A stretch of DNA of 64,000 nt from Massalongia carnosa (taxonomy: Eukaryota): assembly GCA_965645245.1 (NCBI GenBank), contig OZ287071.1, forward strand, positions 558,001 to 622,000, in the 5' to 3' direction. The notes under the pieces were generated by a model that saw only the letters and a list, made by a program, of their open reading frames with translations, was not told the origin of the DNA and did not search any database. Numbering within the stretch: the stretch's first letter is position 1; the number at the start of each line of letters is the position of its first letter. Positions 1 through 64,000 of the stretch are shown piece after piece. A program made the position numbers and the translations under genes.

Positions 1-906
1 TTTTGAAAAGGTCTGACAACTCTCTCATTCTTTCGTTGAGATCCCAACCATCATCAAAATGAAGCTCGAGGCAGGTGAGACGAGAGGCAAGGAAGGAGAC
101 GGTTTGCGGAATGCTTTTCTTGATGACTAGTGCACTTTGCGTATTCATCATCGGTCCCGAAAAGCGGCTGAATGGCGATCGGGTTTGCATTAGTGCCTCC
201 CCGATCGTTTTCGTAGCGTGGATACAGGCAGGAGTCCATTTCAGCTCCACAATCGGTGCACCAGAACCTTCTCTCCCCTGTAGGAGATCAAGGAGGTACC
301 TATCAGCCTCGTCTTGAACTCTGAGGATTTGTACATGTTGGAGAGACGTAAAAGCCGCCATTGCTTTATGAAGAATGCGAACGTCTTCTCCCGACTCCAC
401 AATACTTTTTTGGTCTTCGGCTTTTCTTTTGATGTACGAAGCGTCTAGAGACGGCAAGCCCCCGGCATGAGCATGCAGTATGGTTTCCACGTGCTCGCCG
501 CCTTGGTTTCCGTCAGCCTTGGCGCTAAAAGAGCGGATAAACGGTTTACCGCACCTTCACCATAGAAAAACGGAACAAGATAGCTAAATTTCCTCGTATG
601 CTTAGCGAGATTGCTTCTGCTGCATATCCGCTCGAGTCTTCTCAAACCTGAAGGAGATAGACGTGTTGCGACTCGAGTCCATTGGTAGGGCGCTCCCAAC
701 TCGGCGAACCTGCTACATACCAGGCGGAAGTGGCCAATGTCTTGCGCGCGAGAAGGTAATGGTGGGCTAGGAGGCCGAAAGCTTTCGACTGATAGATAAG
801 CTCGACGGTCGATGCTCACTGAGATATCTGGGTCTGATTCGACGTGGTCGAGGATATCTTTAAGTAATTCGTTTGAGAGCTTCTGAATGTTTGCGGTCTT
901 CGACAT
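1..906 (-). CDS. Conserved fungal hypothetical protein with an F-box-like N-terminus (3' end runs off the window)
   Basis: ATG at 906; N-terminus IQKLSNELLKDILDHV...FRLVCSRFAELG is F-box-like. After a probable intron at ~505-555 the frame stays open to position 1 (...AFTSLQHVQILRVQD...LTCLELHFDDG...). Confidence 0.7.
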
Positions 907-2455
907 TACGAACTGCGAGAGGCTTAAGCTTAAGATCTCAGCATGCGCGGTGGAATTACATGTGGGAATGTGAAAATGTTCGCAAAGGCAAACTGCATTC
1001 TTTCAGCACTCTCGAGAAGACGGGAAACAAGGGAAGTCAAGAGCGGCAAACGACGTCGCGAGGGAAAGGAAAGAGATGTGGATGTCAGACGACATGATGC
1101 CAACACACAAGTTTTAGGCACGGGAGCGTCTTTCCACTCTCGCTCGTTGAATCGAGGACGCACAGCAACAGATGTAGCAGGGCAGGCGCTACATGATGAT
1201 TAGGCCGTCAAGTAGAAAGACCAGAAGCACGCTGCAGGTGGGGAGTCGAGCAACGGCCACGGGCCACTGAGGGCTCGAAGCACACCTACCTAAAGTCACA
1301 TGACCTTACTTTCACCATCGGGAGGGTGGTCCCGCTGCATACTATCATTGACATGTAAACCATCCACAGCTGCTTGATTGATTCCGGTAAGTTCACTTTT
1401 TAATTTGGACGGCGGGTGCACTAGCCAACGTGCGAGACCTGAGAGGCACCGAGGCTCGAGATGATTCGGGGGGCGAGCGGTACAAGTAATGAGCTTGCAG
1501 ATGACAGATGGACGATACACCCTGCTGTGAACGCCATGCATTTGACTTTTGGACAGTTGGACGTTCAGTTATTCCTGTAGTCCGTGGGGTTCCGAAGTGA
1601 TCTACTCGTATAAGCAGCCGATGTCTAATATTCCCTAACATTCCCACCAGTCATGGTTTGCGCTTGGAAGAATGGCAGGATTTCTATTCCTGGGCGGCAT
1701 CGAAGGCAAGATGGGTGTGGAGGGGGAAAGTTGGAAGGCGGGGAACCTATTTCCAAACTGGACCGGAAAGAGAGAAGTTGAAAAGCCAGTGTGCCATTGC
1801 CCGAGGATATCCCCAATCTATATATAAGGTGCCCGCATCATTGACGGAAGGAAAGGATGTACATGCATTCCAATTCGTCACCAACTGCTCGTTCTGCCTC
1901 GTCCCCTGCGGCAATAATCGAGCGAGATGGCACTTCATTGGTGGAAACATGCTTTCCATCTAACTAAAAGAAATATAGAGCGCGTGGTCGGCGCTTGCTA
2001 AGAACTGACGACATGAAGACGACATGGAAACGACGTCTGATCGGCATTCAAAAGAACGAAGTCCTTTCACCTTTGTGAGTAATTCAACACTTCAAATGGC
2101 GGCAGAGGGTCTAAGGCCTACATTCTACATAGAGTCTGTGATCATGCTGATAGTTTAGTCGTCGGTGATAGAACGGGCGCATTAATTGATTACCTATCTG
2201 CCAGTGGCAGTGTCCCGCCGCAAGCCACAGAACCTCTCCCCATTGGACTGCATCGATGCCACATTATCGCTGCAGCATGCAGTGAAACTCCGCTGCCGTT
2301 GCTCTGGAGCCATTTACGAGTCACGATAAAGTACTCTATAGGTACATATACTTTCTCGGCAGCTGCTGTTCCTAAATGTCCGTGCGCCTTACATCGCAAA
2401 GATCTCCTCGGTTGTCAGAGGAGAGGTTGTCGGTACCACTTACGGCTCTTGTTCT

Positions 2456-3709
2456 TCATCCTTTAAATAATCCTCCCTGGCGTGCATCACGATCCTGGAG
2501 TCGACGTCGAATGTCGGTGCTGCTAATCTTTCCCTCATAGCTTTCGATTACCTGGTCTGTCAAATCATCGTTCCCACTCGCGGCATCAAGCACATCAACC
2601 TCGAAAACCTCTAATAATGGCCATCCTTGAGCTTCACGCTTATTATTAACTGCTTGGCCTCCAGATCGCGTTTCGCCTGATATAACCAATGCCGTGATTG
2701 TCGCCTCGGTGATAGTGGGCCCAAATACATCGAATATTTCTACGTAGTTAACAACGAGGCCCGAACGAAACTCGTCCTGGGTGGTCCTAGCCTGGGAGGC
2801 TGGATTGAAAGTGCATCGAGAAGTTTTCACTCTGTCGGTAGGGAAAATCATCTGGAGTGTCTGACTTAAAAATTCGCGTACCATGGTCAGACGCGCATCC
2901 CATTTCTGCATTTCGCTCAAGTAAAGCTTCTTTTGAAGCAGTGCATCTGCGGTGATTCCAATCGTCAAAACTCTTTCGCCCGACAACGCAGGCCCTAGAT
3001 CAGGTTCAAGCAGAAGAGCTGTGATTGTCAAGAGCAACTTGTGTCCCGCATGGAGATGATCAAAAGTTCCTCCAACTGCGACTGAATGGTGGCTCTTCCA
3101 TTCACGGCGCATGACGTTTTGTGGTAGATTATACCCTGGTGACCCGATGGTAATACCAACAGCAACTTTTTCAATATTAGGATGCTCCAAAACCTTACCG
3201 GGAACGGAATTTCTGAGTTGAAGAAATGCCTTTAGCAATGTTTCGCCGTTCTCGCTCTCAAGCGAATAAAGGCGATCCCAAACATGAGGATGGAAGAGTA
3301 GCAGTTGAAAGTGGATGAATGGCCTCTGGGAGAAAGCGTTATTGTCCCCTGTGTGACTAGCTGTTGCATCAAACAACATAACCCTGACGTCGACATCATT
3401 GTCGTATTGTATATCAATTGACTCCTCCACACAAATGATGCATATCAACCTATACAGTAAACCCAACGATTTCTGAAAAGAGTTGTAGTCAGCGCTTTTC
3501 TTGGAATCGTTGCTCGAGGCAACATAATTATACACCACTGCAACATCTAATATAGCAGGTGTAGATTTGGTGAAAACCGAGGACACGTTCCGTAACACTT
3601 GTATAAGGCCTGGTCCATGAGTAGCCTTTAGAGTCGTCAGCGAAGCACATTCGGAATTATGTGGAAGAAGAAGTAGAGAGCGAGGGGAACATGAGGTCAG
3701 AGAAGCCAT
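2456..3709 (-). CDS. CAB4: Pantetheine-phosphate adenylyltransferase (cytidylyltransferase-like, CoA biosynthesis)
   Basis: Intronless 417-aa ORF with VAVGGTFDHLHAGHKLLL (HxGH), DVFGPTIT, LVISGETRSGGQAVN and KISSTDIR motifs. Confidence 0.9.
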   Translation of the reverse strand: MASLTSCSPRSLLLLPHNSECASLTTLKATHGPGLIQVLRNVSSVFTKSTPAILDVAVVYNYVASSNDSKKSADYNSFQKSLGLLYRLICIICVEESIDIQYDNDVDVRVMLFDATASHTGDNNAFSQRPFIHFQLLLFHPHVWDRLYSLESENGETLLKAFLQLRNSVPGKVLEHPNIEKVAVGITIGSPGYNLPQNVMRREWKSHHSVAVGGTFDHLHAGHKLLLTITALLLEPDLGPALSGERVLTIGITADALLQKKLYLSEMQKWDARLTMVREFLSQTLQMIFPTDRVKTSRCTFNPASQARTTQDEFRSGLVVNYVEIFDVFGPTITEATITALVISGETRSGGQAVNNKREAQGWPLLEVFEVDVLDAASGNDDLTDQVIESYEGKISSTDIRRRLQDRDARQGGLFKG

Positions 3710-4007
3710 CCAAGATGTCGTTCATGTAGAAAAGATGGGATGATTTCGCTGCAAACTGGTGCATCATAGGTGTCTTTGACTGAAGATCTGAAACTATTAT
3801 AACTTCATCTTTGTACTCTACTCATACGTGCATACTAGAGGTTTCTACGCGCTTGACTGGTTCCATCCTAGCGCTACATTTTGTAAAATTGATAGGGGGA
3901 CCTCGAAATATACATGTCTTTCACCTTTGATATTGCGCAGTAGTTACATCCACCGACCTTTCAGATCTGTCGCCGGTGCCAAATCTTCTTGGCTCACAGG
4001 AAGAAAC

Positions 4008-6333
4008 ATGCCTCCTCAGGGGCACCACCATTCTCCCACTGCTTCTGCACAACATGATCATAATACAAGTCAGGGTGGTGGTGCTTTTGGCAGAAGCTCT
4101 CATGGTAAGCATGCTGGGGATTTAGGCGGCCCACTGAACTCAGAACTGCTCTGACACAATCAGCGTCGAATGTTGGCACCCAGGAGAGTTCGTTCACTGC
4201 AGCAGGAAATGCTGTAGAATTGAACACTGGAAGTCACTCAAATCCTGCTTCAGTTTTGGGGTCATCTTCTGCGCCTTCATCCGCTATATCGAGTGTATCG
4301 CAGGCTTTCGAAACTCCGCGAAGAGCGCAGACCTACGGTCGAAAACCTGAAGAATTACATATGCCATCTTCTGGTGCTAGCATGGGCCAACAGACCTCAA
4401 AGGAGCTTCCCCGGTATCCGACATATCATCCTTCGCACGAGCCTGCTGGCGAAGTGGCGCCAGGGATTAACGTACACCAGGCTACCCCACAAGGACATCA
4501 CTTCTCCAATGCTCCAGGAAGTACAAATCTACCAGGGCCTTTACAGCCTGGAAGACCACTTCCTCCCTCAATCAATACTGCACCTTCCACTATCCCTACT
4601 TTGCTTCAAGCCTCAAGCCATTCTCAACCTAGCACGCATTCTTCGCGGCCGTCCACCGGAGGCCATGCCCATAGCTACTCGCGGTCCAGTCCTGCCGGGA
4701 TGGATCAGCAGAAATATGTTCCGTTCATCAATACTCCGGAAAACTCCAAATACTCCTCAGCGCCGAACCAAAAGTATACCTCTTCACAGACCCCTCAAGG
4801 AGAGTCAGCATACTCGCCACTAGGGCTTGCCGATATTAGGCCATTAGCTGATTCAGGAATGTCCGATGGCCCATCTAGCGCTAACCCCTACTCCAATGAC
4901 GGTTTTGCGTCCGTACCAACGAATAGTAACTATCTGGCGCCTTGGGCTGTATACGCGTTCGATTGGTGTAAATGGCCTGTACAGCAGCAAAAATCTAACG
5001 ATGGAGGAGGAAAGATGGCCATTGGAAGTTATGTGGAAGATGGTCATAATTTTGTTAGTTCATCATGGTTTCTGCTGGCTCATGGATAGAAGCTTCGTCA
5101 ATATGATACCTGACTGTTGGTACAGATTCAAATACTCGACACCCAGATTAAACCGGAAGCCGACGTTGATCACACGCCTGACGGACCTCCGTACAGCCTT
5201 GAGTTTGTTAAGACAGCTGAAGCCACACATTCGTATCCTGTGACCCGAATCCTATGGGAGCCAGCGTCTTCGCAGAAACAATCGACCGATCTTTTGGCCA
5301 CATCAGGAGATCATTTGAGATTATGGTCTTTACCTTCCCAGTCGTCTTATAATGCCGGCAACTCAATAACACGCTCGTCTAATAACACACAACCCCCCCC
5401 TCAGAAATTAACACCGTTAGCCCTTCTCTCGAACTCGAAATCCCCCGAACATACAGCGCCGCTTACCTCTCTAGACTGGAATAACTTGTCACCGAGCCTT
5501 ATTATTACCTCCAGTATCGATACAACATGTACGATATGGGATATCCCCACTTTGACCGCCAAAACACAACTCATAGCACACGACAAGGAAGTTTTCGACG
5601 TGCGATTTTGTGCCAATAGCGTTGATGTTTTTGTGAGCTGTGGAGCTGATGGTAGTGTACGGATGTTTGATTTAAGAAGCCTAGAACACAGTACTATTAT
5701 ATATGAACCCTCGGAGAAGAATGACAAATGTAACCTAACCCTTCTATTTCACTTGCTTCACTGACGACCAAGATTCAGCGTCAAGTCCTGGGAACATGAG
5801 TCCAACGACTGCCCAACAAACGATGTCATATGCACCTCCATTACTCCGACTAGCCGGTAAGCTTTCAATCGTTATAAGCCTTGGTTTTTGTCCAGCACTA
5901 ATCAGAATTAGCTTCCCCGCATGACGCCCACCTTCTTGCTACGTTTTCCCAAGATTCAAACAGTATACGGATACTCGACGTTCGGCAACCAGGCCAAGCT
6001 TTACTAGAGCTTCGAGGTCATGCTGCCGCCATCAACTGTATAGAATGGTCCCCTTCCCGGAGAGGAACGCTTGCATCCGGTGGTGATGACTCTTTAGTAC
6101 TAATATGGGATCTTTTAAACCATGGGAACTCAAGTGCCGCATCGGGCCTTAACGGAAACCAAAACCCACAAGCTACGCCGAATTCAGAAAACTCTCAAGG
6201 CCCAGCCGCAAGCTGGCAGTGTGAGTATGAAGTAGGCAATATTAGCTGGGCACCTCAAAGTGGTTTGACCAGCCAGGGTAACGACTGGTTGGGAGTGACT
6301 GGGGGAAGAGGTCTTTGGGGGGTTTGTATGTGA
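4008..6333 (+). CDS. WD40-repeat protein of the DCAF7/HAN11/AN11 family with a long Ser/Pro-rich N-terminus
   Basis: Motifs HSYPVTRILWEP, DLLATSGDHLRLW, APLTSLDWN, SSIDTTCTIWD, TQLIAHDKEVFDV and SVRMFDLRSLEHSTIIYE. ATG at 4008, first intron 4105-4163, further introns near 5054, 5729 and 5856, TGA at 6331-6333. Confidence 0.88.
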
Positions 6334-7319
6334 TGGAATGTCTCTCTCTCTATTAGGATTGGGGATGGATTTGGCATTTTCTTGGATTTTTGAATCGTAA
6401 GATATCACATAGCGAGGAGTCTGGCGTTATGGATGGAGATGGCTCACAATGGGGTCATCAATACCCAAGTTATATTTATCGTTACGTCGTTCTCGGTACA
6501 AGGAAAAAGCCGTCATTCAGGACGAGGGATTGTGTATATTGAGTGTACAATCTAATCGTCCATCCATCTGAGTTCCAGTCATACTCTGTCTTGTACTCCG
6601 TACCACACAGTATCGTCAAGATCCAGAGTCGCAGACTCGCGTGACTCGGCTATCATATATTGAACAAAAAATCAACCAGGCATACGGCAGCGGGATGCAG
6701 GAGAAGAGGGTCTAGGGCTATCAAGGATAGGCAAAGAGAAGTGCTTGGCAAACGTGATGCAGGTACTCCGTATTTCCAGTGAAGATACTCCAAATTTAGC
6801 TATCTGCTGAACTGAATTCTGAACGACTGAATAGCTAAATTACATGAGGAGTCATCGTCTCTTTATACTGCTTGAGGGCCTCCATCTCGGCCTATATCAA
6901 ATGCATGAACCTGCTTCCTTTGAACCTTTGCAGCTGGGCAAAATACACCTTATTGCTGACCGGAGACACCGAGACACTCAGTGATCATGAACAGCTGAAT
7001 TGCCTCCGAAATGTAGCATTTTTGCTGCATACCTTTGCCTCCTCGTAGTTGCCGAAGTCGTGCCGGTATCTGAAGCTTTTCGCATGATTGCCTAATCTGG
7101 AAATTAGTAAGCAGGAGGCAAAAGAACCTCGGTCGCAAATATTCAGGTATCTCGGCAAATTCCAATATCATATACCCTAAAGCCTAGAGTACTATCACCG
7201 CTCAGAACGCGCTGCTTACATGGCCTCCTACCCGAATACTGCTGCCTCCAAGCTGACTGATATCGAAACATATCTCCATTCAAAGAACCAACCTTGAACC
7301 CCTTAGCTTCAACCTAACT

Positions 7320-9149
7320 ATGTCTATCAGCTCCTTCCGCAGCCGTCTCCCCAACACCGCCGCCGCCCCCCCTCGTCTCCCCCTAAATCATTCTCCGCCT
7401 CAATACCTTGATTCTACTGCTTACGCTAGCCCCGATACACATGCCCCCTCCTCTTCAAACACCCACCGAAGTTCCTCCCGCGCCCCTACGCTCAGAATAC
7501 CACCCTCATCCAGTAAACAGCAAGATTCTTTCTTCGCGCTTTTTAGGGAAGAGGAGCATCTACATAAAGGACTGCAAACGCTGATCGATGCCCAGAGTGA
7601 GGGTTTACTTGCCGGGTTTGCCGAAGGAGCTTCGGAATATGATAGTGAGGATAGGAGGTCCTCGTCGGCGGGAGAAGGTAGCAGGACGCAAACTTCAAGA
7701 TCTCCAGTTACGCTTCAGCGATATGAGAGGGAAGGCCATCCTATCAGTAGCCGCATTATAACACCCATCCGTCAGCCCACCGGTCGAAAAATTAGCTTGC
7801 ATGGCGCGCGTCGAGGCATTTCGCGCGCCATTTCCGAGTTAGCAGCCTTAAAAGCGGAAGAGCGCATCTTACTTGAAAGCGAGGTTGAGAAAAAGTCCTC
7901 AGAGATATCAACAGCGCGAACTCTGACCGAAAAACGGGAGGGGCTCGAAAGTCAGATCCGCAGCATCGAAGAGAGGCAAAACGCAGGTGGGAAGATGGAG
8001 GAGATGCGGCGCGAGGAGAGGGTGTTGGATGCGGAGATTCGCGAGCTAGAGATGCGGTTGTGGGAGATGAGGGCAAGGCAGGTGCATTTAGTGCATGAGA
8101 TTCAGGGGCTGGACAACCGGGTGCAAAGCCAATTGAGCTCGTACACAGCGGCGCTTCAGCTGGCCGACAAGGAGGCCAGGGACTTTTTGAGGAGACCCCC
8201 TGCTGCGCTGACCTACACGGCGGGGAGCGGTGCGGGAGTAGGAGCACACGGCACAACGGTGAAGAAGGAGACGAGCGGGATTTGGGCGCTCCCGGCCGAT
8301 CGACGCACCCTGGCGATGGCGGATGAGCATTTTCGGGAGGAGCAGCGCTTGCTGCAGGAACAGCTCGAGGCGGCAGAAACAGAGCGCAAGGCGCTGGAGG
8401 AAGGGAGCGGCGTATGGAAGGCCGTGGTGCGCGAAGTGAGCGCGCTGGAAAACCTCCTAAGGGCCGAAACGCAGCGGCTCCCCCCCCCACCGGATTCTTT
8501 TCCGCATCGCAGCGGGTATCGGGAGAATTTCCGTGACGATCATTCTGCTCGGTATGATGGTGATAAAGATGGCGAGGGCGAGGGCGAGGGCGGTGGTGAT
8601 GGAAACGGCGCCAACCCCAAATCCGGCATGACCGCCATTCTCCACCAAATGCACCACGCCTGCTCGCAGCTAAAGTCCCATCTCGCGATCGCCGAGCGCC
8701 GTGGCTGGAACCTCCTCATCTGCTGCATCGGCGCCGAGCTGGAAGCCGTAATCGAAGGCTCTGCCGTACTGCAGGAAGCTCTGCGGGTTTCCTACCCTTC
8801 CTCGTCGTATTCCCCTCCTCTTCCTCCAATTTCTTCGCAGCATGCTTCCGGTACAGCTACAGGGGGGGGGTTGTCAAGCAGGGATAGTCCAACCTTAATC
8901 GCCAATGACGTGGGCGGACGGAATGGCGATGGGCGGATACCGTTGTCGGCCCTTCACCTTCCAGCCCTGGCTGCTGATCAATTGGATGCGGACGTCTTGC
9001 TGCAGGGAGGAGTTCGGCTGGCTCATTCTCATTCTCAATCTCGGCCCCGCCCTGAACGTAATAGGATCACTACGCATGAAGAAGTAGAAGCAGAAGACGA
9101 AGACGACGGCCCAGGCCCGGACTTACTGATTGCGTGTTTGGACGAGTAA
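7320..9149 (+). CDS. ATG28: Atg28-like coiled-coil protein (autophagy/pexophagy related)
   Basis: Intronless 609-aa ORF with LQTLIDAQSEGL, ISLHGARRGI, long coiled coils and C-terminal GWNLLICCIGAELEA, as recalled for Pezizomycotina Atg28 annotations. Confidence 0.72.
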   Translation: MSISSFRSRLPNTAAAPPRLPLNHSPPQYLDSTAYASPDTHAPSSSNTHRSSSRAPTLRIPPSSSKQQDSFFALFREEEHLHKGLQTLIDAQSEGLLAGFAEGASEYDSEDRRSSSAGEGSRTQTSRSPVTLQRYEREGHPISSRIITPIRQPTGRKISLHGARRGISRAISELAALKAEERILLESEVEKKSSEISTARTLTEKREGLESQIRSIEERQNAGGKMEEMRREERVLDAEIRELEMRLWEMRARQVHLVHEIQGLDNRVQSQLSSYTAALQLADKEARDFLRRPPAALTYTAGSGAGVGAHGTTVKKETSGIWALPADRRTLAMADEHFREEQRLLQEQLEAAETERKALEEGSGVWKAVVREVSALENLLRAETQRLPPPPDSFPHRSGYRENFRDDHSARYDGDKDGEGEGEGGGDGNGANPKSGMTAILHQMHHACSQLKSHLAIAERRGWNLLICCIGAELEAVIEGSAVLQEALRVSYPSSSYSPPLPPISSQHASGTATGGGLSSRDSPTLIANDVGGRNGDGRIPLSALHLPALAADQLDADVLLQGGVRLAHSHSQSRPRPERNRITTHEEVEAEDEDDGPGPDLLIACLDE

Positions 9150-9635
9150 GAGCATCATATTATTCTACTATATGGCGAAGGCTTTAGAGGGGCGGGGCGG
9201 GGGCGGGAAGGTGAGTTCACTTTAAGCGTTTTGACCGTCGGAAGGGGGCGGAGAGAGATGTATATAGGTTACCAATTGGAGGCGGAGATTGTATGAAAAA
9301 ATATATGGGCTTAGCTAGCTATGTTTGGCTTGCCCTTATTCATGATATTCATTGATTCTTGAGGGGTTTGAATGTTTAAGCAGCCGATACATGCCTATGG
9401 ATCCTCAGCCCTTCGATGCTATCTCCCTCGGCAACCATTCTCTACTTCTTCTTTCTAATTCTCACTCTCAAATGCTAAGTTGAAGTTCAGCTTCTAACCC
9501 CCCCCCCCCTTTTTTTTTCATCAAACCTCCGCTCTGGCATTTTCACTCTTCGCTTTCCACCTTTCGTTCTTTCCTCTTTTCCTTTCTCCTTCAACCGCCC
9601 CCTCGAGGATCCCCCTTCCCACCTTTCTATCTCTT

Positions 9636-12555
9636 CTAAGGGCTTGGCGACCCGTCTTCATACCTTGGTGCATCGTCGCCGCCCCAAGCGGGTGTCTCTG
9701 GCTCTCCACTATATGGCGTTGGCGCTTCGCCTGCATATCCTGAGAATTTCGGCGTTGACGCTACGGGTGCCGGTGTAGCAGGTGTGTAAACGTTTGATGG
9801 AGTAGGCGCAGCATGTGTATCCTTCCCCGGGGTAGGAGGGTCCCAAATACGGCTGTTAGCTGCTGTGTTAATCGTTGTTGCACTGGCGGATGAGGCGGCT
9901 GGGTCCCATGCGGGAGTTCTCTACACGCGAGACATCGTAATTAGTAGATGTTCTGAGGGGACAAGAGCAAAGGGGGGAGCGCTATAGACTTACACTGCCG
10001 GATGCTGTGGTTCCACCATACGAGGTTCTCGCGCCTGGGTCCCATGCTGGTGTTCTCTATCCGAACGAGATTATAGTAAGTAAATGCTGTAGTAAAGGGG
10101 CCAAAGCAAGAGACTAACACCCCCGGATCCTGACGTTCCACCATATGTGGTACTTCCACCATATGCAGTTCTCGCGCCTGGGTCCCATGCTGGAGTTCTC
10201 TGTGAGGAGGATTCTTAAGTCAGCAGGTGCTTAGACGTAAAAGACGGTAGGGGAGAAAACAATAGACGTACACCTCCAGATCCTGCAGTTCCTCCATATG
10301 CCGTTCTATTGCCAGCAGCATGAGCGCCCCAGGCCGGTGTTCGATTTCCTTGAACTGTAGGTACTGGCGTACGATTACCCGACCACTCAGGAACCCTGGA
10401 GGTGTTGGCCCCTGGAAAACGGCCTCGGCCACGGTCACCTCTTCCGCGATAGCCACCATAGCCTTTCACTTCAATAGGCTGACCGGTTATAGGACTAAAA
10501 ATGGTTAGCTCCAGTCTCATATTCTATACGTTGAGTAGCAGCATACTCCTTAAAGCCTAATGCATCTTTCGGTACAGAAATAATTGCACTCTTGGTGTAT
10601 AATTCAACCCGCCCTATTTCGTCGGTAGTGTACCTTACCCTACCAAGTAGACCTTTGTATTGTCCCTTCTTGATGATGACGGTGTGGCCCGCGGCGTAGT
10701 CTGGAGCATCATAAGTGTATTTGGTTTTTGGTGGCGCCATGATGTCTTGCCCAGTTGCCCCGTTCCGCTGCAAAGCTGGATTCATCTTGGTAAAGTCGGG
10801 CCCATAACTATCACTGGAAGCCTCTCTCAAGTCTTTACTGAAGACAGTGATCTCCTGCATCTCGTGGTCTGTCAAAATGGTAACTGTATCATCCTTGATA
10901 CAAACCACCATTCCTACCGCACCATAATAAGCGCTGCCACCAGATACCTGAACATGATCGCCCTCTCGGAATATCTTGCGTAGACCTTTCACTGGAACCT
11001 CAATGCTTTGCCCTTGAAGTTCTCCTTCGGTAACTTCTAAGGTGACGATATCTGCTCGAACGGACACCGTCTTGCCGCGGACACCTTGTTGCTCCCCTTC
11101 ATAGACTTCAACTATATCACCAGGCGAATAGCTCTTACCAGAAGAGTTCCTCTTGGTGCTAGCTAGGAGGGCTGACAAGTCGAGATTCTCGGTTCCATCT
11201 TCGGCTCCCGCTGTAAATTTGGTGACCTCCTCAAGTGTAGGATTGACGCCTTCAGTAAGGAGATGCTGGATCTTAAAGTCTTTGATCAAGAACCCGTTGA
11301 TATAGGTGTCTCCGTGGTAGGTCCAATGCTTCTTGTCGAAAGTAGACACTGCGTGGAGATACTTCGCCTCCTTCTTCTTAGCTTCGATCTCGCTGAACAA
11401 ACGCTGTGGTGGACGATATAAAGGTATTTTGACGCTGGCACCCGGTCGTTTCCGCTTTGCAGCATCTGCTTTAGCTGCGACAGTTGCCTTTGGCGCCTTT
11501 ACATCCTCGTTGAGTCCGTAGTCGAGACGAGGAACGAGCTTTAATGTTACATTTAGTCCATTAGTCTCAACGTCGTCAATCTGAGCCAAATCGAAAGCGT
11601 ATTTCCCTCGCTTCACCCGGACATAACCACCCGGCTGTAGTTCTTTGTTTTTGTTGACCCGAAGAAGATCTGGCATCTCTTTGATTGGAGACAAAACGAT
11701 CTTGGACCTTGGGAAGCAGTGATACACTCCCTCAAGGGCCTTGAACACGTCCGCCTGCCTGCGAGCTTCGATGAAGACCCAGCCAGGCATATGCCCACAC
11801 CTTTCAAACGCGCAGAATATTGGCGGAGCGTCTACACATCTAGCCCTATCCTCTGCTCTTTTCATTAAATACATCACAACCTCCTTCTCCTTGAGAGGCT
11901 TGGTTTTGACCATCCAGATGCTCGGGTCGTCAACAGTTGGCAATAAAAGACGCTTTGGTATTGTGACCGAATCGTTCGTTTGGGCTCGTTTGCTGCTATA
12001 ACGTTCGTTAAGAATTTTTGCTTGCTTCTCAGCGTCCATCTCCAAGTTCATCTCACGTTGGCGATCGAGCTCTCGATGTCGCCTATCATCCGTTTCAGCG
12101 CCAACTGGAAGGTCTGCAAGATCATCCGGATGTGTATCAGCAATGAATGGATCTGCTTGTCCTTCTTCGTCCTCTTCGTCACCCTCGTCTTCCTCGTCAA
12201 CTTCGGCTTCCACATCAAGATATTGGTTTCTAGGATCTCGGCGACTACGCTTTCGTGGCCGACCCTAAGCATAAGGTTAGACCTGCAATCTACTGTCAGA
12301 CGATATTCGACATACCGAGATCTCCTCTTCCTCCTCGTCTTCCTCCTCCTCATCGTCATCTTCTTCATCATTATCCTCCTCCTCGTCACCTACAACTCCG
12401 TCTTCAGCACCATCCACATTTGAACCATTGCCGCCCGGTGCAGCAGCTTTATCACGTGTAGCTTCGTTGTCCGAATCATCGGCAGGGGCAGGGTTAAAGT
12501 TGTCATCGTCAGATTCAGAGCCAAAATCAGCGCCTAGCAAGGCTGCCGACGACAT
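9636..12555 (-). CDS. SPT5: Transcription elongation factor Spt5 (six exons, ~869 aa; appears to lack KOWx-KOW4)
   Basis: Acidic N-terminus, NGN domain (LLPTVDDPSIW...EARRQADV), KOW1 (VRVKRGKYAFDLAQI...LVPRLDY), KOW2/3, KOW5 and RTPAW repeats. Exons 12555-12316, 12264-10547, 10494-10272, 10199-10119, 10056-9994 and 9920-9636, all with GT-AG junctions, summing to 2610 nt. Confidence 0.93.
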
Positions 12556-13240
12556 GGTTATTAAGGGTACCAGTTATTTTGTGATCAATACAAATGGTGA
12601 GGTATGAGAGAGAAGTTGAGAGGAAAGTGAGAGAGAATTGCAGAATGCAGAGATTAAGTAGGCATGAGGACTTAACTAATTACTTTGTGTTGACCCATAA
12701 GCGTCCAGCCAGTGTTGGAGATGGAATCCAGCCAAAAACGTACTAGCGGAAACCGGGAACTTTGGATGGCGTAAGTTTCGCCTATTATTAACGTAAACTC
12801 CAGCCACTGAAGCTAAACCTCTTCGGGGGTTTGTTCGTTTCATATGCCGCGTCAAATTCATTCAGTTTCGGCTTCTTAGGTCACGTTACATGATCAACTA
12901 CAGATAATCTCTCCCTCGAAGCAAAGGTCAACCTTAACCTCAACCTCCATCAAAACCGCCAACATCAAATATGCAGAAGAACTAAAAAGGGGCTATTGGA
13001 CTAATAGTATTGAAAAAAAACGAATCTGTTACCAACGCCGCACGGATTCTGAGCTCTGTAAAGAAGAACAGTGTCTTCCAAGCAGACGCCGATATGAACC
13101 TTCGGCCCTAGCTCTCCCAAGCCCATTCTCCGTTGATGACAGGCACTAGCTATGTAGCTTAAAACCCCTTAGATACCTTAGCATATCTTGGATGCGCTTG
13201 ATGAACCGTGGACCTGCCCCCAGAGTGCAGGCTCTTCTCA

Positions 13241-13981
13241 TTATGTTGTGTGGCTAAAGTCTCTGCCTAGCTCAGAACCACCGTTTTCATCTTCCCCCGA
13301 TTCTAATCTAACCACTACCAGAATGCCCTTTCCCTCAAGCTCAACCTCCTCACAATCCTCCCTCACCACCCCATTACGGTTCTGCACCACCACAAAATCC
13401 ACCCTCCGCCTACCTATAACCGCCATTGGCGCATGCCACGTTCCCGCCGCATACGTGACCGCCTGGCCCCCATGGGCCAAGAATACCCGTAAATTCTCCA
13501 AGTCCGGGCCGTCGCTCTTACCTGAACCCCCCCCGGTGGAAGAAAGCGTCGGCGCAACAATGACGAGGTAACTAGTCGAGGGATCCATGACGGAGAGGCC
13601 TAGCGGGATAAATGTTTGTGTGGTGAAAGGATGGCGCTCAAGGACGCTAATAGGAAACAATTGGCCAACCTCGTCTCCTGCGATGAGGGCTCGGGGAAAA
13701 CATACAAACATGCTCATAACGGGCGTGCCGGGGATCCCGCTCGGGGCGCGAGCATATCTGTTGGAAAGGGGAGAGACATCGATGAGCTTGAGCGCTGTGT
13801 TTTGGTTCGCGAGCATGGTTGTGGGCTGGTAGGAGGGCTCTGGAGTTTGCGGGGGTGGGAGTATGGGGTTTGTGATGGTGGGGAAGGGGTTTTCGATGAC
13901 GGTGCCGAATGAGGAGAAGGAGGATTGGGTGAGAGGTGAGTGATGGACTGTTTTCCTTTGAAAAGGAGTTGAAGTTTTCAT
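13241..13981 (-). CDS. DAL3: Ureidoglycolate lyase/hydrolase (purine/allantoin catabolism)
   Basis: 246-aa ORF with FSSFGTVIENP, ANQNTA, VLERHPFTTQTFIPL and QAVTYAAGTWHAPM motifs. Confidence 0.9.
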   Translation of the reverse strand: MKTSTPFQRKTVHHSPLTQSSFSSFGTVIENPFPTITNPILPPPQTPEPSYQPTTMLANQNTALKLIDVSPLSNRYARAPSGIPGTPVMSMFVCFPRALIAGDEVGQLFPISVLERHPFTTQTFIPLGLSVMDPSTSYLVIVAPTLSSTGGGSGKSDGPDLENLRVFLAHGGQAVTYAAGTWHAPMAVIGRRRVDFVVVQNRNGVVREDCEEVELEGKGILVVVRLESGEDENGGSELGRDFSHTT

Positions 13982-14065
13982 TGTGATCTTTGTTCATGAG
14001 CCAAGGCTCTGAAGCTCTGGTTACAGTTTTGTTTTACATATTTCTTAAATACGGGACTTCCTATT

Positions 14066-14242
14066 GATAAGGTATAACACGTGACCTTGAGCCAATTTCC
14101 AGCTGCTTGCTGCTGGCTTGAGTTCGATGACTATAAGGAGGATACAAGTCCATAAAAGCTGAACACTTGGTTTGTTCGGAAACTCCAGATTGACAATCTC
14201 CCTCCTGGATAAGAACAGGACAGGTTTCATACGATAGATAAA
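14066..14242. promoter_or_regulatory. Cluster of GATA sites plus a near-consensus UaY-type site upstream of the ureidoglycolate lyase gene
   Basis: GATAAG at 14066 and 14208, GATAGATAA at 14233, and TCGG-N6-CAGA at 14176-14189 (one mismatch to TCGG-N6-CCGA). Fits AreA/UaY control of purine catabolism, but the motifs are short. Confidence 0.35.
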
Positions 14243-14344
14243 TCCCATTCTCTAACAGCTTAAAGCCCCTGCAAGAAAACCCCTACGGTTTCCAACTCCC
14301 GTCTCCTTCAGAGCCACACCTCTTGTCCAAACCCTTCTCCCAAA

Positions 14345-15815
14345 TCACGGCGTCTGCAAAACAATAACCACCTTTGCTCCTCCCCCAGCACTCTTCTGCT
14401 GCAATGCCAGCGCGTCCCCTACGCCCTCAAATCCACCTTTCTCCACCACCTCGACCTCGTTTGGATGCAACTTGCCATCCTGCAGCAACCGGCCGATGAG
14501 GGTCACGTAAAAGGCGATGTCGTCGTTGATTGAGGGGTTGGCATCGATGGCGTCTCCGGATTTGCCAATAAGACCGAGCTCGATTTGATAGGTTATGAAG
14601 GCTTCTTCTTTGGCTTTGGGGGTCCTGATGTGGTATGATGAATATCAGAATGGTGCTAATGATTTCTTAACTGAGTAATGGTTGGATTTCTTACCAATCG
14701 TCAGTAGTAGCGAAATACTGCTTCTGCGAAGATGTGGAGATTTCCTTAAGGGCTCGTGCGGCAAAATTGGCTGATTTGGCGACAGTGTCGAAGACGCCGA
14801 AGAAGTTGCCGCCTGTGATGGTTTTCAGGTCCTCGAGTTGGTCGTCCTCACTCTTTCGGTAGTCGATGACCGCATCAGCGCCTAGCTTCTGAACGAGCTT
14901 TGCGGGTCCGTTTAGCGTTCGGCTTCTACACTTATAGTAGACAGTAACTCACGGATGTTGTTTTTGCTGAGCATGTTGCCACAACATTATAGCCGGAAAC
15001 TTTGGCAAGCTTTATGTTTGTTTTCTCAGCCTTGCAACGAATACCAAGACCTTTTCGTGTTGCTTTGCCATAGTATATCATACCTGTACTGCATATTGAC
15101 CCACACTTCCAGCTCCTCCCAGAATAACAACCCACTCATCCTTGACTTGTGGCAGCGCTTCAGGATCCGGAATCTTTAGTTTGAGGCCATTGAAAAGTCC
15201 AAGCGCCGCCGTCTTCATTTTGTTAGCGAATTATACCTTTCATTGACGTTATTCAATTATAACTTGCTTTATTTCCTACGCCAACGGCAGCCGCCTGCTC
15301 AAAAGAGAGCTGTTCGGGCGTCGGAATTGCGAGTCTTGCGTCCATAAGGAACTTTACAAGCACATCCCTAGAGGTTAGTCTTCTGCGGCTTTCATCCGAG
15401 TCTGGAGACAGGAACATACATATTCCTGAAAAGTGCCATACCCCGTCTCACCTAATCGGGTGCACCCGCAAACCCGATCCCCAACTTTGAAGAAAGGCTC
15501 TGCTTCCATGCCAACTTCAACGACAATACCGCTAGCATCACAGCCAAGAACCATAGGGAAGGAGGACACCAATGCGCCCGATATCATGAATGAGTCCCTG
15601 TCAAATCAATGATGTTTAGTCTTGTTCTTCATTAATCCCCTAGCCTACAAGACGAAAGGATAAACCTTAGAGCGAAGGTACTAGCGGACTTACACAGGAT
15701 TGATAGCCGTAGCGATTGATTTTACCAGAATTTGGTCTGCGGCAGGCTTGGGTTTCTCGATATCGGTCACTATCTCGTATGACGAGTTTGGAGCTTTTGT
15801 GATTGCTCCTTTCAT
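14345..15815 (-). CDS. Zinc-binding dehydrogenase / enoyl-reductase-like protein (MDR superfamily), multi-exon
   Basis: ATG at 15815 (MKGAITKAP...QILVKSIATAINP); PMVLGCDASGIVVEVG...FKVGDRVCG, VVILGGAGSVGQYAVQ, LGADAVIDY; ends GGAKVVIVLQTP-TGA at 14345; several GT-AG introns. Confidence 0.85.
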
Positions 15816-17053
15816 GACTGCGGCTTGGGGATGGTTTCCTTGATTTGTTGGTCTTTGGATGGGCAAGTTTTTGCTGTTGTTGTAGCTCTAAATGAAAATC
15901 TGGAGAGCTTGCAAATGGAATAGAAAGAGCTAAATTCTGTCGAGAAACTCTTTGCTTCGTAGATAATGAGTTGGGAGTTTGCCCCTCTCTATATGCTCTC
16001 CTTACCCACCCCCCATTTCGTCTCCTTTCCGCCCCCAATTAAAGGCAGCTTGAATAATTTCCCATGGCCTAGGCAGCACTCGACGCGTTCTCCCGTATTC
16101 GGACCAGTCTCATGATCGGGTTTCAGTCAGTCTTATGCAACACCCGGAAGTTTGGTATATGATTCGTAGTGGTGTTAACTAGCGCTATGGTCGGAGAGAC
16201 GGTGTTTATATATGCCGATAACGATAAGGGCTTAAACCCTACATCGGTGTAAAGAAATCCGTCCCTGCGAACATGTTAGCTGAAACTTAACGCATACAAA
16301 TATACAGGGTAGTTTACTATATATTGTAGAAGCACTTTTGGAAGGGGGCGGAAGCATCATGCCATTGCTAACACCACCATAAGTAGGTTGTCTCCATCCG
16401 TCAACCCCGAATTTTGAGTCCTTTTGTCTTTATAATGCCGTCAATTAGGTGATAGATAGCTAATATCTTGCTTTAGATGAGCGGCCGTACATCAGTTAGA
16501 GTCTTTCGACTAAGGTTGACCCCCTGCGTCTTAAGCTCGAGCTCAGGATGCTGTGTTCTGTAATTCCTAAACTTCGGTATTACTCTTGCCTGGGGTCTTA
16601 CCTAACCCACTTACTCTAAGATTATACCCGTCTTTTAAGCAGCGTTCTCCGGAAACTGGGTTGCGTTGGTCATCGTGACATCTAGCCCACTTGGGGCAAT
16701 ACAGACAGAAATATAGAACAAGGTTTTCTCAAAAAAAAAAAACTTTCACAGTCAAATGCGCCAAATGTTTGTTACGGAGAAGTTAGGATTGAGGCATCCA
16801 ACCAATCTTTTCTGCTCTGACATCTAAACTTTTCTTGATACCCTCTTTGTTGCCTCTATTCATATGGGAAGACTTGTAACATCTTGCTATAAACTATATA
16901 GCCTACTTTGAGATTGTAATGAGTATTACCATTCAAATTCGTTCCTATTTTAAGCAAGCAAGTCATTTGGTAATATAGATACAACGTCATGTGCCACTTT
17001 TGTTGCAGAACTGAAATATATGTACAAGTAGGACTTTAGATCATGGAGGACTC

Positions 17054-19113
17054 CTATTTGCTGAGCCTCTTCTCTCGAATGAACCCTAGATTCCTTTCTT
17101 AGCTTTGTCGTAATAAAATGGAGTCTCCCAGACATACAGCTACTGAGCATTGCAAGGGATACTGCGCCTAACATAAAGCCGAGCCCATTTCTTATGGCAG
17201 CGCCGTAGCAATGTCTTACAATATCTCGAGTCTCTGGCTCCAAAGCCTTGATGTACTCCAAGTTCTCTCGTACTTTCCTGATAATACGATCCGCATCTTT
17301 CCCGCTTTTTAATTGACGCCGAAGCTGTGTGCGTAGCGTTTGTTGTATGACTGTTGCCGACAATGACAACCCTATTACAGAACCCAGTGATCTATTGAGA
17401 GCCAATGATCAGCGTCGCTTTTAAATTCAATTAAGGTTGAATACCTAAAGAGGTAAGAACAAGCTGTTGTAATCGCTTGATCTTGGTGGGAAGCATTTGC
17501 TATTAACCCAATCAAGGAGGTTGTTATACCTATTCCGTTTGAGAATCCGCCAATGGAGAATCCTACCAAAATACCGTAGGTATTGTTGGCCACTATGCCG
17601 GTGAAAAGTAAAATTGGTATTAGCCCTAATGTTAGAAATGTATAAGCAGACACTGTAAGCCAATAATACTTTCCAGTCCTTTGCATTAGAACCCCACCAA
17701 ACAGTGACCCCGTTACACCGCTGGCAATTGCAGGTAGAATCCTCACACCAGCTTGAGTTGCCGTGAATCCATCTACTGCTTGGAAGAAAAGCGGCAAGTA
17801 GAATATCACCGACAGAAAACCTGCGAAACTGAAGAAATTGCAAAGATAGCATGCGACCAAGCTTTTCTCGAAAATGATACGCCCTGGAGCAAAGGGTTCT
17901 GCCGCGAGTTTCAATTCAACGAACACGAATGCAAGAAACAAGGGTAACGATAGGCATAAGCATACAATGCTTATTGGAGCTCTCCATGCTACATTGCTTC
18001 CACGGTCAAGTCCAAGCAAGAGGGTGAAGATAGCACATATCAGAATGAGCGCCCCTGGAAAATCCACGCGTCCAAATTTGGTTTTCCAGTCCATACTTTC
18101 GAGCTTTGGTAGTCTCAAAACGAACATAACGGCAATAAACGCCGTGGCACAAAGAGGAGCCTGTCCAAGGAAAGCCCTGGAATTAGTTAACCAACGTCAT
18201 GCACGACCTTTACGTAAAATTTCACCTACCATCGCCAGCCGATAGAGTCAGATAGTATACCACCTGTGAAAACATCATTATCTCATATTTCCGTGGAAAA
18301 TGAATCGAATCTAACCTAAGGGAGCGCCGCAGCCAGCCCCAGCAGCGAAGATAATATTGAGAATACCTTGCCAGGTACCCCTCTCACGAAGTGGAACAAT
18401 ATCACTTATCATGATTGATACAACGGTTGTCATTCCGCCGCCACCAATCCCAGCGAAAGCCTGCCGAATTAGTTTTTGGCCAAATGGTGAGGGGTGGTTT
18501 CACAGCTTACCCTTGCAGCGATTAGTTCATTGATGTTTCTTGCTAGCCCACACCAAAGGCAACCAATGCCAAATACCATATATCCAAAAAGAAGAACCGG
18601 CTTCCTTCCAAAAATATCGCTAAGCTTCCCGTAAAGCGCTTGAAACGAAGTGGACGTCAGGAAATAGCTAGCATACGATATCTGTCACCAAGGAGAGGCA
18701 TTGAGATAGATCATTGGAAATTCTTACACTGTTGAAATCCATGAGATCTTATTCAAAGCATTAAGATCACTGCCAATGGCCCCATAAGCACTAGCGACTA
18801 TTGTCTGATCTGCAGCAGAAAGAAAAATCTGAGGCCGGTGCTTAGCTGAAGTATTCGAAGTACAAAAGAGTGGACTCACCCCAATAGCCACAGCAGGTAA
18901 AATGAATCTCATCTGTTTCTTTACTTCAGGCAAACCTTCATACTGCATTTTCCGGTTCCCCTCTGCTTCCTGGGTTTCCTCATCGTTGCTTTGTTCTGAA
19001 TACTCATTAATGGGGCTGCCTTGCTCAAGACGTTGATCTAAAACATCCCCATTGTCTAGTTGAGAATCCCTAGATTTGGAGAGTAGTGGAGAGATTTCAT
19101 GAGGGCCATTCAT
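17054..19113 (-). CDS. MFS multidrug/basic amino acid transporter (14-TM DHA2, Vba/Azr1-like)
   Basis: IFLSAADQTIVASAYGAIGSDL, YGKLSDIFGRK, AGIGGGGMTTVVSIMISDIVPLRERGTWQG and many TM segments; multiple introns; ends FIREKRLSK-TAG at 17054. Confidence 0.88.
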
Positions 19114-19320
19114 TGCTTTCTACTTAAATTGGCTTGTGAGGATGGTAAGGAATTCGAGAAACTGATAGGCAGTGGTCTAAGATTTTAGGCAATATTATCA
19201 GTTGGAGAAATGACAAAACACTTAACATATATGGACCTGAGCTAGATCTATGGGTCCTGCTTGAATATCTCATTCGGGTTAGCGCTTAGTCGGACCAATA
19301 TGTAGAACTCTATTGTTGGA

Positions 19321-19393
19321 GTAATCGTCGGCTAGTCTAGAGGCGAACGCCTCGAGTCGGCACGAGGTAAGCGAAAGACTAGCCGACGATTAC
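19321..19393. repeat. Perfect 18-bp inverted repeat with a 37-nt spacer (MITE-like remnant)
   Basis: GTAATCGTCGGCTAGTCT (19321-19338) and its exact reverse complement AGACTAGCCGACGATTAC (19376-19393). Confidence 0.8.
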
Positions 19394-19700
19394 ATACTCG
19401 GAAGTTTGTCGTTTCTCTTCTGAATTAGACTACTGTTTATCAAAGCGCGTCAACTCGCGACACACTTTTGAGCGACGCGATTAGAATATTCTTTAAATCT
19501 CCGATTTTCTTCAACTTTGGCAGTCATTTCTGAGCGGCATGAGACGACTTAGGAGTGCTCTTCTAATGTCCCTAACCTTGATTCCTAGCTGCTGGCTAGA
19601 CCACAAACAGCACAGTAGGCGTACATAGGTACTATCGCAATAGACTGAGTACCCTTTGGTTGAAATTGAAATTGAATATAGATTCGCGTATGCTATGGAT

Positions 19701-21070
19701 CTAAGGTTTCTGAGGTGGGTCTTTACCATTGTTCGAGGTTTCCGCCTTATTGGAAACCTTACTCTCTAAACCTTCTGCATTCGCTACAGGGCCTCCAGGC
19801 GAATCTGCTTTCCTTGCCGTCAAAACCTCTACCCCATCTTCCGTGACAAGGAGCGTATGCTCAAATTGCGCAGTCCTCGATCCATCCTGCGTGACGCTTG
19901 TCCATTCATCCGGCCAAGTCTTATCTTTATACGTTCCCAAACTTACCATTGGCTCAATTGTAAAGCACATTCCGGGCTTAGCGGTTCCGACTGCTTTGTT
20001 CTTCGCATAATGTGGTACATTGGGCGCACAGTGGAAAAGTGAGTTAATACCATGACCGCAATAAGTCTTGATAACACTGCATCCCTTCGATTTTGCATGC
20101 TTCTCAATTACTCCGCCAGGGTCACGGAAGAGCATCCCAGGCTTGACTAGTAGAATTGCCTGATCGAGACACTCACGCGCTGTCTCCACCACTCGGACTG
20201 AGTCCACGTCCGCCAAGGCTTTTGGGCCAACATAATATGTCTCGTTCAAGTCCCCATGGAATCCACCATGGTACAAGGTCACGTCGAGGTTCAGTATATC
20301 GCCATCCAGAAGGACACGCTGATCTGGTATGCCGTGACAGATGACTTCGTTGGGTGAGGTGCAGACGGATTTAGGGAAAAATACATAATTCAGAGGTGAC
20401 GGGTATGACTACAGCACGTCAGTTACGACGCTGGAGATAGTGAGCTGGTACCAACATCTCTTTCTAAACACGCTCTGTGTACGACTTCATCCAGATAATC
20501 TGTCGTCACGCCAGGCTTAACTTCCTTCGCAGCTATGTCTAGAACTTCTCTTGCTAATCTGCATACTTTTCTCATGCCATCTTGCTGTTTCGTATCCAAT
20601 ACACTGATGTTATGCCGCCCGATGAACTTGCGCTCTGATTTCGGATTGCCATCCTTGGCGTAATCCGGATAAGGTATAGATTCTGGCACAGGTCTTCTGG
20701 GAGACAAAGGATATGCCGGCCTCAATGACCCAGTAAATGAAAAGGTTGGAAATGGATTGAAGAGGTTTGGCGCTGTAAAGAGCTTCAGATTTAATACTGG
20801 TGTTAAAGGCTGGGGGAAACCTACCTGAAGATTTATGCAATTTCTTATGATCAGTCTACCTGCAGATAAGCATATGTTCAACTTTACAACACAGACACAT
20901 GTACCTTATGAGGGTACAAGGAAGCCTACCCAACTCCTCTTGAAGCAATCTTGCGAGCAAAACGAGCTTTCTTTTCCAAGCTTTAAACATGTTGGACATT
21001 GTAAAGCGCCAGCTTCTTTCGAACAATCTAAACCTATACATGGTTTTTTAGAAGCTTCTACTGTCGCCAT
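19701..21070 (-). CDS. MAP1: Methionine aminopeptidase 1 (type Ib, N-terminal zinc finger)
   Basis: C-x4-C...QCPTC...[11 protein letters not shown] zinc finger; [47 protein letters not shown] and [10 protein letters not shown]. An alternative in-frame ATG lies at 21076. Confidence 0.95.
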
Positions 21071-21511
21071 TTCCATGGCTGGTGCTAGGTTAAGGCAAGC
21101 GGAAGTGGGAGTTTGTGGATGGTGTTTCAGTCATTACAGTTAAGTGTTACCTAAAATGGCCAAACACTAAAACCTGCTTGACCGGTCGACTTTTACTCAC
21201 CAATTGTTTTTAAGGTGGGTATTTTTTTTCTTGGAATTCCTGTCTACAATAACAATTACGCTTCATTATGAAGTACTAAACTTTACAATCAAATACTGCA
21301 TACGCTGATCCTGTGTTTTTGATAGGTTGAAAATCAAAAAAAACATTCTGATTATGCATTCAAATGCAAACATTTTAACATTTTTGTTGGTGTTCGGCTG
21401 TTTTAAAAGATTAGCTAATTTTAGCGTCGAAATCCATATTAAGCTTCCTCAAACGATCTTGGGATGTGTTAATTGGAAACAACTTAGACTCTGATCAATC
21501 TACATGTCGAA

Positions 21512-23342
21512 ATGTCAAGAAAAACCGAAATACAAAAGGTGCTCGTAGTGGGGGCTGGCCCAGTTGGTGCACTAGCTGCTCTCTATGCTGCCAGCAGGGG
21601 GGACATTGTTGTAGTCTACGAGCTGCGAGACGGTATGTGAATTGTGTTTCTCATGAAGTAGTTTCTCTTTGTGTTATGAGCTGCAAATGCTCCTATACAA
21701 TAGCGCTTTTCAAAAAGGTAGCATATCCCAATCTGCTCTTAGTTTCGCGTTTCCTTAGCACTATTAAGCTCACACAATAGGTATCACATTTTTTATTCAC
21801 AAGGCACTGATTTTAAAGATCGTTCAGTATGCACGTACTAAAACTCCCTTCGGCTCCTGTTAATTGATTTGTAGACCTTCGAAGTTCCTCTACAACTCCT
21901 CTAAATTTCACCAAGTCTATCAATCTAGCTCTATCAGAACGAGGGATAAACTCCATTAGAAATGCGAAATGCGATGGACTTTTAGAGGGGATACTCGAGG
22001 AGACCATTCCCATGCGTGGCCGAATGGTTCACGGACAAACGAAGGATGGTAAGCTCTTTCAAGAGTCTCAAGATTACGATATAAAAGGTCGAGTATGTTG
22101 TCTTTACTCTCGAATCAAACCTAGAATCCCATTGCTAAATTAGGAAAGTGTATTCGGGCAGTTGATCGTGCTGGCCTTAACAAGCGCCTGCTCGACTCCC
22201 TGGATGAGATGCCCAATGTGACATTATTTTTCAACCATAAGCTCACGGGGGCTAATTTCGCATCGAATACTGCATGGTTTGAACAGTTGGAGCGTACCCC
22301 TAGGACTAACAGCTTCCAAGATCTCATTCGAAGTAGCCAAACTGGAAAGAACGAGGATCGGTTTAAAGAGATATCCGTGCAATTTGATTTCCTTATCGGA
22401 GCTGATGGTGCCCATTCCGCTACACGGTACCACATGATGAAGTATGCGCAGGTCACATATCAACAAGAATACATTGATACACTTTGGTGCGAGTTTCGCA
22501 TTGACCCGAAGCTGCCGGGCCCCTCTTTCGCTATCTCTCCCAATCACCTGCACATCTGGCCTGCCGGCTCATTAATGTTCATTGCCATTCCATCCCTCAA
22601 TAAATCATTCACATGTACCTTGTTTGCTCCAACTTTTGACTTTGTTTCTCTTTGCGCACGCCCAGTGGAAGAACTTCAGTCTTATTTCGCACAAAAATTC
22701 CCTGGGGTATGCCCTGAACTAATTTCTGCCAAAGAACTTCAAATACAATTTCGGCAAAATCCTCATCTCCCTCTAATCTCTATAAAATGTTCGCCATATC
22801 ATTACAATGCTAGTGTAGTGATCCTTGGGGATGCTGCACATGCTATGGTTCCATTTTATGGACAAGGGATGAATGCTGGACTTGAAGATGTGCGGGTACT
22901 TTTCAACTTTCTTGATAAGCATGGTTTATACGAACCCAACATCCAGAACGCTAAAGAGCGAGAGAATATAAGAGCAGAGGCGTTAAATAATTATACAACG
23001 TATCGAACCCCGGATGCTGCCGCTATCAACGATCTGGCTCTTCGTAACTATGAGGAGATGAGATCAGGCGTACAATCGAGGCTTTACAGAACAAGAAAAT
23101 GGGTTGAGGAAAATATAAACCTATACGTCCCTGGTTTGGGTTGGAAGACTCAATACAGCAGGGTAAGCTTCGAAAATGAAAGATATAGCGAAGTGGAAAA
23201 GGCAGTGCAAATGCAGGGTAAGATCTTGATAGGTATACTGGGTTTAGGTTTAATAGGATTGGGAGGATGTTTGGGCTTTGGTTTCTTGAAATACTGCCGC
23301 GGAAAACTGATGCCAATCCCCTTCTCCTGGCTAATTAGGTGA
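21512..23342 (+). CDS. BNA4: Kynurenine 3-monooxygenase (FAD-dependent, de novo NAD synthesis)
   Basis: [13 protein letters not shown] (FAD-binding), [48 protein letters not shown] and a C-terminal TM anchor; introns 21633-21874 and ~22093-22148. Confidence 0.95.
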
Positions 23343-25461
23343 AAGAAAGAGATAACTTGAGTTGAGAACGAGAGGCAACAAGACTTGCAGCCTATACGGG
23401 TATCGCGATGAGAATTGATCAGAGTCTACCTGTCAGGTATCCAGAAGCTTGAAGTGTGGATTTTCAGGCCGCCTGTCAACGCTTTATCATAATCTTTGTA
23501 TAATTAACAAATGGTCAAAATCCGCCTTAAAGATAATGTAGATCGGCAATTTTTGCAACGCGGACATGCTATATTTCTCGTTTTTAGGACCGCTACCAAG
23601 TTCTCCAAGCTTCAAACTAGACTATCTGTGGTTCGTTCCAGGTCAGTCTCATCCCTTTCATCCTGCACTTTGTTGTGGCGCCTTGAGTAGGCTATTTCAA
23701 GGTTTTAGTGCTTATATAACGCTCTTACGCTACGTATATAAACAGTCAGTCAAGTAATGCACTAATCTACCTTTCCTTAAATCTGCTTGCTGGTAGGGTG
23801 GCGTGAGTTGGTTTGATCGATCGCTGAACTATCTATCCAAAGACCTGGGCCGGTCGATACCTAGCTTCTTGAGGCATTTGTATTATTGTTATTCTGGGTA
23901 TTTTCCTTGCTGTTCTTACCATTCATGCCATTCAAGGCTACGTTGCGCCCTAGGGTTGTGCTTTGAATGGGAAGCCAGCGTTTAAAATTCTGCGGACAAG
24001 ATATCGACGTTCTCATTCCGCCGTCAATGTGTCTAGCAAACTAAATACTAATATAGAGAACTTACAACGGAAGGGGCATTGAAGAATTAGGCAAAGGATG
24101 GATAGAAAGTAGGAAACGCCCGAAGGCCTCTCACCCCTATCCACAGGCATATTGCACATTTTATGTTAAGATCGGGTTTTATACTTCTCACAAGTACTAC
24201 TCATTCTGCTTCCCTCACCAGCATATCATATATTATGTACATGTTACGCATATTTTATATATTCTGATCGTACTAATCTCGGAAATATTAATCAATCGAC
24301 AAACAGACTCCAGAACTGGGAGTGCAATACATTGATGGAGGAGAGCTAGCTAATAGCCAGCATCTCAGTATTGAACATCAAACAGTTAATAGATTTAATC
24401 TACTAGTCGTTGCAACGTCTCGAAACTAATTAGATTAGAACTTTTGATGAGTTTGGAACATCACAGAATTCTTGTTGCACACTGCAAAGTGTGTCGTTTC
24501 CGCCTTTGAAAACAATCGATGAATCTTATTGCCAAAGGACTCATTTCCCGGGTTACAGTTTTAGATAACTTGCTATCTTTTAATGACTGCTTCTGCAGCC
24601 CAATCTAGATCCTGTGACAAAAGGTGTGGGTGGGGGCACCTGGAATTGCCATTTTTCGAAATTCACCCCTTCTCTTCACTCCGCCAAATGAGACAGTAGC
24701 AGAAGTCGGACGAGCTCGGCGAAGAAGATGACTGCTGAGACCAGCAGCGATACTAACGACAAGGGAGATGAGTACCATTTTACTAAGAACAGAACAAATA
24801 TGACGAGGATAAGGATAGCTAGAATAACGACAATGACTAAAGACATTGAATAAGGTCACTTGAAGGGTATGTAAAAACTTTACAGACGGTTATATAAACA
24901 CTGCTCTCAGAAAATTAATGAAAATAAGACAAAAGCTGTGCTGAGAATGAGTCCATATCCTCCACTCCTTGAGAAGGGTTTTATGAATCAAAAGCATTTT
25001 AATTGGTTTAATGAAGGTTTGGCAGGTTTATCGCAGTCTAGAATCAAGCTATTAAATATAGCATGTGAAATGACGTGAGTTGCATGTCATTACTTATAAC
25101 AGATTGATCCTGGCACAAGGAATGATTAGAAGCAAGCTACGTAATGGGTATCTATAAGTATTATTTCTATTGTTTCTGAGTGTAGAAAGGGGTTCTTCAA
25201 TAGGCGCCATGCAGCGAGGGATATAAGACATTGATTTATTCGGCGCAGCAACACATTTTATAACTCGGGTTTCCAAGCTAGTGAAAGCAAGCATACTATC
25301 TTCAACTAGGTTCAATTGTGTACATAGTTTTCATTATAAATGCGTATCTCTCAGGTAACTCATCCAGACGATGGACGTGCGGTACTACCGAAATCGCTTT
25401 GACAACATTCTTGATCAGTTGTTCATTCTTGATATGAATACCTTAAGAGCTACTGGCAACA

Positions 25462-26788
25462 ATGCTCGCGCCAACTTTTGCCTTTACTATACCTTCACTC
25501 CAGGATGAGACCTCTCTTGACTGTCGGATTTACCATCCCAACTCACCCTTATCTTCCTCGACAGCTGCGGCTAGGAAATGGAGGCAAAGGGGAGCTATCA
25601 TAGCTCATCCATACACAAGCTTAGGTGGGAGCTATGATGACTGCGTTGTGCTTTCAGCGGTCGAAGAGATTGTAAAGCTTGGAGCTGTGGTCGGAACATT
25701 TAACTTTCGGTCGGTTTACTGGAAAGCTGTCCTTATCCTTACGGCATCTTGTTGGCTGACTAAATTCTAGAGGTGCTGGTTCTTCACAGGGTAGAGCAAG
25801 CTGGACTGGTAAATCTGAGCTTTCGGACTACATCTCGTTCGTTAGCTTTTTTATTCACTACCTCGAGGGCATAAAGCCGCCGATACCAATCGAGCTCTCA
25901 CCAGTCCCGTGGCAAGATACGGAAACTCTATCGCCTATCCAGTCGGACCAATTTAGTCCCTTAAACGATACTAGAGTGGATTCACCAGGAGCGATATTGA
26001 TATTGGGAGGCTACTCATACGGGTCTCTAATAGCTACTCGTTTACCATCAATTAATGTTTTACTAGAACGTTTTAAGAATATATCCAAAGGCACCACAGA
26101 AGCTGAGATTGTTCTTCGAGCAGAGGTTCTTTCACTCCAGTCAAACAGAAAAGCCCATAAACAGAGCGAAGTCTACCGTGGAAGCAGTCATGACCCTCAT
26201 CAGAAGCTATTGGGCTCAGCACACGACACAACCATATCCTTTGGAGGCGATGAAACCGAACCTGGCAGCCGACGATCAAGTCGAGAATCTAAAAGAAGCC
26301 TGGATATAATCCGAAAAAGCGTAGATCGTTCCAGACGACGACTAGGGTTAGGAACGCGCAGTAGCGACTTTGAGCTGGGCTGCACACGCCATGTGAGTCA
26401 CAGGAACATAGCAAAACCGCAAATATATTACCTCATGATATCTCCATTGCTACCGCCGATATCTTTGTTCGCAACCATGTTCTCTACCATTGGTGATTAC
26501 CGTTTTTTTCAAAAATCCAAGTCCTCCAACAATGAGGAATGCCAGAGCACAATTGAGCAGAACGGACCTTTAGCAACCCACCCGACGCTGGCCATTTATG
26601 GAGACAAGGACTTCTTCACGTCTCAAAGAAGATTACGGAGATGGGCTGAGGGGTTGAGTAAACGATCGGATTCTCTGTTTCAATTCCATGAGATTGCTGG
26701 AGCAGGGCATTTTTGGCAAGAAGAAGGGGTTGACGACCAGATGAGAGGCTGCATAAGGAAATGGATGCAAGATATCGTCAAAAATTAG
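25462..26788 (+). CDS. Alpha/beta hydrolase-fold protein
   Basis: AIIAHPYTSLGGSYDD, GTFNFR|GAG, ILGGYSYGSLIA (nucleophile elbow), IYGDKDFFT and GAGHFW; intron ~25710-25770. Confidence 0.85.
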
Positions 26789-27799
26789 GAGAACGCGCGA
26801 AATTTGACCTCCGCAAGCTGCACATACCAAGGTTCGAGTTGATAGTAGAATAAAGCTCTCTATTATAGAAATTATCCTCATCGGTGGCGAAGTTCTCGAC
26901 CCCATATTTTGCAAGGTCAATGATCCGATCTCTCCTAGCAACCCTGCTCTTCTGCTCAAACCAGCTCCTTCAAGTATCGTAGGATATGGACTCCCCTCTC
27001 CCATGCCACGGAGCGTATTTACATACAAGGTTCGATTTTTGCAAAAGCACCTAAAATCTCATTTCTTTTCAAAATTGCGGATAATCCATCTCTTCACCAT
27101 TTCATTCTAGGAGCATAAAATCCGAGTTTAGATCTACCGTGATTATAGCACACGGCCCTCCTTTTCTTTCGCGTTTGGTTTTCTTCTTTGAGACCACCGC
27201 CAACGGTAAACCCTAGAGCTTCAAACCTATTCAGTCAATGGTATAGTCTCCGTACCGCTAACTTGCTTGTAATGTTATTCGCCGCTGCTCATGAATCTTG
27301 ACTCGGCAAGGATGCTTTCGAGCTCGATTTCAGACTGACGCCAGCTGATTGCGCAACCTTGAAAAACCAACTCCTGCGCTGGCTTTTTGTGCTGGTTTTG
27401 GGACTATGTACTGAGACGTTGTTCTGCTTCTCAGTGCGCACGAATTGCTCTATTCTGATGGCAGAGCCTCAGGCTTCTGTGCATTGCGAGCAATGGTGCA
27501 GCCGGATCTAAGGCTGGCGAAGAGGGGCTTTGCCAATGGAGTGAAGGAGGCTCCCGATATTTGCTTCCGTGAAATTCGTAAAGCGACACTCCGTTGCAGT
27601 TCCCGGGGGGTAGCGGAGGTAGAAAACAAATTACCATCCTACCACTAGGCCAGCGCTAACAGGAATCGAACCTATTATGATAAATGAACCGAGGTTATCT
27701 TACGTCACTCTCGGCAGGTTTTTAATACGAGAGGTATCACTCTGTCGTTGCTAGTGATCGCGGCGGTTTAAGCCCAAAAAATACCGCCTATAATTACAT

Positions 27800-27865
27800 T
27801 ATTCGTGCCCCACACTTTCGCTCGGTCGACTCGCTTCGACCGAGCGAAAGTGTGGGGCACGAATA
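27800..27865. repeat. Perfect 30-bp palindromic hairpin with a 6-nt loop and TA at both outer ends (MITE/TIR-only element)
   Basis: TATTCGTGCCCCACACTTTCGCTCGGTCGA (27800-27829), loop CTCGCT, exact reverse complement at 27836-27865. Confidence 0.9.
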
Positions 27866-28933
27866 CCTTATCTTCCGTATGAAAACCTTATCAAGCTAAT
27901 CTTTTCTTTAAATAGGTATGAGTGAAGACCGTTTTTCACAACGCTGCCGAGCTTTATGGGGCGGCCGAACGAGTTTTTTTCTTCCTTCCATTTTCTTTTC
28001 TTTTTCTTTTCTTAAGTTTATATTGTTTGACGAAATTGTGCCCTAGGCGGCGTTGTGGTTCGTTCAATCTCTCGCCTTAATGGCGGGTTAAATGGCAGTT
28101 GAAGCTGCCGAGCTTATGCGAAAGCCGCATCGGGGATCTCCATTCCGCTCCGGATGAGGTGTTCTTCCACAGAACTGCATCATGCATCCGCTGTGAGATG
28201 GGTTAGGTAACCGGTACTCGGTACTCTGTGCATGCGTCGTATTGTGCACCATCCTTGGGACATACTCTGTGGTCGGTTACTGGCGTCGAAGGTTGTCGCA
28301 TGGTGCGAAGGTGGACGTAGCAATCTTCGTTACCGTACATATCGATAATCGATAATCGAAAATTGCTAATTGTTGATAAAGGATCCCGTGATTTGAAGGT
28401 CAGCCCTACCATCCGACAAAAGACGTTTTAGCTTTGACGCCTTTCCACATGAAGCCTCGGCGGGGTCGTGTGTATTCTGATGTTCGGGCATTGGCGAGTG
28501 TAGATGTCATCGTTCTCAGACGGAGCAAGTCGTCCTTTTTATGTTTGCTCCGTGTGCAGAGTACCGAGTACTCTGTACCGAGCAGACGATGTCGGTTCCA
28601 GGCTCTGCCACGTGCTTGATTCCGTTCTTGATCCAAATGAACCAAATTCCTGCTATCCAATTACGTTTAAGACATAAATGACCCAAAAATTGAACCTCGT
28701 GACAACTTCACAAAACAGCCTGTATTCACCATATCCCAACCCCCCGGTCCGCTTCATTGTCATATATCCTACCACAGCTCTATTTCTTTCCTATCCACCT
28801 GCTTCCACCTGCTATTTGGAAGACTGTGCATTAATAAACGCGTATCTTCTACTCAATGGCCCTACTTCCTTGAAGGATAGTTAACCTACACTCCCTTGGA
28901 ACGTTGCACTCGGATGGCTTCTTACCAGACGCA

Positions 28934-31588
28934 ATGTCCGCTTTCCCTTACTTGTCCTTGCTTCAAAGCCTCAGCATTAGACATGGAACCATCTCAACTT
29001 TCGGGATTGCTGATGGACCACAGCAAATCGGTCAGAGACCGCTCCGATCCAAAAGCTCCATAGCAAGTTTAATTCAATTCGTGCGGAACCCTGTGGAGAA
29101 TGTTGTTCAGACCGTGGAGAACTGGTACGAAGGGAGCACAAAGGAGGAGCGCATACGACAGCAGAGCTGGGACGACAAAAAGCAGATATTGTATTTGCAT
29201 CTGCGTAATGTAAGGCATTCATGGTCGGTGTGAAATTGTAGAGTGGTGAAGGACGCTAATTTTTTTGGCTTCAAAGGCCACGAGTTACGAGGAGTGGCAA
29301 GCAGCAGCGGCGGAGCTGGACGAGAAAGAAGGAAATAATGACTGGAAGTGCGTCTTCAATTCGCCCGACTACGACGCAGCGCTCGTCGAAGCCCGGCTGA
29401 AGCAGCTCGAGGAAGCAAGGATCAGCTGCGATGTGGGAAGGATGCTTTTTTTGGTTCGAACATCGTTGACGCGAGGACTGGGAGACATGGGCAACATCAA
29501 ACTCTACAAGCACGCGCATATCGGAACGAAGGACCTGATAGAAAGATACATTGCCTCGGCATTAGAAACCCTGGATGCATTACTAGATATCTCGGCAAGA
29601 GCGAAATGTGACGGTCTTGAAACTCGCCATATACTTGAACAGGTGCTATCCACAAGGCAGGCGTTCGGAAGGAGTGCATTGTTGTTGTCTGGAGGAGCTA
29701 CGTTCGGAATGAATCATATAGGGGTCCTCAAGGCGTTGTGGGAAGCCCGTCTCTTGCCCCGGATCATTTCTGGAGCATCGGCGGGCAGTATCGTCAGCGC
29801 CGTATTCTGCAGCCACACGGATGAAGAAATGCCTGACCTACTCTCAAGTTTTTGCACCGGAGATCTTGCAGTATTTGAAGAGGAAGGGAATGAAGATTCG
29901 GTGCTTCGTAAAGTAGCTCGTTTTCTGAAATTCGGCGCGCTCTTTGACATCTCGCACCTCACCCGGGTGATGAGGGACCTCCTGGGCGAGATGACATTCC
30001 AAGAGGCCTATAATCGAACGAGGAAAATACTTAACATCTGCGTTTCAAGTGCAAGTCTTTACGAGCTTCCACGGCTGCTCAACTACATTACAGCACCGAA
30101 CGTTCTGATCTGGTCAGCTGTGTGAGTGTTGTTACGCCTGGTATGAGACGAGATGCTGACTGAGAAAGGGCTGCGTCATGTTCTGTACCTTTTGTTTTCT
30201 CTGCGGCCTCTATTCTTGCAAAAGACCCGAAGACGGGAGAAGCTGTGCCATGGAACCCTTCTCCTCAGCGATGGATTGACGGATCGGTTGACAATGACCT
30301 CCCAATGACTCGACTGGCGGAATTGTTCAATGTAAACCACTTTATCGTCTCTCAAGTCAATCCCCATGTTGTTCCATTTCTTGTCAAAGAAGAGGATTCA
30401 ATCGCTCAGGATGGGCAACAATCAACTTCTACCGTGGCCGCTGGTCCAACCTGGCTTCACAGCCTCACTCACCTAGCCAAAGGAGAAGCTTTACATCGAA
30501 TGCATCTAATGGCAGAGCTGGGCATCTTCCCCAACACCTTGACCAAAGCCGTCTCCGTGCTGAGCCAAAAATATTCGGGCGACATCACCATCTTTCCGGA
30601 GATCTCATATGCAGACTTTCCTCGCATGCTATCCAATCCCACCCCGGAATTTATGATGCAAGCCCAACTCTCCGGCGAGAGAGCAACGTGGCCCAAGCTT
30701 AGCCGAATAAAAAACCACTGTGCTATCGAGCTGGCCTTGGACGATGCGGTGCAAAAGCTCCGAGCAAGGGTTGTCTTTAGCCCAAGCCAAGTAAACTTAA
30801 GGCTCCGTATCCACCTGAAGACCAGCTCCGATGACAGCAAGGAGGCCAAAGTAAAGGGCGGAAGGAGGAAACGCCCGATCTCGCAAAACAGCGCGCCTGA
30901 TGGAGTGTTTGACGCTCAGCTTTACCCTGCCCAAAACAACAAACTCAGTCGACCGAAGCCTCCAAACATCAAGGAATCCCTCTGCATCGGCACTAGTTTC
31001 TACGAGCCAAACTATTCACCTTGCTCCACCGACGCTACGAAATACCTCACCATCCCTGCAGCCCTTCAACTTCCCAAAATAACTCAGGATCTTACCTCTT
31101 CCGGTGCCGAAACCTCCAACCTAACCACCTCCTCGTCCTCCTCCTCCCTCTCCTTGACCTCCATCACCAATTCCCCGTCTCCCACCTCCCCGCCCTCCCC
31201 TCCTTCCCATCATCTCTTCCAATCCGCTTCTCAACCCGCTACCCCCTCCCATTGCTACCATCATTCCTCCCATTTCCCAGGCCTATCTCTCAAGTCTCCT
31301 CCCCTAAATCCCCTGAACCCAGCAGCTCTTCTCTCAACCCTCTCGATGACGCCCCAAAACCCCATTGTAGCCGCAACACCCACACCTACACCCAGCGCCC
31401 CGGAGTCGAGGTACAAACGCCTCTTTCATCATCACCGCTCGCCTAGTTCGCAAGCTATGTCGGAGCCGGGACAAGCCGAAGAGGGTGGCTCGGGAAAGGG
31501 GAGTGGCGTCACGAGGAATTGGGCGCTGGATCTGGATATCTCGGGGGCAAGAGGCCTTCTTTCGCGGAAGAAGAAGGGTTTGCTTTAG
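28934..31588 (+). CDS. TGL4: Patatin-domain triacylglycerol lipase (Tgl4/Tgl5 family)
   Basis: AFGRSALLLSGGATFG, ISGASAGS (GxSxG), LLNYITAPNVLIWSAV, WIDGSVDNDLP and FNVNHFIVSQVNPH; introns near 29210 and 30122; Ser/Pro-rich tail. Confidence 0.88.
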
Positions 31589-34180
31589 GGGAAGAGGAGT
31601 ATGTGGTTTTCGTTTGGCGTTGTTTTACTTTTTAGGGTTTTCTTTTTTTCCAGCGATGAACAAGAACATTCACCCTTCTGAATGCACACATCGCATTTTT
31701 AAGCAGGCAGAGGATGGAGTACACAATCATGTGAGAGCAGGGAAGACTAGACACCATTGCTGGGTATAACCTGTTTTTTGGGGGTTTTTTTTTCATTCGT
31801 TTCACATAACTACTTGGCTTTCTTTGCTTTCCGTCTGCTTCTCCCACCAGGCGACACATGACGCGAAACCTTGCATATACCTCCGCCTACCTATCTACAC
31901 CTGCATTTGCATTTCCGAAGCAAGCGTGACATGGAAAGGGGAGGAGAGCAAAAGGCGGACCAAGAGAGATAGATAGGCAGTGGATTCTAACCGCATGTGC
32001 ACCATCGAAACGCGAGCAAAATGCTTTTGATGGCAGGCAGGCTGGCAGGCTGGTGAATAACTTGGCCTAGCGTCAGGATTTGGATTTGGGATTGGAGCTC
32101 ATTCTTTTTACCGCGGGGGGGGGGTAAATCAAGGGAGATCCAAGGAATAGTTCTCAATGTTGTATCATTGGCATGATGTTTGGCATGGGTTTTGTTATTT
32201 AAACTGGTGCTTCCGAGCGGATGCTTTGGTGTTGGAGAATAATCTGTGTAAAGAGAGCTGGGGGTTCGATTTTTAAGACAGGACTTGTTTATCTAGCTAT
32301 TATTTTTCTTTTCCTTCATTCCTTATTGGGTTGCGAGTGGTCACATGTGGACATGCGAGATATGTAGATGATCGAGCTAGGGCAGTAGACAGCTTCTCGC
32401 CATTTGTAGCAACACCCCTCCCCTCGTGTGAGGAGGAACAGGTGCACAGTCCCCCACGCCTTAGGGAATAGAGATGGAATGAGAAAATGCCAGGGTAAGA
32501 GGTTGATCCGTGAATCGTTCCAAGCACAAAATCCTGCTGCCCAGTACAAGTCATTCCTACCCAGGTGTCCGGGGAATGAGGATGAAGCAGCCGAGCAATA
32601 GTTATGTGCTGCCTTTTTCACAATCCTCACCACGCCGTTTGCCCCCAATATAATGCCTGTCCGTGAGTTGCGGATACGGTTTGCGTGGTTGAAGAAGATA
32701 CCTCATTCATAGAATTTCCTTCGCGCAGCAACATTGACTATCGCATTCATGGTCCTCGGGCTTCGGATCTAAACTGAGCATCGAGGTACTACTCAGTTGA
32801 CCAGCACGTTAAGGGATGAAACGCACTTCTCCACATGCCTGACTCCCAGCGCTCGCGTGAGCTGAGCGTCTCTCTTGCGAGTTTTACGGCGAAAGAAATC
32901 AAGCTTTCCTGAGTAATATAATAACAATGCTTTCCCTCCGCAAGGGTGCAGTTGTTGCTCCAGGATCGGTCTACGCGCGACAATGGAGATGCCGCATTAC
33001 GTTTTCCGGGTTGGCGTCCTTCGTTATTGCTAGCTCTGTTTCTGGTTGATCCCGAAGTTGGCATTCAGGGTGGGCCTTATCAGTGGTCCATCTTCCTACC
33101 ACTTGTTTCGACAGTCTGACTTTCGGAATGCTATAGTCCCATGGATTGACCAGGACGTCCTCATCAAGAAGACTTGAGTGCGCAGTAAGAATGCAAGCTG
33201 ACGCTTAGATCCGAATCGTCTGCTTGAAAAAACCGAATGATATACGTAGAACGTTGTTAGCACCAGGTGGCTTGCCCGAAATACCTATTTTATGTACCAC
33301 ATCCACAGAACTGGTATTTTCCAAAACATAATAAAGCTGAGAAAATTTTTGCTCGAGCCAATGAACAACGTATCAGCCAAGAAGGACGTGGCAAGGAACC
33401 CCAAACCATAGAGATCATCAAGAGTATTTTTGAGAGATTGTATCGATGCAATGGAGATATAGGAGAGAAGAAGGAAACAAAAGGCGCTCATCCTATATGC
33501 TACAGAAGAAGAAAGGATTCTGAATCTATGGAGCAGGATAAATATCTTTATCGAGAGTTTGAAAACGAGCTTTCCTTGATGCTAGAATAGTCAACAAAAG
33601 GAATAGTCTCAGCGCTTCGACTAAAGCAAGTTGGAGCCTCGTGTTTAGTTTACGATTGCCTGATGGAATGCTTCATGCTTGGCTGCTCGATTCAATCGTT
33701 CGGGGTCTTTCTTGAACGCCCACAACCAGATTCATGTCCGAAATGAGAAACTCCCCTCAACTTGTCTATTCCCAATTTGCTCAACATTGTTTCCAAATGA
33801 GAGAAGAAAACGAATAGCGATCTTCTCTGCAGCATGAAAACAAAAAATTGAAGTGGGAAAAGGTAGCTTCCACGAGCCAAAGACCGGGTTTGCAAAGAAT
33901 ATCAAGGAAGCGGATGAATTGAGAGTAACAATCGGATAAATAGCAAAACCCGGCCCGTGGATCTATGTAGAGATACATATTTAAGAATTAAAGGATAAGT
34001 GAGTCTCTGACAGATATATTGAGTACAAAGTTTCTTGCCGCCATATTCTATTTTCATGTGTTCGTCTTTGTCTATCTCGCTGAGCATCTGACTCAGGCAT
34101 ACAGAGACAGTCTGTTTTGAATATACCCTGTACTCTGTACCGAGTACTCTGTACCGAGTACACATAATACAATACAAAAC

Positions 34181-35125
34181 ATGCAGGATCTTTTCCCACC
34201 CCCCGAGAGCATCCTTAAGGCAACCCAACCCTTCGCCAACCGCCTTGCCCTCCACACCCTCCCCCTCCATGTCCACGAAATCCTACCTGCATTCGGTATA
34301 TACCACTTCATAAACACAATCCTCGCTCCCCGCCTCTCCGCACGCCTCTTCCCCAAGACCTACCCCCAGCTTCCTCCGCGCACAAAAGTCAGTTGGAATG
34401 CGCACATCGTGTCTTTGGTGCAGTCGTGCTTTATCAGTACGGCGGCGTTGTGGGTAATCTACAAAGATGCTGAGCGGGGGCAGATGAATGCCAGGCAGCG
34501 GGTTTGGAGTTATACGGGAGCCACGGGTATGATCCAGGGGTTATCGGCCGGGTATTTTCTATGGGATTTGATGACTGGTGTGCTGGATCAAGATGTGCAT
34601 GGGTTGGGGGTGGTGGCTCATGCGGCTAGTGCGTTGGCCATATCGTCATTGGGCTTCGTGGGTTTCTTCCTCTTCCTTTTTCGCTGGGGTTTCCAAGGGC
34701 TTTGATTGGGTTTGAGCAAGTGCTGACCCTTTTCTTTCTTCTAGCGGCCTTTCCTCAACTACTACGGGTTAAATTTTATCCTATACGAGCTCTCCACCCC
34801 TTTTCTCAACATCCATTGGTTTATGGACAAGCTCGGTATGACAGGCTCCAAGGCCCAGCTCGTCAACGGTATCGTTCTCATCGCCACCTTTGGAGGTAGC
34901 CGGTTAGTTTGGGGAACCTACCAGTCGGTAAAAATGTATCAGGATGTCTGGCTTGCCCTGAAAACGCCGGGGGAGTTGCCGGTTCCGCCATGGCTGGCAT
35001 TGTCGTACCTGGCGAGCACGATCGTGCTGGGTGTCTTGAATTTCTACTGGTTTGGAAGGATGATCAAGACAGTTAGCTCAAGGTTTCGAAAACCTAAGCC
35101 TAGTTTTGGCAAAAGAGACGAGTAA
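34181..35125 (+). CDS. TLC (TRAM/LAG1/CLN8) domain membrane protein, DUF887-like
   Basis: WNAHIVSLVQS, GYFLWDL, RPFLNYYGLNFILYELSTPFLNIHWFMDK and LNFYWF; intron ~34658-34744. Confidence 0.88.
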
Positions 35126-36824
35126 ACGTGTACAAAGTAATAGAATTAGGACGAACGGCATTTTGGGTGAGCCGTGTTATAACGTAAAGATTCACTCGCC
35201 CAAATTATGTCAGCCCTGCTCTTAACTGCATTCCAGAGATACCCCATGGTTGCACGAATACTTCCATAGCCACCTCAAGGGATCCGAGCATCTGACAAGC
35301 TACATTCAAAAGCAAGGACCTGGCGACCCGGCGACCATAACCGTATTTTTAAATCTTTTGGCCATCCTCCCATCGACGCCATCACTCTCCAGATTTGGTG
35401 TCAAAGATTACTCCGCACGCAATTTACCGTCGTCCAGCCGTTCCCGCTTTCTCCAATTCCCAAGACCTATCGGTACAGCTTCAGAAGGGATACGCTAGTG
35501 CCGAAAGCTCATCTGCTGAGCAATTCCATAATATAGAACAATGCCAACAGTCTCACACATAGCCTGGCTCGACTCTCTCTAAAGGAAAAATCGAAAGTAA
35601 TACTTCTAAATACGAAGATATTCCGGAAGCATGGTGCATTTTTCAGATCTTGGGGGGAGGGAGGGGGGAGGGGGGATGGGGATACTAAGAAACTATCTAC
35701 CTTCATACGCAGGTACGTAGATTCCAATACGATAACATATAACCTACCCAGTATTCATTCAGTGATCACGGATCCACGTACTTCATCGCCAACACAGAGT
35801 CATCTCTTTAAGCCAAACTCTAGCGTGTAGTAGCTTTTTACCATTATATATTTTCTGGCGGCAGGCTTCAACCCGCTCATTTGGGGTGAGCTCTAAACCC
35901 AACATTCAGCCAAAGAGCAGACATTCCTGTTCATTTGAAAAGCGAGATGTAGCCCTCGATTTAACAAAGGGGTATTTTCATATGTTGTTTATATTTCTCC
36001 CTTCTCCCTTCTCCCGCCCTTTTCCTGTACCCCTTCCCCATTTCTTCACCAACCCCCCTTTGAATAGACCCCCACTCTCTCAAAGCCGCAAACCCTAACA
36101 CCCGCCCCTTCCCTCCTCCCTTCTCCGTCGTCAGATGAAGAAAAAGGGAGCGACGAAGGAAAGATGAAAGCAAGAAGTGAGATAAAGAATCCTATCCTTT
36201 GCTACGAGACACAATCCGCCTTTTATCATCAAAATACTACAAAAGGAAAATTGCAAAAGCAAAGCAGGAAAGAGGAAAAGGCCTCAGTCTTGTATACTAT
36301 AGCCTACTTGCTCCGCTTTCCATGACTACCCAGCAGCGCCTCGCACTCTCTTACCAGGAAGCAATAAATATGTTCATGGTTGGTATCACGGGCATCGCCG
36401 CCAATCAACTCAGAAAATTTAGGAGAGGTGGATACATAGGTAGATGGATACCTGGTTAACTTCTCCTGTTACCTGATGTTAGATCGGTGCTTGATGGAAA
36501 ACTAAGAAGGGGGATTGCTCTTCTCCATTCTGTTTAGTCATGGTGATATATAGAGATTAGGGTGTCGTTCAGATGATGGAGGGGCCTAGATATTCTCTAG
36601 ATCTATACAGCTGCTTGATGGTCCGTTTTCATACAGATAAATCCAGTTCAGAGCTCGTTGATTTTTCTGACTCAAAGTTCCGGAGCCACAAAGTTCTCTA
36701 AGTGTAATATCAATGGTAAGTTTTCTTATCCGTGACCGTATAAAAGGTTTAGCAACTTCAAACCAACACACTGAAACGTCCACCCAGCGAACCACCACCC
36801 CTGGGGAGCCAATTGGCACACCAA

Positions 36825-38881
36825 TTAATCTCCCGAAAGACCCAAATCGGGTTGTGCAGCGACGATGCGGAGGGTATTGGTATGGCCCTTGCCGCCACGC
36901 CAGCCTTGAACACAAACCACTTTATCACCCTTGCTGAGCACCCCAAGCTTGATGGCTTCTGCGATCCCCCACTTGAGGCGACCATCAACGTCCTCTTGCC
37001 AATCGGTCTCGTTGAAATCGGGCTTCTTCTCGTGAAATAAGAACGGGTAGACTCCACGATATAGATGTGAGTACTGTCAACTGGTAATTAGTGAAGTAGA
37101 TTAATTTATGATTTGGTACGTACGCGAGAAGCTGTAGGGTTACGAGTGACCATAATAATAGGGCAAACTGGACGGTACTTCGAGATAAGACGAGCGGACG
37201 AGCCACTGTAGCGAAATTAGCCAACCTTGATGAAAGCCTTGAGGTCCGTCCACAGTTTACCTAGTCGTCAAGACAAGAATTGCTCCAGCGTTCATCTCAA
37301 AGCTGGCGCTCACGGCAGATACAGCACAAGTCTCCGAAAGGCTGAGCGGCTTAAGGGTAGCGGCACGCAACTCGTTGAACAGGCTGATGTACGGAATAGC
37401 GACTTCGGCCAAGATACAGGTATCGTGCATCATGATGACAGATTCTTTGGGATAATTTCCCTTGGCAGTTTCCCCTGACAGCATGACGCAGTCGGCTCCA
37501 TCCAATACCGCATTGGCAACATCACTCACTTCAGCACGGGTAGGTCGTGGATTGTAGGTCATGGACTCGAGCATCTGGGTAGCACAAATAACCGGCTTCC
37601 CCGCCAGGTTGCATTTGGCGATCATCATCTTTTGCGCAACAAAGACGTGGGCAGGGGGAATTTCTATGCCGAGATCGCCACGAGCGACCATGACCCCGTC
37701 CGTCTCCTTGAGAATCTCATCAAAGTTATTTACCCCCTGCTGATTCTCAATCTTGGCGATGATCTGAATCTCCTTGCCATCTTCCCCGAGAACCTCTCGA
37801 ATGGCAGTGATGTCGCTTCCTCGGCGAATAAACGACGCAAAGACCATGTCGACATTATTCTTGACACCGAAGCGAAGATCGTTCTTGTCTTTTTCTGACA
37901 ACGCCGGGAGATCCACATCGGTCTTGGGCAAATTGACACCCTTCTTCGAGGATATCTTGCCATTGTTCAGACACTTGACACGAATGGTCCGCTCATTCAC
38001 AATGTCTAGCACCTCAAAGGACAGAACACCATCATCAACATAGATGATTCGACCTTTTTCAATAACTTTGGTGATGTTCTTATAATCCACGAACCTAGGT
38101 CTCTTAGCTTGCAGCCAAACATCGAGCTTCGTTGGGGCTCACATGTTCTTGTTGTCGCTAGATGTGGCATATTTCTCGTCAGTGGTAATGTTCAACTCCG
38201 TCCCCGCAGATATTGCAATGTCTTCATCTCCGGTAGTGTTTCCGGTACGAATCTCAGGGCCTTTCTACAAGCCATCTATTGCTTAGCAAGACTCTGAAAC
38301 ATGAATGATAGGAGAAACTGCCGAAATGTAGGAACTGACCGTATCAAGGGCAATAGCCAGTGGACGACCTGGTGAAAGACGCTCCGCTTCTCTCGCATTG
38401 TCAACCACAGATTGATGGTACTAAATTGTGTCCTTTGTTAGCTCCATGCATAGCTTACAGCCACGAATCCGAGCTAAATTTTCGTCGAAGATGTCCCCCT
38501 CCCAACCCGAGAACAAAGATCCTATGTCAGAGTCTCTCCTACCTCATGAGATCCATGAGAAAAGTTCATACGAACGATTCCCAGACCACCTATGTTGCTG
38601 TTAGCTATATAATATACGTATTATGAAGGATGAGACTCACCTTTACGTAATTCATTGATCTTTGCCGATGAGTTTGTCTTGGGACCTATGCAGGATGAAT
38701 ATGAGCTGGTGTTGTGTCATAGATAAAGCTGCACATTGGCAAGGCGGGGCTGATGATACGAACCGATTGTCCCAATGATGGATGTGCGACGATAATTCTT
38801 CTTTGGCACAAACTCAGTGTCAAGAGTTGAGAGCCATTGTATACGGGTTTGGCCTTTCGAGCGATCGAGAGCATCTGCCAT
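36825..38881 (-). CDS. PYK1: Pyruvate kinase, multi-exon
   Basis: [68 protein letters not shown] and MLSGETAKG; ends [15 protein letters not shown]...GD-TAA at 36825. Confidence 0.96.
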
Positions 38882-40288
38882 TGAGTTGTCAAGACTAAGG
38901 TAGGGTAAGTCGTCGTCCTGTGGTCTTCCACTGTCAATTAGGTGGTGGCGAGACCAATTCGTTAAGTAGTTGTGGGATGAAGGCTTTACAGAAACGGGTT
39001 TTAAGTGAATCGAGGAGTATTTGGGGTAGTGGGGGAAAAGACTCACACGCGGGGTTGGGAAGGAAGCAACAAGTCTGGGAGCTGCAGGTTGTGGTGGGAT
39101 GAAATCGTTATCCAAACGGGGCCGATAAAAGTCCGTCATGCTGGAAGCTATGGCACGTGTTGATCGCAGCGTTGATTGGCTCGTTTGGATCAATGTTGAT
39201 GCGAGTGATTGGTCGTGAACATAAGAGCTTGGACAGAGGACTTCCACATTTGAGTATCCTGGCGCTAACTTAGTCTAGTGCCTTTGAACTGCACCGCAAA
39301 CCTCCAGACCAAGACTTTTTGATTTGTGCTTGAACCTTTACTGGGCTTGGCACCAACACTTACGAAGACCAAATCACTCTTTGCACATCAGTTGACTCTA
39401 AAGTCTCCAAAATCTCTGTGACACATTCCTCGCGATGGTGGTGAGAAATCCCATCTTCCATTGCCGGAAAGCCTACTGACTCCCGGCCAGCTCGGCCGGT
39501 TATTTCATTACACTTTCGACGCTATACTGTGTAAGAAACCTCTTTAGAGCATACTTCTCTTTACTCATCGAACTGTACACAGTCTCTGCGTTTCTGGCAG
39601 GTGTGCGGCGGTCAACAGGGATAACGTACGCTACCCGATCCCCAAATCCTTAAACCTACTTTCCACGCTTTCCTTGTTGTTGATGAATGCAACAAAGAAG
39701 AAAGTCTTCATTAACAGCTAATACGTCCCCCCTCAATGGGAACCGTAGCCCCAGCGTTAACCAAGAGAAGATACTGGATAGCAAGGAAGTGAAGAAATTC
39801 GTTGACGGCTATCTCAGTGTGGGGGAATGGGCTATGGACCAAAGCGTTGCGTTATTTGGATCTAGCAGCTATTTTGAGCGAAAGAGATAATAAGCAGCAG
39901 TGATTAAATTGTGGGCTTTATGGTTGAAGCAAAGCAACGAACCTTGAAGTTCATGCTCTCTTCCTTGCCCCGATCGCATGAGTTGGTATTGGGGTCGTGG
40001 AGTTAAAGGGTGTATCTGGGCTCGGAGAAGGCAGGAGAACGTAACTCTTCGACTTGTGGTGGATATCGTGTGGCCAAGCAGCAGAGGACAGCTCTTGTGT
40101 GCCAAACTGGAAGCTTTCAAGAAATGACCTCATTGGCTCATCTTTCACTCCCCAACCATACCCATGCGTCATACCTCCCGCAATTTAGCATCTCACCTCA
40201 GAACATATATCCACTCTGTACGCAATATATAACTTTAAAGTCCCCTATCAACTCCCTTGCCGCAAACTCGAGTACTCCACTACCAAAA

Positions 40289-41620
40289 ATGGCGGAGAAA
40301 TACCTCCTCCGTGTGACTGCAGGCCCCACCTACGACCCCTCCACCCACCAGCAAGTCTTGGTAAATACCCCGCACGCCACCGATATTTGTACTCCCCTTC
40401 TCTTTGCCTCCATCATTGTCCGCATCCAGAATTACCGCGGTAAATTTTCTCTTCTTCCGCCCCTCTCTTTCCTTGATCACAGATCACGCACTCCCTCCCA
40501 AAGCTAACTCCCCTCATGCAGGCCTCCCCGCCACCTCGCCCCACACATCGCCCTATTTTGCCGACCCGCACCACGCCCACGACCAATACAGCATTTCCTT
40601 TCGCCTGCTCCCGCACCAGCCCATCCCAGGCTCCGCTCTCGTCTTCGGTAACGATTTCGACCACCCAATCCGCGATCGCTTACCCCCTGGCTTCGGCACC
40701 GCGCTGAAGATCGTGAAATGGGCCATTGACCCGGGCGTGGATGGGGATGTCTACGGGGATCGACCACATTTGTACGGGAATGCGTTAAGTAGTGTTAATG
40801 TGCTCCGGGTTGGCGGGAAGGCTGGGAAGCGCAAACAGGGAGGGGAGACGGGAAATGTGCAGAGCAAGAACGAAGACGGAGAGGTCAAGGAAGAAGAGGA
40901 GAAAGTGGTTGAGGAAGGGGGAGAGGCTGGCGGAGACGAGCTGCGTGCGGAGCTGGGGGTGCCGGCTGATGCGGCTGGGAGGAAGAAGTGGTTTTTGAAA
41001 GCGGGGAGCACGGAAGGGTGGGTGTGGGAAGCTGGTAGAGAGTATTGGGTGGATTTCTTCAATCCGTATTTGGATTTCAATCGTGAGATCGCCCTTTACC
41101 CTTGCGCTGATTGTTATATGTTTGCTATCGCTTGGATGAACGAGAAGCCAAGGTTGGCCGTGCAACAAAGGGAGGGCAACGAAAGAAGAAAAGCATTGAT
41201 TATCCAGGCCCACTAACTCCATACCGCTGCACAGAATTTGCTCTCAAACTTCCGGGTTTCTCCCTCTCCCTTCTCCCTTATCTAGGCGGCGACGACTATC
41301 TACGGTACGTCACCCTTTCACCCTCCACCTCCTCATCTCCAGTCTTCTTCCTTCATTTCTTCAGATCATCATTTCCTCCTAACACCCTATCCACCTCACG
41401 GAGCAGATACGTTCTCAAAAACAAAGACACGAGTGACGTCTACTTCGTCATCGTTTTCTCGCTTGTACCGAGGGAGGAGCTAGAAGGAGGAAAGAGCTTA
41501 AGCGATTTGCAAGCGCCGGGAAGTGGGGAGGGGGAAGAGGGGTTGAAAGGAGAGAAGAGAGATGGGGTTAAGGGAGAAGCGAAGGGGGGATTTGAGCCTG
41601 CAGCTGATGATTTAGATTGA
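40289..41620 (+). CDS. DUF1769-family conserved fungal protein
   Basis: MAEKYLLRVTAGPTYD, LVFGNDFDHPIRDRLPPGF, WAIDPG, DFFNPYLDFN, LKLPGF and LRYVLKNK; introns ~40440-40520, ~41083-41234 and ~41305-41407. Confidence 0.82.
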
Positions 41621-41829
41621 GCAGGAAATCTGCTGTTTCAAGAGAGAAGGGGTTTACATATGAAGAAAAGGGGTAAATGCGAAGCATGCAAGGCCTTGGA
41701 GGATCTGGTACATAAGCTGGAAGAAGCTCGCAGGGGTGGTATCGATCTCCTCTGTATATATGCAAAGTTCTGATTTCCGCCCAAACTCCACGTTGACTGT
41801 CACACCTTTTACTCACACAGCCAGCCTCC

Positions 41830-42977
<1,148 letters not shown>

Positions 42978-43128
42978 TGATTAATTGTGAACGCGGAACC
43001 GATCTTGTTATAAAGTACGTTGGTTCGAGCTTCAAATTTTCTATGTCTGCGGCATTTTGCGCCAAACAGTAAGAAACCTCTAAGAAAGTTTCAGCATTAA
43101 GCTATCTCAAGGTTTATGATCTCAACTT

Positions 43129-43136
43129 TAAACTGC
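43129..43136. promoter_or_regulatory. Possible Gcn4/CpcA response element upstream of LYS12
   Basis: TTGACTCG about 155 bp upstream of the LYS12 ATG; the TGACTC core is the cross-pathway control motif. A 6-mer can occur by chance. Confidence 0.3.
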
Positions 43137-43469
43137 CAAACACCTCATTTGACTCGCTCATCATCACATCAGATCAAACACTCCGGCATTCTAACGATCA
43201 CAGAGGAAACCTCAAACGAGTTAGTCCCATTTTGCGGGCGTCTGAATGAGAGCTTGCTCCTTTTTAGACAAAAGACATTTATGAAGCTTAATTCTGTTTT
43301 TTGTTTGAATAACTACCTGATGTTGCTGAAATCTCCTTCTGCTTAATTATATCTAAACCCATTCTCTACACCCATGTATTCTTCCCTCTTATCCCAAATT
43401 TGATGCAAGTTCGGTAGCCAACTCTCTACTGCCATCGTCCAAAAGACTTTCATCTATACTATATTCCGT

Positions 43470-46400
43470 CTAAGCAAAGATCGCCTTGAACTTGATATCA
43501 AACTCTGCTCGTAATCTTGATAGCGCTCTGTAAACATTCAAGAAACCCTGTTCCACCTCTTCAATAGAGCGACTAGTGCCTTCAAAGTCTCCCTCGCTCG
43601 CTCCGTTCATTGCTTCATTCCCGTCTCCATTATCGTCGTCGTCGTCGTCGTCCCAGGAATCTGCAACCTTTTTCTTCCGTGGATTAGCTGCTTGTGCTGT
43701 TGGCAATGGTATGCGTGCCCTTTCAGAGGCAGTGCTTGCTGAACTGCTTTCGGCCTTCTCACTGGGTGTCTCAGCTGCAAATTTATCGTCTTCAAGATTG
43801 ATGTGCTCATCACCTTCTCCCATGACATCGAGCATGCTGAGATCAGACTCAGGAAGCTTGAGAAAATTGGCGAGGCTGACTGTGATTGTTGCTAACACCA
43901 TTGAGAAATCTAAATCACATGTAATCTAATTAGCGCCACTTGGTTCTTCAGGGTTGAACTATACCAAAATGTTTTTCATACCATTAAGCAAAAACCAAAC
44001 CTCGGATTTTCGCACTCCGTTTGCCCTTTCCAGACAGTTTAGGTCTCCATGCATATAGAAATCATACAAATCTGACAGTGATTAGCTATTACCAAGTCTC
44101 AAAAAAATACCAATTGCTTCAGGTATCAAACGTACATGCGTTTAAAGGAGTTTTAGCTTCGTCGGGATACACATCGAGATGGGGGATCACTGCCTCTTCC
44201 AGGAACACCCCAGACCGAGTTGTTTGACATAAATCCGAAATACTATCAAAAGAATCTCCATGACCAGACAAGGCAACAAATGCTGATCTGACCTTTGGAG
44301 TTGACGAATTTCCGGCGAGGTCTCCAAGGGCCTTGTGGCCGCCAACAGCGATGCCTGTCAGTGGCAAACTGCAGTCGTCCGCTTCAATGTGCTGATCAAC
44401 GAACGTTTGGACATAGGTTGTAAATATCTGAAGGGTTTCCTTATTATGTTGACGAATTATTTCTGCTGCTCGACTGGGTAGAGGAGGAAGAAAAACAATA
44501 GAAGAAGATCTCTTGACAACAGTTTCTACATATTCTTGATCTACCTGTCTACATGGCCTTCGACCAAATAGGTGAGCCATCACAATCATCAAGGTCCGAA
44601 GAACGCTAGACTCTCTCTCCTTTATATCGGAGCACAACCCGTGGAAGAAGCCTTCCTTCAGGAGAGCATTTAACGCAAAACTCGAGTTTTCGGTATAATA
44701 AAGATGAGATGTTAAACCTGCAAAATTGAGTGGAACACCCTGGGAGCTGAGAAGACTCTGCCTTCGAAGGTATTCAATCGAGAATCTTAAATGGTGAAGC
44801 ACTTGATCCTTGAAAGCCAATCCATCAAGATATAGGCGAGGTTGTGAGAGAAGTGAGTTGATTGCTTGTATTGCATATGGGGAATTACCAGATTCATGCA
44901 GTAGCGTAAAAAGCCTCAGCACCAAAGTAGTAGTAATCGGGAAATGTCCGTTTAAGTCTGGAAGCCGGGAGCTGATGAGACGGCAGACCTTGGATTCACT
45001 GATGTTTTGAAAAACCTATTACATCTAAGCACGGATGAGGTAAATTTCAGTTCGGCTCTAAGACACTTACTACGTTTCCAAGAAGATCGAAACCCCGGCG
45101 ACCAGCACGACCAGCAGCTTGTCGAAAATTCAGCGCCGTGAGAAAAACGCTATCACCCGAAAACACAACTGTGGCACATGGCATGTTTATTCCTAGTGCT
45201 AGAGTCCCGGTAGCTATCACCACCCGCAGATATCCTTTTCTAAATAGCATCTCAACCCTATTATTCAAACCTTTAGCATGTAATACTAGGTCGGAGATTT
45301 TGTATCACCATGTATAGTGTAATCCTTAACAGGACTGTGAATCGAGAAACGAAAAGTGAATAAGAAGCTAAGAGTACTTACACTTGACGATACTTGCGGT
45401 TCATTCCGGCATGATGCACTCCAATACCTCTTGTCAAAGCCTCCATCAACCAGGGAGATATTCCTCGTCTTGTCAGTTGCCAGAAGTAGCGTTTTAATTC
45501 CGACGATTCAATCTTATGCTTAGCTGCGAAATGAAAGCCATCGATTGGGGCTTCAGGATCAAAGTTCGCAAAAGGGCTGGCCTCGCTGCTTGCTGCATCT
45601 TGCATCCTTTCGGCTTTTGTGCCAGGACCATCATCATCCTCCTTGCCTCGTTTCTTAGGGGCGATCTTTGGGGCCCTTTTCCCTGCCATCTTTGCTTGTT
45701 CTTTTTTATATTGCTCCCAATCACTTAAGTGCCTTTTCCATATTGAACTTTTCTTCTTCCATTTCGTCTCTGCTGCGTTCAACTGACTGAGGATTGCATT
45801 ACAGATACCCTCACATTTTTCTCGATCGTAATTAAAGAATATCACTGGTAAGGCATCACGTTCATGAAGCTTACAAAGCAGTGGAAGAGTTGTATCAAGC
45901 ACATTGTTTTCGTCAATTTCAACAATGTCCTCAGCTCCTGCGTCTACTGCGTAGCGTCGAGAGATTTGGTCTTTGCTGGAACACTGGTTGAGAAATGTGT
46001 TGCCGAGATCCTTCACCACTTTATCGAAAGGAGAGTTGTCATCACGCATCCACGCTTTCAATAAAGCTTTTAAATTTTCTTCCCACCGGATGATATCGGA
46101 TTTTGCCAAGATCTTAGGGAAGGCATGATTTTCCGGGTCTAATGAGGGATTAATTGGATACCGAGGGGTCTGATGGCGATTCAAAGTTTGCCAAAGCGAT
46201 AAGCAATCCCTGGCTTCCAAGCTAAGATCTTCTGGAATTCCTCTTGATTTGTTCACCAGGCTTGCAACAGGATGGAGAAACAGCAGCCCTTCTAAGCCAT
46301 CTAGACCAAGGGTTCCGAAAGAAGTTTTGGGCGCAAGCCCATGAAATGCGAAGCGCCTGGGAGGTACGAATAGAAATTTTCGTAAATCTGAATAACGATG

Positions 46401-49400
46401 TTGATGCTTGATCATGGTTAACTGGAATCCAGATGATTCCTGCGTAGCGGCTAACCATGAGCTGAACTTCTCTGGGTTTCCCACAGTTGCCGACAAAGCA
46501 ATGATGGGACATGGCGCGAGAAGAAGTAGCTGCTCCCATACCACACCATCCTCCGCATTTCCAATAGAATGTATCTCATCAAATATGATAGTCTTTACTT
46601 TTTTAGACCAGGTTTTTGCATTTCCTGGGGACAGAAGCATGATCTGCAGTATGTGTGGCACGGTAACTAGAATCTGACAACCGGAAGGATTGTTGACTCT
46701 GTAATCTCTAGTATGAATAGCCCAAACTGATTTTCCGGCATGCTTGTACGTCTTCTTGTAACGCGCTTGGATCTCTGCTCCAATCTGATTAACTAGGGCT
46801 TTAGTAGGGGCTATGTATACCAAAATGCTGTCGTCGTTCAACCTAAGTATTCGCTCCATTGCGTAAAATGAAATAAAGGTTTTTCCCGCGCTGGTGGGCG
46901 CTACAACAAAGACACTTCGATCAGCATCGAGCTCATCCAAAACTTTTCGCTGCCAGCCATCTGGATTAAAAGGAACTCGTATGTCAGGTGCGGAATCTAG
47001 ATTACGGTCCATGTATGGACCGCAATACAGACACTGGAAATCAATTGGTCTCAGGGGTATTGAAATTGCTGTAGGATTGGACAAATGCAAATTTGGGCTA
47101 AAAGAGAGCTTGCGATCATTGGTTGGCTGGGGAATCTCCATGTGGGGTAGGTTCATAGTATCCAGAATTTGCTTCATATGTCCCGTGATGGCCTTGGTGA
47201 GCCCGTTGGTGGAAGAAAGTCTTCGAATTGAATCCCATACTAACGCGGCAACGCCATACAGCTCGTCGTTATTCGAGGCACCCTGATCATTACTTTTACT
47301 AGAAAGACCTCGATGAATATCTACTAGAACGGTTAGAATATAGAATTCAACTTCAGCCTGAAGCACGTTTCGTTTCGAGTCTGTCAAGTCTCGGAGGTAG
47401 GCTTTAGCTTTGGAGTACTTTGAGCTAAGGAGGGCCTCGAAGTCTAATCCCCTTCGTACCGTCTGCCAGGAGGAGAATAATCTCTCTGCGTTCTCGTTGT
47501 CCTTGCTGACTTTACTTGCCGCAATGTTTTCTAGCATCGCTTTTTTGCCAGCTCCCTTCCGGTTAGATGTAGCATTAACATTGTTATGCTTTCTTGAACT
47601 GCCACTATCTTCGCTATTCCCACTTTCAATATAGGTAGTATTACTCTTCTTCGCGTCGGTAACGGTTACAGTTTCGGGTTCTAATATCTTACCCGAAGCA
47701 TTAGTTAAGCTGGCGGCATAAGCTTGCATCTCAGCCATAAAAAATTGGTTTCTTCTCAAGGCGCGGGACTTCTCTTTTTCAGTAAGAGGATGAATGGATT
47801 TGGGATCAATGCGACGTTTGGCGTTATGCCAGTGAGAAATCTCTTGGAAGATTCGAGCTGATTGACAACCCACAATTTCCGCGCTTCCTATTGAAATTTT
47901 GATCGACGACAGATGTTTATCGAACACCGCATTCGAGAAGGGTAACACAGATATTTTATTCCTAGAGACCACGTCACTCCTGAAATTGCGCTCTATTGTT
48001 CCTCCGAGGGAGGTGATTTGGGGCTGGTATTTAACTCGAACTCCACATAGCGAATGTAGTAATTGAGCTAGTTCTTCGGTTTTCGAATCAAGCCAAGCAA
48101 TACTTGTTTCTTTATTGAGGAGATTTCGGGTAGACTGGGAGGATATAGCATAAAACAAGCGGCCATCAATCAGGTCAGCTATGTCACAATCTATTTTTTG
48201 CGCATCCATCGTGGAACTCCAGCTCCGCTCATCGAGGATTTGGCGAGATATAATCGAAAATTCAGCCAGGAATTTAGAAGCTTTGAGATCTTCCTCACTC
48301 GCTTCGTGGTTCCATAACTGTGGGCGACACGAAATAATTGTCTCTCCTATCAGCACCGTGTGAAGTAGAAAGCTTAACGCCAGCGAACAATCAAATTGTT
48401 TTTTTTTAAGAATGTAAGCCAACGTTATAAGGGCTAGATAGATACGCTCAGGGAATACAGGCTGACCGGCAACGGTTAATCCCTTAAGCATATCTTCTGG
48501 TGATTTTTCTTTTTTATCCACAGTATCAATTTGGTGTTTTGTGAAGGATGGAGTCTTGAATCCAAGCTTTAGAAGGAATGGCTCAGCTATACAACATGGG
48601 GTCACATTCTGTGACTCCTGGGTATCAGGACCATCCAAGTATAACCCGGAGTTGATTGGTGCTCGGCGAGAACCTTCCACCATCATAGCCATTACCTATG
48701 TAGTTGGTTCAGCAAATACAAATAGGTCCTGGAAACTGTCCTAAAAGCCCTACCTTTGTATCCATCCATTCTAACCCGTTGATGAGCGCTACGTTGTAGC
48801 CTTTCTTGATCAATAAGCATATTGTACTCCTGAACCCAACCTTTCTTGCAAATTCTCCCGCCTCAATATTGATATTTCCCCCTTTATCTACCTGTTCTTC
48901 ATCATCTCCGTCCTCGTCATCATTATCGTCGCCTTCATCATCTTCGTCTTCATCGTCTTCATCACCATCTTCCTCAGCATCTTCCTCCGATAGAGACATG
49001 TTCCCACTATTAACAGTTGGGTTGGCTCCATCATGACAAAGCATGAAGTATACGTCTGATGTCTTCAAATATATCTCAAAACTGGGATCAAATAGTGATT
49101 CAAATACTCGTAAGGTTATCGAGGGGTGGGTCTTTGGGAGATGGACCTGAAAATGGCGGATAAGAACTGATCTTGCAAGAAGGTATTTGTGGCGATTCTC
49201 GGAAGAGGTAGCCCATGGAATGCACTGCTCTTGATGGTTTTGGAAGAAAACTATATGGAAATTGCACTTTCTCTGCACAAGACCTTGAAGAAAATGCTCA
49301 ACGGCATATATAGAGTGTAAGAGCTGGAATCCCTCTGTAAGGGCAGAACCACTGTTAGCAATTTCTTGTTAATATTTTTGCGACATGCTGATGCGGTTTT

Positions 49401-49707
49401 TCTGGTTGTAGCAGGTATTACTACTATATTGTTGTTGGGGCTTTTCCTGCATATACACATCCCGTCCGCAGATCGGAGTACTTACTGTTGAAGTCCAGCT
49501 TTGAATCGCTCAGGCACCTTAGCAACAATGAATCGCCTTCGACGAGAAACAGTTCAGATCCTGCATAATCTCCTACTAGATCAATTCGTCTTGCTGGCAA
49601 GCTCGCGTACCTGATTTCGTGTGAGCATGACAATCATAAGGATATTTACGCACATCAAGTCATTACCATTCAAGCAATTTTTTCTTTGGATCTTTATGCT
49701 TCATCAT
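43470..49707 (-). CDS. Large Ski2-like DExH RNA helicase, DDX60-like
   Basis: [72 protein letters not shown] and [15 protein letters not shown]-terminal [20 protein letters not shown]; several introns; ATG at 49707. Confidence 0.88.
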
Positions 49708-50701
49708 CTTAGGCTCTGGCTTTTAGTCTTGTCAAACTGAGGCTGATAAAGTGCTTCAGGAAATAGAAAGGAGGATTACGACCACTGTAATAGTAAAAAT
49801 GACAAAGTATAACAAGTGTTACTTTGTGTCAGTAGCTCAAAGTGTGACGGTAGGAAAGAAGTATGTTGTTTGGGATTGAAGGAGATATCGTAAAACCTCA
49901 AACCTGAGGATGCTGAGTTTGCCAGCACAGGCACCAATACACACCCAACTCAACGATGCTTAGATACATCAACGCTCGCCATCCTTCTTTCGTGAGGAGT
50001 AATGTAAGATCTCCTTAGATTCTACAAGTTTTCAATAATTTAAGGAAGATATGGGAAGGTAAAGTTTGTGGCCTTTAGCGGGGGTCGCAGTCAGTTACAC
50101 CAATCACAATGTCTCTCTGTTTATCATGCCCTGTGGTAGGATAAGTCCACAAAAGTCGCGTTTGCAACATCATTATGGTAAGCGTAATGAATAAGATCCC
50201 TACCTTCTAATTTTAGTCTTCTTTTCTGTATTCTTTGAGTCGCAACCCTCCATCATGTGGCACCATCTTGCTTAGAAGATATCATCATTTGTCAAAAGGC
50301 ATTGAAATGGTCTTTAAGGAGAGTCTGGTGTTCTGCTTATTCACCAATTCAGGGGATAACTCGATTCATATCCAAGAGATTTCGCTAAGAGCCTTAATAT
50401 ATAACTCGGAATTGCTATTAAGCAAAAGTAAAATCTTAGCTGGTATGAGTATTCGTGCGCATAGGACGAGAATTTGGCGTATCATTACATGAATCTCAAC
50501 TTCCTAGATCCACTCAACAAGTCTTGGAAAGTTGCCCAGGCGGTCTATATTAATGTTAGACCCACACACTTTGAAAATCGGTGGTCTCAAATATATCCAA
50601 AATCGATTGGTCTCTTGATATCGAGGTCTTCAATCCTTTAACCAGTCGTTCTGGGGGAGCCAACTAGCTTCGCTCCTATCATCCATTTCAAGAACATAAT
50701 A

Positions 50702-52389
50702 CTAGCCGATTCGTTTCTCCAACTTCTTAAACAATCGGTTAACACCCTTTTCAACCTTTTCGGCCTTCTGCTCCAGTTTACCAGATGGTTGACCCAACGG
50801 GTTTTCTGAGTGTTTGCGATGTTTGTGTTTTTGGGCTTCCTCCTCTGTTGGTCTGTATACTTGACTATGTACATCATACTCATCATTATGCGGGTGATGC
50901 TTATGGTGATGTTTCGGTTGGTCATACTGATAATTAGAATACCCACCTTCAGGCTTCTGTGATTGATGGTGAGTCTCAAGATAATCGGCATACTGCGGCT
51001 GAAGATGTTGCAGCGGCTGTGGAGGGCCGGCAACATAGGAATTTCCGAGAATTTCTGTTGCTGGGGAATCTGGTCGCCGCAATTCCTTACCGTAAGGATA
51101 AATGTCTGGGTTCTGGGATGGCGGACTGGAGGATTTGCTGGGTAACTTCGAGTATGCAGCAGGTGAGCTTCCAGAGCTCTGCACTGGTGAAGAGTGAGGA
51201 GGCAGGCTTGAATATGAACTCGGCATTTTCTCAACACTTTGAGGTGGAGCAGGTGGAAAATACGAGACACTTGAGGACCTATGGTCCTGCAAAGGAACTG
51301 GAGGACTGGCATAGCCAGTAGGGGGCAGGGGTAAGGTAGATGGAGTTTTGCGCAACGGGTCTTGATTGGGAGGACTGGCATACCCCTGCGAGGATAGCGA
51401 ATAGCTATAAGGAGAGTTTGAAAGCGAGCCATGATGATGACCTAATGACATTGCTGCCTGTGTCTGATCATGATAGGCAGCCGCAGCAAGCCCAGTACCT
51501 GCCTCGGATTCTGGTGGCGGTGGTGTCTTCTCTCGGTGCTTGATTGGTTCTGGTGCTGGGGGTGCAGCTGGATTGTAGGCTAGAGGTTGATATGCTCCCG
51601 TTTCTTCGGTCTTGGGTACCTTTTGTGCCTCAACCTGCGGCTGCCTTGGAGCTGGAGGAGGGGGAAGGGACGTTGTAGCTAGCTCGGAGCTCCTAACATG
51701 TTCATTATGATATGCTGTATCCTGGATTGCTATACTCTCCAACTGCTGTACGACAGGACTCATAACTTGTTCATGAGTGGCCGGGGCAGGAGGAACATCG
51801 AAGATTTCAATCTGCTGCGGTTCAAGTAACCTTTCAACCATAGTAATGAAAGAATCCGCATCCTCCCTAGTCCAAAAATAGATATCGAGAGTGTGAAGCC
51901 GAAAGAGAAATTTCCCTTCGTTCCTGGGATCGGTATTTGGTAGTCGCCAGTGGTGCTCTGAATACTTAGTTGGTTGAGAGGCAGCCCCATGATGACCCTG
52001 ATAGCCATCTACTATGACGGTGACAAGGGATGGGTGCTTATGAGATTGTTGAATCTTTGTCGTTGCGAGAGCTGAAAGTCGATTAGCTTTAGTTGTATCA
52101 ATAAGCCTTGAAAATCCGCTCACAGCCGGTAAAAGCATCTTGCTCTGGTTTGCCCACATTGTTTGCAATCTCCAACCGGCCTCCATCATGACTGCTATTT
52201 CGATGTAGGTATAGATAAGATGCCTTGTCGAATCTATGTGATGATGGCCGGGGGGTCGGCGCGCTGAAATAGTAATGAACATCTGCAAAACTAACCAAGA
52301 CCATTCGTCAGCCTAAACATGCTTAAACTTGTAGATTCTTATTCGAGTTACACGGTCATGACACGCTCCTCGCCATGGTCTGTCGACAT
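50702..52389 (-). CDS. Conserved fungal hypothetical protein (globular N-terminal domain, Pro-rich middle, His-rich C-terminus)
   Basis: FLFRLHTLDIYFW, YNPAAPPAPEPIKHREKTPPP, HSQVYRPTEEE and KVEKGVNRLFKKLEKRIG; short first exon from ATG 52389. Confidence 0.75.
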
Positions 52390-53337
52390 GTTTCCAGCTT
52401 GAGAAGAGAAGGTATGTCTTATCAATTTGAGAGAAATTCTCGAGAGGCGCCTCCTAGGTTTTGGTTAAGTTATTCTGGGGTTCGATGACTGAATTAAAGG
52501 GAATAAGTACCAAGAGCATGATTTATTGGTTGTGATGTGGCACTGATGAGCTCATGATGCATGGTAGTTGTTGCTTATATAATATTATCTACCTTCTAAG
52601 GCAAAAGATTCTACAGAGTGTGCTTATTCTAATCTCCCTTCCAGATCGTAATGCGGATTTTGGGCTAGATGGGAACATCGTCACCTAGCCCTCTGAGCTT
52701 AGGCATTGCCAGGACGTTGCAGAGCGCCGGTTACGAGCCTGAGGGCGAGGTCCTTATTGGTGTCAAGCGGCGCAGCAGGACTCGGAATCTCGGCTTCCAT
52801 GTTCTGATAGAAGAGAAGAAGATAGAGGTCCACGACGAACGGCACAATGCTAGCCGAAACGGAGCTTTAAGTTGGTACTCGTAGGAGCTTCTATAGGAGG
52901 TAACAATCTAGGTACCAGTGAAGTGGGCTGACATAATGTATAACTACCTGTTAGTCAATACTAAAAATATTTTGGCAGTTTCTCTTATGTTTCGTAGCAT
53001 AGAATTTTTGAAGACATACTCGATCTGGCTGCTAAGTCAGTCGAATGCATTTTTCCATTCTAATGTTATATTCAATTCCAGTCAATCGTCCCAGGTGATG
53101 AGGTAGTTACGTAAAATAGATGAAGCCACGTGATGTTATTTGAATTTGACCGATGATTGGACACAATGCAAGTTGCTATGGACGAAGTGGGGGTAAACAA
53201 ACATTGCTTATTATAATGCGCCTAACTTGCTTTGTCAACAAAACAATCTTTCCGCTTTCATCCAAACGCGCATTCAACGTCAATCTTGCACCTTGCATTT
53301 GTTGCAAAAAGCCCTATTCGCGAAAGCTTTAGAATCA

Positions 53338-56300
53338 ATGGTATCCACCAAAGCCGCTTCAACTTCGACGAAGCGAAAGAAGACCGCAGACATGCCGGAT
53401 TCGCCTCCAAAGCGTGTCACCCGTGCACGCGCAAAAGTAATAGATGATGGTGTAGCGCAATCCAAAATCACGAGAATAACAACAGCATCTGCGAAGATAT
53501 CTGCAGAGAAGAAACCAAAGGTTGAATCTGTCAAAACCACCAAACGGAAGTCCAGGGCCGAGGGTGGGAATGACGATGTTGAGATGGAAAAAGAGAAGGT
53601 AACTAAGGAACCAGCAAAGAAAGAGCCAACGAAAACAAGAGGCAGACAGAAGAAGACTCAAGCTGAGACGGGTAAGGATGCGCTCAAGGTTGATGATCTA
53701 GCGCCACACAAAACTCGTTCAGCTAAGCCGATAATTGCTGAGGAAATCAGCGCAGAGGGCCCAAAGCCGAGAGGAAGACCTAAAAAGGCCATCAGCGCCG
53801 CACCTGCGGTTTTGAACAAGGTCGAAGCTGCAGATACCTCAGCACCAGCGAAGAAGAGCGTGCGTGGACGACCAACAACTATCACCGCTAAGCCTGCAAC
53901 AACCAAACAATTAACGAAAGCACCGGCGACGAGAAAGAAGGTCAAATTTCAAGATGAAGACGAGAAGGATAAAGAAAACGTGCCTTTGCAGGTAAAAGCT
54001 GCCGGAAAGCCTACAGTTAAAACGACTGGGTTACGGGCGAAGCCAATTCGCAAACCTACTACCAAAAAAATTGCGCCTCGAAGTAAAATGATAGAGGTAG
54101 AAAAGAAAGAGATTGAAGAAGTTTCAGCCGAAAAGCAGCAACCGCTGTCACCCAAAAAGGTGACACAAATTGCAAAGAGCAGTTCAATTGGTTCTGAAGA
54201 CGAGTTAGGCTGTGAGAAGACACCAGTAAGATCATTGAGCATATCACCGATAAAGCCACGAATAAGTCCAATTCGGGAAATGAACCAAGTCGTCTCTAAG
54301 ATTGACTTTGGCAATACCAAAACTCCATCCTCCCCTGTAAGAAGTGTACAGCGCATCTTAGCTAGCCCTGCCAGACGGCCGGCTCTATCACCGTTTAAGG
54401 ACGCGTTCAAAGAGTCTCCAAAGCGAGTGAACCTTGATGAGAGCATAATCAACCCGTCGGCTATGATTTCGAAATCGCCAGCAAAAGCTTCATTGCTGCA
54501 ATCTCCAGCCCGTCGGCTTGTGGTACCGCCAATCCAACTCAATGTAACTATGTCACCCACCAAGTCTGGATTTGCTTTCGAGACTGCAACGAATTCAAAG
54601 CCGGTCAAGAATCTTTCATTTCCTCCTCGGTCACCTGGGAAGACTTTCAGTAGTCCGCTTAGAAGTCTTAGAACACCAGGCCAAGCACACAAGATCAACC
54701 ATGTAAACACCGCAAGAAAGCAAACGGCATCTGAATTGAATAGCCCAGATATTCTCGCTCACTCAAGTCCTGACCTAGGCTCTAGCCCTGACAACGGTTT
54801 ACTCTCTCCGGTAGTGGCTTCTACTATGGAGTTCGTCCAAGACGCTCATTCAGTGCTGAATCTATCTTCATCTCCTTCTCAGGTTCCTACACCTGCTGCT
54901 GAGAAAGTTCTCGATGGTGCTGAGAGTGTGGTTGAGCATCACCCGTTCCCCACGGATCTTGAACCGCCGGTACTTGCAGCACCAGTCTTCTCGTTTGCGT
55001 CCCCACCCCGATATGTCCCAGAAGATTCGGAGTCGGAGGATGAATTAACCTCTCTCCGCAAATCCTATGCGCCAACTCCATTTGGAAGACTTGAAAGAAT
55101 AAAAAATTCTTCGAGCACGCCTTCATTGTTGTTGTCCAGAGGGAGAACGGAACCAGCTCAACGCACATCTCAGGCAGTAGTGCCAAACGAACATGTGGAG
55201 TGGACGCCCATCCCCCAAGACAAAGTAGAGGTATTCGCAATAACACCATTGGCGACGCAGCTAAGCACCTGGCTTGCATCGAGTGCGGAAAAGACCACTC
55301 CGCTAGAACCAAAGGAGCAGAAACGAGGTCTTTTCTCTCCTGCAGGGCCAACTCTTCTCGAGAGACCCGGGCAACGCTGGCTAGCAAGCACTATGGAGTC
55401 GCCCCCCAAGTCTTCGTTTTTTGATGATGAGATGGCTACTCGTGATGAACATGAAGAAGCTACCACGGAATTGCAGGTGGAGACTGAGGATGCCATCGTG
55501 GATGTGGGGGCGAGCATGGAATCTCGAACGTCATCGCAATACGGTGACGAGAATGCTGTACCCCTTGATCCTCAGCTTATCGCTTCCGAGCCAGTTCATG
55601 ACGACCTCATATTGACCTGTACACCAGCGAGGGTGTTTCCTATGCAGCTGCGAGAGATCCATACAGTTTCAAAAGTTCCATTGAGGGCTGAAGGCGAGGA
55701 ATCCCCGCTCAAAATTCCAAAGAAGCGAAGCAGATCGCTGGCAGCCCCCTTAAGTATGGGGAGCACCGAGAAGTTTGATTTTGGCCCCAGTAACGATTAC
55801 GTGCAGTTGGTCGAGGATACAAGTACGTCAGGTTCTATCGAATCTGCGGATGCCTTGGGTAATACCCATTCTACTCCATCCAAAGCCTGCTGTGGTATGC
55901 CGAAAACCCCTGGCACAGGTCTTCTATCCATCTTCGGTACCCCTATGAGGTCTGTTAGGAAGGGTATTGTACCCGACGTTCTCAAGGGGGCCGTAGTTTA
56001 TGTCGATGTGCACACTACAGAAGGTGCAGACGCCAGTGGAATCTTCCTCGATCTACTAACCCAAATGGGAGCGCGCTGCGTCAAGCAATGGCTCTGGAAC
56101 TCTCGCTCTGGCGTGCCCGGCTCCGGTGATGATTCGGCGGATCCATCTACGGATCTAAGCCATCCAGGTAGCAAAGTGGGAATCACTCACGTTGTATACA
56201 AAGATGGCGGGAAACGAACGCTGGAAAAGGTGCGCGAGGCTAAAGGTGTGGTCCTGTGTGTTGGTGTAGGATGGGTCTTGGAGTTAGTCAATCCCTTGGT

Positions 56301-56920
56301 CTCAAGACTTTTTTCTTAAGTATCACACAATGTATACTGACTCGTCATCAAACAGCTGTGAGCGCGAGGACCGCTGGCTCGATGAGAGCGAATACGCAGT
56401 CGACACCTCACTTATCCCCCGCGGAGGTCGTAACCGCCGTAAATCTATGGAACCCCGTGCCTTGTCCAATATGAACGGGAGTCTCATCCCTGCAGAAACC
56501 CCTGCCAAACCCATAGCCGACACCACGCTCTCGCCGACCAATGAATTCCTTACTTTTGATACCCCAACCTCTCGCCGCGATACCTTCATCATTCAACAAC
56601 CGCAGCCGCCACACACCCCCATAACCGTTACCGCTGCCACTCCCGTCCATCACGGTCTCGACGAATATAATGGAGCAGAGGACGACTCCTCATGGGGATC
56701 CCCAACCACACCGTACTACCTGAGCCGCGGCGCGCAGCTGGTGCAGCAAACATGCCCGCCCAAACAGACGGGCGAGCTGCTGTTTCCTCTTTCTGGCCGG
56801 ATCGAGGATCAGCCAGACGCAGCTTTGCGGCAGAGACTGTTGATGGCGCGGAGAAAGAGCTTGCAATGGGTTCCTAAGGTCTCGAGTCCGTTGGGGCGGG
56901 CGGTAAGCTATGGGAAGTAA
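53338..56920 (+). CDS. Large Lys/Ser/Pro-rich protein with a C-terminal BRCT domain
   Basis: Many SP/TP motifs and RGRPKK AT-hook-like motifs; BRCT-like LKGAVVYVDVHTTEGADAS...LTQMGARCVKQW...ITHVVYKDGG...CVGVGWVLD; intron ~56283-56355. Confidence 0.82.
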
Positions 56921-57286
56921 TGCGGGGGGTTCTTGGATTTCTTATCTTGGAAACTCGAGAGTCTAAGTGGATGGAGAAGGGAGAACAGAGAGCGGATACG
57001 GGGTTTGATGGGGATGATGTAACTACGGAAATCCTAGTTGCTTTCGCTTTTAGAGGGCTGGTATCTTGGAGGCCTTGTCCGTGTTTTTTGTTGTTTGGCG
57101 ACAGGCAGGCAGGCAGGGAAGCGTTTGTTCTCTTTGTTTATTAACCAAGTAATGATCCAGCATGCCTGTTCTTTTCTTTTCTTGCCTCGTTAAAAGGCGG
57201 AAATACACACATACATAGGAACACGAACAAACCGATTATGATTTTCATTGAGACTTGCGAGGGAGGCATACTATTATGTAGGTCGT

Positions 57287-58036
57287 TAGTGTCAGGATAG
57301 GCGAGTTTAAACGAATTTCATAGCAGTATGAATTATCTGGTTCTTAGTGCTACAAAATTAACGTTTCATTAAATTGATGAGATTATTTGTTTACATATAG
57401 CTAATATTTAGTATAATCTTCATTTGCATTCAGGACTGCTTGCACTCGACGAGGCATTGTTCGCATTAAATCTTTCAAAAACGCCTTCGTTAGGAAGTCT
57501 CAGGCCTTTAGGACAGCATTACTAATGATCTTTTGCATTTTTGGGGCACTTGCTGACAGAATGCATAATTCGGGATGTCTTCTATAGTATAATCAACCTC
57601 GTGATAATTTTTTTTCTCGTACGTCATTTCATGATGGTTCGAGAAACATCGGGCATAATGTTAACTTGCAACTTTTCAAAGGCTGTCGACGATCATTTGA
57701 CCTCGATTTAATCGCTGCTCGTATCAAATGACGATTTTTTCGTGCTGTGATTATTTTGGGTCGATCAGATCGTATTTTCGATTTGTGATCGTCGCGTGTT
57801 GTAGTCTTCTTCAAAGTGTCTCTTATGATGGAACGACCTCATTGCGGAAACTTCTCGTGTATAGTACTAACGGAGACGCCGGCGAGGCCCATATCGTATA
57901 TTTTAGCTCTGATTATGATGGGCACTTCTTTGCGCGTAGTTTTGGACTGTTTAGAGGTACGTGGTGGTGGCATGATGGGTTGAAAGGTGGTTGTTTACTT
58001 TTCGAAACTAAAAAATTCTCGCCTATCCGGACACTT
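57287..58036 (-). mobile_element. Internally deleted, decayed Tc1/mariner (Tc1/impala-type) DNA transposon
   Basis: TIRs AGTGTCAGGATAGGCGAG (57288-57305) and CTCGCCTATCCGGACACT (58018-58035), 17/18 match. The minus strand encodes a transposase N-terminus from ATG 57973 (...KSKIRSDRPKIITARKNRHLIRAA) and a Tc1-type C-terminus (KA*DFL...MPRRVQAVLNANEDYTKY*), with no DDE core. Confidence 0.88.
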
Positions 58037-58460
58037 CTGACCAAATAGTAGCTAGCCGGGTTGGAAATAGGATGGTGGGTTCTTAGAAGGGGTGGGCTGA
58101 ATGGGTATTTGACATATATGACGGACGCCGTTCTGATAGGATTGGTTTCGGATTGATTTCTTTTGCATTCGCTTCCCATCTCAGCTCCCAAGGAAACTGT
58201 GTTCTGCTTTCCTTGATCCTGACTCCTGGACTCATCAACCACATCCTTATTGAATTGTCGACGTGGCTGAGTAAAGCAAATGCGCTCACGGCGAACGAAC
58301 CCTCTCCATTGATGGTAGCAGATGAACCCTGGTGGCCAAGCCTGAGCGAATGTCTCTCCTCCAACGCTTTATTGCATAACAAGATACCGCCACACAGTGA
58401 CTTGGAACCCCAATGTATGCAGAAGAAGTATAGTTGCGTGGAATGAAACCTATTTCACTC

Positions 58461-59059
58461 TCACGCAGCTGCCCTCACGTACGCCGTAATGGCCTTGACT
58501 GCATCGCCATCATGTGCGCGCAACAGCTCCGTCGCTTTCGTTTTGCTTAGTTCCAGTTCGTCCACCTAGTGGATGGAATACCACTCCCGTTAGCAAGTTC
58601 GTTCTCCTCCCTTTGGCCCTAAACCCTCCTCAATCTTCCCAGCCAATCTTCCCAGCCAGAGAAAACCCACACCCTATACCAAACACTGGAGATCTCACTT
58701 ACCAAAAGCCCCACGTCTGCCGCCTCCACCTTTACCTTCCTCCCTCCCACCTCTTCCTTTCCTCCCTCCTTCCCGTCCTTCCCCTTCCCCTTCTCCCCTC
58801 CCCCACCAGCCCCTCCACCACTACCACCACCACCGCTCGCTCCCCCCTTTTTCGCAAGCTCTAACCTGCTGATCGCTCTCACGAGCGCCTCCTGGTCGAT
58901 GTTGCTATTCGCGCCTCTCTCGGGTTTCCCGTCGTCGTCTTCGTCGTGGTGCGCGTCGAGTGAGGAAAGTGCCGCGGCTGCACGGCGGTCTTCGGCGTTG
59001 GAGGGGAGAGGGGGGGTATCTTCGGCGTCGGCGGCGGCGGAGCGGAGGGGTTCGGACAT
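58461..59059 (-). CDS. HYPK-like small protein (C-terminal NAC-alpha-type UBA domain)
   Basis: EDRRAAAALSSLD, KVKVEAADVGLL then an intron, VDELELSKTKATELLRAHDGDAVKAITAYVRAAA-TGA at 58461. Confidence 0.85.
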
Positions 59060-59275
59060 TTTCCTTTTTTTATTATTTAACTGATTGGGGAGAGGGGAAA
59101 TTCTGGATGAGGGCGATGGGCGGTGTGGCTAACGGTGTGGCTGAGAAATTAGTAACTAGCGGATTGACGAGTCTGATTAGCTCGAAACATTTCTACTGCA
59201 ATTCCGATTAGGTTACTTACCTGCGTTCTCTTTAAACCGTTTCTTAATCTGTAAGAGTACGCAGAAACACTGCTC

Positions 59276-60799
59276 ATGGCAAATGAATCTGAAGAGGCGC
59301 CTATAGTTGCCCCTCAACCTAGTAAAAGCGGCGAAGACGCCGTGAATGTGAAGGTGAACCATCCGGAGCAGAGAAACGGCAATTCCTCCAAATGGAGTCT
59401 CTCCTCCTGGACCACGAAATCTATCAAGCAAGATGTGACCTATAGTGACCGCTCCGCCGTCTCGAAAACTATCGCCAAACTTGAGCGCCTGCCCCCTCTC
59501 GTTACTCCAGCTGAAATCGTGAAGCTGAGGAATAGCCTGCGTGACGTGGCGCTGGGAAAGGCGTTCCTCCTCCACGGGGGCGATTGCGCGGAGCTGTTCG
59601 ACTACTGCGAGGAAGCCGCCATCGAGTCAAAAATCAAGCTGCTCCTGCAAATGAGCCTTGTCCTCATCTGGGGCTCCAACAAGCCTGTTTTGCGTATCGC
59701 CAGAATGGCGGGGCAGTTTGCGAAACCCCGGTCTAGCCCAACGGAGATGTACGAGGGACGCGAAATCCCATCGTTTCGGGGCGACAACATCAATGGGTAC
59801 GACCCAAAAGACCGGACCCCGGACCCCAAGCGCCTCGTCGACGCCTATTTTCACTCCGCCGCCACGCTAAACTACATGCGCGCGTCGCTGTCCTCGGGCA
59901 TTGCTGACCTGCATTCTCCGCTGGATTGGGGGCTCGGCCATGTACGTGACGAGGAAATCAAGGCCAAGTACCAGCGCATCGTTGAGAGCATCACCGAGAG
60001 CCTTCGCTTCATGCGTACCGTTGGCGCCGACACCACGGCTAGCGGACTAGAGACCATAGACCTCTACACCAGCCATGAAGCCCTCCTCCTTGAGTACGAA
60101 CAAAGCCTGACCCGCCTCTTACGGCATCCTCCCTCTGCCTTCCCCCCACCTCCATCCCCTTACTCGTCCCATCCTCCATCAATCAATTCCTCGCCCACGG
60201 ACAGAGGCTACTATAACACATCGGCGCACTTCCTCTGGATCGGTGACCGCACTCGCCAGCTCACAGGCGCCCATATCGAATATATTCGCGGCATCCAAAA
60301 CCCTATCGGCATCAAAGTCGGCCCCACTCTCTCCCCCAGCGATCTTGTCGCTCTCCTCCATGCTATTGACCCCACCCGCTCCCCCGGAAAAATTACACTC
60401 ATCACCCGTTACGGCGCCCCTCGCATCGCCTCTATCCTCCCTGGGCACATCCGCGCCGTGAAAGCCAGCGGCCACCGCCCCGTCTGGCAGTGCGACCCCA
60501 TGCACGGCAACACGCGCACCTCCGCCCACGACGCCGGCCGCAAGACACGGGCCTTCGGCGACATCCTGGCCGAGCTGGCCACCGCCCTCCGCATTCACCG
60601 CGAGGAGGGCGGCCAGCTGGGTGGCGTGCACCTGGAGCTGACCGGTGACCCAGTTACCGAGTGCGTAGGCGGGAGCGAGGGCCTAACGGACGAGGATCTG
60701 GGCGTGAATTACACCACGTATTGCGATCCGCGCCTGAACGAGAAACAAGCCCTCGAGTTAGCCTTTCTAGTCGCGGGCCATTTTCGAGGCGCGAGTTGA
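59276..60799 (+). CDS. Class II DAHP synthase (phospho-2-dehydro-3-deoxyheptonate aldolase)
   Basis: Intronless 507 aa with AFLLHGGDCAE, RMAGQFAKPRS, SFRGDNING, YTSHEALLL, FLWIGDRTRQ, WQCDPMHGNT, GGVHLELTG and YTTYCDPRLN. Confidence 0.95.
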   Translation: MANESEEAPIVAPQPSKSGEDAVNVKVNHPEQRNGNSSKWSLSSWTTKSIKQDVTYSDRSAVSKTIAKLERLPPLVTPAEIVKLRNSLRDVALGKAFLLHGGDCAELFDYCEEAAIESKIKLLLQMSLVLIWGSNKPVLRIARMAGQFAKPRSSPTEMYEGREIPSFRGDNINGYDPKDRTPDPKRLVDAYFHSAATLNYMRASLSSGIADLHSPLDWGLGHVRDEEIKAKYQRIVESITESLRFMRTVGADTTASGLETIDLYTSHEALLLEYEQSLTRLLRHPPSAFPPPPSPYSSHPPSINSSPTDRGYYNTSAHFLWIGDRTRQLTGAHIEYIRGIQNPIGIKVGPTLSPSDLVALLHAIDPTRSPGKITLITRYGAPRIASILPGHIRAVKASGHRPVWQCDPMHGNTRTSAHDAGRKTRAFGDILAELATALRIHREEGGQLGGVHLELTGDPVTECVGGSEGLTDEDLGVNYTTYCDPRLNEKQALELAFLVAGHFRGAS

Positions 60800-62569
60800 C
60801 GACGAGGGGGGGAACAAAAAGGCTGGGATTTGGGGAGGAGAGTGGTGGAGCGTTTTTGAAAAGCGCTTTTTTAGTAAATTTCCTATTGGCTACCCGGGAT
60901 ACAGCCCCTACACCTTCCAAACCGATAAACCTTCCCAAAAGTAAAAGCACCAGCCCCGGATTCCAAGCCTTGTCCTTGTCCTTGTATCATCCCCCCATCC
61001 CAACCCCACCCCTATCGCACACCTGTCCCCCCCCCCTCAAAACAAAACTTCCCCAAGTACTTAAGTACAAGTCTCAGCTCCCCTTCAAAGGACTCAGTCT
61101 CTGTCTCAGTATCCTACTCGAAAGTACCTCCGAAAAAGGACCTAACTAGCTAACTAACCTGTCCCCCCTCTCCTTTCATTCTCCTTTTTTTGGAGAAAAA
61201 AAAAAACTTCAAAGAATTTCCGAGTTTCCTTTCCCTTCCCCCTTTTCCAGTTTCCAAAAAGGGGAAGGGGAAGAGAGACTTTTTGTCACGTCAACCCCCG
61301 GTCCCGTCCATGTCTCGAAAAAAAGGGCTATTGTGATCTTTCGATGAGTAATATGAATAGGTATAGCAGGCTTTTGGAGAAGGGGAAGGGAGGGAGGGAG
61401 GGAATGGATGAAATGAGAATTCTATGTAGGCGTGCAGCCGGTTTTTAAGAAAAATTGAAAAATTGAAAAAAAATCTCTCCTCTCTATCTTTTTAGAGGAA
61501 TGTTGTTCTTCATAGAAGAAAAAAAGATAAGACCGTCGGTTGAAAAGGACAATCCAAAGAGAGGGGAAAAGGAGGGGAAAGGAGAAATTTACGTGGCAGA
61601 TCGGGCTACCTACAGTACATAGGTTAGGTTTGCTAGGAAAAGGAAGGACTTTGAAAATTAAAAGACAGACAGATAGGGATGGGTGAATGGTGGATGGAGA
61701 TATCTCCAACCAGTACTACAAGCCTCAAACTCTCTCAAAAAACATTCATCCCGCCGTAGGACGAAATCCTCAGCTGCGGCTAGTAAGAAAAGAGGAAACA
61801 GCCGAGAACTGTGTTAACTGCCACACTGCTTTGTTGAAATTTAGCACGCGCTTCTGATATATCGCATAGTACTCGTAAGCCCCCCTTTCGTTAATACCGT
61901 CTCAGCCATGATACGGCTGCGAGGATCTCTCAACTTAGCAAAAGAGTAGTTCTCTCAAGAACAAGATATTTGGTTAGCCTAGCCTTATTGACCCAGTTAC
62001 CATCCTCATAGCTCAACTCTCATCCCTCAAGAACCCTCCCTGTTCCAGTGCCAGCTGTATTCCGGCTCTGGATCAGTATGAATAGTATACTGATCCTGGT
62101 AGAAGTGAAAGTCACTAAAATTTTTGGTTTATTGACTCAAAGCTTCATTGCTGAGTAAATAAGGAGGTATCAAGCTTACATAAATCCCCACGACTCAAAG
62201 TTAAACCGACATTGGTATGGTGCCTTAGGCTGAATCTTAATGCTATAATGATCTTCCATATGAGTGGGAGCAACCATGGCACCTCCAATAGGTGGCTCGA
62301 CGCTTTATAGCCGATTCTCGCTCCGTAGCACCCAATTAATTCCAAACATACCTCCCTCAACCTAACATTAACTTAATATGTAACGGGTTCACGATGCTAC
62401 TGACGGAGTCGCCAGCGAGCGCAATCGGAAGATTCCATTTTGGAGAAGTTTTTTTGTGTCTGAAGAACGTTTTCTCAGTGGTGTGGTCAAATGAGGCATC
62501 GTGAGCTGATAGCCTTACAAGATGTCCCGGTACCATCATGATCACCAGCTTGCAAGGAGGCAAACTCCG

Positions 62570-62891
62570 TTAAGACTCAGACAAGGGGTTTTCTTCAGCG
62601 CGAGGCACCATCCTCTTCCGTTCTTGCCCACGGAACACTACCTCGCAAAACAACACATCAGCCTATTCATCTGAAGGGACCCATGCACAATCTTACCTCG
62701 CTGGAAGAGGATATAGCTTGTAACAATAGCGATCGGAAGGGCAACGATAGTCAACGTAACTCTACATACAAGTTAGGGGTAGTTGGCTTCAAATGGAGTT
62801 TATATAGGGTAACGGCGGACCTTCGGGCCGTGGCCTTGTAGTTTGGAGGGAGTTGGGCGCTGGCCAGCGGAGGTTGGCGTGGAGGGCTCAT
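62570..62891 (-). CDS. Small single-TM conserved fungal protein (three exons, ~67 aa)
   Basis: MSPPRQPPLASAQLPPNYKATARR | VTLTIVALPIAIVTSYILFQR | VFRGQERKRMVPRAEENPLSES*, joined through GT-AG introns at ~62763-62820 and ~62638-62696. Confidence 0.65.
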
Positions 62892-63269
62892 ATTTGGGTT
62901 TTTGGAGTTATGACTGAAATCCTCCAGAGCATTCGCCTTCAGGGTTCTTGCCAGTTTTGTGCTCGAGAGGTTTGGGTTGGAGCTGGTCCTGGCTGTGAAG
63001 ACTGGCGCTATAGCGATCAATTGCGCAGGCCACTAGGCTTTCATATCGGGGGAAAAGTGTTTTGCGGTGTAGGCAGCTTCAGTTTTTGCATTCTGTATTT
63101 TGGTCTACAAGTAAGACCTATGAGGGTGAAGACTGCACGCCATCAAGGCGAGATAGATGACTACCTGCCCGACTAGTTAAGCTCCTTCGGGTTAGCCTTA
63201 AAGAAAGTTAAGTTCCTTCGAGTGACTAGCTTTGTTTAAATGGAAAATTCAAGTTTACGATCAGATATA

Positions 63270-64000
63270 ACTTAACGGTAAAGGCGACGACAATTTCGAT
63301 TTCACAAAACAACATCACCATTTTTATTATCGATGAAGAAATTTTATTGCTGAGTTTTTGTTAACTCCATATCAAGAAGCGAGAAGATGAATACATATCG
63401 GTCGTCTGAGCATATACGACTGTCGATATTAGATGAGAAGAATACACTGATCAATCGATGATCATCTGCTGTCCAATTTCAGCTTCTATTAAAGGTGAAT
63501 AAGATAAGTACTCTTAAGGAGAATGAAAGCATTGTTGTGCGTCGATCCATGGTTAATTGATGCAATATTATCCTTATCGAACAGCTCCTCATCCTCTGTC
63601 TTATCCAGATCCTCGTCTGTGTTCTTGACATTCTCGACATCTTCGTCTTCGTCTTTCTTCTCCTTCTTGTTCTTCATACTAAATCACTTGTTTATCACGG
63701 TCGACACCTGAAATCTCATAGGTGAAGCTCTGCAAGATAAGATTATGAACTCGATTCGCGGTCGTATGCGCTTTCTCTTTCCTAGCTACTTTTCGAACCT
63801 CGATACTTTGCAGGTATTGTATTGCATGATGAGGATCGTCATCGTTAGTCCGTTGATCAATCTTGAATGAGTGAGTTTGATGAATTGAGCTCTGAGATTG
63901 ATTGACGCATCGACAGGTGCAATGATAAAATGACAAACAAACCTTCAAGCTCTTCATTAACCGCTATAATTGCCTTTATTCTTTCATCGAACTTCGAAAA
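63270..64000 (-). mobile_element. Probable decayed repeat/transposon or pseudogene fragment (runs off the window)
   Basis: Composition shifts to TCG/CGA/TCA-rich and GG/CC-poor, like the RIP-type relic at 57.5 kb; broken minus-strand frames include an acidic tract (KKDEDEDVENVKNTDEDLDKTEDEE). No diagnostic domain recognised. Confidence 0.4.

Follow-up and report, generated by a model that had tools for sequence, protein, structure and literature searches.

To our knowledge, Spt5 is the single transcription factor conserved across all life. Archaeal Spt5 and bacterial NusG consist of an NGN domain and a single KOW domain, with no KOWx-4, acidic N-terminus, or C-terminal repeat region (CTR), and since they function in this form, the core function of the family needs no KOWx-4. 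Specialised Spt5 paralogues, namely plant SPT5L/KTF1 and the developmental or germline Spt5 of ciliates, have altered domain sets and evolve faster. Canonical eukaryotic Spt5, the large subunit of DSIF, carries a KOWx-KOW4 module between KOW3 and KOW5, and it is this module that the protein described here does without. In eukaryotes, KOWx-4 and KOW5 are described as an 'RNA clamp' covering the tunnel by which RNA leaves Pol II (PMC9467590), and work to define what the central KOW domains do in vivo is ongoing (PMC13334181). PMC4066765 describes SPT5 as essential in yeast and reports that S. cerevisiae spt5-ΔKOW4 'grew almost normally'; in this strain the density of Pol II dropped towards the 3' end and transcription-coupled repair was slightly enhanced. 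In yeast, loss of KOW4 relieves the repression of this repair by Spt5. Given that this engineered strain grows almost normally, a natural loss is plausible. The open full-text literature, with subscription journals outside the scope, yielded no report of natural KOWx-4 loss.

The window, by which we mean the whole 64-kb stretch of DNA that was analysed, contains an SPT5 gene whose features are collected in Table 1. Checking of the spliced model gave a CDS of 2610 nt with a single terminal stop and GT-AG borders at all five introns, which reproduces the 869-residue product of the first-pass annotation. Most of the conserved architecture is encoded by exon 2 (translation P0001, window:10549-12264:-), contained in a stop-to-stop ORF at 10495-12264 on the minus strand. 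At E<=1, Pfam finds Spt5_N, NGN, KOW1, KOW2, and KOW5 in P0001, and KOWx (PF23037) and KOW4 (PF23291) are absent from the same search. The NGN scores 62.9 bits where 22.4 is the cut-off (PF03439), KOW1_SPT5, KOW2_Spt5, and KOW5_SPT5 each score over their own cut-offs, and two solved structures align to the expected regions, 4ytk_A to residues 209-351 (KOW1-linker, E 2.5e-22) and 4ytl_A to residues 379-479 (KOW2-3, E 2.4e-12). With an NGN followed by at least one KOW, the features by which Spt5 is identified in PMC13289920, the protein belongs to the Spt5/NusG family, and it keeps the Spt5_N region, the linker motif with KOW5, and the C-terminal repeats of canonical eukaryotic Spt5. The repeats comprise five RTP motifs in the last 222 residues, with GNRTPAWG and RTPAWDPGART visible by translation.

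Table 1. Features of the SPT5 locus; positions are those of the window.
Feature	Position	Strand	Details
SPT5 coding region	9636..12555	minus	ATG 12555, stop 9636-9638; 6 exons, 869 aa
Exon 1	12316..12555	minus	80 codons, acidic N-terminus
Intron 1	12265-12315	minus	GTATGT..TAG
Exon 2	10547..12264	minus	572 codons + 2 nt; Spt5_N, NGN, KOW1, KOW2, KOW3, linker, KOW5
Spt5_N acidic region	11938..12222	minus	P0001 residues 15-109; Pfam PF11942, E 7e-21
NGN	11662..11922	minus	P0001 residues 115-201; Pfam PF03439, E 2.8e-17; Cys/His substitutions
KOW1 + KOW1-linker domain	11215..11631	minus	P0001 residues 212-350; Pfam PF23042, E 1.4e-5
KOW2-KOW3 tandem	10810..11124	minus	P0001 residues 381-485; Pfam PF23284, E 1.6e-16
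Deletion junction, codons SSDSY	10804..10818	minus	Relatives have 131 further codons (KOWx + KOW4), the nearest also an intron
Remnant KOW4-KOW5 linker	10690..10809	minus	P0001 residues 486-525; conserved GPDxTKMNPAL motif; alignments
KOW5	10549..10689	minus	P0001 residues 526-572; Pfam PF23290, E 5.4e-13
Exons 3-6	10272-10494, 10119-10199, 9994-10056, 9636-9920	minus	
Introns 2-5	10495-10546, 10200-10271, 10057-10118, 9921-9993	minus	
C-terminal repeat region, exons 3-6	9639..10494	minus	5 RTP motifs, GNRTPAWG type
Contigs with shared SPT5 neighbours			L007, L008, L016, L009, L055, L029, L030

Between KOW3 and KOW5 the ORF at 10495-12264 contains neither a stop nor an intron, and it reads ...FREGDHVQVSGGSAYYGAVGMVVCIKDDTVTILTDHEMQEITVFSKDLREASSDS directly into YGPDFTKMNPALQRNG... 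and onward into KOW5 (GHTVIIKKGQYKGLLGRVRYTTDEIGRVELY). The junction codon, Y, lies at 10806-10804, matching the crossing point near 10806 noticed previously, and the breakpoint is ambiguous within ~10804-10818. Alignment to 10 relatives places the missing 126-131 residues between '..KDLREASSD' and 'SYGPDF..', and the GPDFTKMNPAL of the window Spt5 aligns to GPDLxKMNPAL of the relatives, ahead of KOW5. The motifs that the first-pass annotation gave for orthologues all occur in the relatives (DLVQLD, LRVLDQNG, DTVRE, and HIYR/HIHR in the alignment). For the nearest named relative, Pseudocyphellaria aurata, Pfam finds both KOWx and KOW4 in Spt5 (P0002), at residues 613-659 and 668-720. The solved chains behave in the same way: residues 2-486 of the window protein align to 265-706 of 8qsz_Y and residues 485-569 to 827-906, skipping 120 residues, and the alignment to 7wbv_W skips its residues 588-718. 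At the DNA level, the flanking anchors are 45 nt apart in the window vs 429-490 nt in 33/33 metagenome loci with paired anchors, these being the loci, from a set of 79, in which the anchors could be paired, with the other 46 unmatched by the anchor patterns. A tblastn search of the 64-kb window with the KOWx-4 segment of four relatives returned chance matches alone (best E 0.65). The open ORF, Pfam, the alignments to relatives, the solved chains, and the anchor spacing thus agree on an in-frame KOWx-KOW4 loss with no intron in which the segment could be hidden, as originally proposed, and, as judged by alignment, the missing stretch is exactly KOWx and KOW4, 131 codons.

The spacing between the anchors is 140-145 residues in 157/158 database matches that reach both flanks. 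The lone exception (P0122, spacing 14) is the allele of the same gene from the lichen metagenome X4 and is 99% identical. The start of KOWx (..GGLGRYDIHELVQL) is also present in 12/12 Peltigerales-like ORFs checked. The first-pass annotation had considered that the same gap might be common across the clade, but it is not a clade trait, because the spacing is complete in 157/158 relatives and KOWx begins as usual in the nearest ones; on the sequences compared, the deletion is lineage-specific. Among the best 150 representatives, the sole uninterrupted KOW2-3/linker/KOW5 stretch occurs in P0508, a 640-aa Spt5-like protein (query 4-191 aligned to 406-593), for which Pfam finds NGN, KOW1, KOW2, KOW, and KOW5 but no KOWx, with a sub-threshold 22-bit match to KOW4 that falls on KOW2. 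P0508 is 33% identical to the window Spt5, its KOW5 is animal-like by eye, and its gene model could have skipped exons; the two cases are unrelated by descent. P0368, with a long matched stretch, was entertained as a second candidate without KOWx-4 and was rejected, as Pfam finds both KOWx and KOW4.

A collapse of the KOWx-4 segment out of the assembly or consensus, with the segment still present in the organism, would produce the same picture in a single assembly. The junction, however, is bridged by separate contigs from three studies: X1 and X3, both from organism A, X4, from the lichen metagenome of another study, and X5, from a third. The X4 contig (10,787 nt) shows 8 SNPs relative to the window, along with 2 indels outside the coding sequence, and therefore derives from a different individual, and the X5 contig (161 nt) covers 10728-10888 and spans the junction. 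No joint or loose end was found at the junction among the bridging contigs, and P0122, which was assembled separately, has the identical architecture. Loss of the segment during assembly, a possibility named beforehand as one that would undo the claim, is excluded by these contigs from three studies, and an artefact of this kind is exceedingly improbable.

From its sequence, the SPT5 gene with the deletion looks functional. It would be reasonable to suspect that the deletion inactivated SPT5 and that the locus is becoming a pseudogene, as a whole conserved domain pair is gone, the branch is long, and 2/4 coding SNPs between the window and X4 are replacements. The pattern of change argues against decay: 869 codons are open and the five GT-AG introns intact despite ~0.4 changes per residue on the branch, and both indels relative to X4 are non-coding, with none in the coding sequence. 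SNPs are 8-fold fewer in exons (4/2610 coding bases vs 4/310 intron bases; Fisher p=0.006), a comparison that rests on 8 SNPs, and the coding SNPs are 2 synonymous changes and 2 conservative-looking replacements (T594I, I610V). Conservation holds at the core columns, and AF2 predicts confident folds for the domains that are left, with pLDDT about 67-86 over NGN, KOW1, KOW2-3, and KOW5 (NGN about 67-85, KOW2-3 82-84, KOW5 82-86); in the linker, pLDDT is <50 at 484-491 and 501-521, and residues 496-499 form a short helix. Together with the essentiality described for yeast SPT5 in PMC4066765, these data make a decaying gene quite unlikely.

The gene has nevertheless changed quickly. In the main tree (48 rows, drawn from the best 120 database matches of near length), the window branch is the longest in its clade, at 0.38 changes per column vs 0.11-0.16 for P0156, P0163, and P0207, and most members of the clade evolve about 2.4-3.5 times slower. 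An apparently unique ~4-fold acceleration in the first tree was moderated, as the larger tree shows the KOWx-4-bearing P. aurata/P0166 lineage with a branch almost as long (0.28-0.31). DAHP synthase, a control gene in the window, is not accelerated (0.30 vs 0.20-0.37 in sisters). The Spt5 identity is 68%, vs ~70-80% expected from three neighbouring genes, in an ambiguous comparison with metagenome loci that are not close relatives, and the DNA relatives available, at 66-68% protein identity, are distant enough that their synonymous sites would be saturated. A gene-specific speed-up is also what a freed paralogue would show. The first-pass annotation had called the NGN and KOW5 unusually divergent and had pointed to several Cys residues in the NGN. 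This holds in part: the extra Cys residues are indeed seen in the alignment to relatives, and Pfam scores are lower in the window than in relatives (NGN 62.9 vs 79-87 bits; KOW5 48.7 vs 61-62). At columns that are >=95% conserved, however, the window protein differs at just 5/170, no more than P. aurata at 5/173.

Several features bear on whether this gene is the SPT5 orthologue or a paralogue. Homologues of four window genes (2-1002, 2459-3721, 4109-6330, and 7257-9146) lie <=10 kb from canonical SPT5 in other lichen-fungus contigs, and the last of the four keeps its convergent orientation to SPT5 there. Introns 1 and 2 occupy sites at which the P0145 and P0126 sequences read on without a break, as the alignment to the relative P0145 shows for intron 1. 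The clade of 7 rows that holds the window protein also includes P. aurata, P0166, P0156, P0163, and P0207 (SH-aLRT 96, in trees from 'quick' searches with long rows, the support marks of which are less trustworthy). Because the ancestral SPT5 locus and the intron positions are common to relatives, we read the gene as the orthologue, and at roughly 0.65 the most probable interpretation is that it is the SPT5 of a Peltigerales lichen-forming ascomycete, carrying an in-frame genomic deletion and still made and used. As far as sequence comparison goes, the orthologue is favoured by the conserved neighbourhood, by the introns in common, and by the placement in the tree, and the synteny is also compatible with a segmental duplicate. 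A diverged paralogue, beside a canonical five-KOW copy that does the essential job, could have been freed, lost KOWx-4, and be specialising, in the way of plant SPT5L/KTF1 or the germline Spt5 of ciliates, or slowly drifting. Such a paralogue would account for a speed-up confined to this gene (stem 0.38-0.40 vs 0.11-0.16 in most clade members, with the control DAHP synthase of the same organism not accelerated) and for the odd substitutions in NGN (Cys/His), KOW3, and KOW5 with their lower Pfam scores. Yet the gene lies among the ancestral neighbours of SPT5, its ancestral intron positions speak against a retrocopy, and the acidic N-terminus, the CTR repeats, and 165/170 near-invariant positions are retained. 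Moreover, the P. aurata lineage, with a single Spt5 in two match lists, has a branch of almost the same length, the 48-row tree shows no sister on a short branch that joins the window protein specifically, and, more indirectly, the matches should have included a canonical copy if one had been assembled from these runs. We therefore regard a paralogue as rather unlikely, though deserving of attention.

The lineage has lost 393 coding bases from its genome in frame, probably along with a small intron carried there by the nearest relatives; KOWx and KOW4 are wholly removed and KOW3 is fused to the remnant KOW4-KOW5 linker. If the orthologue reading is correct, the Spt5 protein would still be made and used, expression and Pol II binding being presumed. 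Homology predicts that NGN pairs with Spt4 and, with KOW1, closes over DNA, that KOW2-3 lies next to the Rpb4/7 stalk and KOW5 at the RNA exit, and that the usual partners are still recruited by the repeat region. The loss would be confined to the KOWx-4 half of the RNA clamp and the contacts to clamp and stalk, with a predicted disordered tether of ~40 residues, containing GPDxTKMNPAL, running from KOW3 to KOW5. If yeast spt5-ΔKOW4 is a guide, the effects would be mild, with somewhat lower processivity, altered control of 3' ends and cryptic initiation, and less repressed transcription-coupled repair, and the organism may tolerate them; the faster evolution of the window Spt5 suggests that they are perhaps compensated in part. 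As for the origin of the deletion, the relatives have a short ASxSG repeat on each side of the lost segment and possible cryptic GT/AG sites, read by eye (G/GT at the left edge, CAG/G at the right). Slippage fails to reproduce the exact junction SSDSYGPD, and so does mis-splicing followed by reverse transcription.

A bolder proposal, which we put forward tentatively as possible, is that this gene is the sole SPT5 of a free-living lichen-forming ascomycete, that all of its Pol II transcription proceeds without the KOWx-4 half of the clamp, and that the burst of substitutions reflects co-adaptation. The sites concerned would be in KOW3, KOW5, and NGN, and changes would also be predicted on the Rpb4/7 stalk and Rpb1 clamp surfaces. 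Were this the case, the organism would represent a natural ΔKOWx-4 experiment, and by analogy with yeast the loss might have been favoured in an organism exposed to UV, through less repression of transcription-coupled repair. A clean KOWx-4 deletion with the rest of the gene constrained would imply that the module is dispensable in the wild, beyond laboratory yeast, and the partners of KOWx-4 should be traceable from the surfaces that changed together with its loss. Should the genome also contain a canonical copy, the gene would be a specialised Spt5 paralogue, of a sort rare in fungi and of value in its own right.

Among known systems, canonical fungal Spt5 is close in layout: 8qsz_Y, 7wbv_W/6ir9_W, 8jch_W/7nky_Z, and P. 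aurata P0002 share the acidic N-terminus, NGN, KOW1 and its linker domain, and KOW2-3 with the window protein, as well as KOW5 with the GPDxxKMNPAL linker motif before it and C-terminal repeats of the RTPAW type. Ascomycete Spt5 is 59-76% identical to it over the shared parts; the window protein differs in lacking 120-131 residues (KOWx, KOW4) and in Cys/His replacements in NGN. Plant SPT5L/KTF1 (RNA-directed DNA methylation 3, 8hyj_W) matches residues 6-252 only (E 1e-19), and unlike paralogues of this type the window gene lies at the ancestral SPT5 locus and keeps a canonical CTR, with no Ago-hook GW/WG repeats noticed by eye in its translated C-terminal exons. In contrast to archaeal Spt5 and NusG, it remains a eukaryotic multi-KOW Spt5. 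Engineered parallels are the yeast spt5-ΔKOW4 (Δ706-765) and ΔKOW4-5 alleles (PMC4066765; PMC13334181), which lack KOW4 and are viable with near-normal growth, so that KOW4 is not strictly essential. Yeast ΔKOW4 took out residues 706-765 alone and kept KOWx, which makes it an imperfect proxy; relative to these engineered alleles, the deletion described here is natural, occurs in samples of three studies, and removes KOWx as well, while KOW5 and the linker motif are kept.

The Spt5 protein encoded in the Massalongia carnosa window passes directly from KOW3 to KOW5, reading ...ITVFSKDLREASSDS-YGPDFTKMNPALQRNG... in a frame that stays open into the KOW5-like domain. The first-pass annotation had described this uninterrupted passage, placed the junction at ~10806, and given the protein 869 residues; the frame indeed translates without a break, the junction codon (Y) lies at the place given (10806-10804), and the six-exon model yields a CDS of 2610 nt, or 869 aa plus stop. 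A Pfam scan (E<=1) of the long exon matched Spt5_N, NGN, KOW1_SPT5, KOW2_Spt5, and KOW5_SPT5 and found neither KOWx_SPT5 (PF23037) nor KOW4_SPT5 (PF23291), while the same scan of Pseudocyphellaria aurata Spt5 (P0002) located both (KOWx, 613-659; KOW4, 668-720). When 12 sequences are aligned, the Massalongia protein has a single gap of 131 columns, opposite which full-length relatives hold 126-131 residues (...GGLGRYDIHDLVQLD...LRVLDQNG...DTVRE...HIYRSFLF...AAKGGR...). Among solved chains, residues 265-706 of 8qsz_Y pair with residues 2-486 of the protein and 827-906 with 485-569, and 588-718 of 7wbv_W correspond to the skipped part. The KDLREA-to-GPD distance in the DNA is 33 nt, against 426 nt in three loci lacking an intron and 477-478 nt in two that have one, so that 393 coding bases are absent; tblastn did not find the segment elsewhere in the 64-kb window (best E 0.65). 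Domain profiles, alignment, solved chains, and DNA spacing thus agree on the in-frame KOWx-KOW4 loss first proposed from the sequence. The protein retains the NGN and KOW domains that define the Spt5 family, along with most features of canonical eukaryotic Spt5; of those tested, it lacks KOWx-KOW4 alone.

Coordinates of SPT5 features and of other open frames in the window
Feature	Position	Strand	Remarks
SPT5 stop-to-stop frame	10495-12264	minus	acidic region, NGN, KOW1, KOW2, KOW3, then KOW5-like, unbroken
SPT5 exons	12555-12316, 12264-10547, 10494-10272, 10199-10119, 10056-9994, 9920-9636	minus	from sequence, script-checked
SPT5 introns (n=5)		minus	51-73 nt each, all GT..AG
Large ORF pair	45381-49368	minus	DEAD/ResIII helicase (1105 aa) after DDX60-type PIN-like domain (219 aa); apparently a lichen-fungus DDX60-like helicase
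Long open frame	53197-56316	plus	1040 aa; no Pfam match (E<=1e-4)
Long open frame	50705-52312	minus	536 aa; no Pfam match (E<=1e-4)

Loss of the segment during assembly, a possibility raised at the outset, is ruled out by Logan contigs of four runs from three studies, compared with the window over 9400-12800. Runs X1 and X3 (organism A, possibly the source of the window) match exactly; in X4, a lichen metagenome of a second study, one 10,787-nt contig spans the whole gene, with 8 SNPs, two small indels, and an unchanged junction length; and a 161-nt contig (10728-10888) of X5, from a third study, bridges the junction. Contigs of the four runs have no joints or loose ends there, and the X4-type allele is itself in the protein database (P0122; 99% identical, same Pfam set). 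The deletion is carried by at least two individuals besides the one behind X1/X3. X3 contigs break at a run of ~9 A then ~15 G (9487-9515), some 120-140 bases past the end of the SPT5 coding region, and X4 differs in length by 3 bases at 9508. In X5 (labelled organism B), SPT5 pieces have depth 0.4-9.4, whereas other contigs, of depth ~249, have matches to the acidic GAG/GAT-rich stretch at 12136-12249 and to nothing else, so the fungus carrying this gene seems to make up a small part of the sample.

It had also been considered that the gap might be common across the clade, and the survey of relatives speaks otherwise. The conserved anchors flanking the segment are both present in 158 of 240 proteins from two hit lists and stand 140-145 residues apart in 157, P0122 alone having 14; 68 of the remainder stop before the second anchor, as ORFs halted at an intron, and 14 were unmatched by the anchor patterns. 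All 33 metagenome loci with paired anchors (of 79) have a spacing of 429-490 nt, versus 45 nt in the window. Judged from these sequences, KOWx-KOW4 loss is not a clade trait, and it is younger than the split from Peltigerales-like relatives, since their ORFs (12/12 checked, including those nearest to the Massalongia protein) finish ...GGLGRYDIHELVQLE, the KOWx start followed by intron read-through. This phase-2 intron, right after ..DLVQL, occurs in Peltigerales-like relatives and some other lichen fungi (P0129, P0130, P0136, P0137, P0145, P0152, P0156, P0157, P0159, P0163, P0166, P0207, and loci L007, L016, and L062) and is missing from L001, L002, L008, and L009, and is therefore polymorphic across Lecanoromycetes; if the ancestor had it, the deletion would have removed it as well.

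The best protein matches are all Lecanoromycetes, and a 48-row tree places the Massalongia protein and P0122 in a seven-row clade (SH-aLRT 96) with P. aurata (Peltigerales, Lobariaceae), P0166, P0156, P0163, and P0207. The class-II DAHP synthase of the window, used as a control, has a best non-self match of 82-83% identity, implying that the database holds no very close relative of this fungus. We favor SPT5 orthology, at a probability of about 0.65. On contigs from other lichen fungi, the flanking genes have homologues no more than 10 kb from canonical SPT5, and for the convergent gene downstream (7257-9146) the relative orientation is the same as well. Introns 1 and 2 match the positions of introns read through in P0145 and P0126, which excludes a retrocopy. 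These features count against a paralogue, as do the single P. aurata Spt5 in the hit lists and the lack of a short-branched sister in the 48-row tree. A paralogue, which we consider unlikely, would fit the branch length, the longest of the clade in trees obtained by quick searches on long rows (measured from the clade node, 0.38 changes per column, versus 0.11 for P0156, 0.13 for P0163, 0.16 for P0207, 0.28 for P0166, and 0.31 for P. aurata), and an acceleration that is gene-specific as far as the one control gene indicates, DAHP synthase being at an ordinary rate (0.30 versus 0.20-0.37 in sisters). However, the lineage of P. aurata, which keeps KOWx-KOW4, comes close to this rate, so that fast evolution by itself does not identify a paralogue. 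With the P0002/P0166 lineage at 0.28-0.31 and its neighbours at 0.11-0.16, the pace of Spt5 evolution in this family seems unusually uneven.

Several features speak against a pseudogene. Its frame and every splice site are intact; the window and X4 differ by 4 SNPs in 310 intron bases versus 4 in 2610 coding bases (Fisher p=0.006, on 8 SNPs in total), two of the latter synonymous and two replacements (T594I, I610V), and both indels are non-coding. The Massalongia protein differs at 5/170 near-invariant columns (conservation >=95% across 37 other Spt5 sequences), compared with 5/173 in P. aurata and more in several others. AlphaFold2, run on a 40-sequence alignment, predicts NGN, KOW1, KOW2-3, and KOW5 at pLDDT ~70-86 and the new KOW3-KOW5 tether (484-491 and 501-521 of the long-exon product) at <50; the overall pTM, 0.30, is low, in keeping with a beads-on-a-string layout. 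Replacements at near-invariant columns include K439Q and E449A in KOW3, and the extra substitutions in KOW3, KOW5, and NGN may reflect relaxation or compensation. The several NGN cysteines remarked on earlier are indeed present, as four Cys and two His at 11690-11850, minus strand (..RARCVD..IFCAFERCGHMPGW..GVYHCFP..), at positions that hold Thr, Ser, Gly, or Asn in relatives; their spacing, C-x8-C-x4-C-x-H ... H-C, prompts the question whether they form a metal site or alter the Spt4 interface.

By homology, NGN-KOW1 would still form the DNA clamp with Spt4, KOW2-3 would still lie by the stalk, KOW5 would still cap the RNA exit, and the RTPAW repeats would still serve as a phospho-platform. 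Lost is the KOWx-KOW4 half of the 'RNA clamp', so described in PMC9467590, and its Rpb4/7 contacts, which appear in a yeast cross-linking map (PMC4066765). Yeast without KOW4 'grew almost normally', with Pol II density falling towards the 3' end and transcription-coupled repair slightly up (PMC4066765), and shows cryptic initiation and changed poly(A)-site use (PMC13334181). This nearly normal growth makes a natural loss plausible, and we would expect it to be mildly deleterious or conditionally neutral. As to origin, the lost segment is bordered in relatives by a short ASxSG repeat at each edge, with possible cryptic splice sites there; neither slippage nor mis-splicing yields the exact junction. 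In the full-text literature searched, we found no report of natural KOWx-KOW4 loss. When 1.84 billion representative proteins were scanned with the KOW2-to-KOW5 part, the best 150 matches included one further candidate, the unnamed Spt5-like protein P0508, which may represent either another natural loss that arose independently or a faulty gene model with skipped exons. Like the Massalongia protein, P0508 has NGN, KOW1, KOW2, KOW3, and KOW5, with no KOWx or KOW4 above the Pfam threshold; it is 640 aa long, and has an animal-like KOW5 and a short RTPAYGG repeat.
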